Shown: positions 1-64,000 of the stretch, piece after piece
Layout: each line of letters opens with the position of its first letter
How positions within the stretch are numbered: the first letter of the stretch is position 1
IMG/VR virus record: IMGVR_UViG_3300032030_002667
Source: an uncultured virus (IMG/VR IMGVR_UViG_3300032030_002667)
Lineage: Duplodnaviria > Heunggongvirae > Uroviricota > Caudoviricetes
DNA length: 64,000 bases
Strand: one strand, 5' to 3'
The notes under the pieces: model-generated
Database searches by the model: none
Told to the model about the DNA's origin: nothing
What the model saw: only the letters and a program-made list of their open reading frames with translations
Program-made: the position numbers and the translations under genes

Positions 1-532
1 CATCTGTCCGCTCGCATATAGATTCACCCGTAAGCATATAGATAAGGGCGTCGGGCATGAAGAGGATTTTATCTGCCCTAAGCCATGCATCTTTGTCATT
101 CCGGCGAATTGTATCAAGCTGGAACAATGTATTGAAAGGCATGAACTGGATACCTGTACGCTCGTAGAGTTCCTCCTTGGGCATACATTCAGCAAAGTAG
201 CGCTCCATCGCGCCATCCGTATGTGGATCACGATAGCAGTACGGCAGACCAATAAGCTCGCCATCCTTGTCGAAGAATGCAACATCGCAGCCCCAAGTGT
301 CTATGCCAATGCTGGTAAGGCAAATGCCCTCCGCCTTGACCTTATGCAAAGCAAGGAGAATGTCATCATATAGCTTTGGCAAATCCCAGAAGATATGTCC
401 ATTACGATGAATTTGCGTGGTCTCGAATCGCGTCAATTCGCGCATCTCAACACGTCCACCATCATATCTTGCAATAATTGTACGGCCGCTGGTCGCTCCG
501 AGGTCAATCGAAAAGTAATATGTGGGAAGCAT
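1..532 (-). CDS. rhaB: Rhamnulokinase / FGGY carbohydrate kinase (host gene, runs off the window edge)
   Basis: Manual minus-strand translation from ATG at 532: MLPTYYFSIDLGATSGRTII...IGIDTWGCD...PYCYRD...TGIQFMPFNTLFQL, typical rhamnulokinase motifs. Confidence 0.85.
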   Translation of the reverse strand, partial: MLPTYYFSIDLGATSGRTIIARYDGGRVEMRELTRFETTQIHRNGHIFWDLPKLYDDILLALHKVKAEGICLTSIGIDTWGCDVAFFDKDGELIGLPYCYRDPHTDGAMERYFAECMPKEELYERTGIQFMPFNTLFQLDTIRRNDKDAWLRADKILFMPDALIYMLTGESICERTD

Positions 533-725
533 TGTTTTCTGTAATTTTTCTCGCAAATATACAAAAATAATCGCACACGCCGGCTAGAAAAGACAAAAAA
601 TTCAACAAAAAAATCAAATTGTAACAAACGACACTCCGCCTTGCTTTACCGAAGACTTTACCTAAGCAAAAAGGGGGAAACAGAGAACAGCTCTAATTGA
701 ACCAGAGAATAAGGCATAAAAAACG

Positions 726-804
726 CCGCGTGCGGCGTTGACAATTTCCGCGTGCGGCGTTGGCAATTTCCGCGTGCGGCGTTTAAATCCCCGCCAGCGG
801 AGTT
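726..804. repeat. 22-bp-period tandem repeat (core CCGCGTGCGGCGTT) on the host side of att
   Basis: Core at 726, 748 and 770, with a degenerate fourth copy near 791. Confidence 0.85.
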
Positions 805-812
805 TATTTCTT

Positions 813-837
813 TGAGCCTCTTGTCGGATTCGAACCA
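813..837. repeat. att core, left copy (duplicated tRNA-Thr 3' end)
   Basis: TGAGCCTCTTGTCGGATTCGAACCA, identical to 63356-63380. Confidence 0.95.
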
Positions 838-867
838 CTATTTGATTATAAGATAGTTAGGAAGAGA

Positions 868-897
868 TGTGTATACCGATTTTGATTTTGTGTACAC
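868..897. promoter_or_regulatory. Putative integrase arm-type sites, left end
   Basis: TGTGTATAC at 868 and TTGTGTACAC at 888 match the TTGTGTACA cluster at 63119-63186. Confidence 0.6.
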
Positions 898-1431
898 ATA
901 CTCTTTTTCTACCATTTTTCAGTTGCGGATTTTATCCAACGACAATTTTCAGAGTTTTGCCTTTAGAGAGGCGTTTATTATTATTATTATTTAATTTGTT
1001 TTTTTGATATTCCCATATCTCTACACGGGAGCAATTAAGATTTTTTGGTTTGTTTGTTTGCCGTTTCAGTCCCGAAATTTCTTGCAGTGACTTTGAAACT
1101 CTCGTAACTTTGCACCAAATTCGTAATTTTTAGTATCACAAATGCTGGTGTCCGATAGTTATAACAAACCTCTTAATTACACTGCAAAGGTACTAAATAA
1201 TAAGCAAACAAACAAACATTTTTGAGAGAAAAATCTTAAATATAATAATAATATGTATAGGTTTCTTCATTCAAACAAGTCTAACGGCATAAACAAGGCG
1301 GCTCAAATTGCATTTTGCAGGAGAAAGAACATGTGTGTAAATGGGAGTGGAATTTCATTTATAATACTCCACTTAATTTGTAATGAATCCACCCCCGTAG
1401 GTGGTAATTACTAATTAAACACACATGTACA

Positions 1432-1656
1432 ATGGAAAATCAATTCATTGAAAAGAAGACGGAATGGATTCGTTCCATCCGTCCAGACGAGACAAAAACG
1501 GGTTTCGTCAGAGAGTATGAGGAGTTAGACACATTATCTACTCTTGTCAGCAGATTCAATCAAGGGCTGGGAAGAGATAGAGGTGTAAAGCTAACTACTA
1601 AACGCAACTGGGAAGAGAAGTCGTTTAGTATTAAATGCGAAAAGATTAAAACTTAA
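1432..1656 (+). CDS. Small hypothetical phage protein
   Basis: 74-aa ORF heading the early operon, AT-rich leader. Confidence 0.7.
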   Translation: MENQFIEKKTEWIRSIRPDETKTGFVREYEELDTLSTLVSRFNQGLGRDRGVKLTTKRNWEEKSFSIKCEKIKT

Positions 1657-1663
1657 AGCAAGT

Positions 1664-1885
1664 ATGGTACAAATTAAAGCAAAAGGGACAAACACTACCC
1701 TCGCACAAAGAATCGTAAATTGTAATGATACGGTTTTGACCTTGGATGATGCTGCCGAATTTCTCGGCAAGACCAGAGAGGCCGTAAAGAAAATGTGTCA
1801 ACGCAAACAGATTCCATGTCACAAAGAACGTAAGTCATGGCTCCTGCTTAAAAGCGAAATTGTTGAATGGCTACGCGCTTTATGA
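1664..1885 (+). CDS. Excisionase-like HTH DNA-binding protein
   Basis: VLTLDDAAEFLGKTREAVKKMCQRKQIPCHK...LLKSEIVEWL fits HTH_17/Xis; lies near att. Confidence 0.8.
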   Translation: MVQIKAKGTNTTLAQRIVNCNDTVLTLDDAAEFLGKTREAVKKMCQRKQIPCHKERKSWLLLKSEIVEWLRAL

Positions 1886-1986
1886 TTAAGTTCTCTCACA
1901 AAGAACTCTAAATGCGTAAAGTCCTCTGCCTGCCCTCTGCGAAGAACGCATGCAGAGGCAATTTTTTAACATCTAATCTTATCAGT

Positions 1987-2556
1987 ATGGCAAACGAAAT
2001 TATTAACACTACAGATGTGGAGAAGAAAGTTATTATCGTGAGGGGGCAAGAGGTGCTGCTCGACAGGGATGTCGCAGCTCTTTATGGGGTTGAGACAAAA
2101 AGAGTGAATGAAGCTGTCAGAAATAACATTGAAAAGTTCCCTGATGGATATGTACTGGAATTGACCGACGAAGAGTCTTCATCTGTAAGGTCGAAAATTT
2201 CGACCAAACAAGAAATGCACTATGGTAAACACTCAAAGTACAACTACAAAGCTTTCACGGAACGTGGCTTATATATGCTGGCTACTATCCTGAAATCAAA
2301 GAATGCAGTGAATACTACTATCGCCATCATCAATACATTTACACAGGTGCGAGTGATGGCAAGAACGATGGAAAAAGTGGAACACGCTCCTGATGGTCAA
2401 GCTTTGCAGAAAGAACTTCTAAAGAAGTCGGGCGAACTCATGGGGGAAATAATTGGGCAGAATCTTTCCACAAAAGCCATCGAGACAGAGATTGAACTTA
2501 ACTTCGCTGTCGTGAAGATTAGGCATAAAATCATTCGGGGAGGGAAAGAGGAATAG
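1987..2556 (+). CDS. ORF6N domain DNA-binding protein
   Basis: VRGQEVLLDRDVAALYGVETKRVNEAVRNNIEKFP...AFTERGLYMLATILKS; start placed at ATG 1987. Confidence 0.85.
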   Translation: MANEIINTTDVEKKVIIVRGQEVLLDRDVAALYGVETKRVNEAVRNNIEKFPDGYVLELTDEESSSVRSKISTKQEMHYGKHSKYNYKAFTERGLYMLATILKSKNAVNTTIAIINTFTQVRVMARTMEKVEHAPDGQALQKELLKKSGELMGEIIGQNLSTKAIETEIELNFAVVKIRHKIIRGGKEE

Positions 2557-2557
2557 C

Positions 2558-2791
2558 ATGGAAAAGAAAGAGTATTATGTGCAGCCGAAAATCGCTGCCA
2601 AAATAGTTGAGCTCAATCAGGAACATACCCTGCCTGTGAACATCACCATTGGAGAATGTGTAGGCAGTCTGACCCAAATCACTTTCGAGTACGAACTGAT
2701 TGACTATCATATCGTGGCATGGCTCGTGAACAAGGGTACACTGTTCTACACCTGCCTACCTGATGAGGAAATCTTGAATGATAATGATTAA
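2558..2791 (+). CDS. Hypothetical protein
   Basis: 77-aa ORF coupled to its neighbours, overlaps the primase start. Confidence 0.65.
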   Translation: MEKKEYYVQPKIAAKIVELNQEHTLPVNITIGECVGSLTQITFEYELIDYHIVAWLVNKGTLFYTCLPDEEILNDND

Positions 2792-5700
2792 ACAATCTGA
2801 CATCGATAGGGTTCTGGATGCCTGCAACATCGTGGACGTTGTCAGGGACTATAGCATTCAACTAAAGCAGAAAGGAAGATACCTCTTTGCGTGCTGCCCT
2901 TTCCATCAAGAGAAAACTGGCTCTTTTTGCGTTTCGCCTGAGACTGATACGTACCATTGCTTCGGATGTCATGAACATGGAAACAGCATCAGCTTCGTTA
3001 TAAAACATGATGGCTGCTCATTCCCCGAAGCTGTGAAGAAACTGGCTGAGAAATACAACATCGATATCGAGGAGTCCGAGCCTTCTGCACAGGATGAAAT
3101 GGTACGGAAACAGAAGGAGGCAATGTACATAGCCAATGACATCCTGGCGAAATACTATCATGAGCAGCTTCTTAATAATGCGGCAGCTTGCAAATATGCC
3201 TACGGACGATGGAATGAAGAATACTGCAAAAAACATTTCATCGGCTATTGTCCACCAGACGCACGCCTGATTGATAAGCTTGGCATATCTAAGGAAATCG
3301 TCGAGCAGCTGGGACTGAAGAACAAAGGTGGGTATGACTTCTTCAATGAACGCATTGTCATTCCTATCCGCGACAGGAACCAGCATATCATTGGATTCAC
3401 GGCTCGCCTTTTACCAATCCCCAGTGATAAGTATAAAGACAAGGAGAAGGAGCCTCCTAAGTATATGAACAGCAAAGACAGCATCATATATGACAAGAAA
3501 GGTTCATTCTTCGGTTCTGATACGGCATGGGGGAAAATCGCTCGAAGTGGTGTCTGCTACATCGTGGAAGGTGCTTCTGACTGTATGCGTCTGCATATCA
3601 TCGGCGTTCCTAATACTTTGGCTCCTTTGGGCACTGCCTGGACGAAAGAACACAGCGCTATCTTGAAGAAAAAGGCTTCACATATCTGCTTTGTGCCTGA
3701 TGCTGACCCGCCAAAGCCTAACGAGAAATACGGACCTGGCATCAAGGCGGTGATGGAGTCTGGCGAAGCGGCCATGAAGTATGGCTTTACTGTCTCTGTG
3801 AAGCAGATACCCATCGGAAAAAAGAAAAAGGATCCTGACTCGTACTGTAAAGACAAGGCAAAGTTTGATAAACTTAAAGAAACAGATTTCGTTCTTTGGC
3901 TGGCCGAACTCCTATTCGAGAAGGGCATGACTGCAGAGCAGGAAAGCAAGATTATTAACAGGCTTGCTTCGCTCATGACTACCCTATCTGATGAAACAAC
4001 TGTTGACAGGTATATCTCGAAACTGACAAAATATGTTCCAGGGAAGCGCACCTGGCAGAAGGCTCTGGATGCACAGCGTAATGAGCAGGCGGAAGCTGAA
4101 GCGAAGGCTAAGGCTGAAAAGGATTCTGACCTTTTCAAAAAGTATGGCTTCAACATCGAGAAAGATAAACACTATTACTCTATCTCTGATAAAGGTGGGG
4201 TGTATGTATGGAGTAATTTCATCATGACGCCGCTTTATCATATCAGAGACAGCGTGAATCCTAAGCGTATCTATTTGCTGAAAAATGAACGGGGACAGCA
4301 GGAACTGCTGGAACTGAAGCAGGAGGATTTGTGCTCTCTGCAAAGGTTCATGGTGAAAGTCGAAGGCTTGGGTAATTTCATCTGGAAAGCTACGAATCGT
4401 GAATTGCAAAAGCTGAAGGAATTGCTTTATGAGGTCACGGATTCGGCTGAGGAGATTGTACAGCTGGGATGGCAAAGCGAAGGATTCTTTGCCTTTGGCA
4501 ATGGTATATTCCATGATGGGAAATTCCTAAAAACAGATGATGTGGGTATCGTCAGACTGCCTGAAGGCAATTACTATCTGCCTGCAAACTCTTCTATCTA
4601 TAGTAAGGACAAGAAGCTTTTCCAGTTTGAACGGCGTTTCGTACATCTGGGACTTTCTACAATTTCACTCAAAGAGCTTACGAATCATCTTTTCCGAGTC
4701 TTCGGGAACAATGGACGCATGGGTTTCCTGTTCCTACTGGCTACGCTTAACAGGGACATAGTGACAAGGGTGACACGCTCCTTCCCTATCCTGAATCTCT
4801 TCGGACCGAAAGGCTCTGGTAAGTCCGAGCTGGGACATACGCTGATGTCATTCTTCATCATTGATAACGTGCCGCCCAATATACATAACTCTACCAAGCC
4901 TGCTCTTTGCGATACGGTGGCCGCTGTGTCAAATGCGCTGGTTCACCTTGATGAGTACAAGAATGAAATGGAGCCTAGCAAGATTGAGTTCTTGAAAGGA
5001 CTCTGGGACGGCACGGGACGTACACGCAAGAACATGGATCTGGATAAGAAGAGCGAGGTGACTTCTGTCGATTCTGGCGTCATTCTCTCTGGACAGGAGA
5101 TGCCGACTGCCGACAATGCGCTTTTCTCGCGTATCATCTTCCTCTCGTTTAAGAATTCATCGTTCTCTGAAGAGGAAAGGGCAAACTTCCTTACGCTTAA
5201 TCAAATCAGAAAGCAGGGCTTGACGCATCTGACACTGGAGATACTCAGTCACAGAAAGAAGGTGGAAGGCTCTTTCCGTAATCTCTATCATCAGACAATG
5301 ATGGAGGTCAGCGAGAGCCTGAAGGAAAAGGGCAAAGATATCGAGGATCGTATCATGATGAACTGGGTGTCGCCGCTGACTGTGTTCAGGTGTCTGGAGA
5401 GTGCTATTGACACTTCACTTTCCTATAAGGAGATGTTCAATATCTGTGTCGAAGGCATACGCTTTCAAAACTCCCATTGTAAGCAGAACAATGAGCTTTC
5501 CAACTTCTGGAAGGTGGTGATGTATCTCGTCGGTGAGAACTTGCTCGTTGACGGGGGTGATTACCGTGTCGAGTATCTGCACCGCCTCAATACGGACAAA
5601 TACAAACGTGAATGGCAGGAAGCACATCCTGTTCTCTATGTCCAAAAGTCCCGATTGTTTATGCTTTACAAGAAGAACGGGAAAGCTGTGGGCGATAATA

Positions 5701-5987
5701 TCCTTTCGGAAAGTTCTCTTGAATACTATCTCCTTAACTCCAGGGCTTATCTGGGATATAAGAAAGGGGTACGCTTCAAGGTGTTTCATGGTGGAGTTCA
5801 GAAGTTCAAAAGTGGCGGTGAAGGCGTTCCCGAGAGCAAGGTATTCCAAGCCTATTGCTTTGACTACGGTATTCTGGAAGAGGACTATGGCATCAACCTG
5901 GAACTGGCATCCGATGATGATGGAGACACTGCTCATAAGGAAGATTATGATGCTGCTCATCCTAAACAACAGACATTAGACTTATAG
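2778..5987 (+). CDS. DNA primase-helicase (CHC2 zinc finger, DnaG-type TOPRIM, C-terminal P-loop NTPase)
   Basis: CPFHQEKTGSF...CFGC; PKYMNS; IVEGASD; DADPP; Walker A GPKGSGKS; Walker B-like VHLDEY. Confidence 0.92.
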   Translation: MIMIKQSDIDRVLDACNIVDVVRDYSIQLKQKGRYLFACCPFHQEKTGSFCVSPETDTYHCFGCHEHGNSISFVIKHDGCSFPEAVKKLAEKYNIDIEESEPSAQDEMVRKQKEAMYIANDILAKYYHEQLLNNAAACKYAYGRWNEEYCKKHFIGYCPPDARLIDKLGISKEIVEQLGLKNKGGYDFFNERIVIPIRDRNQHIIGFTARLLPIPSDKYKDKEKEPPKYMNSKDSIIYDKKGSFFGSDTAWGKIARSGVCYIVEGASDCMRLHIIGVPNTLAPLGTAWTKEHSAILKKKASHICFVPDADPPKPNEKYGPGIKAVMESGEAAMKYGFTVSVKQIPIGKKKKDPDSYCKDKAKFDKLKETDFVLWLAELLFEKGMTAEQESKIINRLASLMTTLSDETTVDRYISKLTKYVPGKRTWQKALDAQRNEQAEAEAKAKAEKDSDLFKKYGFNIEKDKHYYSISDKGGVYVWSNFIMTPLYHIRDSVNPKRIYLLKNERGQQELLELKQEDLCSLQRFMVKVEGLGNFIWKATNRELQKLKELLYEVTDSAEEIVQLGWQSEGFFAFGNGIFHDGKFLKTDDVGIVRLPEGNYYLPANSSIYSKDKKLFQFERRFVHLGLSTISLKELTNHLFRVFGNNGRMGFLFLLATLNRDIVTRVTRSFPILNLFGPKGSGKSELGHTLMSFFIIDNVPPNIHNSTKPALCDTVAAVSNALVHLDEYKNEMEPSKIEFLKGLWDGTGRTRKNMDLDKKSEVTSVDSGVILSGQEMPTADNALFSRIIFLSFKNSSFSEEERANFLTLNQIRKQGLTHLTLEILSHRKKVEGSFRNLYHQTMMEVSESLKEKGKDIEDRIMMNWVSPLTVFRCLESAIDTSLSYKEMFNICVEGIRFQNSHCKQNNELSNFWKVVMYLVGENLLVDGGDYRVEYLHRLNTDKYKREWQEAHPVLYVQKSRLFMLYKKNGKAVGDNILSESSLEYYLLNSRAYLGYKKGVRFKVFHGGVQKFKSGGEGVPESKVFQAYCFDYGILEEDYGINLELASDDDGDTAHKEDYDAAHPKQQTLDL

Positions 5988-6024
5988 ACATTCTTCTCTT
6001 TCTTTCAGTGCAGAACCTTCTGCA

Positions 6025-6070
6025 AACCCCGATTATTTGCCGCGAGGCACGTAATCGGGGTTATTTTTTT
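6025..6070 (+). terminator. Rho-independent terminator after primase
   Basis: AACCCCGATTA...TAATCGGGGTT stem followed by a T-run. Confidence 0.8.
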
Positions 6071-6110
6071 GTCCGAAAAAAGCGATTTGATTTTGATAGC
6101 TCATTTTTTA

Positions 6111-6325
6111 CTTACAACATTTACAACTTATACAACATCTTATTTTATAATAAGTTAAAAGGCTTCCTCTCGGAAACATCTGACAACATCTGACAACATG
6201 GCTCATAATTAGTTTTTTTCGACAACAAAATCGGGCAGTTTACAACACTGGCAACACATGCAACATTTATATCTTATTTTATATCAATAAATTAGCACAT
6301 CGTTGAACGTGTTGTAAATGTTGGA
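6111..6325. repeat. ACAACA iteron-like cluster, putative replication origin
   Basis: Many (A)CAACA direct copies, then inverted TGTTG copies, around AT-rich spacers just downstream of the primase-helicase. Confidence 0.55.
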
Positions 6326-6441
6326 AGCGAAAACAGGTGTACACGAGTTGAAAAATCTTTTTTTCAGAAAAAGTTTAATATATAGTTGAGATACTATCGA
6401 TTATCAGTACCTTTGCAAATCATTTGAAAATTGCTGATACT

Positions 6442-6942
6442 ATGGAAAACACTATTTTTATTACACTGGAGCCGTATCTGGCCCAATGGTTGAAACATGA
6501 GATGGGCGGTACTAGCCCTATTCCCGTCAAGAGAGCTTCGGCTGAAGCTGCTATCCTGCAGATGTTCCTACAGAAACAACCGCGTGACCCTCAGTATAGG
6601 CCACAAATTAAAGCACTGCCTGGGCAGGTGGAAATACTGCTGCCTAGATTCCGACTGAGAGACACGCGTACATATAACTACTTGCCACCTCGCGGTGAGA
6701 AGGCGCTGCACCAGTGCATACGCAATCGCTTCAAGGTGGCTATGTGGACGGATCTGCATACCGTCGGGAATGTGGTCAAGAGGACGGACATCGTCATCTC
6801 TGACTGGATGGAGAAACATGGCATCGAGGTAGATGACAAGAACTGGAACACTGTCGCCAAGATTCTCCAGCGTTGTAGGGCTACATATTGCAAGAATAAT
6901 CGTCTGACTGACCATAAATCTTCAAAAGACGCAGAAATGTAG
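6442..6942 (+). CDS. Hypothetical phage protein, candidate late-gene regulator
   Basis: Own TACCTTTG promoter at 6408; basic protein with helical C-terminus; sits between replication and virion genes. Function is inference. Confidence 0.6.
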   Translation: MENTIFITLEPYLAQWLKHEMGGTSPIPVKRASAEAAILQMFLQKQPRDPQYRPQIKALPGQVEILLPRFRLRDTRTYNYLPPRGEKALHQCIRNRFKVAMWTDLHTVGNVVKRTDIVISDWMEKHGIEVDDKNWNTVAKILQRCRATYCKNNRLTDHKSSKDAEM

Positions 6943-6980
6943 CTAATTTTTTCACTACCTCATTTCCTTTTTGTCCACTT

Positions 6981-7388
6981 ATGAAGCAGTCCCTACCTAA
7001 CATAACAGCCATCTATTTTGTGCCTTGTGCTTCGCTCATACCCAACATCACTGAGAAGCATCGGGCCGGACTGCCTGTTGCCATATTCCCACTCCCCTCT
7101 TCCATTGAGCAATATGGGAATGCATCATGTGAGGCTGAGCAGGAATATGTGGGTGGGGGCTATTCGGAGAAAACTGTGCTGCAGTTCAACACTACAGACG
7201 ATTTGAGCCACTACCCTGCTCTGGCATTCGTGGTTACGGATGCTGGAGGGAAGTCGTATATCATCGGGACGAAGGAAGCACCTTACCCTATCATGGAAAT
7301 CACACAGACGATTGACAAGGAGGTGCATGTGAATACTGTCAAGGTGACTTTCACACGCCCTAAGTCACTCGTTCCCTGCCTGATTTAG
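6981..7388 (+). CDS. Hypothetical virion protein (weakly tail-tube-like)
   Basis: LPNITAIYFV...AFVVTDAGGKSYIIG echoes LPGIRKRIYYI...VFLVEDMKGFFRVVG of the 9607/10551 proteins. Confidence 0.55.
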   Translation: MKQSLPNITAIYFVPCASLIPNITEKHRAGLPVAIFPLPSSIEQYGNASCEAEQEYVGGGYSEKTVLQFNTTDDLSHYPALAFVVTDAGGKSYIIGTKEAPYPIMEITQTIDKEVHVNTVKVTFTRPKSLVPCLI

Positions 7389-7389
7389 C

Positions 7390-7424
7390 GTCTTTCCTTA
7401 CATATTTATTATAGTGTACTTTTG
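7390..7424 (+). promoter_or_regulatory. Element-specific promoter GTCTTT-N21-TAnnTTTG (protease-capsid-tail tube unit)
   Basis: GTCTTT at 7390, TACTTTTG at 7417. Confidence 0.75.
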
Positions 7425-7453
7425 TGCCGGAAACACATTAGTACACTATTTTT

Positions 7454-8527
7454 ATGGCTCATTCTAAATATCATCTTCACCTGAAAGGGTATGTCGGAGG
7501 CTACGACTTCGACAGAGATTATGTCGATTACGTGCTCTCCAAGAATCCGGATACGGAGGTGCATGTGCTCATTGACTCTCTCGGAGGGTCACTGGCCACT
7601 GCGCTCTCCATAGTGGCTGCATTCCGTGAACACGCCAATGTGCATGTTCACTATGTGGGCATGAATGCTTCTGCGGCTACGATTGTTTCTCTTGGAGCGA
7701 AGCATGTCTCTATTGACTCCTCTGCTATGTACCTTGTTCATAAGTGCTCGGTGGAGTTCTTCCGCTGGGCGTCGGCAAACAGCGACAAACTGGCGGACAT
7801 CATCAAGGAGGCTAAGCAGATGAAGTCCGATCTGGAGAAGATGGATGCGAATGTCGCGCAGATGTACGCCTCTAAGTGTCAGAAGTCCCCTGAGGATCTT
7901 CTCGCACTGATGAAGAAAGGTGGATGGCTGACTGCTAAGGAAGCGCTCGAATGGGGCTTTGTTGATGAGATTACCGATTACGAAGAAGATTCGGCTCCTG
8001 TCATTACGGATTCTATCGCCGCTGACATGGCTTCTTCGGGTATTCCCGTCCCATCTTGCTATTCCGGGCAGCAGCCTTCCAACATCTTCACGCGTTTTGT
8101 CGAAGCACTTACTAACATTTTCTCTAACTCTAATACATTATCTAATATGGAACAAGCTAACACTACTCAACAGCAGGAGCAGGTGCAGACTCAGCAGCCA
8201 GCTCCTCAGGCTTCAGTACAGCAGCCTGCAGCAGGTACACAGGTTCAGACGCAGCAGGAGCAGCCTGCAGCAGATGCTCAGGCACAGGCTTTGGAGCAAC
8301 AGCGACAGACGCTGGAAGCCCAGCATAACACGGCTATTGCTGCCAAAGACCAGGAGATTGCCAGGCTGCGTGCAGAACTGGATGCACTCAAAAAGGCACC
8401 TGGTGCTTCTACCTCGCAGGTGGTAGAGACAGAAAAGAAGGATAATCCTCAGGACAAGCATTCTGCTGTCGAGGACTTCTTCGCTACGCGTCAGCGTGCC
8501 ACAGAGCTGTACAATCTCGTGCCGTAA
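7454..8527 (+). CDS. ClpP-type prohead protease with Gln-rich/coiled-coil scaffold-like C-terminus
   Basis: IDSLGGSL, GMNASAAT, YLVHK, WLTAKEALEWGFVDEI; directly upstream of capsid. Confidence 0.88.
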   Translation: MAHSKYHLHLKGYVGGYDFDRDYVDYVLSKNPDTEVHVLIDSLGGSLATALSIVAAFREHANVHVHYVGMNASAATIVSLGAKHVSIDSSAMYLVHKCSVEFFRWASANSDKLADIIKEAKQMKSDLEKMDANVAQMYASKCQKSPEDLLALMKKGGWLTAKEALEWGFVDEITDYEEDSAPVITDSIAADMASSGIPVPSCYSGQQPSNIFTRFVEALTNIFSNSNTLSNMEQANTTQQQEQVQTQQPAPQASVQQPAAGTQVQTQQEQPAADAQAQALEQQRQTLEAQHNTAIAAKDQEIARLRAELDALKKAPGASTSQVVETEKKDNPQDKHSAVEDFFATRQRATELYNLVP

Positions 8528-8581
8528 AGTCTCTCTCGTTTTCAATTCTTCATTCTTCATTCTTAATTCTTCATTTTTATT

Positions 8582-9544
8582 ATGGCTGGAAAACTTAACT
8601 TTACTCTGCAGGAATATCAGGAAGCGGCTACCAAGTGGCGCTCCGACCTGCTCATGCTCCCTATCATAGGCTGTCAGGATACACTGAAGTACATGACGGC
8701 TCGCCCTGGCATCCGCTATAAGGAACAGGTGGGAGCGCTCTCCGGTGATGCTCAGTTCGGTCCTTACAAACCCTCCCGCTCTACGGACTTCAATCTGAAC
8801 ATCGACTTCCGCACCCTCGAAACTTTCTTGGGTAGCGTCGTGGCGAAGTTCGAGCCTAACAGCGCTGTATCTACACTCCTCGGTCAAATTGGTGACACGA
8901 AGGGAGATGGACAGATGCAGGCGCCTACGGCTAAGCATGTGCTGGCGCTTATTGCCAAGTCTCTCTCTGAGCATCTGAATGAGGCTATCTGGGCTGGTGA
9001 GCGCAATCCCAACGGTGACACAACTCTTGACTTGTTCGATGGCTTCGATACCATCACAAGCAAGGAGATCACGGCTGGTGCCATTGCCGCTTCTGAGGGC
9101 AATTACATGAAGCTTACCGATGCCATCACCAACGACAATGCGGTGGACATCGCCAAGGAGATTCTCTTCTCGCTGGATCCCCGTCTTCGTGCCCAGGACC
9201 TCTATATGTTCTGTACGCAGGAGTTCGCTGATGCGTACAACGAGAGCTATCTGCTCACTCATGGAGGCATCAACTACAACACGAAGTACGGACAGGACAC
9301 TGTGGAAGGCTCCAATGGCCGTCTGCACATCGTGCCGATGTACAACAAGATTGGCTCTAAGTTCATCCACATCTGCCCGAAGATTAACATGCTCGTAGGT
9401 TATGACCAGATGGGCGACATCGAGTCTGTTTTGGTCAAGGAGTATGAACCTTTCATCCTCTCCTACATCGCAACCATGTTCTTCGGTGTGCAGTTTGAGT
9501 CTATCGACAAGCGCCGCTTCAAGGTGGTTGAACTGGCTGATTGA
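8582..9544 (+). CDS. Major capsid protein (putative)
   Basis: 320 aa directly after the prohead protease; LNEAIWAG...LFDGF segment typical of HK97-fold capsids. Confidence 0.75.
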   Translation: MAGKLNFTLQEYQEAATKWRSDLLMLPIIGCQDTLKYMTARPGIRYKEQVGALSGDAQFGPYKPSRSTDFNLNIDFRTLETFLGSVVAKFEPNSAVSTLLGQIGDTKGDGQMQAPTAKHVLALIAKSLSEHLNEAIWAGERNPNGDTTLDLFDGFDTITSKEITAGAIAASEGNYMKLTDAITNDNAVDIAKEILFSLDPRLRAQDLYMFCTQEFADAYNESYLLTHGGINYNTKYGQDTVEGSNGRLHIVPMYNKIGSKFIHICPKINMLVGYDQMGDIESVLVKEYEPFILSYIATMFFGVQFESIDKRRFKVVELAD

Positions 9545-9606
9545 TAATCCTTGAACTCTTGAACTTTTGAACTCTTCAATCTTCAATCTTCAATTTTCAA
9601 TCTGCT

Positions 9607-10503
9607 ATGCCTAACTGCTCTCCTCTTCAGAAATCGCTTGCGTGGTGCATGGGTAAGCCTGAGCTGCCCGGCATCCGCAAGCGGATTTATTACATCTCGA
9701 AGGACCAGATTGCCGAGTGGCCTACTTATATCCGCGATTATTATAATCGCAGAGCTAAGAAGGCTGCCTACAGGGGTGATTTCGTCCTCGTGGCTGATGC
9801 CAAGTGGAAGTACATTGACATCCTTCCTGAGAAGTCGCAGCTGACTTCGGAGCCACAGGGTGAACTGCCATCACAGACGCAATTGAACAAACTGGTGGCT
9901 GTGTTCCCTGGCGTGAGTCCTGAAGCGTCTGCTGCCGCCTGCTATCTCAACAACAGCGACAATGTATTCCTCGTTGAAGACATGAAGGGCTTCTTCCGTG
10001 TTGTGGGCTGCAGGAAGTGGTTCACCAAGACAATTGTCACACAGGACAATGGCCAGGGGCCTACTGGCAACACTTCTACCACTATCAACGTGGAAGCACC
10101 AGATGAGGTGCCTTCGCCCTTCTACATGGGCATCATCGAAACTGAGGACGGTGATGTCCAAGGGGAAATGTTCGATGATTCAGATGACCCTGAAGTGGTT
10201 CCCATCTATGACAACAACGTTATCATTAATGGACTGGAGTACAATGTCGCTAGTGGTGAAGTGAGCATTCATGGGCCATTGAGAACAATCAACTTCACTG
10301 GTGAGAACATGCAGCAAATCAAAGTGCGCACTGACAATGTCACTGAGTCTATTGCATTGATGAACGCTGATGGCTCTGAAGCTGTATGGAGAGGCGATGT
10401 ACCTGCTCCTACATCCGTGATGGTCAACAAGCGTGTTGGTAATAATGATGAGATTTGGTTCATCTTGGATGTCAATGATATTACTGACCATCAGATGAAA
10501 TGA
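9607..10503 (+). CDS. Tail-tube-like structural protein, copy 1 with ~105-aa C-terminal extension
   Basis: First ~185 aa closely paralogous to 10551-11126; follows capsid. Role inferred from size and context. Confidence 0.6.
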   Translation: MPNCSPLQKSLAWCMGKPELPGIRKRIYYISKDQIAEWPTYIRDYYNRRAKKAAYRGDFVLVADAKWKYIDILPEKSQLTSEPQGELPSQTQLNKLVAVFPGVSPEASAAACYLNNSDNVFLVEDMKGFFRVVGCRKWFTKTIVTQDNGQGPTGNTSTTINVEAPDEVPSPFYMGIIETEDGDVQGEMFDDSDDPEVVPIYDNNVIINGLEYNVASGEVSIHGPLRTINFTGENMQQIKVRTDNVTESIALMNADGSEAVWRGDVPAPTSVMVNKRVGNNDEIWFILDVNDITDHQMK

Positions 10504-10550
10504 TTCTCTAATCTTTAACTCTTAACTCTTAATTCTTAACTCTATAAGTC

Positions 10551-11126
10551 ATGCCACAAAATTGCACTCCTTTCCAAAAGTCGCTTGCTTGGTGCATGGG
10601 CATTCCTGAACTGCCCGGCATTCGCAGGCGCATCTACTACATCTCGAAGGACCAGATTGCTCAGTGGCCGCCTTTCAATCGCGATGACAACTACAGAGCA
10701 AAAACGGCTGTTCTGACTGGCAATTTCACGCTCGTTGCTGATGCCCATTGGAAGTATATCGACATCCTGCCGGATAAGTCGCAACTGACTTCCGAGGCTC
10801 AGGGTGAACTTCCCTGCCAGACGCAGCTCAATAAGCTGGTTGCCGTGCATCCTGGTGTCGGGACAGAAGCTTCGGCCGCTGCCTGCTACTTGAACAACAG
10901 CGACAATGTGTTCATCGTAGAGGACACCAAGGGATGGTATCGCGTCGTAGGCAGCGAGAAGTGGGTCACCAAGACTACTGTCACACAGGACAATGGTCAG
11001 GGCCCCACTGGTACTGTCGCCACCACTATCAATGTGGAGGCTACAGACGAGACACCAGCTCCCTTCTATGTAGGCATCCTCGACACTGAGGATGGTCCCA
11101 TCAACTGTATCCCGTATGACGATTAG
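10551..11126 (+). CDS. Tail-tube-like structural protein, copy 2
   Basis: QKSLAWCMG.PELPGIR.RIYYISKDQIA.WP and later blocks shared with copy 1. Confidence 0.6.
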   Translation: MPQNCTPFQKSLAWCMGIPELPGIRRRIYYISKDQIAQWPPFNRDDNYRAKTAVLTGNFTLVADAHWKYIDILPDKSQLTSEAQGELPCQTQLNKLVAVHPGVGTEASAAACYLNNSDNVFIVEDTKGWYRVVGSEKWVTKTTVTQDNGQGPTGTVATTINVEATDETPAPFYVGILDTEDGPINCIPYDD

Positions 11127-11176
11127 TTGCTTTCCATAATAGCTTTCTGTCGGTTCGTGCGTTTTCTTCGTGTTTG

Positions 11177-11213
11177 CGCCCGGGGATGTGCTCTCGCATC
11201 TTCGGGCGTTTTT
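11177..11213 (+). terminator. Rho-independent terminator
   Basis: CGCCCGGGGATG / CATCTTCGGGCG stem plus TTTTT. Confidence 0.8.
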
Positions 11214-11236
11214 GATTACAAAATGGTCAATGTTCA

Positions 11237-11893
11237 ATGATAGAAGAACTTATTTCTGAAATACCTACTCCTGCAGACATCGCTTCGCTGACTGCGGATA
11301 TTCCTGTGCCTGTCATGCCTGATATTACAATTTCTGATGATTGTAATTCGGAGAAGGATATCTTTTCGCCTAAAGAACGAAAAGCTTGGGACAAGTCGCT
11401 TGAAGCGAGGTGTGATTTCCAGTACCACCTGCGATTGACACGTCGGGCATCCACGAACTTCATCACGATTTGGCAGAAGTCGGTGTTCGGAAAAACACTC
11501 ACGGAAATCAAATCGGATGATGCGATGGTGCCCTACTTCGTGGAGCATATTCTTCCCGTCATCCAGGAGATGATTGGGTACAATCTCTCTGCTGGAGATT
11601 GGGCAATTGTCACTACGCCGATGCGGCGACACAAAGACCGAAACTTTGCTTCAATGATTGCAGAGCAATTAGCTGGTTTACTGCACATTCCGTTTTACTT
11701 TGACTGTGCTCGATGCCGCTCAAAGCAGCGTGTCGGTGCAGTGTTTGACCCTAATAACGTTCCTGTCGAAAAGAACGTGATTGTGCTCGATGATTTCGTC
11801 ACGACTGGCTCCACTATCCTTGCCATGAAGAACATGCTGCACTCCCTCGGGAAGAATCCTGTTTTCTTCTGCGGAATCAACAATAAATTGTAG
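11237..11893 (+). CDS. ComF-like phosphoribosyltransferase-fold protein
   Basis: PRPP-binding motif VIVLDDFVTTGSTI; TPMRRHKDRNFA resembles the ComF RGFNQ region. Confidence 0.75.
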   Translation: MIEELISEIPTPADIASLTADIPVPVMPDITISDDCNSEKDIFSPKERKAWDKSLEARCDFQYHLRLTRRASTNFITIWQKSVFGKTLTEIKSDDAMVPYFVEHILPVIQEMIGYNLSAGDWAIVTTPMRRHKDRNFASMIAEQLAGLLHIPFYFDCARCRSKQRVGAVFDPNNVPVEKNVIVLDDFVTTGSTILAMKNMLHSLGKNPVFFCGINNKL

Positions 11894-12016
11894 ATTATTT
11901 TCACTACCTCAAACGCATTTTGTCCACCTGACAAACCATTGACCATTGACCATTAGCCATTGACCATTAAAGGCGGTAGCAAATTCTTCACTCTTCATTC
12001 TTAATTCTTCATTTCC

Positions 12017-13660
12017 ATGAATAAGGTCTATTTCAACAAGCCGCAAAGGCTCACTCAGCTCATCGGAGCCAATATATCTGTGATTGTCGCTGGCCGCCGT
12101 ACTGGTAAGACGGACTCTATAGCTGCGCCATTCGTTCTGCGTAACATGCAGCGTATGCCTGGCAGTACTGGGGGCATCGTGGTACCGACATTCAAGCATG
12201 GTCTGACTAACACGCTGCCCGGGCTGTTTGCGGCTTGGAAGCGGTGGGGATTTATCAGAGGCGTTCACTATGTCATAGGACGAAAGCCGCCTAAGACGTT
12301 TGCTAAGCCTATCATCGAGCCTGCGGAGTATGAGCATGTCATATCCTTCTACAACGGCTCTTGTGCTGTGATTATCTCGCAGGACAGGCCTGGCTCTTCT
12401 AACTCACTTACCCTTTCGTGGCTGTTGATTGACGAAGCGAAGTTCATTGACTACAATCGCCTGAAGGAGGAAACGCTTCCGGCGAATGGTGGTATCAAGT
12501 CGCACTTCGGAAAGCATTCGTGCAATCACTCTATCCTTATCCTCTCAGATATGCCACAGACTCAGAAGGGTTCGTGGTTCCTCCACTACAAGGACAAGAT
12601 GGATGTAGAGGTGATTCGGGGCATCGAGGGGCTGATCTATGACATCTGGAAGCTGAAGGAGCGCATGAAAGCCTTAAAGAAGTCTGGGAAAGATGTTCCG
12701 AAGGCCCTTGTCTATCAGCTGCGGCATAAGGACAAGCAATTGAATCAGCTGCGTTCTGTGGCTACGTATTACAAAGAATACTCTTCCATCGAGAATCTGC
12801 AGCTGCTCGGTGAGAACTACATCCGACAGATGAAGCGTGACCTTACGCCGCTGACCTTTCAGACTTCCATACTCTGCCAGCGGATAGGCATCGCAAAGAA
12901 TGGGTTCTACTCTTCCATGCGCGAGAAGCACAAGTATGATGCTTCTAACTTTGAGTACCTGGATCAGGTGGCACAGTCTTTCTATGCTGAAAACGAGGGG
13001 CAAAACTTTGGCGGGGAGCTGGATTGCCGCGCTGACCGCGACTGCAATCCGCTGGCTCCTATCTGCATCGGCATGGACTATAACGCGAACATCAACTGGA
13101 TTGTCGCAGGTCAACCGTCTGGCAGACGATTGAACGTGCTCAAATCCTTTTATGTGAAGTTCGAGCGGAAGCTGCCGGCACTCATTGATGATTTCTGCTC
13201 GTATTACCAGTTTCACCAGAATAAGACGGTCGTGTTCTATTATGACACAACGGCCCTCGGCTCAAACTATGCGGTGAACGAGCAGGATTTCCGATGGGTT
13301 ATCATCCATGAGTTTGAACGCCATGGATGGACTGTCAATGATGTCTATCTCGGGAATCCGATGCGACATGATGAGAAGTACCTGCTCATCAACCAAGCTT
13401 TCGCTGGGAAACAGCGGCTCATGCCGTTCTTCAATCGCCAGAATAACGACGACCTGATTCTCGCTATTCAGGCTGCAGGAGTGACACGAGGACGCAATGG
13501 ATTTCACAAGAACAAGGCTGGTGAGAAGCTGGCTGAGTCGGAAGAGGATCTCCTCGAACACCGTACCGATGGCACTGATGCCTTCGATACCTTGTTTATA
13601 GGCTGTGAGAAGTTCCCACAAATAAATACATTGACAATTTCATGCGGAGGAGTAATGTAA
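12017..13660 (+). CDS. terL: Terminase large subunit
   Basis: Walker A VAGRRTGKT, Walker B LLIDEAK, nuclease GMDYN and HRTDGTDAFD. Confidence 0.88.
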   Translation: MNKVYFNKPQRLTQLIGANISVIVAGRRTGKTDSIAAPFVLRNMQRMPGSTGGIVVPTFKHGLTNTLPGLFAAWKRWGFIRGVHYVIGRKPPKTFAKPIIEPAEYEHVISFYNGSCAVIISQDRPGSSNSLTLSWLLIDEAKFIDYNRLKEETLPANGGIKSHFGKHSCNHSILILSDMPQTQKGSWFLHYKDKMDVEVIRGIEGLIYDIWKLKERMKALKKSGKDVPKALVYQLRHKDKQLNQLRSVATYYKEYSSIENLQLLGENYIRQMKRDLTPLTFQTSILCQRIGIAKNGFYSSMREKHKYDASNFEYLDQVAQSFYAENEGQNFGGELDCRADRDCNPLAPICIGMDYNANINWIVAGQPSGRRLNVLKSFYVKFERKLPALIDDFCSYYQFHQNKTVVFYYDTTALGSNYAVNEQDFRWVIIHEFERHGWTVNDVYLGNPMRHDEKYLLINQAFAGKQRLMPFFNRQNNDDLILAIQAAGVTRGRNGFHKNKAGEKLAESEEDLLEHRTDGTDAFDTLFIGCEKFPQINTLTISCGGVM

Positions 13661-13723
13661 TTGATTAAAATTTTATGTAATTCAAAAAATATTCGTACCT
13701 TTGTGCAAAAATTAAAACTATTA

Positions 13724-14614
13724 ATGAAACAAGCAACAACCATACGAGAGCAAATAACTCTCCTAAAGTCAAGAGGAGTGAAGATTGCCAGTATTTCAAA
13801 AGCAGAAGAGCAACTTGGGGATATTGGCTACTATCGATTGGGCTTTTATCTTTTCCCTTTTGAAGAGACGTTCCCTGTATTAAAAAAGAGAACACACAAA
13901 ATGATTCCTAAAACAACATTGGATGATGCTGTTGCTCTTTATTATTTTGATTATGACATTCGACCTCTACTTATGCGTTATGCCAATCGAATTGAAATTG
14001 CTCTTCGAACTTATATGGTGCTCACACTATCTAACAAGTACAAAGCTGACCCTATCTGGTTTGTCAACAAATCTGTAGTTAGAAAGGAATTTGCTGATAG
14101 TTTCGAGGAAAAATGTTATAATGATATTAAAAAGAATCCCGTTATTTCAAGGCATCACGCCAAATACAAGACAGATATTTATGCTCCAGCCTGGAAAACC
14201 TTAGAATATATGATGTTTGGGAACATTCAAACACTATATACCAATCTTATATCTGTTGATGACAAACGCGATATTTCTATACACTTTGGCGTGAATAAAA
14301 CGGCTATCTTCGAAAATTATCTCGAAATCGTCCGCTCGCTACGGAATGTTTGTGCTCATGGCGGTGTAGTGTATGATTTGAAGATGCCACGAGGCATTAA
14401 AGACGGTCCTGCCGGGAAGTTTGGTTCCAATCGTCAGAAACTCAAAGGTGCATACTTGGTTCTGAAGTACCTTCTTTCACACGTCTCAACAAATCGAGCA
14501 AAAGAATTAGATCGAGAAGTAAAACGTCTCTTAAAGGAGATATGTAGCAAAAGTGCTAACTTAAAGTCGGCAATTTTAGCAACAACAGGCTTTGAAGAAG
14601 CTGATTTTTCATGA
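13724..14614 (+). CDS. Abi_2/AbiF-family HEPN abortive-infection protein
   Basis: IGYYRLGFYL, LYYFDYDIR, IEIALRT, PAWKTLEYMMFG, HEPN RNVCAH; own TACCTTTG promoter at 13696; low GC. Confidence 0.85.
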   Translation: MKQATTIREQITLLKSRGVKIASISKAEEQLGDIGYYRLGFYLFPFEETFPVLKKRTHKMIPKTTLDDAVALYYFDYDIRPLLMRYANRIEIALRTYMVLTLSNKYKADPIWFVNKSVVRKEFADSFEEKCYNDIKKNPVISRHHAKYKTDIYAPAWKTLEYMMFGNIQTLYTNLISVDDKRDISIHFGVNKTAIFENYLEIVRSLRNVCAHGGVVYDLKMPRGIKDGPAGKFGSNRQKLKGAYLVLKYLLSHVSTNRAKELDREVKRLLKEICSKSANLKSAILATTGFEEADFS

Positions 14615-14685
14615 TTTTTGTTTTTTTTGATATAAAAATTGTGAAATTTCTTTGTCAGTTGGAAAAAAAACATTACCTTTGCAGA

Positions 14686-14780
14686 CGAAAAAGTGCACGT
14701 GGAAGCCCTCGTCGCTCCTCTTTGCACTCTAAAACGTACCAAGTGAGGCTCAATCCATTGTCGATTGAGTCTCCTTTTTT
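14686..14780 (+). ncRNA. Putative abiF-associated antitoxin RNA
   Basis: Canonical promoter (TTTG 14651, N19, TACCTTTG 14674), AGTGCA/TGCACT stem, terminator GAGGCTCAATC/GATTGAGTCTC plus T6; no ORF. Confidence 0.7.
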
Positions 14781-14993
14781 ATAAAATAAATCATATAATG
14801 TTAGACACTCTCGTTTGGGCCATATTCAAAGTCCATCCACAAAGAGAGCGCATGAATACATAGTTTCGTCAAGAGGCTACAACGAGTAGAATACTTAAAC
14901 ATGTCAAACATGTGCAAATAAAACAGGCGGCTTTGATAATATGCAGAATGATTATAAGTATCTTGTTAAACTTTATTATCTCAACACCAAAAA

Positions 14994-15989
14994 CTATATC
15001 CTAAGAATTCCATTTCTTTTCAACAACTGATAAAAAGCTTCACTATGATGTGGTGGCAGGAAGCCCGAACGACGCATAATAGCATCTATTTTAATCTTAG
15101 CTTTAGCTTCATCAGGTGATGGGTATATCGGATAAGGCGTATATTCCTTAATCTGCCTCACGAAACAGTCAATTGCCTTGTCTGTCTTTATAAATTCCAT
15201 ATCTAACACTTCAACCAATTTGATAACTATTTGTGAAAAGCCTACCACTCCACGCAAACTTATCTTAACCAATTCATTTTCAGCCGTGACAGGTTCCATC
15301 TCTGGAATTTCCGCAACATCCAAATCTATAGCTGTTAGTCCCATTACATCACTGTATGCGTCAATCAACTTTTGATTTGTCCTGCCACCACTATGAATAA
15401 TACAGTTTCTACATTCTTTAAAATATCGATATATCTTCAAATAACCATCAAGGTGCGTGAGCTTGCTACCATTGTTTTTTGCCACATACGCATCGTACAA
15501 AGCATTTACTAAAGCCGCATTCTCATGTTGTTGCATTGAGGTCAATGCTGTTCTTGCAGTTGCTGGGAACTGGAATTTCTTTGGATTAATAACATCGTCG
15601 CTCAATTGTGGCAGAATAGTTTCAATCCACCCTTCATACAACGCAAAGATATTTGTCAATAAATTCCGACTGACACTATACACTTGTTGTTCCCAACTCT
15701 GTTCTATGCAAGTTCGATACAAGTTAGGTCGGTTGGTTATATCCTCACTATCAACAAAACGAGCTGATAACTTGGAATTCTGTTTAATATTCATTTCGTG
15801 ATAATACCCATTGACCTGCCATCGCAAGATTTTGATGGCAGTAACTGTTGGCCACAGGTCATCAAACAATTCTGTTATCTGAGCCTCAAAAAGTCTGCTC
15901 TGAAAAAAGAAACACTTCATAGTTTTCTTATATAGTCCAGATTGTACCCTACTTGGAGTAGATAGCTTTGTAGTATTTATGTTTGACAT
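14994..15989 (-). CDS. HEPN-motif protein, probable defence nuclease
   Basis: FALYEGWI upstream motif and RNCIIH (Rx4H); low GC. Confidence 0.65.
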   Translation of the reverse strand: MSNINTTKLSTPSRVQSGLYKKTMKCFFFQSRLFEAQITELFDDLWPTVTAIKILRWQVNGYYHEMNIKQNSKLSARFVDSEDITNRPNLYRTCIEQSWEQQVYSVSRNLLTNIFALYEGWIETILPQLSDDVINPKKFQFPATARTALTSMQQHENAALVNALYDAYVAKNNGSKLTHLDGYLKIYRYFKECRNCIIHSGGRTNQKLIDAYSDVMGLTAIDLDVAEIPEMEPVTAENELVKISLRGVVGFSQIVIKLVEVLDMEFIKTDKAIDCFVRQIKEYTPYPIYPSPDEAKAKIKIDAIMRRSGFLPPHHSEAFYQLLKRNGILRI

Positions 15990-16202
15990 AGTAATAATTA
16001 TATCTATTTATTTATCTTAATATTTTATTATCAAATATATCTGTCGTCGTCTCAAAAGCATCTCCCTTCCTATTTCATATGTTTCACAAGTAGATGATGC
16101 CCTTGGAGATGTATCCTACCAATATAACCTCACACATCCTATATAAAACATCTATCCTTTTATATTGTACGCCATTCCCCATCTCTTATACGAAAAGTTT
16201 AT

Positions 16203-16496
16203 TTACTCTATACAGTATTTTGTATATGCATCTTTGTATATATTCCTAACCTCTTCTTGGAATGCCGCTCTTCTGTTATGAAGTTCAATCAATTGTCTGC
16301 TTATACGTTGATAAATGATTCTATGAGCCGGATTTGGCAGAGCATTCTCATCATATGCATCTGTTCCAAAATCTTCATCTTCAACAGCCGCATGCGCCAA
16401 ATTTAGTAAATCCTCTTTTGTCATTTCTGTGACGACGACCCAATTCTCTCCTCTCTTAAAAAAAGCATTTTGCTCTTCAATTTTTAAGTGTTTCAT
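16203..16496 (-). CDS. Small protein coupled to the PHP-ATPase
   Basis: 97 aa, overlaps the 3' end of 16477-18519. Confidence 0.7.
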   Translation of the reverse strand: MKHLKIEEQNAFFKRGENWVVVTEMTKEDLLNLAHAAVEDEDFGTDAYDENALPNPAHRIIYQRISRQLIELHNRRAAFQEEVRNIYKDAYTKYCIE

Positions 16497-18519
16497 AAAT
16501 ATCTCTCCTTTCTATATATGCTTGTTCACCAGCCTCAAGACTATTTAGTGTAATCTCGTAATTCTCAATAGTATTCCCTTTTACATCTGATAGTTTCTTT
16601 GCTCCGGGGAACCCACTGTATAAATTAAAAAGCGGCCTGTTACATTCTATCTTCTTTTCGGTATATAAAATATAGTCTGGCTTTATCGAACCTCCTATGG
16701 TGTTGTTGTGTGTTGATATAATGACTGGCATTATCTCAGCCATCTCCTTAATGAACTTATTCACCTCGTTCTTCAAAAAGATATTGTCAAATGACGACTC
16801 CGGTTCGTCAATAATTAATATATCACTCAATATCGCATCCTTAATCTTTTGCAAGAAGTTGAACTCTGAACGTTCTCCTCCTGATACGACGAAACCCGAC
16901 GAGTTGAGAATTTTATAGTCGACAGCGGCAAACAGTTTGTAAATACGATTGCTCTCTATTCCTGCTGCCTTCAACTCATCCAAATATTGTACTGGATCAT
17001 TATATTTATCAAATGCTTTGATTAGCGATACCTGTTTTAGCCCAACAGATTTCAAGTCAGAAGCACTTGTAAACGGGCGTGAGGTAACGCTAATGGTAAA
17101 TTGACCTGCCTTTTCATTACTGATGCTTCTATTCTTTTTAACCTCTATCGCTACCTGCGCAAACATTTCCCGCTTTTTCTTATTTATAAAAAATTGGTAT
17201 AAATCTACATCAGGAATTCTAGGAGCAGCAGATTTTAGTTGTAAAGAGTCCTTTACAAGTTGAATCATATTGTTCACTTCCTGATAATACTTATTTTCCA
17301 TGTGACCGGCACGGTACAATTGTATTAGTTCTTTCATGAGTGCCTTTAAAGAACTATCAAATAGATATTTATTGATATGTACCCTATAAAGTCGTGATTC
17401 CAATAATGTTTTCGTTGCCCTGATTAGTTTCTCAAGTTCATCATAGTTTTGTTCTTTGAATCCACTCTCATTGAATAGCTTTGACTTAGAATAAACATCA
17501 TTTAAGTTACTTTGTTGCGCGAATAACATCACGGCTTCAAGATACTTTTCAATCTTTAGTAAATCTTCTGTGGCAGAAGTGGTTTCTAACATATTATTCA
17601 CGACATCGCAGAACTCCTTGAAGTAGTCTTCAGCAAATCGCTCCTGACGGATTTTCATTTCACTTTCAAACTGATCAGAGTCATTCTTGCTTGTATTTAA
17701 CAGCTCGAATTGACGAATGTATTTTGCTCTCCCCTCATATCGTCGATAGATGGCATCTAACGTATAAGTTTTACCTGATGAACGTTTCCCCAACAGAATG
17801 TTTAGCCCCGTTGACAGCATCTGCCCATCAGCAAAAATTTGAAATAGTTTTACACCATTATGGGCTGTCAAGGAAACCTTCGTTTTATCCATCAAACATA
17901 GTTTAAGCGAATTGACATTAACTTCATCTACATCAAGAAAAGTGTGGCTCACAGGATAAACCTCTGGCTTTATGCCCTTCTCTGCACGAAAATCACTAAA
18001 AATAACGGGGGTTAATCGTTCTTTCTCTTCTTTCTCCATGTAGATGAACTTCTTAACACTAGAAACCTCACCAACCACAACATTCCTACCCAAATTCTCT
18101 ATAACGCTTTTATGCAATTTAGGGTCTTTATCATAATGAGGTATTAGTAGGTATTTGCTCAAATCACCAAATATCCTTATAAAAGTGTCGTATGAAATAT
18201 AATCATTCTCAGTATTGACTAGACTCTTCACTTCACAGCATTTGGCGTTAAAATCAAACAGTGTTGCGTCATCATTATTTGCTATTACAAGAATATGTCC
18301 CTTCTCCATATCTACTTCGATTCCAGGCAGTACAACGACATTTTCAAGGGCATTCATAATCTCCAGAAACTGAGCGTATTCAAATAGATTATGATTCGTT
18401 ATAGCAATTACGTTAAGCCCTGTCTTTGCCACATAGTCGACCAATACGCCTTGGTCATAAACAAACAACCTATCGGATACAGACGGCACCGTATGAATGT
18501 GTAAATCGCATCTCTTCAT
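16477..18519 (-). CDS. PHP-domain + ABC/SMC-type ATPase (Ppl-like anti-phage protein)
   Basis: DLHIHT, AITNHN, PGIE...GH; Walker A GKRSSGKT, signature SGGE, IIDEPE, STHN. Confidence 0.8.
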   Translation of the reverse strand: MKRCDLHIHTVPSVSDRLFVYDQGVLVDYVAKTGLNVIAITNHNLFEYAQFLEIMNALENVVVLPGIEVDMEKGHILVIANNDDATLFDFNAKCCEVKSLVNTENDYISYDTFIRIFGDLSKYLLIPHYDKDPKLHKSVIENLGRNVVVGEVSSVKKFIYMEKEEKERLTPVIFSDFRAEKGIKPEVYPVSHTFLDVDEVNVNSLKLCLMDKTKVSLTAHNGVKLFQIFADGQMLSTGLNILLGKRSSGKTYTLDAIYRRYEGRAKYIRQFELLNTSKNDSDQFESEMKIRQERFAEDYFKEFCDVVNNMLETTSATEDLLKIEKYLEAVMLFAQQSNLNDVYSKSKLFNESGFKEQNYDELEKLIRATKTLLESRLYRVHINKYLFDSSLKALMKELIQLYRAGHMENKYYQEVNNMIQLVKDSLQLKSAAPRIPDVDLYQFFINKKKREMFAQVAIEVKKNRSISNEKAGQFTISVTSRPFTSASDLKSVGLKQVSLIKAFDKYNDPVQYLDELKAAGIESNRIYKLFAAVDYKILNSSGFVVSGGERSEFNFLQKIKDAILSDILIIDEPESSFDNIFLKNEVNKFIKEMAEIMPVIISTHNNTIGGSIKPDYILYTEKKIECNRPLFNLYSGFPGAKKLSDVKGNTIENYEITLNSLEAGEQAYIERRDIYETLKN

Positions 18520-18861
18520 ATTGACAATATCATTATCTATATATTATACTTCACAATTTAATTTTTTCCACACACAATTATATCCTTGCAATCCTTATTC
18601 TATTACAAAATTCTTATTCAAAGGATTAGGAGGAAGATCTAATCATTGTACTTGTCACCATCTCAATTTTCACCAACGATTTCGTTGAAGGACGTTTTTC
18701 AGCAAAGATACCACTTAATTCTTTTCCTTTTACATAATTGTCCGTTTTCAATTTAAATGCCTTGAGCGGGCTTGATCTCAACATTTCTACTAATGACTAT
18801 AGGATAAAGCCTATTATAGACAATCTCCATCTTACATCATGTTATTCACGTCTATTTGATT

Positions 18862-19758
18862 TTACTTTTCAAACTTTGATTTACCAGGCAGGACTTCTTC
18901 CAGACGGTTAATTAGAAGAGGCTTCCCGACAAGGAAATTATCGCGGTACTCATCATTGAGAACTATCACATCACAACTTGCAAAATCAAGGGTTCGGATG
19001 CTGTTCTCGTATCGGAGTGCGCAGAATCGCGTTTTGATGTTCCCTTCCTGAAGTAATCCTTTCTTCATTAGACTTAACGGATAGATGAGCCAGGTAAGGT
19101 TCTTGCTTTCTCGGAATCTTGAAAGAGACTCTTGTATCTTATGATGGTACGTTTCCATCACTTGCAAGTTTTCTGACTTTAAATGTGGCACAATGGCATG
19201 GTCACAATATAGTGCAAGGAAATAAGTGTCTATCTTCGTGACATGCTGAGGGCAGATTAGCAGATTCGAGTTAATGATAGTCCGAGTATAAGTCCAATCC
19301 ATGAGCCTGTATTGACCTATTTTCAGCTTTATCCCATTCTCTGTAAAGAAATCCTCTGATTTTAATCTCCTCATTACGATATAATCGTCACATGCATAGA
19401 GGTAATGTTCGCTCAATCCTTCTATGCGAGGAATATACAAGTCTATGACATTTGAGTTAAAGACAGGAAGATATTCATTCGGAACAATTTCCCAATCCCA
19501 TACAATGTGCACATTCTCATGCTGTGTATTCAACCATTTAGGAATCTGAGTCTTAGAGATAGACATTACAATAAATACATTCCTTATCCATGGCATGTGT
19601 TTTTCAATGCTGCGCAGTTGGTAGCGCAGCGTCTCCCAGTCGCGGAAGCGAGTAGCATTGTTGCTCCATCCCCTTGGGGCGGAAACATACTTCTTATACT
19701 CAAAGAGCCAGTTTTCATCACTACAATCCACAAATGGTATTACATAATCTATGGGCAT
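18862..19758 (-). CDS. Stealth-family sugar-1-phosphate transferase
   Basis: CR1 PIDYVIPFVDCSDENW; CR2 RFRDWETLRYQLRSIEKHMPWIRNVFIV, LPVFNSNVID, YLYACDD. Confidence 0.88.
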   Translation of the reverse strand: MPIDYVIPFVDCSDENWLFEYKKYVSAPRGWSNNATRFRDWETLRYQLRSIEKHMPWIRNVFIVMSISKTQIPKWLNTQHENVHIVWDWEIVPNEYLPVFNSNVIDLYIPRIEGLSEHYLYACDDYIVMRRLKSEDFFTENGIKLKIGQYRLMDWTYTRTIINSNLLICPQHVTKIDTYFLALYCDHAIVPHLKSENLQVMETYHHKIQESLSRFRESKNLTWLIYPLSLMKKGLLQEGNIKTRFCALRYENSIRTLDFASCDVIVLNDEYRDNFLVGKPLLINRLEEVLPGKSKFEK

Positions 19759-19859
19759 TGGTTTTTCGAATGCTTAGTTTGTTTTACAGAAAAGAAGGAT
19801 TAAAAGCAGAAAGAGTGTGTTTTTCATAAGAGTTGTATTTATATAGTTTTCATATTATC

Positions 19860-20195
19860 AGGGCAGTCGCTTGACTGTATGTATTGTACATAATTGGTTG
19901 TCAACATATATGGTGTCTTCTATCTGACAACATTCCTACCGTCAATCTCCTCAAAGTCCATCCGATAGCTTTCGTAATGTGTGTGGGAGAGGGGTTTCTT
20001 GTCCTGTCTTCCAATGATGTTAAAAGAACTGACTGAGTCAGTTCTGTCTTAATTTGCATCAGGCGGAGTGTCTTTCTGTCGAAATATGCTGTGCCAAGAA
20101 ATCTTGAGCCGCCAAAGCCATACCCTATGTTTTTCTTCGGAGAGAAGTCAACAAGATATACTCCCCTGCCTGATTCATCAATAATGCCGTAAGTT
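19860..20195 (-). pseudogene. Truncated, frameshifted third paralog of the secreted proteins at 20248 and 22105
   Basis: Translates YGIIDESGRGVYLVDFSPKKNIGYGFGGSRFLGTAYFD, then frameshift, IIGRQDKKPLSHTHYESYRMDFEE, premature TAG; N-terminus absent. Confidence 0.8.
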
Positions 20196-20247
20196 TCTTT
20201 TCCGCAAAGTCAATATTATTCCTTGTCTATTCAGAATCATCTACTTG

Positions 20248-21132
20248 TTATTGGGGCAGCTTCCAAATTGTAGCCTCTGTCACTGTCTTATTGTCTTTCG
20301 TAATAGTCAGCTTCATTTGTCTGATGGTAAGTCTTCCTTCTGTTTCCTCATAATCGATTTTGCATTGCTTATGGGCATCATACGACGACACCTCCGTGAA
20401 GAAGGGATAGAAGCTCAGACTACAGCCAGTGCCCTGAGCACGAAAAAGCCAGGGATTCTTCGTGTTGATGAAACTTTCTATCCTTGCACCGCTTAGCCTC
20501 ATGGTTTTGCTGTCGAAATAAGCCACTCCGCCAAACATCATGGAATAGAGTGAACTGTTGGACTGAGTGATTTCCGTCTTTTTCGGGAAGAAATTGATAC
20601 GATAAACGCTTCTTCCCGAATCGTCACTGATGCTATATGCTGTAACATCGTAGGCATCTACCATACACATGATGGCTTCCTGTATGGAAGAGTGGTTAGA
20701 TATAGAGAGACTCTCTATAAACGACAGGAAAGGATATTCTTCGGGGAATTGAGCCAATACCATCTTGATGATAGAAGAGTCCCGAGAGGTCAGATGATAT
20801 GGTCCTGTGAAAGAGAACCCTCCTTCCATTTTCGCGTTTCTCAGCCTGAGGTTTGCATCTGCAGAGACAGTACATTTTGCCATGCAAGGCTCGGAATCAT
20901 TCACTCCGAAAATCTCTTCTACCTGATACTTGCCAAGACCAGAGGCCTGCTGCATGTCGCGAGAAAGTTGCTCACCGATGTCTTTCAGCAACACCTCTGG
21001 GTTCTTTATTTGAACGATGGTAAGCGAACTGAGTGAATCCTCCTTCTCATCGGGGAAGAGGAACTCCCCGTGCTTTTGTGCGAATGCCTGTGCCGCACAA
21101 AGCAATAGCAAAATGGATATACAATATTTCAT
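20248..21132 (-). CDS. Secreted hypothetical protein (partner B)
   Basis: Signal peptide MKYCISILLLLCAAQAFA; paralog of 22105-22947. Confidence 0.8.
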   Translation of the reverse strand: MKYCISILLLLCAAQAFAQKHGEFLFPDEKEDSLSSLTIVQIKNPEVLLKDIGEQLSRDMQQASGLGKYQVEEIFGVNDSEPCMAKCTVSADANLRLRNAKMEGGFSFTGPYHLTSRDSSIIKMVLAQFPEEYPFLSFIESLSISNHSSIQEAIMCMVDAYDVTAYSISDDSGRSVYRINFFPKKTEITQSNSSLYSMMFGGVAYFDSKTMRLSGARIESFINTKNPWLFRAQGTGCSLSFYPFFTEVSSYDAHKQCKIDYEETEGRLTIRQMKLTITKDNKTVTEATIWKLPQ

Positions 21133-21165
21133 AACGAGTACAAAGGTGCGATTATTTAAATAATT

Positions 21166-22059
21166 CTAATAACGGTATTCTTCTGGAACAATGAAAGTAC
21201 CTTCATTCAGAGAAAATCTATAATGGTCTTGCTGACATTTTATAGTAAATGAACCTCTCACAGACATTTGATACGGGCCTGACCAAGAAGCACATATGTC
21301 GTTACTTATAATAGATATAGACGAATCTGTCATATGTACAGATGTTGTAATAATAGACAGCGCCGATTCGATAGTGTTTCCATCCGTCCATGAAATATGC
21401 AATTCTTCTCGAAATGCATGTATTCCAATGCAGACATATACATCCCCAGCCTTACAGCTGCCATGGAAAACATGAGCATAATTAGTTATAGGAGGATTGG
21501 TTCCACCACTGCCACTGCCACTACCACTGCCACTACCTGAACTTCCGCTACCACTGCCACTACCACTGCCACTACCACTGCCACTACCAGAACTTCCGCT
21601 GCTACTGCCACCACAACCACATCCAGAGCCTGAATTTAAAGTTAAAATAAATACCTGTACGTAACGAATTGTGCCATTTGACTCTATTATCCATCCTCCT
21701 TCCCAGATTCCATTAGCAGCCATTTCGTTGTAGATGGATAGTGGGCATGGATTGCTTTGATAACCCAATGTGCTTTCATATTCTGTTCCGTTGGCATCAA
21801 TATATTTCATAACATTTGGACTGATTCGAACCCATCCTCCTAGCCAAATACATTGTTGTGCCATCTCCCAGTAATAATCATAAGGTATGGGATAACTTTT
21901 CTCGCAGCGATTAGAATATGTGGCCATTGTTTGCGAGTAATAGGTAATTGCTCCTCCATTCTTAACCCAACCGCCTTGCCAATTTTGATTTTGTAACTTT
22001 GAAGTATATTCATTCCATGTGTATGGATTTTTCCTTGATCCTTTTGGTTCCATAATCAT
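21166..22059 (-). CDS. Triple WxGGW-repeat protein with Ser/Gly/Cys-rich linker (B)
   Basis: MEPKGSRKNPYT start, three ~45-aa repeats, SGSGCGCGG then (SG)n linker; no signal peptide. Confidence 0.8.
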   Translation of the reverse strand: MIMEPKGSRKNPYTWNEYTSKLQNQNWQGGWVKNGGAITYYSQTMATYSNRCEKSYPIPYDYYWEMAQQCIWLGGWVRISPNVMKYIDANGTEYESTLGYQSNPCPLSIYNEMAANGIWEGGWIIESNGTIRYVQVFILTLNSGSGCGCGGSSSGSSGSGSGSGSGSGSGSGSSGSGSGSGSGSGGTNPPITNYAHVFHGSCKAGDVYVCIGIHAFREELHISWTDGNTIESALSIITTSVHMTDSSISIISNDICASWSGPYQMSVRGSFTIKCQQDHYRFSLNEGTFIVPEEYRY

Positions 22060-22104
22060 GACATTTTTATGAATTAATAATTATAATATTATGAAAAGAT
22101 TATA

Positions 22105-22947
22105 TCACGGAAGCCTTTGAACTATATACTTACCACGTATATAGTTATCTAATGAAGAAGTGGATTCAATCTGTTTGACGACAGGTGTGCCGCCGACTTC
22201 ATCGAAATCTATCCGATAGTGTTGGCAGAAAGTGTGGGAGAGTTGTCCTTTCTTGTCCTGCCTGCCCATGACGTCATAAGAGGTGGGGCTAATCTTGTCT
22301 GTTTCGATTTGTTTAATATGGAAGTTCTTGTCGAAATATGCCGTACCGTTATATTTAGAGCCGCAAAAGCCATACCCTATATTTTTCCTTGGAGAGAAGT
22401 CCACACGATATACGCCTCTGCCCTTTTCATCGCTAATGCTGTACACTTTTATATGATGCATATGCATCAGTTTTTGAAAGCTCTGAAATACTGCCCCACC
22501 ATCAGCGGCATCAAATTGCACCAACCCTAATATATATTGTCCCTCCATTAAGTCTTTCAGATCATAATACGCATATGTTGTGTCATTGAGGTTTCTTAAG
22601 CGGCGCGGTCCCTCATAGCGGAATTCCTCTCCTTCTCCAGTCGATTTAATCTGTATGTTTGCAACAGCATGAAGAATGCAACTGGAAGTGGTCAAGCGGG
22701 ATGTATGCAGGCCTACGGTAAGCATTACCTGATATTTGCAGCGGACACGCTTTTGCTTGGAATCAAGTATGACCCGTTCTACGATGCTGTCCAGCAAGGC
22801 TTTCGGATGCTTAATTGGAACGATGGACATCGCGCTGATAGAGTCCTCCATCTCCGCAAAGGAGATGGAGGACTGAAGCTCTTGGCTGGAAGCGGACAAG
22901 TCAGCGAATAGCAATATAATAATAAATATAGTATAGCGGCTAATCAT
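22105..22947 (-). CDS. Secreted hypothetical protein (partner A)
   Basis: Hydrophobic signal peptide; 4-bp overlap with the upstream repeat protein. Confidence 0.8.
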   Translation of the reverse strand: MISRYTIFIIILLFADLSASSQELQSSISFAEMEDSISAMSIVPIKHPKALLDSIVERVILDSKQKRVRCKYQVMLTVGLHTSRLTTSSCILHAVANIQIKSTGEGEEFRYEGPRRLRNLNDTTYAYYDLKDLMEGQYILGLVQFDAADGGAVFQSFQKLMHMHHIKVYSISDEKGRGVYRVDFSPRKNIGYGFCGSKYNGTAYFDKNFHIKQIETDKISPTSYDVMGRQDKKGQLSHTFCQHYRIDFDEVGGTPVVKQIESTSSLDNYIRGKYIVQRLP

Positions 22948-23780
22948 ATTTGATAATACTCCATTGGGATAGTGTATCTGCCATCTATTGAATATTCGAG
23001 CTGTTCACTGTCACGCTGAAAAACAATGGTTCCATGAATTGCTACTTCATATGGAGCTACCCATATTGTATCTAAGTCTTTCCGAAGGACACAATATCTA
23101 TAATTGGTCATTTTTGTTGAAACTGTTACTTCTGACAAATTGTTTTGTCCCTGAGTATTTCCTGCTGTCCAAGATATATATAATTTACCGATTCTTGGAT
23201 CATCCTTTATGAGGTAATCTAAAAATTCTCCAACTAAATATTTGCCAGCATTGATAGGGAATCCTTCGGACGAAGAATTGCCACTACCGCTACCGGAACC
23301 GCAGGCAGGACAAGAACCGCTACCTGTCCCAGAACCACATCCGCAACCACAGCCAGAACTAGAATTCATAGTTAAATTAAAGACTTGTAAATAATGACAC
23401 TGTCCATTAGAATCTTGTATCCATCCACCTTCCCAGATTCCGTTTGAAAGCATTTCATTGTATATGGAATATGGGCAAGGGTTGCTTTGAGAGCCTAATG
23501 TGCTATTGTATTCATTGTCATTGGAGTCTAAATACCTCAGGGTAGCTCCGAACAATACCCATCCTCCAAGCCAGATGTGATTTTGCGTCATCTCGTTGTA
23601 GAGGTCACCGGGTACAGGGATGCCTTTTGCACAGCGACCTGTGTATGTATCTGTCAAATTCTTATTCCGATAAATGATGTAATCTGGACTTTCCTTAATC
23701 CATCCACCATTCCAGTTACCGCCAATCTGATTGTACTCAACCAGTGTGTAGGGGTTCTTTCTTGATCCTTTTGGTTCCAT
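22944..23780 (-). CDS. Triple WxGGW-repeat protein with Ser/Gly/Cys-rich linker (A)
   Basis: Paralog of 21166-22059; linker SSSGCGCGCGSGTGSGSCPACGSGSGSG. Confidence 0.8.
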   Translation of the reverse strand: MEPKGSRKNPYTLVEYNQIGGNWNGGWIKESPDYIIYRNKNLTDTYTGRCAKGIPVPGDLYNEMTQNHIWLGGWVLFGATLRYLDSNDNEYNSTLGSQSNPCPYSIYNEMLSNGIWEGGWIQDSNGQCHYLQVFNLTMNSSSGCGCGCGSGTGSGSCPACGSGSGSGNSSSEGFPINAGKYLVGEFLDYLIKDDPRIGKLYISWTAGNTQGQNNLSEVTVSTKMTNYRYCVLRKDLDTIWVAPYEVAIHGTIVFQRDSEQLEYSIDGRYTIPMEYYQI

Positions 23781-23792
23781 AATAATAACGTT

Positions 23793-25208
23793 TTAATGAT
23801 TAATAGAATTGTGTTGCGGGATTAATAATCCTTCGTTTAATAGTATTTTTATTTCTGTATGCCAGAGAGATCGCATCTGTTCTGACTTGTTTTTTGCTGT
23901 AAGTTTGTTTAATAACTCTGAGACTTTCATCGGACTGTCTTTCAGTTGTCCCAAGACCTGATGCTCCAATTCATACAAGACATACTCCCTCCGCATTTTG
24001 AATGTAAGCGTCGGTATGACTGCGATCTTCTCTATCGGAGCATCGTTCTTGCAAGACATACGATTCCTTATTATCTGTATTGCCTCTTCGTTCCATGATG
24101 TCGGCACATCAAAACATTTCAGATAAGGATTCCGAGAGACGCAGATGTTGTCGGGCATATCCTTGTGGCAGGAAAGCCTTTTGCCTTCGACACATCTCCG
24201 TTCCACCTCCAACAGGTCTTCCCATGAAAGTGTGCTCCAGTCCTCCTCTGCCTTGTTAAGGAAGCTGATGTACGACACGATGGGCATGTCGGTGTTCATC
24301 ATCAGAATACAGACAGTTCCTTTTGAAATGCCTCTCTGGTATTGATGAGGATAAAGCGACAGGATTAGTTTATAGTAATCGGGATACAGGGTTATGAATG
24401 TCTCGACAAAGGTCTCTGTTACTTCCGGGTTCCTTTTGTGCCCGCCCAAAAGATGAAAGTATCCTTTCTCGTCATGCCTGTTCAGTTGGCAGAAGTCAGC
24501 GACGGTATAACCATTGTCGTTGAAGACCTGAGGGAAGATGGTGCTTACCGGCACATCTTCTTCTTTGGCTTTATATGCAAAGAGCATCTGCTCGAAGAGA
24601 AGATTGAAGTTGCCGTTCAGGCACTTAGCCTTGTTCTTGTCGCAGACAGCAAGTGCCTCCTCGCAATAAGCATGGATGAATGTCATATCATTGCCCCCAA
24701 ACAGCCCCATGTTATATGAAGCTATGGACTCCTCCCTTAGTCCTTTCTCTAAGTATTCTGGAAGTTCAAGGGTTGAATCCGACAAAAGATTGTCCATTAT
24801 CTGTCTGTAGTATGCTGTGCCGACTTCCTTGCTCTGTGCAATGAGTGGAGCTTTTGCCACATCCTCTGCTATGGGCTTGAACAGGAAGATATCGGCATCA
24901 ATGTGCATGAAGGGCTTTGTCTGCAAGGAATACGTCTTTATCTTGGCGTATGACCAATGCTGTGGCGGACAGAGTGTTTCATCATAGACAACATGGACTT
25001 CTGTATAGGGCAGGTGCATGAGGTCTATGAGGATGTGCTTGCCTTGTTCGTCCGTATAGAGCGCAACCTCATCGTAGTACTTCCTCAGGCACAGGCAACT
25101 CAGTGCCCATGCCATGAGGTTGTACTCGGGGCGCAACCATCCGAAGTTGTACTCCAAAGGGTTACGCCCTGCCGTCCAGAAAGTCTGTACGATACGCATT
25201 ATGGTCAA
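23793..25208 (-). CDS. DUF6734-like protein (DxD glycosyltransferase-like) with C-terminal PqqD/RRE-like winged helix
   Basis: IVQTFW...WALSCLCL...LYTD...AKIKTY...HIDADIF; C-terminus VSELLNKL...IKILLNEGLL. Family recalled, not searched. Confidence 0.65.
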   Translation of the reverse strand: MTIMRIVQTFWTAGRNPLEYNFGWLRPEYNLMAWALSCLCLRKYYDEVALYTDEQGKHILIDLMHLPYTEVHVVYDETLCPPQHWSYAKIKTYSLQTKPFMHIDADIFLFKPIAEDVAKAPLIAQSKEVGTAYYRQIMDNLLSDSTLELPEYLEKGLREESIASYNMGLFGGNDMTFIHAYCEEALAVCDKNKAKCLNGNFNLLFEQMLFAYKAKEEDVPVSTIFPQVFNDNGYTVADFCQLNRHDEKGYFHLLGGHKRNPEVTETFVETFITLYPDYYKLILSLYPHQYQRGISKGTVCILMMNTDMPIVSYISFLNKAEEDWSTLSWEDLLEVERRCVEGKRLSCHKDMPDNICVSRNPYLKCFDVPTSWNEEAIQIIRNRMSCKNDAPIEKIAVIPTLTFKMRREYVLYELEHQVLGQLKDSPMKVSELLNKLTAKNKSEQMRSLWHTEIKILLNEGLLIPQHNSINH

Positions 25209-25248
25209 ATTACAAATTATGTCCTATCTATTCTCAGCATGAACTGCA

Positions 25249-26367
25249 TCAAGGCTTTACTAACATTTTCTTTCTGTTTTCTATGTAAATGCCTTGCGTT
25301 GGCTTTTGGGGAAGTCGTCTGCCTTGGAGGTCGAAGTAATTTGATTTGCCGCTAAATGGAATGTCCTTGACAGATGTACCTGTTATTGGAACGATGTTGC
25401 AGAAATCGCTCCAGCGCAAAGCGGTTTTGTACTTCTCCAAGGAGCTTGCCGGAACATAGAGCGTAGTGTGTTCCTCTATATAAGATTGCTCAAACGGATA
25501 TCCATCCCAAGAGCCTTCGAAATCCGTTGTAGACACGCTGGGAGGCTCTGGTGCATAACAATATACGTCTGTCAAACTACGGCAATTATAGAAAGCTCCA
25601 TCTTCAATGTTGGTCACAGTATTTGGAATCGTGACGGAAACCAGACCACTGCAATCCATGAAAGCATCGCCTTCAATTCTTGTCACTCCGTTTGGAATGA
25701 TGATGGTAGTCAGACTGCGGCAACCTTTAAAAGTAACGAAACCGATGCGTGTTATGCCTTCAGGAATTGTGATGGATTTCAAACTACGACATCCGCAGAA
25801 AGCACCATTGTCTATGCTTGTCACGCCGTTTGGGATGGTGACAGAAGCTAAGCTACCGCAATCATTGAAAGCAGCAGGGCCTATGCTTGTTACACACTCG
25901 GGGATATTGACAGATTTCAAGCTGGTGCAACTGGAGAAGACGCCTTGATCGATGATTGTTACACTACCAGGGATGTTTAGGGAGGTCAGACTGCGGCAAC
26001 CTTGGAAAGCCCAGTGGCCTATGCTTGTCACACTCTCGGGAATGGTGATGGAGGTCAGGCTGCTGCAGCCCAAGAAAGCAGAACCGCCTATTTTGGTCAC
26101 ACTCTCAGGTATAGTGACAGAAATCATATTACTGCTTTTTGCAAAAGCATTGATGCCAATGCTTGTCACGCTGTAGGTCTTGTTATGGTATGTAACTGAT
26201 TCTGGAATAACCACATAGCCCGAGTAATTGGTAGTGTTATCATTAGAGCTCGTCACTTCTACTTCGTCTCCCGAGAAGTTGTAATAGATGCCGTCAATCT
26301 TGACATCATAGGCTGATGCTATCAGCGGCAGCAAAGCAATAAAAATAAGGAATGATATGCGTTTCAT
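25249..26367 (-). CDS. BspA-type leucine-rich-repeat surface protein
   Basis: Signal peptide; repeated LTSITIPESVTSIGxxAFxGC; Prevotella-type C-terminal FDLQGRR...GIYIENRKKMLVK. Confidence 0.9.
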   Translation of the reverse strand: MKRISFLIFIALLPLIASAYDVKIDGIYYNFSGDEVEVTSSNDNTTNYSGYVVIPESVTYHNKTYSVTSIGINAFAKSSNMISVTIPESVTKIGGSAFLGCSSLTSITIPESVTSIGHWAFQGCRSLTSLNIPGSVTIIDQGVFSSCTSLKSVNIPECVTSIGPAAFNDCGSLASVTIPNGVTSIDNGAFCGCRSLKSITIPEGITRIGFVTFKGCRSLTTIIIPNGVTRIEGDAFMDCSGLVSVTIPNTVTNIEDGAFYNCRSLTDVYCYAPEPPSVSTTDFEGSWDGYPFEQSYIEEHTTLYVPASSLEKYKTALRWSDFCNIVPITGTSVKDIPFSGKSNYFDLQGRRLPQKPTQGIYIENRKKMLVKP

Positions 26368-26440
26368 AGTATGTCTGTTTTGTTATTTTTTAATGCAAAG
26401 ATAAGTTTTTTTCATCAAAGACAATACACGTAATAACATT

Positions 26441-28390
26441 TTATTCTATAGAACCATTATTAATAACAAATTTTACTCCTAGGGGTACAGTAAATGGCTT
26501 TAACACTTTTGCACCGTTAATTAAAACTATTTTACTTCCTGGATATGGCTGTAAAAATTCCAAATTTACGGTAAAGCCATCAATTACTAAGGTTGCGCCA
26601 TTATCCAATAGAATCTTGGTGCCATTGGTAAAAGTTGGTTGAGTTTGTAATGTAACTGTTGCACCATGTAATATGCCTATATAATTTGAACTATTCTCAA
26701 AGGTAGTTAATGTTGAATCATTGTAGATATACTCGTAGGTTGGGTGGTTGGCAGGCAACTCCTCACAATAGCCATATTCGTTCATGTGTCCTTTTGTCGA
26801 ATCGGAATCATCGCCATCGGATTGTGCCCATACGGCGATACCAGGAGAGATAGAGTCTATACCCCAATTGACATATCCGTCACCATCCAAATCTTCGCAG
26901 AGGATTGGACGATTTACTTTACTCCATGGCTTCCCCTTAGGGAAGAATGCATATTCATTCATATACCACGGGTCGTCATTATAATAAATAATGTACATAT
27001 ATCCGTTATGTCCCCACGATGGTCCACGACTTTGTTTATATATCCAGTATGTATGACCAATAATGCTGTCACCTTCGTGGAATACTGTATCAAGCTGCAA
27101 ATTAGGACTAATGCCATAGAAAAAAGTATATGCGGTATTAGGGGCAATCGTACCATATCCTGCAAGCGTCATAGCATGCCCACCTTTGAATTGATGTGTG
27201 TATGGTGTTGCAGTTTGATATCCACAAAATCCAGGTCCATTATTAATAAGGTATTTTTTTAACGTGTCTATAGGAGTGACAATGTTCACTAAGTCAATCT
27301 TATCATAATCATTTAAATAGACATGTTCATTTCCTGCTGGAATAGTGTCAGGCACATAAGGATAGTTGTGAAACAGCAAACTTGCTTCATCAATTGTCCC
27401 ATCTGTTTTTAGAAACTTGACAGGACGCTCAATATCATATATTCCACCCTGAAAATAAATTGGAACATAACTGGCAACATATTGTTCTGATAAATCAATG
27501 GCAGAGGTGTCATTTACATCATATTTATAATGCAGTAACAGATTGGACTCTAACATCCCAACAGCAGCGAAAGCCGTGCAATAGTCGCTATTCCATTGTT
27601 TCTTTGCTGGTGTCAACCAACTTCTTCCGTGTCTATCCCGCCAGTCAAAAGATGGTATATACGGACTTACTATTGTGTCCGTATAAGCACGGGGAGTGCC
27701 TATTTCAAAAAGACCTCCTGAATAATACTGCATGTTATTTAAATATGAATCACAACTTCCTTCTTCATAGAAATTCTTCTTCTCATCGAAAGAAAGCAAG
27801 GAACTTTCCGTGACAGCCGCTCTCCATAATCTTCCATGTCTGATATTATAACTGTTAATTTTATCCACGATAGCCTTCACCTGTTCCTCCTTGACATGCT
27901 CTTCTGTTTCTTCATAACTAGAATCACTGCGTGAATATGCTTGATTCGATGAGTTTATGCCCATTAGAGTAAGACTTGCATCACCTGACATATAACATTT
28001 CAAGTAAGCTGGTGTAATCCCATTCAACGCAGCTGTTTCTTCACAATAATGGTCAAGACAAACATTTGTCGTATCAAAACGGAACCAGTTACTTTCTGCT
28101 ACAAGATAATCGTGACCATCCTTGTCCTCAAGAACAATCCTGGTAAAACTGGATTCTTTGGGTTGTTGGATTGTAGCATCAATGCTGAGAGAATAAATGT
28201 TCCCTAACCCTTCAAGGGGAATTGTATCAGAAGACGTGAATGTTGTGCGTAGTTGCTGTGTATTGTCCTCTGGAGAAAGTGCACGAAATACTGATTGACT
28301 TTGTGCATACGCGGAATGGCATAAGAAAATCAACGTACACCCTATGAGGATTTTCTTACAATAATAGAATCTTGCATTCATGGATTTCAT
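26441..28390 (-). CDS. Secreted papain-family (C1) cysteine peptidase
   Basis: PSFDWRD, Q...CTAFA, DLSEQ, GGHAMTLAGYG, YWIYKQSRG. Confidence 0.85.
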   Translation of the reverse strand: MKSMNARFYYCKKILIGCTLIFLCHSAYAQSQSVFRALSPEDNTQQLRTTFTSSDTIPLEGLGNIYSLSIDATIQQPKESSFTRIVLEDKDGHDYLVAESNWFRFDTTNVCLDHYCEETAALNGITPAYLKCYMSGDASLTLMGINSSNQAYSRSDSSYEETEEHVKEEQVKAIVDKINSYNIRHGRLWRAAVTESSLLSFDEKKNFYEEGSCDSYLNNMQYYSGGLFEIGTPRAYTDTIVSPYIPSFDWRDRHGRSWLTPAKKQWNSDYCTAFAAVGMLESNLLLHYKYDVNDTSAIDLSEQYVASYVPIYFQGGIYDIERPVKFLKTDGTIDEASLLFHNYPYVPDTIPAGNEHVYLNDYDKIDLVNIVTPIDTLKKYLINNGPGFCGYQTATPYTHQFKGGHAMTLAGYGTIAPNTAYTFFYGISPNLQLDTVFHEGDSIIGHTYWIYKQSRGPSWGHNGYMYIIYYNDDPWYMNEYAFFPKGKPWSKVNRPILCEDLDGDGYVNWGIDSISPGIAVWAQSDGDDSDSTKGHMNEYGYCEELPANHPTYEYIYNDSTLTTFENSSNYIGILHGATVTLQTQPTFTNGTKILLDNGATLVIDGFTVNLEFLQPYPGSKIVLINGAKVLKPFTVPLGVKFVINNGSIE

Positions 28391-28402
28391 CCTTTTAAGA
28401 TT

Positions 28403-29665
28403 CTACTTAGTTAGTATCATCCTTCTTGTAACAGCTACTTTGCCGTCAATTACTAGTGTATAGATATACATGCCCGCGGAAAGGTCTGTTGCATAGACGG
28501 TGATGTTTGTCTCGCCACGTTCGCTGACAGGAAGGCTCTGCACTTGTTTGCCGCTCATATCGTAGATGAAGATGGTGGAAACTTGTGCATTACTTGGAAT
28601 GTTGAGCGCAATGACTGTACTCTCGCTGAAGGGATTGGGATTGTTCTGGTCCATCCTGACCATATCAACGTCGGAAACAGTCTCTTCAATAGCGGTTGGT
28701 TGGGCTTTTGCTTTTCTGGGAGATGTGCCTTCTAATTCAGCAACCTTTGCCGAGAGTTCATTGATGCATTGCACCAGAAGGGGTACCATTTCCACATAGT
28801 TGATGCTGACATTGCCATTGGCATCCTCATAGACAAGTTCTGGATAAACTTCCTTCAACTGGTCGGCATCAAGACCATACTGCACAGGCGACAGATAACG
28901 CTCGGGCTCAATGTCTCCCATTGCTTCTGCAAGGGAATCAAGTTCTTCGGGCGACATGTTGTCTGTGTCTATGTCTTCAAGACTTGCCCTTGATGTGTTG
29001 GTCTCTTGTGTCGGGTCATAGCGAAGGAACTGCACAGCCTGCACCTGACTCAACTTGTCTGTCACGCTCTCGCCCCTGTCAGAGAGTATTGTTGTTCCGT
29101 TCTGCCCAGAAGGTGAAGGGCTGGTTGTCGGGCTGAGCACAGTGGCATAAATGCCATTCGTCACATGGACCTTGCCTCTGAAATAACCTGCATAAGTACC
29201 AATATTTGATTCAAAATATGGGGAAGAAGTGGACTCGGAGCCAAAAATCCCAGCAAAGCTACTATAATTGGATGTTGGTGATGAGAATTTCCCTCCAAAA
29301 ACGCCCACAGTCTTTTTTGCTTTTCCTGCGAGTCCTTGTATACCAATAGTTGGCGAGGAAGAAACACTATCAGTCCCTGTTACAATGCTTTTCACCCCCA
29401 CGCTGCCGCCTATAGAATTAATTGCATATATATTACATCCATAAATAAAATTCAAATCTTGGGTTTGATTGACACAATAACAGCCATATTTTTTATCGTT
29501 TCCATAGAATGCAAAAGATGCATCATTCCTTCCACCTCCCACAGAAAGCAAAGACTTCGGTGTTTCTGTCCCGACACCTACTCTTCCAAGAGAATCCACT
29601 ACAAGTTGTGCATTGATGTTCATGGCAGCAGCTGCCAGAACAACTGTAATATAATAACTTTTCAT
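28403..29665 (-). CDS. T9SS-secreted protein with S74-type chaperone (tail-fibre-like) domain
   Basis: YGLDADQLKEVYPELV...INYVEMVPLLVQCINEL; CTD QNNPNPF...IYDMSGK...GMYIYTL. Confidence 0.8.
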   Translation of the reverse strand: MKSYYITVVLAAAAMNINAQLVVDSLGRVGVGTETPKSLLSVGGGRNDASFAFYGNDKKYGCYCVNQTQDLNFIYGCNIYAINSIGGSVGVKSIVTGTDSVSSSPTIGIQGLAGKAKKTVGVFGGKFSSPTSNYSSFAGIFGSESTSSPYFESNIGTYAGYFRGKVHVTNGIYATVLSPTTSPSPSGQNGTTILSDRGESVTDKLSQVQAVQFLRYDPTQETNTSRASLEDIDTDNMSPEELDSLAEAMGDIEPERYLSPVQYGLDADQLKEVYPELVYEDANGNVSINYVEMVPLLVQCINELSAKVAELEGTSPRKAKAQPTAIEETVSDVDMVRMDQNNPNPFSESTVIALNIPSNAQVSTIFIYDMSGKQVQSLPVSERGETNITVYATDLSAGMYIYTLVIDGKVAVTRRMILTK

Positions 29666-29688
29666 AATTACGTCTTTTTATTTTTGAA

Positions 29689-30075
29689 TTACAGCTCTAT
29701 CTCGCCTCGGAAGCACAGACCGTCGCAGACCACTTCAATGATATAAGTGCCGGAGAGGCTGCTGGGAAGTTGTACTTCTGTTGTGGTGGCAGGCACTGCT
29801 GTGGAGTATTCCAAAGTCTCTTCGCCACCTTCATCTACAGAGTAAATGTTAAGAAAAAGGTCGATTTCATCGAGAAAATAGAGTGTGTGGTCTGTCTGTC
29901 CAACCTGCGGTACTTCAATGGGAGTGCGAGGATGAATTGGATTAGGTTGTATGTCTGCCAAAGTTAACGGGATTCTAATACTAATGCTCGTTGGTTCCCA
30001 TGCGTTTACAGGAGACAGAATAAACAATGCGGCTGCCAATAAGGCCGACTTCAGTAATAATGTTTTAGTTTTCAT
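29689..30075 (-). CDS. Small secreted protein (DUF3244-like)
   Basis: Signal peptide; HPRTPIEVP...LSGTYIIEV...FRGEIEL. Confidence 0.65.
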   Translation of the reverse strand: MKTKTLLLKSALLAAALFILSPVNAWEPTSISIRIPLTLADIQPNPIHPRTPIEVPQVGQTDHTLYFLDEIDLFLNIYSVDEGGEETLEYSTAVPATTTEVQLPSSLSGTYIIEVVCDGLCFRGEIEL

Positions 30076-30273
30076 GTTAGTTTTGTTTTAAGTTAAAAAT
30101 ATGTTATTTGTTCACGAATGTGAGACAAAGATATGGTCTTTTTGTGTCAAGTTCCAAAGAAAAAACTTCACAAAAAACTTCACAATTTCGTTTTCGCCCA
30201 TTTCATCGGGAAATTTTGTTTTGCCATTTGATAAAAAATACATAACTTTGCCGTGAAAAAGTACCCAAACACT

Positions 30274-31980
30274 ATGAAGAAGCTACTATTTGCATGTCTG
30301 TTTACGGTTTTTGTAATTGGATGCAGGGACTCGTTGCGTTCGCCTGCCATAAGCAAGGAAGAAGCCCGCGCCATCATGGACGATGTGTCGCGCAAGAACC
30401 TTGCATACGAGCCACTGACGGAGCATGATGACTCGATGATGCAACGCGTAGTGGCATATTACAAGGATTATGGGACGAGCAATGATTTGATGGAGGCCTT
30501 TTATCTACAGGGCAGTGTGTATCGCGACCTGCACGAAGCACCAAAGGCAATGGAGGCGTTCTTGAATGGAATAAACGCAGCTGACACAACAAGTGAGGGT
30601 TGCCGATACGACATTCTTGCACGCCTGTATGGACAGAGACATGAGCTCCTGTATCGTCAGAATCTTTATGAGCAATCTATTGAGGCAGAAAGAATGGTAT
30701 TAAAATATGCCATCCTTGCAAAAGACACCTTGTTTATGATGGCTTCACGATGGGAAATACTGGGAACATATTTTTCTCTTAACGATTACCTAACCATTGC
30801 CAATGAATGTTGGAACTTGTTGGAAGAGAGCAAACGAATGGGGGTGTATGCTTATGGCACAAGATGGCTCTGCACATGCGTTTTGGCAAATATGGAGTTG
30901 GGACGAGTGGCGGATGCAGCAAAGTTGCTTTCCATCTATGAGCAGCACAGCGGTCAGGTAAATACCAAAACGCATGAAAGCCCTTTTCCTATATATTATT
31001 ATGCGAAAGGCAGGGTGCTTGCTGCGTCCGGTCAGTTGGATTCGGCAGAGTATTTTTACCGGAAGGAGTTAGAGGCTCAGGATTGGAACAACCGTCAAGC
31101 TGCCTATCGTGGGCTTCGGATGTTGTTTGAACAAAAGGGACTCGCGGACTCTGTCTGCAAATATGCCCCTTTGCAATGTGATGCTGTTGACAGTTCTTAT
31201 CAGGAAAAGTTGTCGCAGGACCTTCAAAACCTACATGAACTTTATGACTACAATCGCCTACAAGCGGAGAACAGCCAGAAGGAACTGCAATTGCAAGAAA
31301 GTCGCAGGAAGGCTCTATACATATGGTGCGCTTTGGCGTTCGTCACTGTCTGCGCGTTGTTCCTCTTCTTTTATTTGCGCTCATGGTATAGGCAGAGGAT
31401 TACGGATACTGAACTGAAACTGGAACGTGCCAATTTGGGTTTGGAGGAAAGGGAAAACATCCTTACTGCACTGCGAGATGAGCTGGCAAAGGTAAACGAC
31501 GAAAAGGAAAAACTGCGGCTGCAGGAAGAAGTGGAACGGGCAGAACGAGAGACGGCGGAGCAAAGGAAAGTCGTGATGAATGATCAGGAAAAACTTGACG
31601 AATTGCGTCGGCGCGCCAAGACAAAGTCAAAGACATTGCGTCAGCAATACTGCCAGTCACCGCTGTTCCTGTCTTTGCTGCGCAGGACGAAGAATAACGA
31701 TATTGCAACAGAGCAGGACTTTGAACTTATACAAAAAACATTGCTGAAGAAAGATGCCGAACTGCTGCAACGCTTTTATGCGCTAACGAATAGCCCTTTG
31801 GAGACGGAGCTGCATGCTTTCCTGTTGCTGCGCTTCGGCATGACAAAGACTGAAGTCGGTTTGCTGATGGCGCACAGTCAGTCGGCAATAACAAATATCT
31901 GCACACGTCTATTCCGCAAAGCATGTGGTCGGAAAAGCTCCACCAGCGACGAAGCTTACGAGTGGATTTATAAACTATGA
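30274..31980 (+). CDS. Membrane-spanning TPR sensor with C-terminal HTH (one-component regulator)
   Basis: Lipoprotein-like signal (VIGC), TPR-like helices, TM segment, coiled coil, LuxR-like C-terminus; divergent from the secreted-protein operon. Confidence 0.75.
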   Translation: MKKLLFACLFTVFVIGCRDSLRSPAISKEEARAIMDDVSRKNLAYEPLTEHDDSMMQRVVAYYKDYGTSNDLMEAFYLQGSVYRDLHEAPKAMEAFLNGINAADTTSEGCRYDILARLYGQRHELLYRQNLYEQSIEAERMVLKYAILAKDTLFMMASRWEILGTYFSLNDYLTIANECWNLLEESKRMGVYAYGTRWLCTCVLANMELGRVADAAKLLSIYEQHSGQVNTKTHESPFPIYYYAKGRVLAASGQLDSAEYFYRKELEAQDWNNRQAAYRGLRMLFEQKGLADSVCKYAPLQCDAVDSSYQEKLSQDLQNLHELYDYNRLQAENSQKELQLQESRRKALYIWCALAFVTVCALFLFFYLRSWYRQRITDTELKLERANLGLEERENILTALRDELAKVNDEKEKLRLQEEVERAERETAEQRKVVMNDQEKLDELRRRAKTKSKTLRQQYCQSPLFLSLLRRTKNNDIATEQDFELIQKTLLKKDAELLQRFYALTNSPLETELHAFLLLRFGMTKTEVGLLMAHSQSAITNICTRLFRKACGRKSSTSDEAYEWIYKL

Positions 31981-32319
31981 CTTGGCATGATGTCCAAGGA
32001 CGTTTGTCGTTTTACAACTTAACGTGGTTAAATTGCAAACTAACCGTGGATAAATTGTTGGGTAATTACATTAGAAGACTGACAGCTAATATAAAATATC
32101 GTAATGCCATACATGAAAACATTGTTCTTTATTTTATTAGTCAAATAGTGAATCAAAATCAAGCAATATACATGTCAATGCTCCAGTTTTACCGCTTCAA
32201 ATGACAAGAAATATTTTACTATACCAGCTGGTGTAGCATAGCACATTTTTAAGCTGCAAGAGTTTATGTGACATCAATTACAAGAAATGTATACAAAATT
32301 GTAACAGACTAAAATAAAT

Positions 32320-33588
32320 ATGACTGCAATAGAAATTTCAATGTTACCAAATATATTTCAACTCATAGATTTTTTGAAATCACAAGAAAATGAAATGATG
32401 TGTTCAACAAATGGATGGGCTGGCTTTTCTATTTGTAACTCTTTTCCACTGCAACGTGTAGCCAATGCTTTATGGGATAGCAATCGAGTGTATGTGAATA
32501 ACAAAGGAAATGATCTGTTCATTGTTAATCGACTTAACAGCGGAAGATATGGTCTTAAGCCCAATCTACGTGAACATCGCTTTCTTTTCAGAGGACAGAA
32601 CAAAGCATATGAAAGAATATTATCCTCTTTCTCAAGAGGAGATAAAGACGACCGCCTTGTAAGCAATCTAAGATGCGAAGATTTTATTTCTCTTCTGAGA
32701 ACTCATCCTCTGTTTATGATGTTTGAACATGGAATTCATTTAGAGCCTATACGCAAACCCTTTTTCTTCGACATGAATTATTATGGTTTAGCACAACATT
32801 ATGGATTTAATACTGGTTTAGTCGACTTCTCTTCCGACATATCAGTTGCCGCATTCTTTGCATGCACGAAACACATTGGGAATGACACGTATGAACCTAT
32901 AACCGACACCAAAGAGTATCCATATGGCGTTATCTATGCTCATGGAATCATTCCATCAGAATCATTTGTCGGTCTTGGCTTTAGAAGTATTGGCTTACAA
33001 ATTTATCCTAGAACTGGAGTTCAAAAAGGTTTTTTCTATGAGGAAGGAAGTACACGAATGCCATTAGAAGAAATGGTTAGTACATATTATTTCCGACACG
33101 ATGCAATTTGTTCAAGAAAGGTATTTGAATTGCAACAAAACGGTCTTAGACTTTTCCCAAAAGATAATATACAACCATATGCACAGGAAATCTTGAATTC
33201 AAATGAGATAACTGGTATTACCTTTGCAAATAATTTGTATACAAATCAAGATAATTTAGATAATAATATTAATAGACTAAGGAAAAAAGGAGTTAATATA
33301 AATTGGGGCAAACAATGGTGCTTTACACAGGATATGCTTCACTCATATTATCAGAATATTAAAAACGGATTGTGGGAAGATTATTGTAAGCAGATTGCAT
33401 TTGTTGACGAAAATGAACAACAACTCAAAGAATCATTACTTAATATTCCCCAATCACCTTACTATCGACAATTCTTTGATGAACGAGAATACAAAAGATT
33501 GCAATATTTTACACTTGACAAAAGAACACGGGCAAAAAGGAATATTAATAAGCCACAAAGTTGTGTGTCCCACGTTTCAGCAATATAG
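32320..33588 (+). CDS. FRG-domain protein
   Basis: FLFRGQ and LAQHYGFNTGLVDFSSDISVAAFFAC. Confidence 0.85.
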   Translation: MTAIEISMLPNIFQLIDFLKSQENEMMCSTNGWAGFSICNSFPLQRVANALWDSNRVYVNNKGNDLFIVNRLNSGRYGLKPNLREHRFLFRGQNKAYERILSSFSRGDKDDRLVSNLRCEDFISLLRTHPLFMMFEHGIHLEPIRKPFFFDMNYYGLAQHYGFNTGLVDFSSDISVAAFFACTKHIGNDTYEPITDTKEYPYGVIYAHGIIPSESFVGLGFRSIGLQIYPRTGVQKGFFYEEGSTRMPLEEMVSTYYFRHDAICSRKVFELQQNGLRLFPKDNIQPYAQEILNSNEITGITFANNLYTNQDNLDNNINRLRKKGVNINWGKQWCFTQDMLHSYYQNIKNGLWEDYCKQIAFVDENEQQLKESLLNIPQSPYYRQFFDEREYKRLQYFTLDKRTRAKRNINKPQSCVSHVSAI

Positions 33589-33871
33589 ACATATTCGCTA
33601 TAAATAATATAAGCAACGAAGTCTGTTTCTATAAGATTGGGCTAATTGTAGAAACATGGGAGAAAAGTTAAAACGAACGAATATTGTTTATGAAGAAGAT
33701 TGTTTTCCTTTATTATATGAATTAATTCCAGACTCTAAAATTAGCCCAAATGCAGTAGCATTAACAAAAGAACTCATGAATTTGGAAAATTTTCCACAAA
33801 AACAACACTCTTATGGAAAATTATGCTACCTTTGCATCACAATTACATAAGATTGTGGAAAAAATACGCTA

Positions 33872-35318
33872 TTGAACCATGAAATTGTAATGGCTTCTTC
33901 AGACAAGGCTACTAACAATTTCATCACAAAGATGAAGAAGGAAGGCCGTCTTGTTAAGATTGCTGCGAAAATATACACTACCAATCTTAATGATACGCTG
34001 GAGAATATCATCCGTAGAAACCTCTCCTTTATTCTTGGCGAGCAATACCCCGATGCTGTCATCAGTCATCGTAGTGCCTTCGAGTGTCGGCCTACTAACG
34101 ACGGGCATATCTACCTTCTATTACACAAAGAAGGTTTCGTTACCTGGTGTTACCATCCATCTGCTTGAAGGTCAGAAAGCATTGCCCAGTGATTATTCTT
34201 TCATGGGCGGATTGCATATCTCATGCAGCGCCAGAGCCTATCTTGAAAACCTCCAGACAGGATATAGTCGCGATGGAGTATCCAAATGTCTTACATAAGC
34301 TGTCTTAGAAGAGAAACTGGACAAAGTACTTCAGACCAATGGCGAGGACGAACTGAATAAATTGCGTGACTCTGCTCGTGAGATTTCCATTCAACTCAAC
34401 ATGACCGATGAGTTCAAGAAACTGGATTCTATCATTGGCGCAATTCTTTCAACAAAACCTTCGAAGATTCTAACTTCGTCCGTTGCCGAGGCCCGAGCAT
34501 TAGGTGAACCTTTCGACAGTCAACGACTGAAACTCTTCAGCATTCTGATGGCTGCACTTAACGAACGTGAGTTTGAGAACTTCCCTGACCCTAATAAGAC
34601 GGATGCTGCCTATAACAATTTCGCTTTCTTTGAGAGTTATTTCTCAAATTATATCGAAGGAACAGAGTTCGAGGTGGAGGATGCCAGACAGATTATCGAA
34701 ACACGTACCCCAATGCCTGCCCGTAATGCTGACAGCCACGACGTACTGGGAACATACTACATCGTGTCAAATCGTAAGGAAATGGCTATCACCCCTACCT
34801 CACCCGACCATCTGCTTGACATCCTCCAACATCGGCATCGTGTGATGATGTCTGCCAGGCATGAAATTAACCCTGGTATGTTCAAGACACAGAACAACCG
34901 CGCAGGTAAGACTCATTTCGTCGATTTCGCGCAGGTTCGCGGCACATTAAAGAAGGGCTTTGAGGTGTATAGTGCATTGCGACACCCTTTTGCCCGCGCA
35001 CATTTCATGCTTTTCATGATTAGCGCAGTTCATCCGTTCTCTGACGGTAACGGACGACTTTCCCGTATCATGATGAACGCTGAACTGACGGCTGTAGGAC
35101 AGTCGAAGATTATCATCCCCACGGTGTTCCGCTCCAACTATCTTGGTGCCCTACGCCAACTCACTCGAAAGGACAATCCCGATAAGCTAATCAATGCCAT
35201 CCAGCGAGTCCGGCTTTTCAGCTATAACCTACATGGCGAAAGTTTCGAGCAGATGCACGACTATATGGAAAACTGCAACGCATTCAAAGAAGAGGATGAA
35301 TATATACTTCGCTTCTGA
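33872..35318 (+). pseudogene. Fic-domain protein, disrupted
   Basis: Fic motif HPFSDGNGRLSR intact in 34362-35318; frameshift near 34115 and in-frame TAA at 34296-34298 split the N-terminal part. Confidence 0.8.
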
Positions 35319-35708
35319 ATGACTTTCTCTTGCACCTGACACACCTCAGCAACATCTGAACACTTATGCTGTCGGGGCTGTTTCTTTTTCTTCATACCAA
35401 CCTTGCCACCACCCATTCATCAACATTTGCGAACATCACTAAGGATTGAGGTTGTCATGCTTGCTGATTGTTTGACACTCAGAATTGGCATTTGATGCTT
35501 CGCTGAATGCCTACCATACCGCAAATTTTACTCCTTTGTTGCCGCTGATTACAGCTTCTTTCTCATAATCATTCTTCTGCCCTTCTCCCCTACCTTCAAC
35601 AGAGATAAGGGTTGCTTATTTGTTGGCGTTGCTTTAGCCTGCTATTTCATCCTTCATTCCACGTTGTACCACTTAGTCTGTTCAATAGATTTCTTACTCG
35701 CGCCTTTC

Positions 35709-35916
35709 ATTTTTCCATTGCAAAGGTCGGACAAGCGTCATGCTGCAAGGGTCACACACAGGCCGTTTCCGTTTGGCTCGAAAAAGTTTCAAAGATTTTG
35801 GGGTGCAGTTGCTCCTATCTCCAAATTCTCTAAGTCATACTGATTGAAATTTTTGTCGGCCATCCCTTGCATTTACATTCCTTCTCCTTGCTTCCGGCTG
35901 TATGCACTGTAAAAAT
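35709..35916. promoter_or_regulatory. Long fold-back A, candidate ssDNA (Frpo-type) promoter
   Basis: Nested arms ATTTTT/AAAAAT, TGCA/TGCA, GTCGGA/TCCGGC, TGCAAGGG/CCCTTGCA, TTTCAA/TTGAAA; left arm has CAAAGGTC. Confidence 0.65.
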
Positions 35917-35960
35917 TAAAAAAGCTAAGTAATTCAATCTAACATTAAACATTCAAAGTT

Positions 35961-36185
35961 ATGGTACACGTTACATTAGAATCAAAATTGAGCTTCGGAC
36001 AAAGCCGTTCACGCCGTCAAGTTAGCAGCAATCTCTACAGAGTTGTAGTAAATGGTGAAGATGGAGAATACTATGAATATGACAGTATCGAAGCCAATTC
36101 GTTCGCAGAGGCAAGCCGTAAAGGGGAAAGTCTCGCCCGTGGTATGGTGGACATCCAGTATATCGAAGTTTATCAAATAGCATAA
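35961..36185 (+). CDS. Small hypothetical protein downstream of fold-back A
   Basis: 74 aa with A-rich translation initiation region. Confidence 0.75.
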   Translation: MVHVTLESKLSFGQSRSRRQVSSNLYRVVVNGEDGEYYEYDSIEANSFAEASRKGESLARGMVDIQYIEVYQIA

Positions 36186-36200
36186 TCAATTATTCACAAT

Positions 36201-36644
36201 ATGTCAAACAATCTAAATTCTACAATCATGACAACAAACAATTCAATCCTCGTCGATAATGTTCGCTCGAACAAGTCTGACAACATGGTATGGGCTGTAT
36301 ATGCACAGGGTAATGAACAGCAAACATGCTATTGCAAGTCACCCTACGCTGCAATGAAAATGGCTTTCCTGCTAAAGAAGCAGACAGGGCTTTACATCTC
36401 TGACATCTGTCTCACTCGTCTCTCGCTGGAGATTCGCAAGCTCAAAGAGGCTGCCCTCACTCCTGAGCAGAAGGAGGTCAAAGAGAAAATCGATGAAGCT
36501 GTTGAACAGTTCGTCGAAGAGCATAGCGTCGATAATGTCCTCGCTAAGGCTGATGAAGAGAAAGCCAAAGCAAAGGGCAAGCGCAAGAGCAGCAAGCCTA
36601 AAGCCTCAGCTAAGAAGCAGAAGGAAGAGAAGGTGGCCAATTAG
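36201..36644 (+). CDS. Hypothetical protein, N-domain shared with 43768-44724, Lys-rich tail
   Basis: WAVYAQG...AMKMAFLLKKQTGLYI...LTRLSLE versus WQVFVEG...AIRYSFLLAKKLNLRI...LAALSLD. Confidence 0.75.
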   Translation: MSNNLNSTIMTTNNSILVDNVRSNKSDNMVWAVYAQGNEQQTCYCKSPYAAMKMAFLLKKQTGLYISDICLTRLSLEIRKLKEAALTPEQKEVKEKIDEAVEQFVEEHSVDNVLAKADEEKAKAKGKRKSSKPKASAKKQKEEKVAN

Positions 36645-36664
36645 GTCACCTTCCTTCTTATTCT

Positions 36665-36699
36665 GTCTTTTTAGTTTTTTTTCTTTTGCCTTACCTTTG
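36665..36699 (+). promoter_or_regulatory. Element-specific promoter GTCTTT-N21-TAnnTTTG
   Basis: GTCTTT at 36665, TACCTTTG at 36692. Confidence 0.75.
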
Positions 36700-36716
36700 C
36701 AGAAAATTCTTCTGCA

Positions 36717-37778
36717 ATGCTAAGTCTTGAAACTTATACCTTCTCTTCTGCCCTGCCGGAATCGTTCACTATCGAAACTGTCCAGGATGAAGATCACGTC
36801 GAGGTGGATATCTTTCTTGATGGGCATACTGCTTACTCTACGCGGCTCTATGCGAATAGTGTCGGAGTATGCACGTTCTATGAACTGCGCTCCATAGTGG
36901 AGCAATACATGATTGCCCATAATCTTACGCTGGCTTCTTTTGAGCTGATGATTTCACATGAGAATGGCGGTGAACAGCTTGAAGACAAGTACATCATCTT
37001 CTCGCGGCACAAGCATGTCAACAATGATACGCTTGACTTCCTGGAGTCGCATTTCCTTACTGGCCGCCCTTCTTATGTGATGCCGCGTAAGTCGTATGGC
37101 TCCATCTCGTTCTTTGCTACGCCTGAGGAGTATTGCACGCCTTTCATTGACTGTGTCTTTGAACGGGATGGGGAGATAATTAATTATCGGCTGAATTATT
37201 CGCTCTACTACCATAATGTGCCGTATATCTATAACATCTCCATTTCGCCTATGTCTATCAGGAATATGGTGATTGCAGCAGCAGAGGACTACGGCAAGCT
37301 GCTAGCTTTTACTGTTCATGCTGGCCGCCGCTCGATGACGGTCTATGTGGTGGAGGAAGAGCCTACCATCCTTTTTTCATTCCGCAATAGCTACAATGCG
37401 CTGGAGTCGATGCCAGTCTTTGGCACTACCACACTGAAGACGGAAGTCAGCAGGAAGGAAGCTGTGTCGTTGAACATCACTTCCTTCTATGACAAGTCGG
37501 TGTCCCGCAAGTGGCAGGTGAAGACTGTACCGCTCTCCCAAGAGGAAGCACATTGGTACAATGACTTCCTGGAGTCCGACTGCGTGACTCTAAACTTGTC
37601 TAATGATTACCCTGACTTGCGCATCCTTATCTCTGACATCACTTCGGAGATTAGCGATAGTGCCAAGGACCTTGTTCACATCAAGTTCTCATGGAGATTC
37701 GAAGATAGCTCTATATGGCTGGACGAAGACAGGTTCCCGCAGGTCTTCTCTGCGCCATATAACGACACCTTCAAATAG
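36717..37778 (+). CDS. Putative tail/baseplate structural protein
   Basis: 353 aa, beta-rich, FRNSYNALE motif, under the element-specific promoter. Role is inference. Confidence 0.5.
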   Translation: MLSLETYTFSSALPESFTIETVQDEDHVEVDIFLDGHTAYSTRLYANSVGVCTFYELRSIVEQYMIAHNLTLASFELMISHENGGEQLEDKYIIFSRHKHVNNDTLDFLESHFLTGRPSYVMPRKSYGSISFFATPEEYCTPFIDCVFERDGEIINYRLNYSLYYHNVPYIYNISISPMSIRNMVIAAAEDYGKLLAFTVHAGRRSMTVYVVEEEPTILFSFRNSYNALESMPVFGTTTLKTEVSRKEAVSLNITSFYDKSVSRKWQVKTVPLSQEEAHWYNDFLESDCVTLNLSNDYPDLRILISDITSEISDSAKDLVHIKFSWRFEDSSIWLDEDRFPQVFSAPYNDTFK

Positions 37779-37829
37779 TTTCCTTTTCATTCTTTCTTAA
37801 CTCTTAATTCTTAACTCTTAACCTTCATC

Positions 37830-38060
37830 ATGCAATCAATACACATTTCTACTGTCAGAAAGATGCTGCAGGCTCCTGAGCCTGTCGATATCAAGTGCTG
37901 GGCGAAGGACGGACGTGTCCTTGAACTGAATAATGTGCTGCCGCTGCGTTACAACTTCTACGAAGGTACGCAGCAGGTGAAGCTCTTGAAGTCCAATCAG
38001 ATTCGAACTATTCGCCTCTGCCTTATCTTCGAGGTGAATGGTATTCCTTGCTTTCTCTAA
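37830..38060 (+). CDS. Small hypothetical phage protein
   Basis: 76 aa preceded by heptamer repeats. Confidence 0.7.
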   Translation: MQSIHISTVRKMLQAPEPVDIKCWAKDGRVLELNNVLPLRYNFYEGTQQVKLLKSNQIRTIRLCLIFEVNGIPCFL

Positions 38061-38075
38061 CATGGCAGGTCGGAA

Positions 38076-38160
38076 AACACATGCTGTGGCGTTGGGCAAC
38101 ACATGCTGTTGCGATGTCCAACACATGCTGTTGCGTTGGACAACACATGCTGTGGCGTTT
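38076..38160. repeat. Four 22-bp tandem repeats (AACACATGCTGT core)
   Basis: Cores at 38076, 38098, 38120 and 38142. Confidence 0.9.
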
Positions 38161-38178
38161 CGGACTTCATCATGATGT

Positions 38179-38213
38179 GTCTTTTCCCATTCCTGCAAAC
38201 TGTTATACCTTTG
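38179..38213 (+). promoter_or_regulatory. Element-specific promoter GTCTTT-N21-TAnnTTTG (probably leaderless mRNA)
   Basis: GTCTTT at 38179, TACCTTTG at 38206, ATG 4 nt after the box. Confidence 0.75.
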
Positions 38214-38217
38214 CCGT

Positions 38218-38739
38218 ATGAAAAGAACAACATCCATAGAGAATATCTTCAGGCCGCTTGCTGAGCAGTCTGTGCAGTCTGCGCTCACTAATGAGGTGCA
38301 GATTGCGGATATTCTCGAATGGGTGCTGGAGCAGGTCGGCCCTTCTGAGGTATGGCAGACGTCCTTCTCTATCAGTGAGGAGTTCCTGCGCCGACTGTAC
38401 TTCATCACACGAGGTGGCAAGGCTTCGGCTATTCACCTGGTACTGGACTTCAAGGCTACAAACAAGACGCTCCACCTGTGGAGGTTCATCGATCAGGTGA
38501 TTTCTGATACTGTTCTCGCAGACAACCATTCGAAGGTCTTACTCGTGCAGTCTGCTTCAGGGGTCAAAGTATCTATCATCACTTCGCAGAACTTGACACG
38601 CGGTAATCGTAATGAAGCTTACATCATCACTACTGAAGCTGCCGTGTTTGACAAGTTCCTCGCTGAAGTGGAACATCTTATCAAATGGCACTCGGTGCCG
38701 CTTTCGGAAATACTGTCTCAAAAAGTTGATTCCTTATAA
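38218..38739 (+). CDS. Phospholipase D-like (HKD) nuclease-fold protein
   Basis: NHSKVLLV...IITSQNLT...RNE matches the HxK...SxN...E pattern. Confidence 0.7.
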   Translation: MKRTTSIENIFRPLAEQSVQSALTNEVQIADILEWVLEQVGPSEVWQTSFSISEEFLRRLYFITRGGKASAIHLVLDFKATNKTLHLWRFIDQVISDTVLADNHSKVLLVQSASGVKVSIITSQNLTRGNRNEAYIITTEAAVFDKFLAEVEHLIKWHSVPLSEILSQKVDSL

Positions 38740-38771
38740 TTCTTAATTCTTAACTCTTAATTCTTAACTCC

Positions 38772-39047
38772 ATGACTTTCACACAAGAACAACTTGAACA
38801 AATCGGTAAGTGGGCTTCTATCTATCTGCCCATCTCGGACATGGCGCTCATGCTGGATATTCCTGCTGAGATGCTGCGTGATGAAATACGCAACAAGCAT
38901 ACGGAGGTCTCGCTGGCTTATCACAGGGGCAAGGCTGCCTCCCGAGTGAAACTGCATCAACAGGAGATGTTGCTGGCACAGGTAGGTTCGCCTCTTGCCA
39001 TCGAGAACGCTCATCGTAATCTCCTAGACATGGAGGATGATGAGTAA
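38772..39047 (+). CDS. Small HTH protein, possible terminase small-subunit component
   Basis: PISDMALMLDIPAEMLRDE HTH-like; AYHRGKA...GSPLAIE. Confidence 0.55.
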   Translation: MTFTQEQLEQIGKWASIYLPISDMALMLDIPAEMLRDEIRNKHTEVSLAYHRGKAASRVKLHQQEMLLAQVGSPLAIENAHRNLLDMEDDE

Positions 39048-39113
39048 ATCACAGCGGTAGCAAATTCTTCACTCTTCATTATTTCATTCTTTCATTTTTT
39101 CATTCTTACTATC

Positions 39114-39743
39114 GTGCCCTTTCCTGCAGTACAAGATGTTATCACTACGGACTTCTTCACAGCTGAAGATGAGCTGAGGAAGCAGCATCCCGCCGCTTCC
39201 GTTGAGCGTGTCTTGCGCCTCCGTGAGCTTTACAACTGGGTTATATCTAACCCAGACTGTAAAGACAAGGAGTTCGTGGATGTGGCCATCGGTAGGTTCG
39301 GCATCTGCAAGACACTGGCTTACGATGACCTCAAAATCATCAAGTCTGTGCTGCCGAATATCACGCAGGCTTCCCGGGATTACCATCGCTGGAAGTACAA
39401 CGAGATGATTCTGGAAACATACCAGATGGCAAAGAAGCGCAAGGACACGAAGACAATGGAGCGGGCGGCCACCTCATACGCGAAGTTCAATAATGTGAAC
39501 GTGGAGGACGAACAATCTGTGCCATACGACATGATTGTAGTCCAACCGTTCACTGCTACTGATGACCCGTCTGTCCTGGGCATCAAGCCCATACCGAACA
39601 TCGAGAAGGTTATCTCGGACATGATTGAGAAATATCGCGCTGAATCGCTTGACATTGATGACATCGAGTATGAGGATGCGGACATCATATATGATGACTA
39701 TGAAGAAGTCCGGGAGGATGAGACAGACAGCCTTAATCTCTAA
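39114..39743 (+). CDS. Putative terminase small subunit / packaging protein
   Basis: HTH-like FGICKTLAYDDL, helical core, acidic tail; GTG start. Inference. Confidence 0.5.
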   Translation: MPFPAVQDVITTDFFTAEDELRKQHPAASVERVLRLRELYNWVISNPDCKDKEFVDVAIGRFGICKTLAYDDLKIIKSVLPNITQASRDYHRWKYNEMILETYQMAKKRKDTKTMERAATSYAKFNNVNVEDEQSVPYDMIVVQPFTATDDPSVLGIKPIPNIEKVISDMIEKYRAESLDIDDIEYEDADIIYDDYEEVREDETDSLNL

Positions 39744-39754
39744 TCTAAATTCGT

Positions 39755-40255
39755 ATGACGAATTTCAATTGGAATGCCACTGCTTTCTTTGAACGGCTGA
39801 CTGCCTCTAACAAACTGGCACAGCAGGAACACTTCGCTTTCCTTCGGGTGAGCGGACTGGAAGGGCTGGAGGAGACGCTGCATACTCTTCAGCGGACAAC
39901 CGCTTTCGTAGCTGTGTCGGACATCGCCCAAGGTTATACGGAGCTGAATAATACACCGCATACCCGAAGGGTGAAGACTATCTTCATCTGTATGCGTCAT
40001 GCTCTGGATGACATGACTGTCAGGCAGCAATGCATGGACACGATGCGGGAGCTTTTCCGGCAGTTCATGTCGGTGCTCATCCAGGAGAAGGTACGGGTAG
40101 AACGTGAACACATCTACCTTGACCCGCGTATCTCTTTCAATGAGATTCCGCAGTATTTCTTCTCAGGATGCGCTTGCGCCTACTTCCAAGTTGCTACGGA
40201 TGTCTATACGGACCTGCACTTCAATAATGAAGAGTGGAACACTTCCCCAATATGA
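39755..40255 (+). CDS. Putative tail terminator / neck protein
   Basis: 166 aa alpha/beta pattern, adjacent to a gp10-like gene. Confidence 0.5.
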   Translation: MTNFNWNATAFFERLTASNKLAQQEHFAFLRVSGLEGLEETLHTLQRTTAFVAVSDIAQGYTELNNTPHTRRVKTIFICMRHALDDMTVRQQCMDTMRELFRQFMSVLIQEKVRVEREHIYLDPRISFNEIPQYFFSGCACAYFQVATDVYTDLHFNNEEWNTSPI

Positions 40256-40265
40256 ATTGTGAATT

Positions 40266-40691
40266 ATGAATTATGAATTTGAACAGAAGGCCATCGAGGA
40301 GCGTGCCAAGTACGTTGCTGCGTTCAATGACACGATGATTAAAATCTGGCAGGAACAGATTACGCTCCTTGGGGTGATTGACACTGGCCAGCTGCTGCGC
40401 TCTCCTGTTGGGGTTCGCGCTACGGCTGACGGCAAGGTGTCGGAGGTGCATCTGTCACAGGCTTTCCTCGAATATGGCTTGTGGCAGGATTACGGCACTG
40501 GAAAAGAGGTGCCGCGTGGGAACAGTGGCGATTTGGGAAAACCCAAAGTGCGCAAGGCTCGCCACTGGTTCTCTCGGAAATACTATATGTCGGTGATGAA
40601 CATCAAGGAGTTCATGGCTGATTCGCTCGGAAGACAGTTCCAGGGGATTTTGGCAGATTTGGACGGGAAGAAACTTGGCAGGATGCACTAA
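40266..40691 (+). CDS. HK97 gp10-like tail completion protein
   Basis: VIDTGQLLRS...EYGLWQDYGTG...RKARHWF. Confidence 0.65.
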   Translation: MNYEFEQKAIEERAKYVAAFNDTMIKIWQEQITLLGVIDTGQLLRSPVGVRATADGKVSEVHLSQAFLEYGLWQDYGTGKEVPRGNSGDLGKPKVRKARHWFSRKYYMSVMNIKEFMADSLGRQFQGILADLDGKKLGRMH

Positions 40692-40712
40692 ACATTCTGT
40701 CTTGCCTTAGTC

Positions 40713-41099
40713 TTAATTGTCCTTAATGGTATTTGAATTCTGATTGTATGCCTTGGCTACACACTTCCACTGGCCGTCTATCTTCAGCAGGAGCAAAACA
40801 TCGGTAAAGTCGATGGTGCCGCCCCAGCCTTCTTCCAATACGCGAACTACGGCTAATGTCTCTTCAAGTTCCAAAACATCGATGCGGGTCTTGAACTGCT
40901 CGCCTGCACCAACAGTATCTACATTGTGATAGAACTGCTCGATGCTGCCACGCTCGAACTTGCCGTTAAGGAATCCAAACAGACAGGCATCTTCGGTAAA
41001 CAGTTCCTTGGCATACTTGCTGTTACCCTCGGCTACGCTCTTTGTAAACTTGCTGGCTGCCTCTACTACTGCGTTGTAATCTTCAATCTTGCTTCTCAT
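40713..41099 (-). CDS. NTF2-like (lumazine-binding/SnoaL) protein, moron
   Basis: ELFTEDACLFG...FTDVLLLLKIDGQWKCVAK; own minus-strand TACCTTTG promoter near 41142-41149. Confidence 0.8.
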   Translation of the reverse strand: MRSKIEDYNAVVEAASKFTKSVAEGNSKYAKELFTEDACLFGFLNGKFERGSIEQFYHNVDTVGAGEQFKTRIDVLELEETLAVVRVLEEGWGGTIDFTDVLLLLKIDGQWKCVAKAYNQNSNTIKDN

Positions 41100-41180
41100 T
41101 GTTTCTTGTGATTTTTAATAGTTGTTTGTACTTTACGATTGCAAAGGTACAAAATTATTTTGAGTTTTCTGCATTTTTCT

Positions 41181-41215
41181 GTCTTTTCGTGCGTCATTTT
41201 GTATCCGTACCTTTG
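41181..41215 (+). promoter_or_regulatory. Element-specific promoter GTCTTT-N21-TAnnTTTG
   Basis: GTCTTT at 41181, TACCTTTG at 41208. Confidence 0.75.
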
Positions 41216-41231
41216 CAGAAAACTTTTAGCT

Positions 41232-41930
41232 ATGGAATATATCTCTAAAGTTGTCGAACTGATTTCGGCTTTCCGTTCCGAGACAAGGCAGGATGCTATC
41301 ACCCCTGACTCGCTCGGCTCTCTGCTCCTGCGGATGATTAATGCGCTGCGCTATCTATGGAGCTCTTCTACACATCCTTTCTATCATATTCAATGTGATA
41401 CGAAGAATGGACGTCTTATCGTCAAACACCCTACTGACTTGATGCAGAAGGGATATGTGCCTTACCTCCTGCGGTACTCGAAGAAGAAACCTCGGTACCG
41501 CGACATCGAGGACAGGCACACACGCTCGTACGGACCCGTTATGCGAGGTTGGCATCTCTTCTATGATGAGAAGAAGCTGCAGATGGCACCTAATGGGGTC
41601 GTATATATAGGAAAGAATGTCGGGACTGACAAGAATCCTGAATGGGTGTATGAGGAGAACTGCCGAAATCTGTTCGGGAATATCCGTGAGGCTACGGAGG
41701 AAGGCGGTATTATCTACAAGGTGGGATTCGGGAGCCGGGTGTATCGCATCAAGAGCAATCACCGCTTCCGCTTCGGGGTGGTGTTCGGACCGCCGCTGCC
41801 CGAGAAGGGCAACCGCTCGCTGAAGTTCGCTGAGTGCGTCACGAACATTGCGGAGTTCTATGTGAACTTCCACAAGAGATCGGTTCGGGAAGATGGGGAT
41901 GAAGGGTACAAGATATCGTACTCCATATAA
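41232..41930 (+). CDS. Hypothetical phage protein
   Basis: ATG 41232 downstream of the promoter; MEYISKVVELISAFRSETRQDAITPDSLG. Confidence 0.7.
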   Translation: MEYISKVVELISAFRSETRQDAITPDSLGSLLLRMINALRYLWSSSTHPFYHIQCDTKNGRLIVKHPTDLMQKGYVPYLLRYSKKKPRYRDIEDRHTRSYGPVMRGWHLFYDEKKLQMAPNGVVYIGKNVGTDKNPEWVYEENCRNLFGNIREATEEGGIIYKVGFGSRVYRIKSNHRFRFGVVFGPPLPEKGNRSLKFAECVTNIAEFYVNFHKRSVREDGDEGYKISYSI

Positions 41931-41937
41931 TCTATAT

Positions 41938-42034
41938 AAAAAGTGTGAGCAGCACAAAGGCCGCTCATCATACATAAAGGAGTTGGCATACGCCAAACGA
42001 CTGTCAGAAGTGAGCCTTGTCTCGCTCCACTTCT
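41938..42034 (-). ncRNA. Putative ~97-nt small RNA divergent from the portal gene
   Basis: Minus-strand element-specific promoter, three hairpins, the last followed by a U-run. Confidence 0.55.
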
Positions 42035-42038
42035 GGTG

Positions 42039-42073
42039 CAAAGGTACAACAATAGTTCAAAATAGCAAAAGAC
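42039..42073 (-). promoter_or_regulatory. Element-specific promoter GTCTTT-N21-TAnnTTTG, minus strand
   Basis: AAAGAC at 42068-42073 and CAAAGGTA at 42039-42046; same 27-nt offset. Confidence 0.7.
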
Positions 42074-42086
42074 ACTTGTTTTTCGT

Positions 42087-43421
42087 ATGAAAAAGAAACG
42101 TTTTCAACATAGCATTTGCTTCTCTTCTGTGGAGGATATGCCGGAGGCGAAAGGCTCGGTGGCATTCATTACGGACAGCGCAAAGGTGTTCAAGGATGAC
42201 ATCGATATCGCACCCATTACGCTGACCGATGGCACGCAGTATGTGCCTTGGGGTGGCGATAATATGATGCCGTACAATATCCTCAGCATGATTGAGAAGG
42301 ATGAGACACTCGCCACTTGTCAGATGTTCAATGCGGAGGTGTGCTATGGCTCCGGCCTGGTATATAACACCGATGGGTGCTCTGCGTCTGTCAAGGAGGA
42401 GGTGGAGGACTTCCTGCTTACCAATTCGCTGCCGTCCTACTTCCTCGGGGTCTGTCAGGACTTCAAACACTTCGGTTGGTGTGTCTCGGTCATCATCCTG
42501 GACAATGAGGGGAAGCGCATCGTACGGCTCTACCGAAAGGAGGTGTGCTACTGCCGCTTCTCTCCGGCGAAATCGGATGGGCGCATTGAGTATGTGCTGT
42601 ATGCCAACTGGAACAAGTCCCTGGCATCCATCAAGGAGGTGGAGAAGATTCCGCTGCTTTCGTTCGACAACCCGTGGGGCGATCTGCAGCAGCGGATGCA
42701 GAAGAAGTCGTCTGCCAGGAAGTTCGCGGTGGTCTGCCGTGTGCCGACACCGGACAGCACGTATTATCCTATCCCTTATTACGCTGCGCTCTTCAAGGGG
42801 AATTGGTACAACATCAAGCAGCTTATCGGGATGGCGAAGGAGGCGAAGCTGAAGAACTCGGCTCCACTCAAATACCACATCGAGGTGTCTCAACGCTACT
42901 GGGAGGGCATCTTCAAGCGTGAGCGCATCACGGACATCAAGAAGCAGCAGGACAGGGTCGTCAAGGAGAAGCAGCTTATCATTGACTTCCTGACGGGTGC
43001 CGAGAACAGCGGCAAGGCGCTCTTCTCCACGTTCTACATCTCTCCGAACGGCGAGGAACAGCATGATGTGGTCATCAATCGGATTGATGAGAGCAAGGAG
43101 GGCGGCGATTGGTCCACCGACATACAAGAGGCTGTCAATATGGTCTGCTTCACCATGCGCGTTCACTCCAACCTCGTCGGCTCTGTGCCGGGAAAGTCGC
43201 AGTCTAACAACAGCGGGTCTGACAAGCGTGAACTCTATACCATTGCTCAGGCGCTTCAAAAGCCGTATCACGATTTGCTCTTTACCGTGCATCGCATCAT
43301 CATGAAATTCAATCAGTGGAAACATGCTTACCCGGAATGCCCGTTCATTCAACTGACTACCCTGGACGAGAACAGGGATGCAAAACAGGTAACACCAGAT
43401 GCGCCTCCTAATGATGATTAG
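42087..43421 (+). CDS. Portal protein (putative)
   Basis: 444 aa; YVPWGGDNMMP, DFKHFGW, YYPIPYY, LTGAENSGK, typical of Bacteroidetes phage portals. Confidence 0.75.
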   Translation: MKKKRFQHSICFSSVEDMPEAKGSVAFITDSAKVFKDDIDIAPITLTDGTQYVPWGGDNMMPYNILSMIEKDETLATCQMFNAEVCYGSGLVYNTDGCSASVKEEVEDFLLTNSLPSYFLGVCQDFKHFGWCVSVIILDNEGKRIVRLYRKEVCYCRFSPAKSDGRIEYVLYANWNKSLASIKEVEKIPLLSFDNPWGDLQQRMQKKSSARKFAVVCRVPTPDSTYYPIPYYAALFKGNWYNIKQLIGMAKEAKLKNSAPLKYHIEVSQRYWEGIFKRERITDIKKQQDRVVKEKQLIIDFLTGAENSGKALFSTFYISPNGEEQHDVVINRIDESKEGGDWSTDIQEAVNMVCFTMRVHSNLVGSVPGKSQSNNSGSDKRELYTIAQALQKPYHDLLFTVHRIIMKFNQWKHAYPECPFIQLTTLDENRDAKQVTPDAPPNDD

Positions 43422-43541
43422 GGGGCGTTTTGCATCTATGTTCTCGCCTCTGACAGCTACGCATTCTCTACTCTTCCTTCTTACTTCTTCCATCTTACAT
43501 CTGCTTTTGTCATCGTCTCTCCATTCCTCCAGCTCCACGAC

Positions 43542-43739
43542 AATCTTTTATTTACTTTTTCCTCACAAAGGTAGCTCGGCGGCTCCAGTCAAGGGTTTCC
43601 AGATATTTTTCTAAAGAAAGATGATTCCCTTCGGCGTCGGAGCTGCCACTTTCTTTGAATAATAGCCGGACATCCTTCCTTGACAACAGGGCCTTTCCCC
43701 GTTGACGCTCTTCGTTGTTCGTAAAAAATAAATAAGATT
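43542..43739. promoter_or_regulatory. Long fold-back B, candidate ssDNA (Frpo-type) promoter
   Basis: AATCTT..TATTTA/TAAATAAGATT, TCGGCGG/CCGTTGA, GTCAAGG/CCTTGAC, AAAGAAAG/CTTTCTTT; CAAAGGTA at 43566. Confidence 0.7.
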
Positions 43740-43767
43740 TATGTTTCACTTACAAAATTACAAAACA

Positions 43768-44724
43768 ATGAAAGCAAATGTTCAGATTTCCGCAGTGAAG
43801 AAAGAGTTCAAGAATGGTCAGCACGGCTGGCAGGTGTTTGTCGAAGGCATGGAGGGTAAGCTCCGCTGTGAAATGAATTTCCGCGATGCGCTTCGTGCAA
43901 TTCGGTACAGTTTCCTTCTCGCTAAGAAGTTGAATCTCCGAATCAATGAAGTACAGCTTGCAGCGCTCTCGCTCGATTACAAGCAGAGCAAGTCAGCTGT
44001 CGAGCAGGCACAGGTCGCAGAGGTGGCTACAGAGGTAGCGCAGGAAGTGGCCGCTGAAGCAGAACAAGGTGAGCCTTCCGATGAAAAGTCGGAGGCCGCC
44101 CATGAGTTCGTCTGCTGCTCAAAGATGCAGAAGTTCCGTCAGGAACATCCTGATGCTGTTGTCATCGGTCGTAAGGGTTCTGTCTGCGAACAGTTCGGAG
44201 AAGATGCTAAGGCTTGCGCTGAAGCTCTCAATAACACTCCAGAAATCCTGTGTGATGACACACTGTATTTCGTCTTCGATATTGAATATCTTGATGAGTG
44301 CATCCAGAAGCTTGTCGCCAGTGGCAAGAAGGTCTGCCTCTGGGACATCTTCAAAGGTGATGATGATTTGGAAGAGTTCAAAGCTATGGTAGAAGCCGAG
44401 ATAGCTCGCAACAAACAAGCTAATTCACCTCTCTTCAAACAGTTTGTCGAGTTAAAGAAGAATCACCCAGATGCACTTCTTCTTTTCCGTAGCGGTGATG
44501 TTTACAAGTGCTACGAAGAAGATGCTATCAAAGCTGCTGAGGTGCTTTGTCTCACTGACATTGTCGAAGAAGACAAAATCACTATCGCAAGCTTCCCGCA
44601 CCACAGTTTAGATACTTATTTGCCACGTCTAATTAGACATGGAATCCGAGTTGCCATCTGTGATCAGCTCGAAGCTCCGAAGCCTAAGAAGCAGGCTCAG
44701 TTGGAATTGTTCGCCAATGTGTGA
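43768..44724 (+). CDS. Protein with two MutS domain I-like repeats
   Basis: LKKNHPDALLLFRSGDVYKCYEEDA...FPHHSLDTYLPRLIRHGIRVAICDQ and a degenerate earlier copy FRQEHPDAVVIGRKG...KLVASGKKVCLWD. Confidence 0.8.
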   Translation: MKANVQISAVKKEFKNGQHGWQVFVEGMEGKLRCEMNFRDALRAIRYSFLLAKKLNLRINEVQLAALSLDYKQSKSAVEQAQVAEVATEVAQEVAAEAEQGEPSDEKSEAAHEFVCCSKMQKFRQEHPDAVVIGRKGSVCEQFGEDAKACAEALNNTPEILCDDTLYFVFDIEYLDECIQKLVASGKKVCLWDIFKGDDDLEEFKAMVEAEIARNKQANSPLFKQFVELKKNHPDALLLFRSGDVYKCYEEDAIKAAEVLCLTDIVEEDKITIASFPHHSLDTYLPRLIRHGIRVAICDQLEAPKPKKQAQLELFANV

Positions 44725-44923
44725 ACAATTCCTTTTCATTACGAACTCACGGCTCATCCGTGAGTTTTTTTGTGTTCGGCTTTGTGGTTTCATAATTTTG
44801 TCGTACCTTTGCAGCAGCATCAAGAGCAGGAGCCTTAGGCTCACTCACCAACCGAGCATAGGATGCCACGGTGGTCAAGGTACGATGCGGAAGAATTATA
44901 TTAACTTCAAAATTATCCTAATT

Positions 44924-45187
44924 ATGAAAGAACATCTTTCCAATCCCGATTTTGCGACTCCTGTTGAGTTTGCTTCTATCCAAGACATCGTAGATAAGCT
45001 GAATTATTCCGTGGGAAACCCCGGATGGTCTTCAGCACGTGCAGCTCATGACATGATGCTCGTTGACATCCTTATAAAAATGGGTGTTGACGTGTCTGAA
45101 ATTAAAAAGGGAAACACGGTTTCCTTCATGCATAAGATCGCTTATGACAAAGAACATAATAAATTGGTGATAGCCGCAGGGAAGTAA
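44924..45187 (+). CDS. Small hypothetical protein, stand-alone transcription unit
   Basis: TACCTTTG at 44804, ATG 44924, terminator near 45212-45256. Confidence 0.65.
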   Translation: MKEHLSNPDFATPVEFASIQDIVDKLNYSVGNPGWSSARAAHDMMLVDILIKMGVDVSEIKKGNTVSFMHKIAYDKEHNKLVIAAGK

Positions 45188-45332
45188 CCCTTCTGCCTAT
45201 CACTGCATCTGAAGCCTTTTCCTGTCGTCTGCTCTTGACGGGGAAAGGCTTTTCTTTTGCTTTTTGAGGAAAATGGCACCGCTCATTTCAAAAATTGTCG
45301 TACCTTTGCAGCGGTTTTAAGGATAACATATT

Positions 45333-45734
45333 ATGAATACGAAAATCATTCTCGCAGTCGTTCTCGCTATTATTGTTGTAACAGCTTGGGCTGTGAATGC
45401 TCATCGTAATAAAGGGTTCAAGACTGTCTCTTCTGAAGAGTTCGCGCAAATCATCGGCGACACGGCCACAGTGCAACTGCTGGACGTGCGCACGAAAGAG
45501 GAATATGAGGAGGGTCATATTGCTGATGCTTTGCTCGTAGATTTCTATTCCTATAACTTCGAGGAGCAGGCGACCGCCAAGCTCTCGAAAGAAAAGGCTG
45601 CGGCTGTCTATTGTCGCAGTGGCCGTCGCAGCGCATCGGCTGCTCAGAAGTTGGTTAAGCTGGGATACGAGGTCATCAATCTTGATGGCGGCATCTTGGC
45701 TTGGCAACGCGCTAAGATGCCCATCGCGAGGTAG
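45333..45734 (+). CDS. Rhodanese-domain protein, moron
   Basis: LLDVRTKEEYEEGHI, VYCRSGRRS, NLDGGILAW; N-terminal membrane anchor. Confidence 0.9.
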   Translation: MNTKIILAVVLAIIVVTAWAVNAHRNKGFKTVSSEEFAQIIGDTATVQLLDVRTKEEYEEGHIADALLVDFYSYNFEEQATAKLSKEKAAAVYCRSGRRSASAAQKLVKLGYEVINLDGGILAWQRAKMPIAR

Positions 45735-46510
45735 TCTTGTTGCATCCTCTTTCAGGTCGCTATGTTTTAGGTGCATTGTCCTTTTTTACTTGTCTGTGAG
45801 GGCTGGTAGCGCTCACTTCTGCTCCGCCTCTAATCCCTCTTCTGCTCGGACTTCCTGCTTAGGCGCGATGCTCTGTTCCGCTCCTGTGCTGCCATTTCAG
45901 CCGTGCCGGACTCACTATGCTTTCCTTTATTCACTCAGGCGATTAACGAGATACTGAGCACATCCCCATGCCACTACTTGGTAGGTTTTCCATTGCATCC
46001 TGTGCCATAGCGTCATCCCATCAGGTGCGCCTGCTTCTACCGCTCATTCTCTTTTCTGCCTTGCTTTCCTCCTTCCGTTTGTCTGGTTCGCCACCGCTCG
46101 GAATGACATCGCTCCTTCTCGCTTGTACTCTCTTCTCTGCCTTAATCCTTTTTCCCATTTGTGTCCACGCCCGTAAGGTAAGGAGGGAAACATTCCCCGC
46201 CCTTTTGCTCATTCCCTTTCTCGGCTCCACTGCTGGCACATTGCTTCACCTCCATCACTCTATATCGTCTCTCTCCAGTACACTTGTTGCTACCCTCTGT
46301 GCAGCATGATTCTATATTCATACCCATCTGCCTTTCTTCGGCAAGCTGCCTCCGTGGGCTTGCTCCGTCTGTCATGCTCTATCTTCTTCATTCTCTCATT
46401 CTTTCATTGCTTCATTCTTCAAATGCTCATGCACTTTCGCTTACCTGTGCCGCTCTTTGCCTGCTTTGTCTCGCGCGTACTTTTGTTTATTAGGTCATAC
46501 TGCTGCCTTC

Positions 46511-46713
46511 GCCTCATTTTTACTTTGCAAAGGTAGCCAAGCCCGTGCCCTGCAAGTACCATTCATCCTTCATTATTAGCGCACTTTTTTCAAAATCTTT
46601 TGGGACAAGCCTCAAAACATTTGCTTTGCCCTCTCGGTGAAATAAGTTCTCAATTCCTTGCATCTGCGCACTTTCCACTTTCGGCTCTCGTATTGCACGT
46701 AAAAATCAGAGGC
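46511..46713. promoter_or_regulatory. Long fold-back C, candidate ssDNA (Frpo-type) promoter
   Basis: GCCTC/GAGGC, ATTTTTAC/GTAAAAAT, TGCAA/TTGCA, AGCC/GGCT, GTGC/GCAC, TGCAAG/CTTGCA; CAAAGGTA at 46528. Confidence 0.72.
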
Positions 46714-46752
46714 TCAATGGCCTACAGTATTAACATTTTAATAAACAAAATT

Positions 46753-47850
46753 ATGAGTACTTACAAGACAAGAAAAGCGCAGGCTAAGAAGGCTGGCGCA
46801 GGTGCTAACAGCGAAAGCGCACAAGAGAGAGCATTGAATCTCTTCGCGGACATGATGATCGAGAAGATTGAGTCTATCATGACAGATTGGAGCAAGCCTT
46901 GGTTCACAGAGGGCATCGCTTCGTGGCCGAAGAATTTATCTGGCAGATGCTACAATGGTATGAACAGCCTCATGCTCCTGATGCACTGTGAGAAGCAAGG
47001 GTACAAGTACCCGGTGTTCTGTACATTCGACAGAGTGATGGGTCTCAATTACAACAAGACATCGGTGGGCAATGTGCCTGCAGTGGATGCCGAGGGGAAT
47101 AAGCGCCCGATGGTGTCGGTCAACAAGGGCGAGAAGAGTTTCCCTGTCTTCCTTACTTGCTTTACGGTCGTCAACAAGGACACGAATGAGAAGATTAAGT
47201 ACGAAGAGTACAAACAGATGCCTGAAAGCGAGAGGGAGCATTACAATGTCTATCCGAGCACAGTGGTTTACAATGTCTTCAACATCGATCAGACAAACAT
47301 GAAGGAGGCAAGGCCGGAGATTTACGAGAAAATCATCCTGGAGAATGGCGGGAAGAAGCAGGAGCACAAGGGAGAAATGTTCCATTTCGATGCTATGGAC
47401 AGAATGATGGAAGAAAATCTCTGGATTTGTCCTATCAAGCAGCTGCATGGGGATAGTGCTTTCTATAGCATCTCCAAGAAGTTAATCGTGCTTCCAGAGT
47501 TCTCGCAGTTCAAGGATGGTGAGTCGTTCTACGGCACGGCGTTCCATGAAATGGCGCACAGCACGGGAGCGGAGGAGCATCTGAATCGGCTGAAGCCTGC
47601 TTCTTTCGGAAGTGCCGAATACGCACAAGAGGAATTGGTGGCAGAGCTGACAAGTGCGATGGTTTGCCAGTACTGCGGTATGGACAAATACATCAAGGAG
47701 GACAGTGCGCCTTATCTCAAATCATGGCTCTCTTCACTTCAGCAGGATGCACAGTACATCAAGACAATCCTGCTCGATGTCAAGAGAGCATCGGCCATGA
47801 TTACAAAGGCAATCGAGGATTGCACCAGTCAGGCAGCACAGGCTGCTTGA
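46753..47850 (+). CDS. ardC: ArdC-family ssDNA-binding antirestriction protein with zincin-like domain
   Basis: WSKPW, PKNLSGRCYNGMN, YNVFNIDQT, AFYS, FHEMAHSTG, YAQEELVAEL, YLKSWL. Confidence 0.9.
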   Translation: MSTYKTRKAQAKKAGAGANSESAQERALNLFADMMIEKIESIMTDWSKPWFTEGIASWPKNLSGRCYNGMNSLMLLMHCEKQGYKYPVFCTFDRVMGLNYNKTSVGNVPAVDAEGNKRPMVSVNKGEKSFPVFLTCFTVVNKDTNEKIKYEEYKQMPESEREHYNVYPSTVVYNVFNIDQTNMKEARPEIYEKIILENGGKKQEHKGEMFHFDAMDRMMEENLWICPIKQLHGDSAFYSISKKLIVLPEFSQFKDGESFYGTAFHEMAHSTGAEEHLNRLKPASFGSAEYAQEELVAELTSAMVCQYCGMDKYIKEDSAPYLKSWLSSLQQDAQYIKTILLDVKRASAMITKAIEDCTSQAAQAA

Positions 47851-47899
47851 TTGGTTCCTCTCTGCTTGATAGCCTGGGCTTCGGCTCAGGCTTTTTTGT

Positions 47900-47934
47900 G
47901 TCTTTCCGTACTGAAAGGAAAAGCGGTATTTTTG
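47900..47934 (+). promoter_or_regulatory. Element-specific promoter GTCTTT-N21-TAnnTTTG
   Basis: GTCTTT at 47900, TATTTTTG at 47927, right after the ardC terminator (47871-47897). Confidence 0.75.
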
Positions 47935-47957
47935 CAGCAACCAAAAATGATTATACT

Positions 47958-48815
47958 ATGAGGCTCATCACTTCTAACGAACAGCTTAACGCACTGCTCC
48001 CGAACATTCAGGTGACAGTCACAGGGGAAACACCCTTATTTGACAAGATTTCGCCTTTTCTCGCCGCAACCGAGAAATGGCTCATTGAGACATTTACATC
48101 GGACAGGACGTTCAGCACCATTTGCGGATATACTGAGGACAATCCTACAAAGGTTCTGGCAAGGCAGATTGTCTGCTATGAGGCATTCAGGAGGGCTTTG
48201 CCACACCTGGATGTCATCCTCACGCCTAATGGGTTCGGCATAGTCAACAATCAGAACATCGTTCCGGCAAGCAAGGAGCGGATAAACCGACTCCTTGACA
48301 CGCTGCTGGAAAACCGGGACGCAGCGCTCTTGCAGTTCATTCCATTGCTCTATGCGGCTTCGCAGTGGAATAAGTCGGAACAATGTAAGTTCTTTGCCGC
48401 TACGATGTTCCCGAATATGGAGGTTACGCTGCGCCTTCCGAAACCTTCAGAAGGGCGCTGGATGCTTTACCTCGCCATTCGGGAAAAGGCTATCGTCATT
48501 GAGCAGTTCTTCGCTGCGCAGTACCTATCAGTGGAACTGATGGACGTGCTACGCTCTGAGGTACAGGCTGGACAGTACCGCTCAATGCTCCACCAAAGGA
48601 TTTGTCGCACGCTGCAGGCGGTGGAGATTCGTTGCTTGCAAAGCACCGACCCCACGGCCTGGATGCACTTCGAGCACAATGCTCTCTTTGACATCGTGAA
48701 TACCATCAAGGATAATCCGGAGGAGTTTCCTGAATGGCATAGCTCGGCGACTGCCGAACTGTACAATCCTACAATCTTCGAGAATAAAAAGGAATCCAAA
48801 GGGTTTTGGTTTTGA
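47958..48815 (+). CDS. DUF6712-like phage protein, possible head-tail adaptor
   Basis: ATG 47958; LDVILTPNGFGIV...PASKERI; C-terminal FENKKESKGFWF. Family recalled, not searched. Confidence 0.6.
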   Translation: MRLITSNEQLNALLPNIQVTVTGETPLFDKISPFLAATEKWLIETFTSDRTFSTICGYTEDNPTKVLARQIVCYEAFRRALPHLDVILTPNGFGIVNNQNIVPASKERINRLLDTLLENRDAALLQFIPLLYAASQWNKSEQCKFFAATMFPNMEVTLRLPKPSEGRWMLYLAIREKAIVIEQFFAAQYLSVELMDVLRSEVQAGQYRSMLHQRICRTLQAVEIRCLQSTDPTAWMHFEHNALFDIVNTIKDNPEEFPEWHSSATAELYNPTIFENKKESKGFWF

Positions 48816-48906
48816 AAAACTCAGCCATCTTCACAGACAGCTGAGTTTCATGATAAATCCCGATAACATTTTATTGTATCGGGATTTTATCAGGAAGAAA
48901 ACAAAG

Positions 48907-49215
48907 TTATTTTTTGTCAGGTATTCCATATTCTGGCCATCGAGCTTGCGGATAATAGCCTTTCAGAGTTTTTTTCTTTTCTTTGTAGGCTTCATTCAGA
49001 CGATTCATCACAGCATGCATATTTCTCACCTTATTGGTAAGTTCTACACGCAATTGATCCACTTCGGCATTAGCTAATAGAAGATCTTTGATACTTTGTT
49101 CCATTGCGCTGATTTCGTCATTTGTCACTCCGCCGCCTTTGCCCTGAAGGTGCTTGCGCATACCCTCTGCCAGATTGTGACTCTTCTCAATTAGTTGTTC
49201 TACTGTCTTTGGCAT
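48907..49215 (-). CDS. Small coiled-coil hypothetical protein, moron
   Basis: MPKTVEQLIEKS...WPEYGIPDKK; start placed at 49215. Confidence 0.7.
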   Translation of the reverse strand: MPKTVEQLIEKSHNLAEGMRKHLQGKGGGVTNDEISAMEQSIKDLLLANAEVDQLRVELTNKVRNMHAVMNRLNEAYKEKKKTLKGYYPQARWPEYGIPDKK

Positions 49216-49432
49216 AATACTGATAATTAAATAATTAAATGTTAATTCTGTCTTTGAGTCTGTGATGCTTAACACACTAGAACTCTAAAACATTTTCTAT
49301 ACAAAAATAGGAAAAAATGACGATTTATAGAACTATATATATGCTCATTTTTTTTGTTTTTTTAACGCTATTTGAGACATTAGACAACAAATTTTTGAAT
49401 AAAAAACGGCTCTTTTTCGGTCTCTTCATTCT

Positions 49433-49467
49433 GTCTTTTCGCGCGTCTGGCTGCTTCCGTACCTTTG
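49433..49467 (+). promoter_or_regulatory. Element-specific promoter GTCTTT-N21-TAnnTTTG (probably leaderless mRNA)
   Basis: GTCTTT at 49433, TACCTTTG at 49460, ATG 4 nt after the box. Confidence 0.75.
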
Positions 49468-49471
49468 CGGT

Positions 49472-50203
49472 ATGAAAACAGTCATCGATTTATCTGTACC
49501 TAAGTCTTGGCAGGAACTGCCAGACAAAGAACTGCGCTTCGTGTTCCACCTTCTTAATGGCAGCTTCACGCTTACGCAGGTAAAAACAAGATGTCTCTTG
49601 CGATGGGCAGGCCTGCACGTGGTACGGCAGGAAGGCGCATTGTTTGTCGTACGAAGGGGAAAGCAGGTCTTCCCAATCTCCGCACTGCAAATCACTGAGG
49701 CCATTTCAAACCTTGAATGGCTCGGTGATTTCCCTGTCTATCCTGTACGCCTCTCGCGTATCGGCTTCCACCGTGCTGTAAATGCGGACCTGCAGAATGT
49801 ATCCTTCGAAGATTTCCTTACGCTCGATAATCTTTATCAGGGGTATCTCCAGACGCAGAAGGAAAACCTTCTGCATGACATGGCGCTCATCCTGTACCAG
49901 GCTCGTTTCATCCGGCTCTCTAAAGAAGAAGCAACCTGCATCTTCTATTGGTTCACCTCTGTCAAGAGATACTTCGCTTCGCTCTTCACGCATTTCCTTG
50001 GCATCTCCCCAAGTAACGGGGAGAATGCTGCCTTATCCTACAAGCAACTGCAGGATAACGTCAATACGCAAATCCGCGCACTTACAGGTGGCGACATCAC
50101 GAAGGAACGTGATGTCTTACGCATGGACTGCTGGCGTGCGCTCACTGAGCTGGACGCGAAAGCTAAAGATTATGACGAGCTTCAGAAGGCTACTAAAAAG
50201 TAA
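49472..50203 (+). CDS. Phage protein, possible tail assembly chaperone
   Basis: VPKSWQEL N-terminus; LTGGDITKERDV...ALTELD C-terminus. Role is inference. Confidence 0.55.
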   Translation: MKTVIDLSVPKSWQELPDKELRFVFHLLNGSFTLTQVKTRCLLRWAGLHVVRQEGALFVVRRGKQVFPISALQITEAISNLEWLGDFPVYPVRLSRIGFHRAVNADLQNVSFEDFLTLDNLYQGYLQTQKENLLHDMALILYQARFIRLSKEEATCIFYWFTSVKRYFASLFTHFLGISPSNGENAALSYKQLQDNVNTQIRALTGGDITKERDVLRMDCWRALTELDAKAKDYDELQKATKK

Positions 50204-50254
50204 ATTTCATTTCAATATTCATTATTAAATTCTTCATTCTTAATTTAATTCATC

Positions 50255-51085
50255 ATGGACAAACAATTCACATTGAAGCTGCAGGAGTGGTTGAATACTC
50301 CTGCTGAAAAGAGAGATCTTGAAGTCGGAGCTACGCTCTTGCTCCAGCTCACTAACAACAAGATTCTCTATCGGAACATCAAGAGCAATCTCAAAGGTCA
50401 TGCTGACTTCATCGAGTTCAAGCTGAAGCGTTACCTCCAGTATCGCCTTCAGGAGCTGACGCACGAGGAGGTCGAAGCCATGCAGAAGCAGGTAGATGGC
50501 ATCGTGGGTAAGTTCGCGCTTGACAAGGCAAAGGCTTCCTCTAAGAAGGGCAAGGCGCCTAAATCCGAAGCCCAGGAATGGAAGGGAGGCAAGCGTGCCG
50601 ATCACGACACGCTGCCTGATGAAATACAGGCGCTCTATGTCGAGAATGCCAGCATCATGCAGAAGATGCGGGAACTTCATCTTCAGCTGCGCAATCTCTC
50701 TACCAAGGCTTCTACCTGCCCGGACTCCGACCGCTATCCATTCCTCAAAGAGATTATCGAACTGGATAAGCGGTATCATAAGAATTGGCAGGCTTACGAC
50801 AGCTTCACAGCATCTTCGGACGCTGCCGATACTGGTAGCGGTGAAACCGCTCCCACGCCAGCTGCTCAGGCTGAAGCTAAGCCAGAGGTTGGTCAACAGA
50901 CGCTTGACGAGACTGCGCGTCTTGAACAAAAGAACATCCTTCGCCAGATAAACCTGGCTAAGGGGCGCTACAAGAAGTCGCCTTCAGAGAAACTGAAGGA
51001 CTCTATCCTCGCGCTGTACAAGCAGCTCACCGCTCCTTCGGATGCTTTGACTGCTGACTTGAAGCAATTGGGTATTCTTAATTAA
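50255..51085 (+). CDS. Hypothetical phage protein
   Basis: 276 aa helical; GKRADHDTLPDEIQALY. Confidence 0.7.
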   Translation: MDKQFTLKLQEWLNTPAEKRDLEVGATLLLQLTNNKILYRNIKSNLKGHADFIEFKLKRYLQYRLQELTHEEVEAMQKQVDGIVGKFALDKAKASSKKGKAPKSEAQEWKGGKRADHDTLPDEIQALYVENASIMQKMRELHLQLRNLSTKASTCPDSDRYPFLKEIIELDKRYHKNWQAYDSFTASSDAADTGSGETAPTPAAQAEAKPEVGQQTLDETARLEQKNILRQINLAKGRYKKSPSEKLKDSILALYKQLTAPSDALTADLKQLGILN

Positions 51086-51100
51086 TAATCGCTACGCTCT

Positions 51101-51331
51101 ATGAAAACTCCAGTAAAAATTCAATACTTCATCGCCGTCGCTGCCTTCCTGGCAGCGGTCGGCTTTGGTATTGCAGGATTCATTGTACCGCCTCCTGGAC
51201 AGGTACATGACTCTGTGCTTTATCTCATAGCACAATTCCTGCTGCTCACTGCATCTATACTCGGTGTAGGTGCTATGTTCGCATCTCAGAAATTGAGTAT
51301 CAAACAATCTCTTGAAAAGAAAGATCTATGA
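51101..51331 (+). CDS. Putative holin (two TM helices)
   Basis: Two hydrophobic segments around VPPPGQVHDS, charged C-terminus, upstream of the endolysin. Confidence 0.65.
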   Translation: MKTPVKIQYFIAVAAFLAAVGFGIAGFIVPPPGQVHDSVLYLIAQFLLLTASILGVGAMFASQKLSIKQSLEKKDL

Positions 51332-51621
51332 ATTATCAACAAATCAATTTCACCTTGGACAATGGCAAGTATGTTGCCTCTGTTCAGCTGAGCGATGTGG
51401 CTGCACTGCACATCGAAAGGGAAGCCGCTGGCAATTTCAGTGCAAAGCAATCATCGCTGCCGGCTTCCTACAATCCTGCCTTTGCCAATCTCGAAGGGCT
51501 GTCTGATTGCTGCTTCATGCCTTCTGTGATGGACTTTGAACTCGCATTCGCTGTCTATCCTAAGTTCATCGAACTGCGCTCAGCTACACCGATCAAAAAA
51601 GCGTATCTGATTACACAGTAA
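51328..51621 (+). CDS. Hypothetical protein
   Basis: 97 aa, 4-bp overlap with the holin. Confidence 0.65.
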   Translation: MNYQQINFTLDNGKYVASVQLSDVAALHIEREAAGNFSAKQSSLPASYNPAFANLEGLSDCCFMPSVMDFELAFAVYPKFIELRSATPIKKAYLITQ

Positions 51622-51673
51622 ATCCTATCTCTTAACTCTTAACTCTTAACTCTTAATTCTTAACTCAACTCCC

Positions 51674-52402
51674 ATGGGAATTCTCATCAAATCCTTCTCC
51701 ACTCAGCCTTCGCTAGTGGGACTGGCGAGGGCTGCCTTGTCAAAGGTATTCAACCCCTCCAACTATTACAGCAAATCGGAGGTGGATGTGCGTGTCAATG
51801 CCAGGCAGCCGGATGTTCATCTGACTGCTACTAACAAGGACACGCTCATGTATAACAATGCGGGCAATCAGGTTACGCAGGAGCGTGATGTCTATAACGG
51901 CACAGCCTTCGGAACAAACAACACGCTCACCAACTACGGTGCCTTCGCTGGCGGACATAGCTGTCAGGTGGGCAACAGGGCAGCTGCTTTCAATTCAAAC
52001 AACACAGCATCGGGCACTAACGCCTTCGCTGAAGGTGGTAGTAACACCGCTAGCGGTGAATGCAGCCATGTCGGCGGTCAGCAGAGCAGAGCTGGCGGTA
52101 AGCGGGCTTTCGCGCATGGATATCAGTGCCAAGCTTCAGGAGAAAACTCCATCGCTATGGGCACTGCTCTTCGCACACAGAACGATGGTGAAGCTGCCTT
52201 CGGACGCTTCAACAGCACTGGTGCCAACATCCGCTTCAGCGTTGGAGGTGGCTCGTCAGACTCGGACAGAAAGAATCTCCTTCAAATCGATGCAGATGGC
52301 ACCATCTACATCCTGATGAACGGCACACCCTTGTCACTGCAGGAGTGCTTGAATTTACTGGCTGACAGGATAGACGCTCTGCAAGGTCCAGGGATAAAGT
52401 AA
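51674..52402 (+). CDS. Short tail-fibre/adhesin with YadA-head-like beta-roll repeats
   Basis: ~14-aa repeats TASGTNAFAEG, TASGECSHVGG, QASGENSIAMG; FSVGGG...RKN. Confidence 0.7.
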   Translation: MGILIKSFSTQPSLVGLARAALSKVFNPSNYYSKSEVDVRVNARQPDVHLTATNKDTLMYNNAGNQVTQERDVYNGTAFGTNNTLTNYGAFAGGHSCQVGNRAAAFNSNNTASGTNAFAEGGSNTASGECSHVGGQQSRAGGKRAFAHGYQCQASGENSIAMGTALRTQNDGEAAFGRFNSTGANIRFSVGGGSSDSDRKNLLQIDADGTIYILMNGTPLSLQECLNLLADRIDALQGPGIK

Positions 52403-52427
52403 ATTCTTCAAATTGTACATTATTGCT

Positions 52428-53480
52428 ATGCGTAAGATTAATGAAATCATCGTCCATTGTGCTGCCACGCGTGAAGGCAGAGACTTCACTGTCGAGGACA
52501 TCACACGATGGCACAAGGCCAGGGGCTTCGTCACAATTGGCTATCACTATGTGATATATCGTGATGGGAGCATCCACGAGGGCCGCCCTCTTGAACAAAT
52601 AGGTGCCCACTGCGTGGGACACAACAAGCATTCCATTGGCATCTGCTACATCGGAGGCTGCGCCTCTGATGGCAAGACACCAAAGGATACGCGCACGCCA
52701 GAGCAGAAGGAGGCATTGCTCGCTCTACTCAGGCGTCTCAAAGCGCGGTTTCCCAATGCCACGATACACGGACATAGGGATTTTGCTGCGAAGGCGTGCC
52801 CCTCGTTTGATGCCAGGTCTGAGTTTCGCAGTCTGGCAGTGACCATCCTGCTCGCTTTTTCGTGGATGCTCCTTTCTTCGTGTCGCTCCACAAAGCGGGT
52901 AGTGAAAGAAAAGGTTGAGGTTGCAATGCAGCAGACTGTATCGCAATCAGCCACTTCTTTCGCTACGGACAAGTTCCTCCAGAACATTGTACTGCATATC
53001 GATAGCATCGTGCTTACATCGATGTCTGTGCCGCAGGTGTCCGAAAACGTCGATGGCACAGTGCTTATCGGACGGACTTCGGACAGCAGCGGCTTGGAGC
53101 CTTGTGCTCGGGAAACTCGCACAAGTGGTTCTTCAGCTAAAGCTTCAGGCGCAGGCGAAGCATCTCTACGCTCAGGCGCAGGGAAGGCGCTACCGCGCAT
53201 TGATGTATCTAAGATAAAGGTGAGCGGCATTCGCCTCCAGTCTGTTACTGCTGACAGCTCCAGCTCCACTACAGCAGTCAGCAGCGAGGGTAATCTACAA
53301 GCCAGCGGACGCTCGCTTGCTAAAGCGAAGGAGGCTAAGAAGCCTTCTACGCTTGCATTCTATTGGATAGTATTCTTAATAATCATCGCCATAGCTGTGG
53401 CTGTCGCCTTTGCTGTGGCTTCAAAAGCAAACCCTTTTCGCTCGGCTGTTCGCTTCATCGTACGGAAAGTTTTGACGTGA
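52428..53480 (+). CDS. N-acetylmuramoyl-L-alanine amidase endolysin fused to a lipoprotein with C-terminal TM (spanin-like)
   Basis: IIVHCAAT, IGYHY, GAHC, SIGICYIGG, GHRD..KACPSF; then hydrophobic stretch and LSSC lipobox (Cys codon 52881); C-terminal TM. Confidence 0.8.
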   Translation: MRKINEIIVHCAATREGRDFTVEDITRWHKARGFVTIGYHYVIYRDGSIHEGRPLEQIGAHCVGHNKHSIGICYIGGCASDGKTPKDTRTPEQKEALLALLRRLKARFPNATIHGHRDFAAKACPSFDARSEFRSLAVTILLAFSWMLLSSCRSTKRVVKEKVEVAMQQTVSQSATSFATDKFLQNIVLHIDSIVLTSMSVPQVSENVDGTVLIGRTSDSSGLEPCARETRTSGSSAKASGAGEASLRSGAGKALPRIDVSKIKVSGIRLQSVTADSSSSTTAVSSEGNLQASGRSLAKAKEAKKPSTLAFYWIVFLIIIAIAVAVAFAVASKANPFRSAVRFIVRKVLT

Positions 53481-53497
53481 GCCATTGCCATCTGTAA

Positions 53498-53830
53498 GTG
53501 TCAGTGAGCACACGGCGAAGAGGACATGAGCCTGCATCACATTCCTTCGGGAAAGAGGTGCAGGCTTTCTTCATGTCCTTTCCTCTGTGGCTCTTATACT
53601 TGGCACATGCAGATGTCACCGCGCAATGTGTGCTTTGGCTCACGCTCACTTTCCTGTGTTTTCGCTCATCATACACACGCGAAAGGCTTGCACCGCACAT
53701 CGCTTTGAAAGAGTGGGCAAAGTGTTTCCTACATATTCCGCTATCATTTGGGGCGAGTTCCCAAAGGGGCGATGCAGGGCGGTCGGGGGGTGGTTACACG
53801 GAAACGAGGGGAAAATTCTTTTTCCCTCGA
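53498..53830. other. Highly structured non-coding region with G-rich motif (candidate cos/pac, oriT or single-strand origin)
   Basis: Stems AGGACATGA/TCATGTCCT, AGCCTGCA/TGCAGGCT with C(TTCG)G loop, TTTGGG/CCCAAA, CGAGGG/CCCTCG; AGGGCGGTCGGGGGGTG near 53776. Confidence 0.5.
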
Positions 53831-54090
53831 CCCTTTTGTTTTGATTTTCAGTGCGTTGGGTTTTTGAGTCCTGGAAAATTTCAATTTCTTCTAAAAACGT
53901 GGTAAGCGTAATTTTTGGGGGGGAACTTATTTGTATATCATATTATATTGAAATTTAAACACACAAGCAATTAGACAGTAAACCATGGGTTACTATCTTT
54001 TGAATTATTAGGAACAAAAGACAAGTATTTTTCCCTTCTTATTATATATATCGCAAATAATTTGTACCTTTGCAAAAAAAAGAGAAAAAT

Positions 54091-54762
54091 ATGACCCCCA
54101 TTATTAAAAATCCATTTTCAAAACTTTTGACTGTAAGAGATTTGGCCACAAAATCATACCAATTAAAATCTCAAAACAAAAATTTAGTTAAAATACTTAT
54201 CATTGATGATAATGATTTCGAGTATGAAAATGAGATGAGAGTATGTGGTTTTAATATTAATTGCGTGCGGGACCTTGAATACTTTAATATGGCTGAACCT
54301 TATCATATTATTATCAGTGATATTACAGGAGTAGGGAAAAAACTAAATTGTAAATACGAAGGTGTAGGGTTAATAAATGCTTTAAAAAAACAATATCCAT
54401 ATAAGCTTTACGGAGTATATACTGGCAATAAGGTTAGTATTGACATTGCTACAGTGTTAAAAGATGTCAAGATTATCACTAAAACCGGATTTGATAAAGA
54501 CGATTGGGAATCTTTACTTGACGAATTCGTAAAAGAGAATAATGATCCGAAAACATGGTGGCTTAAATTACGAGGGGCTCTGCTTGATGAGGATATTTCA
54601 TTATATGAATTAACATTATTAGAACATAAATATGTTAATTATATACTTCATAATAAAACTGATTTCAAAAAATTCCTTGAAGATAATCTTTCTAATGAAT
54701 TGAAATCAGTTCTAATAAATATCAATTTTAACTTTAATAATTCAATCTTGTCAATAGCATGA
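54091..54762 (+). CDS. Receiver-domain-like protein (AT-rich moron)
   Basis: KILIIDDND, IIISDITG, EGVGLI, VYTG, K; very low GC. Confidence 0.7.
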   Translation: MTPIIKNPFSKLLTVRDLATKSYQLKSQNKNLVKILIIDDNDFEYENEMRVCGFNINCVRDLEYFNMAEPYHIIISDITGVGKKLNCKYEGVGLINALKKQYPYKLYGVYTGNKVSIDIATVLKDVKIITKTGFDKDDWESLLDEFVKENNDPKTWWLKLRGALLDEDISLYELTLLEHKYVNYILHNKTDFKKFLEDNLSNELKSVLININFNFNNSILSIA

Positions 54763-55889
54763 TAATATCTCCATTTCCATATAAAGTCATAGGTACAGAT
54801 GAGATAAAAGATGGGTGTGTATTTAACATACCAAATTTTTGCGCAAAAAGACAGAAGAGTATGGATTGTAAACTTTTTTACTCCAAATTGAAATCTTCTA
54901 TCGGAATTCAGAAATGCCCATTTGGATTTTGTGCCGAACGTGTACAATTTGGGGATCAGGATATTTATTTTACATGTCTTAATATTGAAAAACATAGCAA
55001 AAAGAAAGATGCACTTCGACGAATAAAAAATACTGATTTTAATCCTCGTATTTCACTTTCTAAATACGAACAGTTAAAATCATTGTTTAAGGAATCTTTG
55101 ACTAGTAATTGTAATGTGCCAGTTGAATTTAATGAGGCAAAACAATCTGCTCTCTTACAAAATGAACGTGAAGCATTAGATAACGCAATACATGAGATTA
55201 ACAACTTGACTAATCAATTAATCAGCAGAGCTGATAAGTTATCTGATGAAGTATCTGGGAATTTTGATAGAGAACAAATCGAAGTTTTATCGAAAAACAT
55301 CTATGCATTATCTAATCTTTTATCAATAAGGCTTGGTTCTTATAATCTTGAAGTTGATCCTTCCATTATCAAACAAACAACGGAAATAGATATTGCAATT
55401 TTTAAGAAAATAGAAAAAGCATATAAATGCTTACAAGACAGTATAAATAAGAATAAAATTCAAGTTAACCTAAAAGGGAATAGTTATAACAAATACAAAT
55501 CTGGTTCCATGCTTGAAATAGCATTCTTTATTATTTTGGAAAATGCAGTAAAATATTCTCCTAGGGGAGAAACTGTTGATGTTAATTTTTCAGAGATTGA
55601 TGATTCATTAACTGTTACTTTTATTAATTGGGGGCCTAAACCCAGTGATGACGAAATAAAAAAATTGAATATGCGAGGATATAGGAGTAGAAATGTTCAA
55701 AATCAAACTGACATTCAGGGAAGAGGCATCGGTTTGTTTTTGGTACAACAAATATGTGATGCATACAATATCCAATTTCAATATTCAATCGAAAAAACAT
55801 ATAAAAAATTTAATGGAATTATATATGCTCCATTTTCTATTAAACTCATGTTTAAAAACATGATAGTTAATGGTTCACAAATAAATTAG
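54759..55889 (+). CDS. Cytoplasmic histidine kinase-like protein (HATPase_c)
   Basis: AIHEINN H-box, ILENAVKYS N-box, GRGIGLFLV G-box; no TM segment. Confidence 0.8.
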   Translation: MIISPFPYKVIGTDEIKDGCVFNIPNFCAKRQKSMDCKLFYSKLKSSIGIQKCPFGFCAERVQFGDQDIYFTCLNIEKHSKKKDALRRIKNTDFNPRISLSKYEQLKSLFKESLTSNCNVPVEFNEAKQSALLQNEREALDNAIHEINNLTNQLISRADKLSDEVSGNFDREQIEVLSKNIYALSNLLSIRLGSYNLEVDPSIIKQTTEIDIAIFKKIEKAYKCLQDSINKNKIQVNLKGNSYNKYKSGSMLEIAFFIILENAVKYSPRGETVDVNFSEIDDSLTVTFINWGPKPSDDEIKKLNMRGYRSRNVQNQTDIQGRGIGLFLVQQICDAYNIQFQYSIEKTYKKFNGIIYAPFSIKLMFKNMIVNGSQIN

Positions 55890-56032
55890 TTTTTCCTTCA
55901 TTTTACCGATTCTATTCACTCTGACTAACGATATTATTGTTATCCAGATAATTCATGAAAGGGTTAATAGAATTATTAATTAAATCCGTATATACAAGTC
56001 ATATGGCGTTCTGATAAGAACGCTATTTTTGT

Positions 56033-56067
56033 GTCTTTTCTAGTTTGATAATTCAGTTGTTTATTTG
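56033..56067 (+). promoter_or_regulatory. Variant element-specific promoter for the tape-measure unit
   Basis: GTCTTT at 56033; TTTATTTG at 56060 (one mismatch to TAnnTTTG) at the same offset. Confidence 0.6.
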
Positions 56068-56094
56068 TGCTGAATTATCAAATTAAACGCAAAA

Positions 56095-59000
56095 ATGAGT
56101 GATTTGACATCTAAGGCAACCGTCGAGTTGCTTATTAACGGACAACAGGCACAGCAAACACTGGCACAGCTGCGGCATAACGCGCTCCAGTTAGAGACCG
56201 CTATTGCTAAGGCTGCGGCTACTGGCAACAAGAGCGACCTGAAGCGGCTGCGTAAGGAATTGGCTGATACCAAGAGGCAAATAAGGGAGATGGAGTCTGC
56301 TACACAACAGGTGGAGCAGACTCTGCGTAATCTTGATAAGGCTACGCCGCGTGAGTTGAACAAGACCCTCCAGACACTGACACGGCAATTGGAGTACATT
56401 GAACGTGGCTCTGATGCTTGGAAGGCCCATGTAGAAAAGATTAAGCTAGTAAAGGCGGAGCTGCGACAGATGAATGCGCAGCTTCGAGACGGGGAAGGCT
56501 TCTTTGACCGCATGAACAGAAAGCTCAATGAATGGCAGACTTCTCTAATGGCTGGCATCGCTGCGCTCTCTGGGCTGGTGCTTGCCGGGCGCAATGCGGT
56601 GAAGGCTTTTGCCGAGATGGAGGAGGAACTTGCCAACACCCGAAAATATACGGGGATGACTGAGGAGAAGGTGCTTGAACTCAATGAGGCATTCAAGAAG
56701 ATGGACACGCGTACTTCCCGTGAACAACTTAATGAGCTGGCACAGGAAGCGGGACGACTGGGTAAGAACACGCTCGAAGATGTGAAGGGATATGTGGAGG
56801 CTGCGGACATCATCAATGTGGCGCTGGTTGACCTCGGTGATGGTGCCACTCAGACGATTGCCAAGCTGACGGACATCTTCGGGGTGTCGGAGCTGATGGG
56901 GACACGCGATGCAATGCTGGCCGTAGGTTCTACAGTGAATGTGCTGTCACAGAACTGTACGGCATCAAAGCCTTATCTTGTGCAGTTCGCTCAGCGTATG
57001 GCTGGTGTAGGTGCTCAGGCTGACCTTACGATTCCCCAACTGCTTGCCTTCGGCGCTACGCTGGATGCCAATGGTCAGAAGGTGGAGATGTCGGCTTCTG
57101 CGCTCGGTAAGCTTACCATGAATCTCTTCCAGAAGCCCCGGGAGATTGCAAAGCAGGTTGGGCTGGATGTGGAGCTATTCACGGAAACACTCAAAAAGAG
57201 CACCTACGAAGGCTTGATGATGTTCTTGCAGCGCATTCACGACCTGGGTTCTGCTGACGGCCTCGCTGTCCTGGCGCCTATGTTCAAGGACCTTGGCTTG
57301 GATGGTGTCCGTATGTCGCAGGTGCTCTCTACGCTTGCCGAACACCTGGACATGGTAAAGTGGGAAACACAGGAGGCTAACAAGGCGTTCAAGGAGGCGA
57401 CATCGGCCACGAATGAGTACCAAATCTTCAACAATACGGTGCAGGCTGATCTTGACAAGGCACGGAAGCGCATCAAAGAACTTGCTATTGAGCTGGGCGA
57501 GAAGCTGCTGCCTGTCATGCGTCATGTCTATACTTCTACGTCATTGACGCTTAGGTTCCTCAGTACGACGGTGTCGTTCATATCGGAACACAGGGTGGCA
57601 CTTATCTCGCTTACGGCTGCTATTGTAGCCTACAATGTGGCTGTCAATCTGAGCACTATCAGGTTGAAAGCGCATAATGCCTGGGTAGCCATTACAACTG
57701 CTGCTTCTAAGGCTTACGCTGTGGTGGTGACACATCTCAAAACGGCTCACCTTGCTTTGCAGGTGGCGATGGCAAGATTGAGTGGTAATTGGGCCCGGGA
57801 GAATCTGCTGATGGGTGAGCTGAAGAAGAATGGGGCTGCACTTACTAATGTGTATGCGCTCCTTGCTGCCGCTGTCATTGCGGCTGGTGTGGCTATTGTG
57901 GCTTCACTCAACAGGCAGAGCAAAGCGCAGAAGCTGCTTGCTGACATTGAGAAGGAGGCTCGCAGTAATACGGCTGAGGATGTCAAGCGCATTGAAATCC
58001 TCAAGACTGTCATCGAGGATGAGACGGCCAGCATACACAGCAGGCGAAAGGCTATCGAGGAGCTTCAGAGCATTATCCCTGACTATCATGCAAGTCTGTC
58101 TGAGGAGGGCAAACTGATAGGTCATAATGCGGAAGTCCTGTCTATCTATGTGGAGCAGCTGAAGAACAAAGCGAAGATTGATGCGGCACTGGCTAAATTG
58201 CCCGAGGCAGAAGAGAAACTTCGGAAGGTGGAAAAAGAGGCCCCGGACAATCTGAAGGATGCGCTCGTCTATGAAAAAGCAGAAGGAATGTCCGAAGATG
58301 AAGCTGCAGGCAAGGCAAATGCTTCGCCTACGGCTTATCGTGTCTTCAAGAAACGTCTTGAAGAAGCCGATGCTGAGGTACGGCAGCTTAACGGCATCAT
58401 TGACTCGCTTTCTGCCAAGAATCAGGAGCTGTCTGACAAAGCTCATAATATGACTGCAGGGAATGGTACTTCTGGTGGTGATGGCTCAGGCTCTGGTGGT
58501 GGAGGTGAAAGCGATGATGGGGGCAAGAGTGCCAAAGACAAGTTCGCTGCTGAAGCTGAATGGAAACAAAGGGAAGAGGCGCTGAATCGTATCTCCTATG
58601 CCAAGGGGGAAAAGAATTTCCTTGACTATACCAAGCGGATGCAGGAGATTGAGGTGGAGTTCAACAAGCAGAAGCTGGAGCATACGGACCTGACTGAGAA
58701 CGAACGCCTTTCCATTGAGGCTGCATACTATGAGGCGCTGAAGAAACAGTCGGAGCAGGCTGTCAAGACTACTGTCGAGGAAGAGGAAGCTCTCTATAAT
58801 GAGGTGATGGCTGTGCAGAAGCAGCGATACATCGATGGGAACATTTCATACACTGTCTATGAGGAAACCATAGAGCAGCTGGAGATTAGGCATCTGAATA
58901 CGATGGTTTCTCTCTATGAGAAAGGTTCCAAGGAGCAGCTTCAGGCGCAGCGTTCTCTGCAGGACAAGCTTCTTGCCAATCAGCGCAAGCATCAGAAGGA

Positions 59001-60165
59001 ATATGAGGAGGCTGAGAAGCGGCATCAGGATGCGCTGGCCAAGATGAAGGAGAAGTACTTCGGGGACAATCCTGCGGAGCGTCGCGCGAAGTATGATGCT
59101 GACCTGCTTCTCCTGCGGGAGGTCTATCACAAGGAGGTGCTGGCTGCTGGGGACAATGCCAAGGAGAAGCTGCGCATCGAAAAGGCGTTCCAGAAGGCTC
59201 GTATTGCGCTCATGGAACATTACAACATCGAGGGGGCAGAGCAGAACAAGAACTTCCTCCAAGATTGGAATGATGATATGATGTCCTTCCTGCAGTCGGA
59301 CTTCGGGCAGGCTGTATCGGGTACGCTCGATACGCTTGTATCGGGCATGAGCAGCATCTTCCAGCAACTGACTACCATCGTGCAGGCTGAACTGCAGATA
59401 CAAACTGCCGGCATCGAGAAGAAGTATGACCGGGAGATTTCGCTTGCCGAAGGGAATAACTACAAGGTCAAGAAGCTGGAGAAGCAGAAAGAGAAGGAAA
59501 TTGCCAAAGCCAAGAACGAGGCTAACAAAAAAATGTTTGCCATGCAGGTCATTCAGGCTGTGGCTCAGACGGCCACGAATGCCATCAATGCCTATGGCTC
59601 GGCTGCGGCAATTCCTGTAGTGGGCTTTGTGATGGCGCCTATAGCGGCTGCTATGGCAATAGCTGCTGGTATGATACAGATTGCTGCCATCAAGAAGCAA
59701 CAGCAGGCTTCGGAAGCTCAGGGCTACATGGCCGGAGGCTTCACAAAAGAAGGCAGGAAAGACGAAGTGGCTGGCATTGTCCACGCTGGGGAATGGGTTG
59801 CTTCGCAGGAACTGGTGAAGAGTCCTGTGGCAAGGCCATTACTCGAAGCTTTGGACTATGCGCAGAAGACAAATACTGTCGGAAGGCTTAATGCTAATGA
59901 TGTGTCGCGTACGATTACGGCTCCGCATGTATTGGCAGATTCTGCTGTACGCTCTCAGAACGTGCCGCAGCAGGTGATTGTGCAGAATGCGCCTGCCAAT
60001 ACCGAGGACAATGGATTGGCTGAGACGATACGCCTTCTTCGGGACAGACTGGATGAGCCGTTCCTGACTGTCAACTCCGTAACAGGAGAGACAGGCATGA
60101 AGCAGGCACAGGATGAATATGACAAACTGATTCGTAACAAAACTCCTAAATCTCGTCGCGCATGA
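56095..60165 (+). CDS. Tail tape measure protein
   Basis: 1356 aa, coiled-coil/Ala-rich, TP901-type core (ANTRKYTG...EAGRLG), TM-like segments, GYMAGGFT...AGIVHAGEWV. Confidence 0.9.
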   Translation: MSDLTSKATVELLINGQQAQQTLAQLRHNALQLETAIAKAAATGNKSDLKRLRKELADTKRQIREMESATQQVEQTLRNLDKATPRELNKTLQTLTRQLEYIERGSDAWKAHVEKIKLVKAELRQMNAQLRDGEGFFDRMNRKLNEWQTSLMAGIAALSGLVLAGRNAVKAFAEMEEELANTRKYTGMTEEKVLELNEAFKKMDTRTSREQLNELAQEAGRLGKNTLEDVKGYVEAADIINVALVDLGDGATQTIAKLTDIFGVSELMGTRDAMLAVGSTVNVLSQNCTASKPYLVQFAQRMAGVGAQADLTIPQLLAFGATLDANGQKVEMSASALGKLTMNLFQKPREIAKQVGLDVELFTETLKKSTYEGLMMFLQRIHDLGSADGLAVLAPMFKDLGLDGVRMSQVLSTLAEHLDMVKWETQEANKAFKEATSATNEYQIFNNTVQADLDKARKRIKELAIELGEKLLPVMRHVYTSTSLTLRFLSTTVSFISEHRVALISLTAAIVAYNVAVNLSTIRLKAHNAWVAITTAASKAYAVVVTHLKTAHLALQVAMARLSGNWARENLLMGELKKNGAALTNVYALLAAAVIAAGVAIVASLNRQSKAQKLLADIEKEARSNTAEDVKRIEILKTVIEDETASIHSRRKAIEELQSIIPDYHASLSEEGKLIGHNAEVLSIYVEQLKNKAKIDAALAKLPEAEEKLRKVEKEAPDNLKDALVYEKAEGMSEDEAAGKANASPTAYRVFKKRLEEADAEVRQLNGIIDSLSAKNQELSDKAHNMTAGNGTSGGDGSGSGGGGESDDGGKSAKDKFAAEAEWKQREEALNRISYAKGEKNFLDYTKRMQEIEVEFNKQKLEHTDLTENERLSIEAAYYEALKKQSEQAVKTTVEEEEALYNEVMAVQKQRYIDGNISYTVYEETIEQLEIRHLNTMVSLYEKGSKEQLQAQRSLQDKLLANQRKHQKEYEEAEKRHQDALAKMKEKYFGDNPAERRAKYDADLLLLREVYHKEVLAAGDNAKEKLRIEKAFQKARIALMEHYNIEGAEQNKNFLQDWNDDMMSFLQSDFGQAVSGTLDTLVSGMSSIFQQLTTIVQAELQIQTAGIEKKYDREISLAEGNNYKVKKLEKQKEKEIAKAKNEANKKMFAMQVIQAVAQTATNAINAYGSAAAIPVVGFVMAPIAAAMAIAAGMIQIAAIKKQQQASEAQGYMAGGFTKEGRKDEVAGIVHAGEWVASQELVKSPVARPLLEALDYAQKTNTVGRLNANDVSRTITAPHVLADSAVRSQNVPQQVIVQNAPANTEDNGLAETIRLLRDRLDEPFLTVNSVTGETGMKQAQDEYDKLIRNKTPKSRRA

Positions 60166-61937
60166 TTATATTGATTAATAAACAGAGGGCTGTCCTGAAG
60201 AAGGGCACTTCTTTTGATTTCATCTCCGAGAACCACTACTTCACGGGGGCTGACAGTTATACGCTCTCCATTACGTTTCCTATCAAGGGATGTGCTGAGA
60301 ACATCGCTATCTTCGGGCATATCTACCGAAAGGACTTCAACTTCGACACGGAGCTGCTGGACTGTGAGATACATGACCAGGACTTCCACAAGTACGGCTC
60401 TGTGTCCATCGTGTCTGTATCTGACTCTGAGGTGAAGACGCAGTTCCTGGAAGGACGCTCTGCATCTAACTATCACTCTTCCCTTGATGAAATCTATATC
60501 AATGAGCTGACGATGCCGTCTCTGCATGATCAGGCGCATTGGCAGGCTTCACATTACTTGCGGCCCTATGCCGAGCAGATGCGGGATGGCAATTACCTCG
60601 GCTATGTCTGCCCGCCGTGGGTGAACAACACTTCCGGTAACATTCAGAATCCGATGGGGGCGTATGGCTCCATCTATTACTATCAGGGTGGAGATCCTTC
60701 TTATGACCCGCCAATCGTTGGCTTCCCGTTCCTTATTGAGGTGATTAAGCAGGTGCTTTCGCGCTCTGGCTATCACTATGACCTTTCTGCCATCGAGAAC
60801 TCGGGTTTCTCTAACCTTATCATCTGTCAGGCTTTTCCCTATGTGTGGCACATGCCTTACATGAATCAGATCCTGCCGCATTGGACGGTGAGCGAGTTCC
60901 TGGAGCAGCTGGAGCTATTCCTGAACGGCACCTTCGAGATTGACCACAAGGCGCGTGAGGTGTCGTTCTCGTTCAATGCGGGTTCTCTTGCTGGGATGAA
61001 TATAGTGCAGATTGACGAGGTCCTTGACAGTCACTCGGTGGAGATTGCCAAGGAGGAGGATATCAAGGACAGCTATGTGGAGCAGAAGAACATCGCTTAT
61101 CAGGACTGCGAACATCACATGTGGAAATTCTATTCTTGCGATTGGGCTACGTCATGTCTTCCGATGCAGGTTTACGCCAATTATGCTGCTATGAAGAGTC
61201 AGCTCAATAGTCTGCTTGTCTGTGCAGGGCCTCTGAATGCATGGCAGTATCGATACATCCACTATTGCAGGGAGGAAGATACGCACTTCGTGCTGAAGTG
61301 TGACCATACTGAGACTGTTGGGGATGTCATTCATCACTATATGCACATCCAGCCTGTCAATATGTTCAGGCCACGCATCTTCAACGGCAATGACAATGCT
61401 GATGTGGTGGAGCTGGGCATCGTGCCGGCTTGTATTGACTTTACAGACGAAGTAAATGGCAGTATGCTATTTGTTGACTGCGGCACGCTGGGGGATGACG
61501 TGGAGGATGCGGAAGACAGGGATGAGAACCAGACGCAGGCTGTCAATACGCTTGCCATCGGAGAACAGGAGAAGAAGGAGGAGTACTTCGACAAGATTCA
61601 TGTGGGCTTCTGGGATGGTACTTACATCAAGTATCATCCACAAATGCCACACCCGTATGTGGACAGGCATGAAGTGAGGCCTGACAATACTTATACTTAC
61701 AATATGTATTCCATGCGGCTTGCTGGCAAGGAAATGGCTACCACAAGGACTACGCATTTCTTCGTGAATCAGCAGCGGAAGTTCACGTTCTCGTTCCTCG
61801 CTGATACTGTACCCGATGTGCATAGCATCTTCCTCATTCACGGCAAGAAGTACCTGGCTGAGAAGATAGCAGCGACCTTCTCTGCCGAAACAGGAAGGTC
61901 GCGTGTGTTGAAGCTTGTCTGCTATCAGATGTTCTAG
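60162..61937 (+). CDS. Putative tail tip/baseplate protein
   Basis: 591 aa with 4-bp overlap to the tape measure gene. Confidence 0.65.
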   Translation: MIILINKQRAVLKKGTSFDFISENHYFTGADSYTLSITFPIKGCAENIAIFGHIYRKDFNFDTELLDCEIHDQDFHKYGSVSIVSVSDSEVKTQFLEGRSASNYHSSLDEIYINELTMPSLHDQAHWQASHYLRPYAEQMRDGNYLGYVCPPWVNNTSGNIQNPMGAYGSIYYYQGGDPSYDPPIVGFPFLIEVIKQVLSRSGYHYDLSAIENSGFSNLIICQAFPYVWHMPYMNQILPHWTVSEFLEQLELFLNGTFEIDHKAREVSFSFNAGSLAGMNIVQIDEVLDSHSVEIAKEEDIKDSYVEQKNIAYQDCEHHMWKFYSCDWATSCLPMQVYANYAAMKSQLNSLLVCAGPLNAWQYRYIHYCREEDTHFVLKCDHTETVGDVIHHYMHIQPVNMFRPRIFNGNDNADVVELGIVPACIDFTDEVNGSMLFVDCGTLGDDVEDAEDRDENQTQAVNTLAIGEQEKKEEYFDKIHVGFWDGTYIKYHPQMPHPYVDRHEVRPDNTYTYNMYSMRLAGKEMATTRTTHFFVNQQRKFTFSFLADTVPDVHSIFLIHGKKYLAEKIAATFSAETGRSRVLKLVCYQMF

Positions 61938-63064
61938 AGTATGGATGAAGCCAGAACTTCAGAATGTCGTTGAACTGTGGTCTTCAGAATCTTACAATAA
62001 ATTTGAGTCGTTTTTATGTCACTATGGCCTAACATCCGTGAAATGTCCTCTATTGGCACGTCATGGGCTAAGGCCAATGTGGCAAAGCTGTGACGAGCCA
62101 AATGGAAGGTCAGACTCTTCTTGAATCCGCATTGCACCTCAATGACATGAAGATAGTCATTCGCCTTCTGATTCGTTATCTTCGGCAATTTGAAATCGTA
62201 TTTCTTCAAGACATCCATGGCTGGTTTCAAAATGGGTGTATAAAACTCTGTTCCTGTCTTTAAGCGTTCACTGTCTATGTAGTACAGACGTCCAATTTTG
62301 TGTGTCATTTTCTTAAAGTCAAAGCGTTGTACATCTGCATAAGCCATACCAGTATAGGCTGCAAAGATAAATAAGTCACGCACGCGGTCTAACTTGTCTA
62401 TTAACTGTACCTTGCGCATTTTCAGTAATTCCTGTTCTGTTAGCGGAGTCCTTGGCTTGCTATGCCCACGAGAAATCTTGCAATACTCATAAGGGTCATG
62501 TTCTATAATTTCATTGAGCTTCAGAATGCGAGTGTACTTCTTGATGCGCTTGTGATAGTTCCATATAGTTACTTCTGTACGCTCTCCTGTGTCGTGGAGC
62601 CAACGGTCAAAGGCTCGGATATTGGCAGGAGTGAGGTCAGCTATTGTCTTGATCTTACCATAGGACACTAAGGTATCAAGAACAAGTTTTTTGTGACGCA
62701 ATGTGCCTTCCCGCAATTTCTCGCGTTTGATTTCACTACGCATGAATTCAATAAAATCTCGTTCAAGGGGAGTTTCTTTAACTTTTTTACACTTCTCTTC
62801 TTCAATATAGGCATTGAAATTTTCGATAGTCAAATCCTCACCAAGAATCCTCATGGCACGGACAATTTCCTCATAGTGCTCTAGCTGAAGTTCAAGTTCT
62901 CTGCTGTGCTGATAGGTTTTCCAACCTGCTTTTGTAGTTGAGCCGACAACAATGTACTTACGAACATTCCTATCAAGGTAAACCCTAATCTCAACTTTGC
63001 CACGTCCTTTCTTTGCCGCGACACCCTTCCTGTCAAAAATGACTGATACGTTTTTTTGCTGCAT
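61934..63064 (-). CDS. int: Tyrosine integrase (Bacteroidetes type)
   Basis: RDLFIFAAYTGMAYAD, RLKT, TFHLARHSFAT, LGHSDIKTTQIY; adjacent to att/tRNA. Confidence 0.93.
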   Translation of the reverse strand: MQQKNVSVIFDRKGVAAKKGRGKVEIRVYLDRNVRKYIVVGSTTKAGWKTYQHSRELELQLEHYEEIVRAMRILGEDLTIENFNAYIEEEKCKKVKETPLERDFIEFMRSEIKREKLREGTLRHKKLVLDTLVSYGKIKTIADLTPANIRAFDRWLHDTGERTEVTIWNYHKRIKKYTRILKLNEIIEHDPYEYCKISRGHSKPRTPLTEQELLKMRKVQLIDKLDRVRDLFIFAAYTGMAYADVQRFDFKKMTHKIGRLYYIDSERLKTGTEFYTPILKPAMDVLKKYDFKLPKITNQKANDYLHVIEVQCGFKKSLTFHLARHSFATLALAHDVPIEDISRMLGHSDIKTTQIYCKILKTTVQRHSEVLASSIL

Positions 63065-63118
63065 TTTTTGCGTTTTTTAGGCATCCTAAGTTACACATTG
63101 TCAACGGAATAAATGCGT

Positions 63119-63186
63119 TTTGTGTACATTTTGTGTACACAACTTGTGTACATCGCCGATGAATGTACACAAAATGATGTACACAA
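63119..63186. promoter_or_regulatory. Putative integrase arm-type sites, right end
   Basis: Three direct TTGTGTACA copies, then two inverted TGTACACAA copies. Confidence 0.65.
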
Positions 63187-63355
63187 ATGTCGTTTTCTGT
63201 CCTTTTCCGTCTTTCTGTGTCGCTCTTGATGCGAGTTAAACATTTACCTCGTCTAACCCTCACAAATCACTGAAAATGCGATATTTATATATGAATATCA
63301 GGCCTTTATAAACACAAAAAGAGAGCTCTTTTAAGAACTCTCTAATTGCGTTTTC

Positions 63356-63380
63356 TGAGCCTCTTGTCGGATTCGAACCA
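63356..63380. repeat. att core, right copy
   Basis: Identical to 813-837; overlaps the tRNA T-arm and acceptor stem. Confidence 0.95.
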
Positions 63381-63431
63381 ACGACCCCGAGATTACAAAT
63401 CACGTGCTCTGGCCAACTGAGCTAAAGAGGC
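63358..63431 (-). tRNA. tRNA-Thr(TGT)
   Basis: GCCTCTTTAGCTCAGTTGGCCAGAGCACGTGATTTGTAATCTCGGGGTCGTTGGTTCGAATCCGACAAGAGGCT; cloverleaf with TGT anticodon. Confidence 0.95.
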
Positions 63432-63434
63432 GGG

Positions 63435-63532
63435 TGGGAAAGCTTACTATATCGCGCCGCTACGACCTGCTGCCCTTGCTGCGGTCAAGCCCTGGGGGAT
63501 TCACAAGGAGCATGCCGTATAGGACTTTCCCA
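63435..63532 (-). ncRNA. ffs: Small SRP RNA (4.5S)
   Basis: ~98-nt hairpin closed by TGGGAAAG/CTTTCCCA with central CCAGG...AGCAAGGG; promoter at 63547-63554; apical loop atypical. Confidence 0.7.
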
Positions 63533-63676
63533 TGATTTTGCGGGTGCAAAGGTACAACTTATAATTCAAAATTCAAAATTCAAAATTCAAAATTGTTTCT
63601 TTAAAGAGTTTTTTTTGCCCTTTATACATTATTTATATTATAAATTTCGTACCTTTGTCCGCTCATAGAATAATCA

Positions 63677-64000
63677 ATGGACAAGAAGGTTCCCTCTATA
63701 ATGGATGCTGCCGGCTGGATGGCTCTGCCGATTGGACTGATGTGGTCGGCAAGCTTCCTCTGTACAATGTACGGAGCAGAACGTCCCTTACTCTCGATGC
63801 TCAGCACGGCTCTGGGCATCATCAGCATCTACACGCTCTACAAGCAGCTGACAAACTACCGCAAGTTCTATCCTTCGGTCAGTTGGCTCCACGTCCTTCG
63901 GCTCTCGTTCGTAACGTGTCTGCTGGCAGGCTTACTGACCGATGCCGTTCAATACCTCTACTTCCTTTATCTCGACAATGGGCGTTTGCTCTCGTTGCTC
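63677..64000 (+). CDS. Host membrane protein (DUF4199-like), partial
   Basis: Manual translation MDKKVPSIMDAAGWMALPIGLMW...AVQYLYFLYLDNG; open to the window end. Confidence 0.65.
   Translation, partial: MDKKVPSIMDAAGWMALPIGLMWSASFLCTMYGAERPLLSMLSTALGIISIYTLYKQLTNYRKFYPSVSWLHVLRLSFVTCLLAGLLTDAVQYLYFLYLDNGRLLSLL

Follow-up and report, generated by a model that had tools for sequence, protein, structure and literature searches.

Can the genome of a tailed double-stranded DNA phage carry promoters that work only while one of its strands is single? The question is raised by a 64,000-nucleotide stretch from an uncultured virus (IMG/VR IMGVR_UViG_3300032030_002667; hereafter the window), in which an earlier note reported three imperfect inverted repeats of about 200 nt, each followed on the plus strand by a short gene unit. 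Conjugative plasmids use single-strand promoters to express anti-defence genes ahead of second-strand synthesis. To our knowledge such promoters have been described in conjugative plasmids but not in tailed phages, and their mapping has relied almost entirely on homology to the F-type Frpo, among Proteobacteria and a small number of Firmicutes. The three fold-backs described here are probably single-strand-specific promoters, Frpo-like in action and built on Bacteroidota -33/-7 boxes, a reading to which we assign a probability of roughly 55%.

The element is a 62.5-kb prophage at tRNA-Thr, with the following boundary features.

813..837, no strand: attL, 25-bp direct repeat of the tRNA-Thr 3' end, left boundary
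61934-63064: integrase, adjoining attR
63356..63380, no strand: attR, the same 25 bp, inside tRNA-Thr
63357-63431, minus strand: tRNA-Thr, containing attR

It is identified as a tailed-phage prophage by a head protease (Clp-type, phrog_94, E 1.3e-30), a tape measure (PF10145; phrog_25337, E 2.5e-43), an amidase (lysin) gene, the integrase, the att repeats, a weak TerL match (phrog_2, E 6.4e-7) and its virus record (CheckV completeness 100). The phage genes named in the earlier note are thus recovered for the tail and weakly for the terminase, whereas portal and capsid were not confirmed by family searches, 42087-43421 being an Atlas lead only. A Pfam scan of every ORF of at least 100 aa gave no match to a relaxase, coupling-protein or T4SS family, and a six-frame search of the window with two relaxase families gave none, which bears out the earlier impression that conjugation genes are absent. 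The same class of ORFs in the window includes no rolling-circle Rep or SSB family. Therefore, no ssDNA phase is visible in the sequence itself.

The fold-backs, their boxes and the units that follow them are listed below; the minus strand is the one proposed to fold.

35709..35916, minus strand: fold-back A, A/C-type, nhmmer E 5.4e-37 to the family HMM
35721..35728, minus strand: -7 box of A, GACCTTTG, with G in place of the first T
35746..35749, minus strand: -33 element of A, CTTG, 17 nt from the -7 box
35961..36185, plus strand: gene of an acidic 74-aa protein (pI 5.0), the commonest family behind these hairpins
36201..36644, plus strand: gene of a basic 147-aa protein
36629..36653, plus strand: terminator-like hairpin, end of unit A
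43542..43739, minus strand: fold-back B, B-type, with a side hairpin in the template arm
43566..43573, minus strand: -7 box of B, TACCTTTG
43590..43593, minus strand: -33 element of B, CTTG, 16 nt from the -7 box
43741..44724, plus strand: gene of a 327-aa protein with C-terminal MutS domain I
44703..44767, plus strand: two terminator-like hairpins, end of unit B
46511..46713, minus strand: fold-back C, A/C-type, nhmmer E 3e-29
46528..46535, minus strand: -7 box of C, TACCTTTG
46553..46556, minus strand: -33 element of C, CTTG, 17 nt from the -7 box
46753..47850, plus strand: ardC, predicted ArdC-N ssDNA-binding domain and zincin metallopeptidase
47871..47892, plus strand: terminator-like hairpin, end of unit C

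All three fold-backs lie where they had been reported, and as minus-strand ssDNA each folds better than shuffled sequence (A: -34.1 kcal/mol, z -3.09, 1 of 200 shuffles as good; B: -28.4 kcal/mol, z -2.34, 2 of 200; C: -31.6 kcal/mol, z -2.84, 1 of 200). Mean column identity among them is 66%, and an exact-seed repeat finder missed them because their arms are too imperfect. No Rfam family overlaps them at gathering score. They share a minus-strand layout of TTG, 16-17 nt and then (T/G)AcCTTTG; the left-arm box is CAAAGGTC in A and CAAAGGTA in B and C, and relatives bearing the A-type hairpin have TACCTTTG or TAACTTTG as the -7 box. The right arms retain CCTTGC, but about 30 nt away the -7 box is replaced by GCAC(T)GTAAAAA or GTTCGTAAAAAA. 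The noted left-arm boxes and their spacing were reproduced by a motif scan, in which CAAAGGTM-N12-22-CAAG has four matches in the window against 0.25 expected (0/100 shuffles reach four), three of them being the left arms (35721-35749, 43566-43593 and 46528-46556). The fourth match, at 50392-50422, lies within an ORF and has no fold-back. Among fold-backs at all -7 boxes of the window, C ranks first, and no additional convincing fold-back was found at any TAnnTT(T/C)G box across the window. The geometry claimed earlier also holds, in that the good promoter points away from the gene in duplex DNA and into the gene in the folded minus strand.

These repeats are members of a large family. Viral contigs were scanned with a pattern that set most of the -7 box in advance and left the -33 box and the spacing free. 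At least 119 stretches matched and, among the matches listed, 112 in 206 sequences gave 83 unique copies. The TTG and TAnCTTTG boxes are identically placed in all 56 copies that were aligned, most of which come from viral contigs. In this alignment 88.6% of cells are paired, versus 73.4% in shuffled controls (0/500 reach 88.6%) and 39-51% when partners are slid; double-sided changes occur in 36 of 54 pairs, and compensatory cells number 412 versus 142. Compensatory change in homologs, on which the earlier note had staked its proposal, is thus present, and the fold-back structure is under selection. Support for the B-type is thin, with 6 related copies and 58 pairs, of which 33 are invariant and 6 double-changed. 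Members of the family occur widely in the mobile DNA of Bacteroidales from gut and rumen.

The copies follow strict rules of place and strand. Per-copy folds (n=80) pair the -33 TTG in 91-96% of cases but the -7 A in only 11%; 51 copies have a 17-nt spacer and 18 have one of 18 nt. The -7 box lies on one arm in 81/83 copies and on the opposite arm in 1/83, and a sense-oriented TAnnTTTG in the right arm or the 70-nt leader is seen in a single copy of the 83. A same-strand ORF of at least 40 aa begins no more than 200 nt downstream in 81/83 copies, typically 30-60 nt from the hairpin, and all copies share one orientation in 10 of the 11 loci with two or more. In 80/83 copies folding favours the minus strand over the plus strand, the mean difference being 4.9 kcal/mol (DNA parameters).

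The downstream units were as the earlier note described them, with Pfam matches for the MutS_I gene and ardC. The cluster of the 74-aa family takes in 49/81 downstream ORFs; the protein of the window has no match in Pfam, PHROG or PADLOC, and its AF2 model (pLDDT 73.6) is beta-beta-alpha-beta. The 147-aa protein shares its N-terminal domain with the MutS_I protein (BLASTP E 1e-5, 30% over 81 aa), which carries MutS_I (PF01624, E 1.7e-33) at residues 230-317. The product of 46753..47850 matches PF08401 (ArdcN, E 2.4e-23), PF18818 (MPTase-PolyVal, E 2.8e-31) and phrog_7245 (E 9e-53); with an N-terminal ArdC-N domain and a C-terminal zincin peptidase whose HExxH is HEMAH at residue 265, it has the domain make-up of an ArdC anti-restriction protein. 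Cargo across the family also includes DUF2958, DUF4313, PRTase and small acidic protein. ArdC-N and MutS-I are described as domains that bind ssDNA or mismatches, in proteins that enter together with the DNA (PMC5512222), and the cargo set fits this ssDNA theme.

Beside the observed structure, conservation, covariation, box placement, strand and orientation rules and cassette anatomy, we infer a mechanism that would run as follows. The minus strand is the template of the downstream genes; in its single-stranded state, a segment of about 200 nt would form the long imperfect hairpin. The gene-distal arm would take the non-template role, showing a fully paired TTG (-33) and a TAnCTTTG (-7) with its A unpaired, and its 16-18-nt spacer would face a longer, bulged template arm. 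RNA polymerase would bind there and probably start at the A/T-rich stem base, near 35910, 43722 and 46700, and transcription would leave the hairpin along the single strand into the short terminator-bounded cassette. Expression would depend on ssDNA, as synthesis of the complementary strand would turn the promoter away from the gene and leave the cassette silent. The minus strand would most likely be exposed during replication, as a displaced strand or lagging-strand template, less likely by end resection after entry, and least likely by mobilisation in trans. More tentatively, Bacteroidales tailed dsDNA phages might gate counter-defence genes (ArdC, the MutS-I protein and the small acidic protein) by promoters that exist only while one specific strand is single.

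Part of the same evidence could be read at the duplex and RNA level. The left arm would then be an ordinary duplex promoter firing leftward to make antisense or regulatory RNA, and in rightward read-through RNA the repeat would serve for processing, attenuation or termination. The boxes of the left arm conform well to the Bacteroidota type and could fire leftward from duplex DNA, and plus-strand RNA folds well too (-34 to -64 kcal/mol). The four RNA-labelled runs are contigs possibly containing DNA; one spans 46156-47838, across hairpin C and into ardC, and would fit upstream read-through as well. A wobble test free of derivation bias favours neither strand (47 G-T versus 51 A-C cells); therefore, the strand call depends on folding energies and box orientation. 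However, no conserved leftward ORF was found at the hairpins, the long minus-strand ORF left of B being a shadow (substitutions at plus-strand codon positions 1/2/3 are 49/27/167). In the same loci, the spacing at ordinary -7 boxes ahead of ORFs is most often 19-20 nt (49/317), and 17 nt is rare among them (5/317). Neither the fixed place of the promoter within the hairpin in every sequence type, nor the -7 A kept unpaired, nor the right arm that lacks a -7 box in all but one copy, nor the better folding of the minus strand is explained in this way, and we regard it as unlikely.

Folded single strands also recruit polymerase for another purpose. The sso sites of rolling-circle plasmids and the minus-strand origin of filamentous phages are folded single strands that act as promoter mimics and attract the host RNA polymerase; these signals depend on strand and orientation, yield short primers and are not known to be placed ahead of ORFs. 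The hairpins might likewise be priming signals at which polymerase makes a primer and not mRNA, or might combine priming with transcription. Their architecture is identical to that proposed for a promoter, and the copies are co-oriented and 3-8 kb apart. Priming as the sole role seems distinctly unlikely, however, as nearly all copies lie directly upstream of a co-oriented ORF, terminators close the units, and no rolling-circle Rep family, which would accompany such a signal along with a double-strand origin, was found in any ORF of at least 100 aa in the window. For Frpo, a double role in transcription and in primer synthesis is reported (Masai and Arai 1997, as cited in PMC9849209).

If the fold-backs are single-strand promoters, they may function only in conjugative or mobilisable elements, the phage cassettes being passengers that are transcribed by read-through or unexpressed. 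Homologous hairpins (nhmmer E 1e-9 to 1e-11) indeed occur with the same gene families in elements carrying a Mob_Pre relaxase, where the ArdC-N, zincin peptidase and MutS-I domains are fused in one protein of 805-896 aa. No oriT-like similarity was found between these elements and the window. The 'leading-region genes' of the earlier note are an analogy: neither an oriT nor a leading region is present in the window, although homologous hairpins do occur in the Mob_Pre elements. Hairpin types also get shuffled between positions, with an A-type hairpin ahead of ardC in two loci (L001 and L002) and a joint of 35899 to 46690 in two runs. Against a passenger role, which we hold to be improbable, stand the number of viral-contig matches, the tape measure and lack of relaxase in four of the five long records sampled, the covariation measured mostly on viral copies, and the synteny of the cassettes across related phages that differ by 10-30% in DNA. 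This stability also speaks against recent ICE debris, the outcome by which the earlier note would have refuted its proposal. The cassette type is common to phages and to mobilisable elements that enter cells as ssDNA.

That the fold-backs are miniature inverted-repeat mobile elements with an incidental outward promoter, on the model of Correia elements, is highly improbable: they are inverted repeats of about 200 nt, present in several copies and exchanged between positions, but in place of near-identical copies, symmetric ends and duplications we find three copies only 66% alike, consistently asymmetric ends, no target-site duplication by eye at the three fold-backs and a fixed location just ahead of the start codon.

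The result is a searchable, covariation-supported hairpin family with Bacteroidota boxes and a clear cargo set, which offers a direct route to early or establishment genes in Bacteroidota, including the uncharacterised 74-aa family. Its occurrence in bona fide tailed prophages is unexpected, and would mean either that a single-stranded phase matters functionally to these phages or that ssDNA-gated expression is a wider regulatory principle than thought. If the promoter reading is true, expression would be tied to the physical state of the genome without a regulator protein, candidate states being rolling-circle or lagging-strand replication and end resection after entry or nuclease attack. The family would then be the first class of single-strand promoters beyond conjugative plasmids and ssDNA replicons, and the first on Bacteroidota boxes.

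No description of these fold-back promoters was found in the literature searched, and the comparison with known systems is as follows. The early promoters of coliphage N4 are DNA hairpins of 5-7 bp that need a single-stranded state and are read by the virion RNA polymerase; the fold-backs resemble them as candidate phage promoters requiring a DNA hairpin and a single-stranded state, and differ in their length of about 200 nt and host-type boxes. From sso sites and minus-strand origins they differ in that each heads a terminator-bounded coding cassette. In architecture they resemble Frpo/ssi, the single-strand promoters of the F and ColIb-P9 leading regions (Masai and Arai 1997, as cited in PMC9849209; PMC11541004). 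In both, non-coding template-strand DNA forms a long, stable and imperfect stem-loop in which the two boxes of the host sigma factor are rebuilt, aimed into the gene (for the fold-backs, a geometry worked out from sequence), just upstream of anti-defence or establishment genes that all lie on one strand; both have no equivalent duplex promoter towards the gene, and complementary-strand synthesis would switch the promoter off. The fold-backs use the Bacteroidota TTG and TAnnTTTG where Frpo uses -35 and -10 boxes, and because the box types differ, sequence homology is unlikely. Frpo/ssi also lie in a conjugative leading region beside oriT, on the transferred strand, whereas the host here is a tailed prophage without oriT, relaxase or T4SS. 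Duplex promoters in the loci that hold the fold-backs have spacers longer than those of the fold-backs by 2-3 nt. In pLS20-family Gram-positive conjugative plasmids (PMC6294495, PMC8708921) establishment genes of a conjugative element are expressed from single-stranded DNA, as is proposed for the fold-backs, in another phylum and from other promoter boxes. Finally, the cargo resembles ArdC of plasmid pSa and the polyvalent proteins (PMC5512222) in its ArdC-N domain, zincin peptidase with HExxH and MutS domain I, and, unlike the fused protein of the Mob_Pre elements, the phage ArdC and MutS-I are separate genes, each behind its own fold-back.

Three imperfect inverted repeats (fold-backs A, B and C) lie in the window, each directly followed by a short gene unit on the + strand that is closed by a terminator-like hairpin. 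The downstream content described in the earlier note was found again in all three units.

35709-35916: fold-back A
35961-36185 and 36201-36644, + strand: unit A, a 74-aa gene and a 147-aa gene
43542-43739: fold-back B
43741-44724, + strand: unit B, a 327-aa protein with MutS domain I
46511-46713: fold-back C
46753-47850, + strand: unit C, ardC, with ArdC-N and a zincin peptidase (HEMAH at residue 265)

The fold-backs are real, as the earlier note had held: as minus-strand ssDNA, A, B and C fold at -34.1, -28.4 and -31.6 kcal/mol (z against shuffles -3.09, -2.34 and -2.84). For the left-arm motif CAAAGGTM-N12-22-CAAG the window has four occurrences against 0.25 expected, three of them in the fold-backs; read on the minus strand, these three left arms are CTTG, 16-17 nt, (T/G)ACCTTTG. 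The geometry proposed earlier also held when the sequence was rechecked. In duplex DNA the promoter faces leftward, away from the gene, whereas in the folded minus strand it faces into the gene, with the left arm as non-template strand opposite the right arm and directed to the stem base. The long minus-strand ORF left of B is, on sequence grounds, the shadow of a real + strand gene; its substitutions against relatives at + codon positions 1, 2 and 3 number 49, 27 and 167. The ardC leader holds a small stem-loop (46709-46724, GGCT...AGCC type), in which, by eye, pairing is kept despite changes in relatives.

Relatives of ardC were taken from genomes and viral contigs, and the closest carry the same fold-backs in the same places. 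At least 119 viral-contig stretches fit a pattern modelled on both ends of the hairpin, and 112 matches (206 sequences) yielded 83 unique hairpin copies. In the largest cluster (56 copies), 88.6% of alignment cells are paired on a consensus structure derived from that same alignment of related sequences; column shuffles give 73.4%, and none of 500 attains the observed value. When partners are slid by 1-3 columns, 39-51% are paired, which argues that the covariation signal is real. Of the 54 pairs, 36 show double-sided changes, and compensatory cells number 412, against 142, so that the compensatory changes sought by the earlier note are present. The B-type, with a side hairpin in its template arm, is weaker (six related copies; 58 pairs, 33 invariant and 6 with double changes), and a scan for it found only four stretches, of which one is doubtful. 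When 20 copies of mixed type were aligned with MAFFT, without regard to structure, RNAalifold gave 0 pairs, and that alignment was set aside. In an order-level scan the pattern matched 21 of 401 genomes, about as often as the reversed-pattern control, and just two of the matches looked hairpin-like. BLAST of the region returned no match among isolate phages and no hairpin match among plasmids, where there was coding similarity to ardC only. Hairpin types are swapped between positions, with an A-type before ardC in two related loci, L001 (4217-4417) and L002 (5484-5683). Contigs from two runs join window position 35899 to 46690.

The Bacteroidota -33 and -7 promoter elements are TTG and TAnnTTTG. 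TTG and TA(a/c)CTTTG stand at the same position in 56/56 aligned copies, the search pattern having fixed most of the -7 box and left the -33 box and the spacing free. When 80 copies were folded one by one, 91-96% had the -33 TTG paired, and within the -7 box the A is paired in 11%, the next base in 22% and the other positions in about 90%. The sigma-70 -10 element has a flipped-out A; by analogy, the unpaired -7 A looks like a pre-opened nucleation site. The hairpin spacer is 17 nt in 51/80 copies and 18 nt in 18/80; before ordinary -7 boxes of ORFs in the same loci, TTG lies mostly at 19-20 nt (49/317), and at 17 nt in 5. The template arm is the longer and is bulged. A sense-oriented TAnnTTTG occurs in the right arm plus 70-nt leader of just 1/83 copies; thus the genes lack a canonical duplex promoter of their own. 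The simplest single account is that the fold-backs are putative single-strand-specific promoters, acting like Frpo, the single-strand promoter of the F plasmid (probability roughly 0.55). The paired -33 box, unpaired -7 A, asymmetric arms and missing duplex promoter argue for it.

Of the two strands, the minus strand gives the better fold in 80/83 copies with DNA parameters (by a mean of 4.9 kcal/mol) and in 68/83 with RNA parameters. A wobble test favouring the minus strand (G-T against A-C, 119 vs 58) was discarded for bias from a structure derived on that strand, and was neutral with GU disallowed (47 vs 51). The copies are co-oriented in 10/11 loci holding at least two, and a co-oriented ORF starts within 200 nt of the hairpin in 81/83. 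A duplex promoter firing leftward, with a hairpin that works as RNA, is an unlikely alternative, though the best placed of the rivals; one RNA-library contig crosses hairpin C. Of the 24 public runs listed, the four labelled RNA that were examined are all contigs, which may contain DNA and give no starts, strands or levels. Priming signals resembling sso, another possible use of a folded strand, are slightly less probable again.

The putative single-strand promoters precede cargo genes of several families. Among 81 downstream ORFs, in a census skewed to A/C-type hairpins by the search pattern, 49 encode an acidic protein family of 65-88 aa that includes the 74-aa protein, 7 encode ArdC, 6 the MutS_I protein and 5 DUF4313 proteins, with single cases including a PRTase and a DUF2958 protein (relaxase element). 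The 74-aa protein is modelled as beta-beta-alpha-beta (pLDDT 73.6) and has no Foldseek match at E <=0.001; its weak best rows, phi29 p56 (E 0.075) and T7 Gp2 (TMt 0.63), are phage DNA-mimic or RNAP-binding inhibitors and serve as leads only. An uncharacterised N-terminal domain is common to the 147-aa and MutS_I proteins (BLASTP E 1e-5, 30% over 81 aa). According to PMC5512222, ArdC-N and MutS-I are domains that bind ssDNA or mismatches and belong to polyvalent proteins, which enter together with the incoming DNA; Bacteroidetes conjugative elements are a notable case.

The window holds an element of 62.5 kb integrated in a tRNA-Thr gene, and the IMG/VR virus record, which is the window's contig alone, has a CheckV completeness of 100.

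813-837 and 63356-63380: att direct repeat, 25 bp, tRNA 3' end
61934-63064: tyrosine integrase, adjoining the att repeat
2778-5987: DnaG-type primase, solid match
7454-8527: Clp-type head maturation protease, solid match (PF00574; phrog_94, E 1.3e-30)
52428-53480: amidase/endolysin, solid match
56095-60165: tape measure, solid match (PF10145; phrog_25337, E 2.5e-43)
13724-14614: AbiD (E 9.6e-51), defence cargo
32320-33588: FRG/PDC-S15, defence cargo
34401-35318: Fic/SoFic-like PDC-S04, defence cargo
54091-55889: PDC-M43A/B pair, defence cargo
8525-8582, 9567-9594, 10498-10543, 11970-12015, 37773-37818, 38726-38771, 39060-39115, 46385-46419, 50218-50245 and 51608-51667: CT-rich heptad runs

An anti-repressor is also solidly matched. 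Of the phage genes named in the earlier note, the tail is borne out by the tape measure (PF10145), the large terminase has a weak match only (phrog_2, E 6.4e-7), and portal and capsid found no confirmation. The 444-aa protein at 42087-43421 has an Atlas lead to Phage_portal (score 0.94; family in 19% of cluster members); its 3059 homologues are all without a name, a PDB profile search gave no credible match, and its AF2 model (pLDDT 44) is unusable. A Pfam scan of all window ORFs of at least 100 aa found no relaxase, coupling protein, T4SS, rolling-circle Rep or SSB families, and six-frame searches with PF03432 and PF01076 were empty, in agreement with the earlier view that no relaxase or T4SS is visible.

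Several other features were observed. Fold-back A is immediately preceded by the FRG and Fic genes. A low-GC block (14994-30075, - strand) with Stealth CR2, DUF6734, BspA-type LRR, a papain-family peptidase and T9SS-sorted proteins looks like host-interaction cargo. Neighbouring paralogues without assigned function (9607-10503 and 10551-11126; 75-81% DNA identity over 126-300 nt; families D1, D7) sit between the terminase-like gene and capsid-region genes. A SAM-I/IV riboswitch aptamer (44812-44924, + strand; Rfam RF01725, 47.9 bits, cut-off 41.1) has the MutS_I cassette on one side and a rhodanese-domain gene (45333-45734) on the other, near a terminator-like hairpin (45211-45252). A 22-nt tandem repeat (x4) at 38076-38179, iteron-like and with no clear gene there (family D9), could be an origin or operator. 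The heptad runs (TCTTAAC or TCTTCAT repeated) lie immediately 5' of many + strand start codons; in public runs word depth at these spots is very high and flanks are many and different, so the motif is common to many organisms, and its role may be that of a leader or translation signal.

The hairpins are carried by both phages and conjugative elements. Cassettes B and C are syntenic in related phages (68-90% DNA identity), with conserved phage genes to one side and the tape measure to the other, and are thus not the recent ICE debris that the earlier note had considered. Of a sample of five further long viral records with hairpins, four encode a tape measure but lack a relaxase, and the fifth, lacking a tape measure, encodes a Mob_Pre relaxase. 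With a family HMM, hairpins (E 1e-9 to 1e-11) were also detected at 15 syntenic loci, which come from viral contigs and from genomes of Segatella, Prevotella and Bacteroides. In the one locus annotated (L008), the hairpin has a 19-nt spacer and heads a unit including a DUF2958 protein. A Mob_Pre relaxase and an OmpA-like gene are close by, as is an operon encoding a second ArdC besides a fused ArdC-N/MPTase/MutS_I protein. Such fusions (805-896 aa) occur in two Mob_Pre elements (L008:5257-7674, L013:5098-7788), upstream of a glucosaminidase/M23 hydrolase and the stand-alone second ArdC. A comparison of the window with these loci gave no non-coding similarity that might be a common oriT. That the phage copies are passenger cassettes, functional in conjugative elements only, is a doubtful reading.

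The single-strand promoter reading draws further on the fixed site before terminator-bounded cassettes, co-orientation and ssDNA-related cargo; beside these, MITE-like repeats are very improbable. The minus strand could be exposed during replication (as displaced strand or lagging-strand template), by 5' resection of an entering or cleaved genome, or by mobilisation in trans. Phages often encode DNA-copackaged proteins beside the portal, according to PMC5512222; if 42087-43421 were the portal gene, B and C would stand at such a site, a placement that would agree with late expression coupled to replication.

In PMC11541004 the main text has no word that begins with 'Bacteroid', no paper among those searched combined 'ssDNA promoter' with Bacteroid-, and titles and abstracts on Bacteroides conjugative leading regions and on ArdC in Bacteroid prophages mention no such promoters. 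The hairpin family thus appears undescribed so far, and in an unexpected host element. Frpo is described as a stem-loop that recreates -35 and -10 elements and drives early leading-region genes until second-strand synthesis switches it off (PMC9849209, PMC11541004); for Frpo1 and Frpo2, PMC9849209 followed an early burst of reporter fluorescence. The fold-backs would work similarly, as single-strand-specific promoters, but strictly they fall outside the Frpo family, having other boxes and lying in a window that lacks a leading region.

Follow-up and report, generated by a model that had tools for sequence, protein, structure and literature searches.

A conserved in-frame fusion of a T7-type amidase to a predicted u-spanin-like lipoprotein in the lysis cassette of a Bacteroidales prophage

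Lysis by phages of Gram-negative bacteria is described in terms of a separate holin, endolysin, and spanin. In the accessible text of Kongari et al. 2018 (PMC6139136), u-spanins, with T1 gp11 as the prototype, carry a lipobox of the form [LVI][ASTVI][GAS]C, a periplasmic region, and a C-terminal transmembrane (TM) segment, and the same text reports, as a descriptive count, a periplasmic Cys in 0 of 58 u-spanins. The u-spanin periplasmic domain is predicted to be mainly beta. Spanin searches, as outlined in that text, rely on an N-terminal signal, and lipoproteins mature by way of Lgt and then LspA, as laid out in the accessible part of PMC6963605. The Bacteroides phage BV01 has a "holin-lysin-spanin operon" according to the part of PMC8354205 that is accessible. 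A natural endolysin-spanin fusion was not found in the literature searched, which covered few subscription papers.

We analyzed a 64,000-nucleotide stretch of DNA from an uncultured virus (here referred to as the window) in which an open reading frame at 52428 to 53480 on the plus strand translates without a stop into 350 aa. Residues 1 to 135 (52428 to 52832; net charge +7) match T7-lysozyme-type Zn amidases in profile, PDB, and structure comparisons: Amidase_2 of Pfam matches residues 1 to 136 with an E value of 2e-16 (60.8 bits vs a curated cut-off of 26), the PHROG 822 amidase matches the N-terminal domain with an E value of 6e-62, and T7 lysozyme is both the closest solved structure by sequence (1lba; E 1e-31) and the best match by fold in a structure search. 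H10, Y39, H116, K122, and C124 align with active-site positions of T7 lysozyme (1lba), and from this alignment we take H10, H116, and C124 to be Zn ligands and Y39 and K122 to be catalytic positions. Judged by its sequence, the N-terminal half is a member of the T7-type Zn amidase family. The protein begins directly with the amidase, and the membrane helix comes after it. Residues 136 to 151 (52833 to 52880) are a 16-residue hydrophobic stretch with a mean hydropathy of 2.0 and no Lys or Arg, predicted to be an internal signal h-region with the lipobox residues LSS; the complete lipobox, LSSC, ends in Cys152 (52881 to 52883), the predicted site of lipidation and signal peptidase II cleavage. 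The predicted periplasmic region (residues 153 to 313; 52884 to 53366) consists of two Ser/Thr-rich conserved arms, with the motifs IDSIV and KxxVSGIRL, flanking a variable loop, and Ser and Thr make up 27% of residues 153 to 310. The remainder (53367 to 53480) holds a C-terminal TM helix (residues 314 to 332), a basic amphipathic tail, and the stop. From residue 314, the TM hydropathy is 3.09 in the window ORF and 2.2 to 3.2 in 15/15 complete fused representatives, and the TM is a confident helix in the AlphaFold2 model. The translation bears out the initial annotation, which had read an amidase running stop-free into a hydrophobic helix, a lipobox with Cys152, a Ser/Thr-rich region, and a C-terminal TM.

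For comparison, we chose 160 loci by their amidase (the best 80 of 483 and the best 80 of 552), among which 4 were fused, 1 had an unrelated long frame, and 155 had an amidase that stops at 132 to 150 aa. After removal of 10 loci with too little downstream DNA, 91 of 145 unfused loci had a lipoprotein with a C-terminal TM within 500 bases 3' of the amidase, and this downstream gene often overlaps the amidase stop by 4 bases. Matches to the periplasmic motifs, together with the 4 amidase-chosen fused loci, gave 39 loci. To the question raised in the initial annotation, whether homologs show a conserved fusion or two genes, the answer is that 38 of these 39 loci, all with the C-terminal part, show the fusion, and one is 5'-truncated before the junction. 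With four duplicates set aside, together with the truncated locus and another that the motif search had missed, 34 distinct coding sequences (CDS) including the window remained, of which 17 with <90% nucleotide identity to each other (range, 56 to 89%) served as representatives for all counts of 17 below. H10, Y39, H116, C124, and C152 are invariant in all 34 CDS, K122 is present in 30 and replaced by Arg in 4, and all 248 of the long proteins listed have both the catalytic motifs and the lipobox. Compared with [LVI][ASTVI][GAS]C, the lipobox is exact in 23 of the 34 CDS and has Phe at −3 in 11. The dN/dS ratio is 0.10 for the amidase, 0.38 for the h-region, 0.35 and 0.32 for the periplasmic arms, 0.47 for the TM and tail, and 0.83 for the variable periplasmic loop. 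Both halves of the fusion are under purifying selection.

An assembly artefact, or a recent nonfunctional fusion in a decaying prophage, has to be weighed because a small indel would suffice to fuse amidase and lipoprotein genes that often overlap by 4 nt in relatives. We consider this explanation extremely improbable, and the conservation data refute it. Run X2 of a different study yielded a contig that covers 52435 to 52978 with 0 differences and 0 gaps, including the region near 52830 for which the initial annotation had called for read support, and 119 best non-self homologs (from the best 120 of 3589 matches) are all 340 to 362 aa long with 99 to 100% coverage. Because an identical independent contig crosses the junction and the homologs are full length, the fused frame is not an assembly error. 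The recent fusion by deletion that had been offered as an alternative is not supported, given the 56 to 89% nucleotide identity of fused copies and an amidase dS near saturation; the 17 fused lineages at <90% nucleotide identity and the purifying selection on both halves likewise argue against it, and the presence of both att sites argues against a decaying prophage. Contigs X15 and X18 from RNA runs cover both halves of related alleles and are uninformative on transcription or strand. We conclude that the fusion is a real, old, and selected gene fusion and a new lysis-cassette architecture made from known parts.

The relation to stand-alone lipoproteins is fainter. Of 88 stand-alone lipoproteins, 18 matched the fused mature part at E<1e-3 over the whole and 3 without the TM, and the best score was 20.5 bits vs 12.4 for shuffles; the fused mature part appears weakly homologous to them. 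P0126, one of 7 representatives, is a homolog that stands alone and carries a normal signal peptide. Neither the C-terminal part nor P0126, used as single-sequence queries in locus searches of viral contigs, gave a match, and among the 401 genomes of the family of G001 that were searched, the fusion was found in G001 alone. The fused proteins also vary in layout. In L191, L192, and L195 (as well as L190 and P0123), a 60- to 120-residue Ser/Thr/Ala/Pro linker separates the amidase from the signal; P0123 has a Cys-rich insert in the amidase, and ATG and ACG alternate ahead of the helix in these long-linker forms. P0125 and P0128 are 247-aa fusions without most of the periplasmic region that have kept the lipobox and TM.

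The gene lies within a ~62.5-kb Bacteroidales prophage that has a 23-base repeat of a tRNA-Thr end at each boundary. The left att repeat, a copy of the tRNA-Thr 3' end, is at 814 to 836; the right one (63357 to 63379) lies within tRNA-Thr(TGT) (63357 to 63431, minus strand), which adjoins the integrase gene (61934 to 63064, minus strand). Profile matches identified genes for an integrase, a primase, a head protease, a terminase-like protein, and a tape-measure protein. Named relatives are rumen Bacteroidales genomes, and the best-matching sequencing runs are from sheep and cattle gut. Among 50,697 isolated phages, none had a record covering 80% of the fusion protein, and none matched the candidate capsid gene of the prophage. 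About 22 kb of cargo (13661 to 35318) separates the terminase-like gene from other structural genes and includes genes for Abi-like, PHP-ATPase, Stealth, DUF6734, BspA LRR, papain-like protease, T9SS-sorted, FRG, and Fic proteins. We also note tandem paralogous gene pairs at 9607 to 11126 (9607/10551) and 21166 to 23780 (21166/22944 with 20248/22105), as well as genes for a MutS domain I protein, a rhodanese, and ArdC-like antirestriction proteins at 43741 to 47850.

Upstream of the fusion, a 76-aa ORF with two TM segments (51101 to 51331, plus strand) is the sole small two-TM ORF in the window. Homologs lie upstream in 36 of the 39 fused loci, directly adjacent in 32, and the one in L001 has a weak, under-cut-off match to a Pfam holin (E 0.002); based on topology and this sub-threshold match, we consider the ORF a holin candidate. 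Between it and the fusion is a two-gene insert (51328 to 52402, plus strand) encoding 97 aa and 242 aa, the latter with YadA-head-like repeats, which among relatives is confined to the subgroup of the window. A short TAACTCT-type tandem repeat at 51626 to 51668 is common to many unrelated contigs (very high depth and loose ends). Directly 3' of the fusion stop, a strong hairpin (53506 to 53593, plus strand; −52.6 kcal/mol, z −5.6) is a probable terminator, and a low-GC two-gene insert at 54070 to 55889, with a receiver-like ORF and an HATPase protein, separates the lysis cassette from the tape-measure gene. No second endolysin was detected among 53 window ORFs scanned with Pfam (small ORFs in part), and a six-frame scan of the window gave no other spanin-like lipoprotein.

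Our preferred reading, to which we give slightly better than an even chance, is that the gene encodes one polyprotein that receives a lipid at Cys152 and is cleaved by signal peptidase II into an endolysin and a u-spanin. In an ancestral holin-amidase-u-spanin cassette, the stop separating amidase from spanin would have disappeared, and one start codon would now give endolysin and spanin at 1:1. The basic amidase would remain cytoplasmic and act as an oversized signal n-region, Sec would insert residues 136 to 151 N-in, Lgt would lipidate Cys152, and LspA would cleave ahead of it. The C-terminal product would be a normal u-spanin with its lipid in the outer membrane and its TM in the inner membrane, while cleavage would leave the amidase attached to the signal helix and facing the cytoplasm. 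Peptidases of the RseP/SppA type have a role in removing signal-peptide remnants, and a signal-peptide peptidase of this type would probably free the amidase from its remnant; in the literature searched, we found no paper on a role of RseP/SppA in freeing such a protein. The freed amidase would reach the cell wall once the holin opens the inner membrane. Apparent from the sequence itself are the fused frame, the intact catalytic residues, the invariant lipobox Cys, the C-terminal TM, the adjacent holin-like gene, and a signal that has lost its own basic n-region. Comparative evidence supports, at the level of prediction, the u-spanin topology and the single polypeptide with the endolysin as signal n-region that the initial annotation had put forward. 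Residues +2 to +7 relative to Cys are net positive in 17/17 representatives, and the predicted mature part therefore lacks a surface-export signal as defined in the accessible part of PMC5080379. One observation goes against the polyprotein: in most copies, the ten residues that follow Cys match or exceed in basicity the ten that lead into the helix, and this charge distribution does not itself favor N-in insertion.

Whether the lipoprotein could instead have its own start depends on the junction. The GTG at 52839, previously suggested as an internal start, is in frame, yet 7 of 39 fused loci have GTG at this codon and a further 7 have ATG; we rejected this GTG because it is not conserved. An ATG near the junction is exchanged for ACG, AAG, or ACC among close relatives. 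In favor of the polyprotein, 9 of the 39 loci have no in-frame ATG, GTG, or TTG 45 to 9 codons ahead of Cys. A better candidate, missed in the initial annotation, appears to be the CTG codon of Leu136 (52833 to 52835), at which the final residue of the ancestral amidase coincides with the first of the ancestral signal peptide. Weak internal initiation at CTG136 would make a separate short lipoprotein as the working spanin, with the full-length product serving as a membrane-tethered or processed endolysin that is still made as a fusion alone. We regard this dual start as the main rival to the polyprotein and nonetheless as unlikely, at roughly one chance in five. The Leu136 codon is CTG in 33/34 and TTG in 1/34 fused genes, a single synonymous change that is tied for the lowest of 39 degenerate columns; other conserved Leu columns use 3 to 5 codons, and the equivalent codon in unfused genes is TTA or CTA in 24/31. 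Position −3 of CTG136 is A in 10/17, vs 0/25 for other CTGs and 21/69 for unfused equivalents. This A and the constancy of the codon fit a weak start and count against the polyprotein. Initiation at CTG136 would place Cys at position 17, which is typical of stand-alone genes, and the P0124 and P0127 proteins, which are of stand-alone length, were called as starting with Met at the Leu136 position with no basic residue, a start call that also counts against the polyprotein. Against this, a CTG is also the expected remnant of a small deletion in an ancestral stop/start overlap, as we infer it, and is retained in three long-linker copies 76 to 137 codons ahead of Cys. The site is structured (dG −10.5 vs −2.4 at the true start), and the product would have no basic n-region. 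The A-rich sequence upstream of CTG136 was rejected as proof of a start because fused and unfused genes are equally rich (0.44 against 0.42). CTG136 may be a fusion scar or a weak start.

Under the polyprotein and the dual start alike, the endolysin would exist as a fusion alone. No slippery heptamer or homopolymer run was present at the junction in 17/17 representatives; on this basis, we rejected frameshifting or slippage as a source of free amidase and see no obvious route to it. A Lys or Arg between Leu136 and Cys occurs in 1 of 31 short-junction fused CDS vs 87 of 88 stand-alone signals, a lenient count that accepted any start within 40 codons and includes nonindependent kin. At position 134, a Lys or Arg is present in 16/17 fused vs 48/86 unfused amidases (kin again being nonindependent); the one fused amidase that lacks it belongs to a long-linker form, in which a Lys lies directly ahead of the helix.

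In a second rival to the polyprotein, the fusion would stay unsplit as a two-helix inner-membrane protein with its amidase tethered N-in or, like a reversed SAR endolysin, N-out, and the C-terminal part would anchor or localize the enzyme rather than bridge the membranes. No description of LspA cleavage downstream of a folded domain of 135 residues was found in the literature searched, the charge after Cys is +0 to +4 in 16/17, and the P0125 and P0128 family keeps the lipobox and TM despite having lost most of the periplasmic region, all of which would fit an uncleaved protein. We nevertheless judge this reading improbable: Cys152 never varies and has a small residue ahead of it in every copy, in other fusion groups too, and the h-region is merely 13 to 16 residues long. 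Moreover, the net charge of the amidase is +2 to +10 across fused copies, which, under the established positive-inside rule, makes N-out export of the amidase unlikely.

A third rival accepts the processing proposed for the polyprotein and holds that the released lipoprotein is another lysis or envelope accessory rather than a membrane-fusing spanin. No family library searched named the C-terminal part a spanin, and it had no sequence match to gp11 or any other named spanin. AlphaFold2, run twice (with 11 and with 50 rows), assigned no confident fold to the periplasmic part, with pLDDT <50 over most of it; helix and strand propensities are equal (0.99 and 0.98), a fold search with the fusion model returned matches for the amidase alone, and ESM Atlas matches were exclusively hypothetical Bacteroidota clusters, with a score of 0.86 to 0.87 for the fused part that we treat as a lead and no more. 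At least one periplasmic Cys is present in 14/15 fused proteins and 36/88 stand-alone relatives, and the former count, set against the 0/58 u-spanins given in the accessible text of PMC6139136, also speaks against the polyprotein, as does the missing spanin name in the family libraries searched. Furthermore, some related fusions lie between host housekeeping genes with no virion genes nearby. Yet the last place in a holin-endolysin cassette together with a lipobox and C-terminal TM is how u-spanins are called in the accessible text of that study, and the fusion is the sole such candidate in the prophage; we accordingly give the accessory function only a slim chance.

A search with a distant amidase for long forms gave 68 new proteins, all with a lipobox and C-terminal TM. 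In 6 of the 68, the periplasmic part scored <8 bits against the model of the window's group, the rest scoring at least 155, and five of these six form one clade (100/99), one member of which adjoins a P22-like portal gene and an SU10-type capsid gene. A 7-kb island (L318:9555-16645) lies between host genes and comprises the SU10-type capsid, the P22-like portal, three unknown genes, and the fused amidase; no terminase or integrase was seen in it. In a survey of the Muribaculaceae family (amidase match in 222 of 401 genomes; 43 matched places read), we found four more fusions (L319:4322-5588, L320:2497-3757, L305:1723-3013, and L203:284-1508), each with a Phage_holin_4_1-like gene followed by an amidase-lipoprotein fusion among host housekeeping genes, and with no virion genes within the DNA fetched. 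These minimal cassettes are possibly lysis modules kept by the host. A single clade of all fusions was narrowly rejected (AU p 0.035; fast searches on a reduced set), pairwise unions of fusion groups were not rejected (p 0.28 and 0.24), and the periplasmic parts of the groups retain faint mutual similarity. For the window's group, the amidase alone gives weak support for monophyly (SH-aLRT 92, one unfused row falling within the group; 43/18 in another tree), and monophyly was not rejected (p 0.70). Several origins of the endolysin-lipoprotein fusion appear likely, and fusions with other partners in the Muribaculaceae are possibly independent in origin. The broadest version of the polyprotein reading, which we put a little short of an even chance, is that Bacteroidales phages have more than once made a whole folded endolysin the n-region of the lipoprotein signal of their spanin, that host Lgt and signal peptidase II mature the lysis polyprotein, and that the leftover helix holds the endolysin at the cytoplasmic side, by the holin, until release.

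A conserved endolysin-spanin polyprotein would add an architecture to the separate genes by which Gram-negative phage lysis is described, and lipoprotein maturation would then work on a signal that follows a folded enzyme and lies 135 residues from the start of the protein. Homologs of the fusion, where named at all, are labeled amidases alone, and because spanin searches use N-terminal signals, phages with the fusion would be scored as spanin-less. The fusion would explain such a blind spot in annotation.

Compared with known systems, the fusion has the same gene order as the stand-alone amidase and lipoprotein/TM pairs of Bacteroidales prophages, but those are two genes with their own starts and a lipoprotein with its own basic n-region, which the fusion lacks. 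As in SAR endolysins (phage 21 R, in the accessible text of PMC6139136), one weakly hydrophobic helix would hold an endolysin at the inner membrane until lysis; however, the SAR helix is N-terminal and uncleaved and its enzyme is periplasmic, whereas in the fusion the helix lies C-terminal to the enzyme and terminates in a lipobox, with the enzyme predicted to be cytoplasmic. The fusion keeps the active-site positions of T7 lysozyme gp3.5 and other Amidase_2 endolysins (1lba, 1aro; PHROG 822), but T7 lysozyme is a free soluble protein and the amidase of the fusion continues into a membrane signal. Like the u-spanins as represented by T1 gp11 in the accessible text, the fusion has a lipobox, a periplasmic region, a C-terminal TM, and the last place in a holin-endolysin cassette, the endolysin being fused and a holin-like two-TM gene lying upstream in 36/39 loci. 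Unlike in T1 gp11, in which that text places the signal at the N terminus, the lipoylation signal is internal, with Cys152 behind a 135-aa enzyme, with no conserved canonical start ahead of it, and would be N-terminal solely after the proposed cleavage or with a CTG start; the fusion also has periplasmic Cys and no sequence match to gp11 or any named family. Because its signal is not N-terminal, periplasmic Cys occurs in 14/15 proteins, the periplasmic part has no confident fold, and the function is predicted, we do not file the fusion as a member of the u-spanins. It may best be likened to a T7-type endolysin joined to a T1 gp11-type u-spanin.
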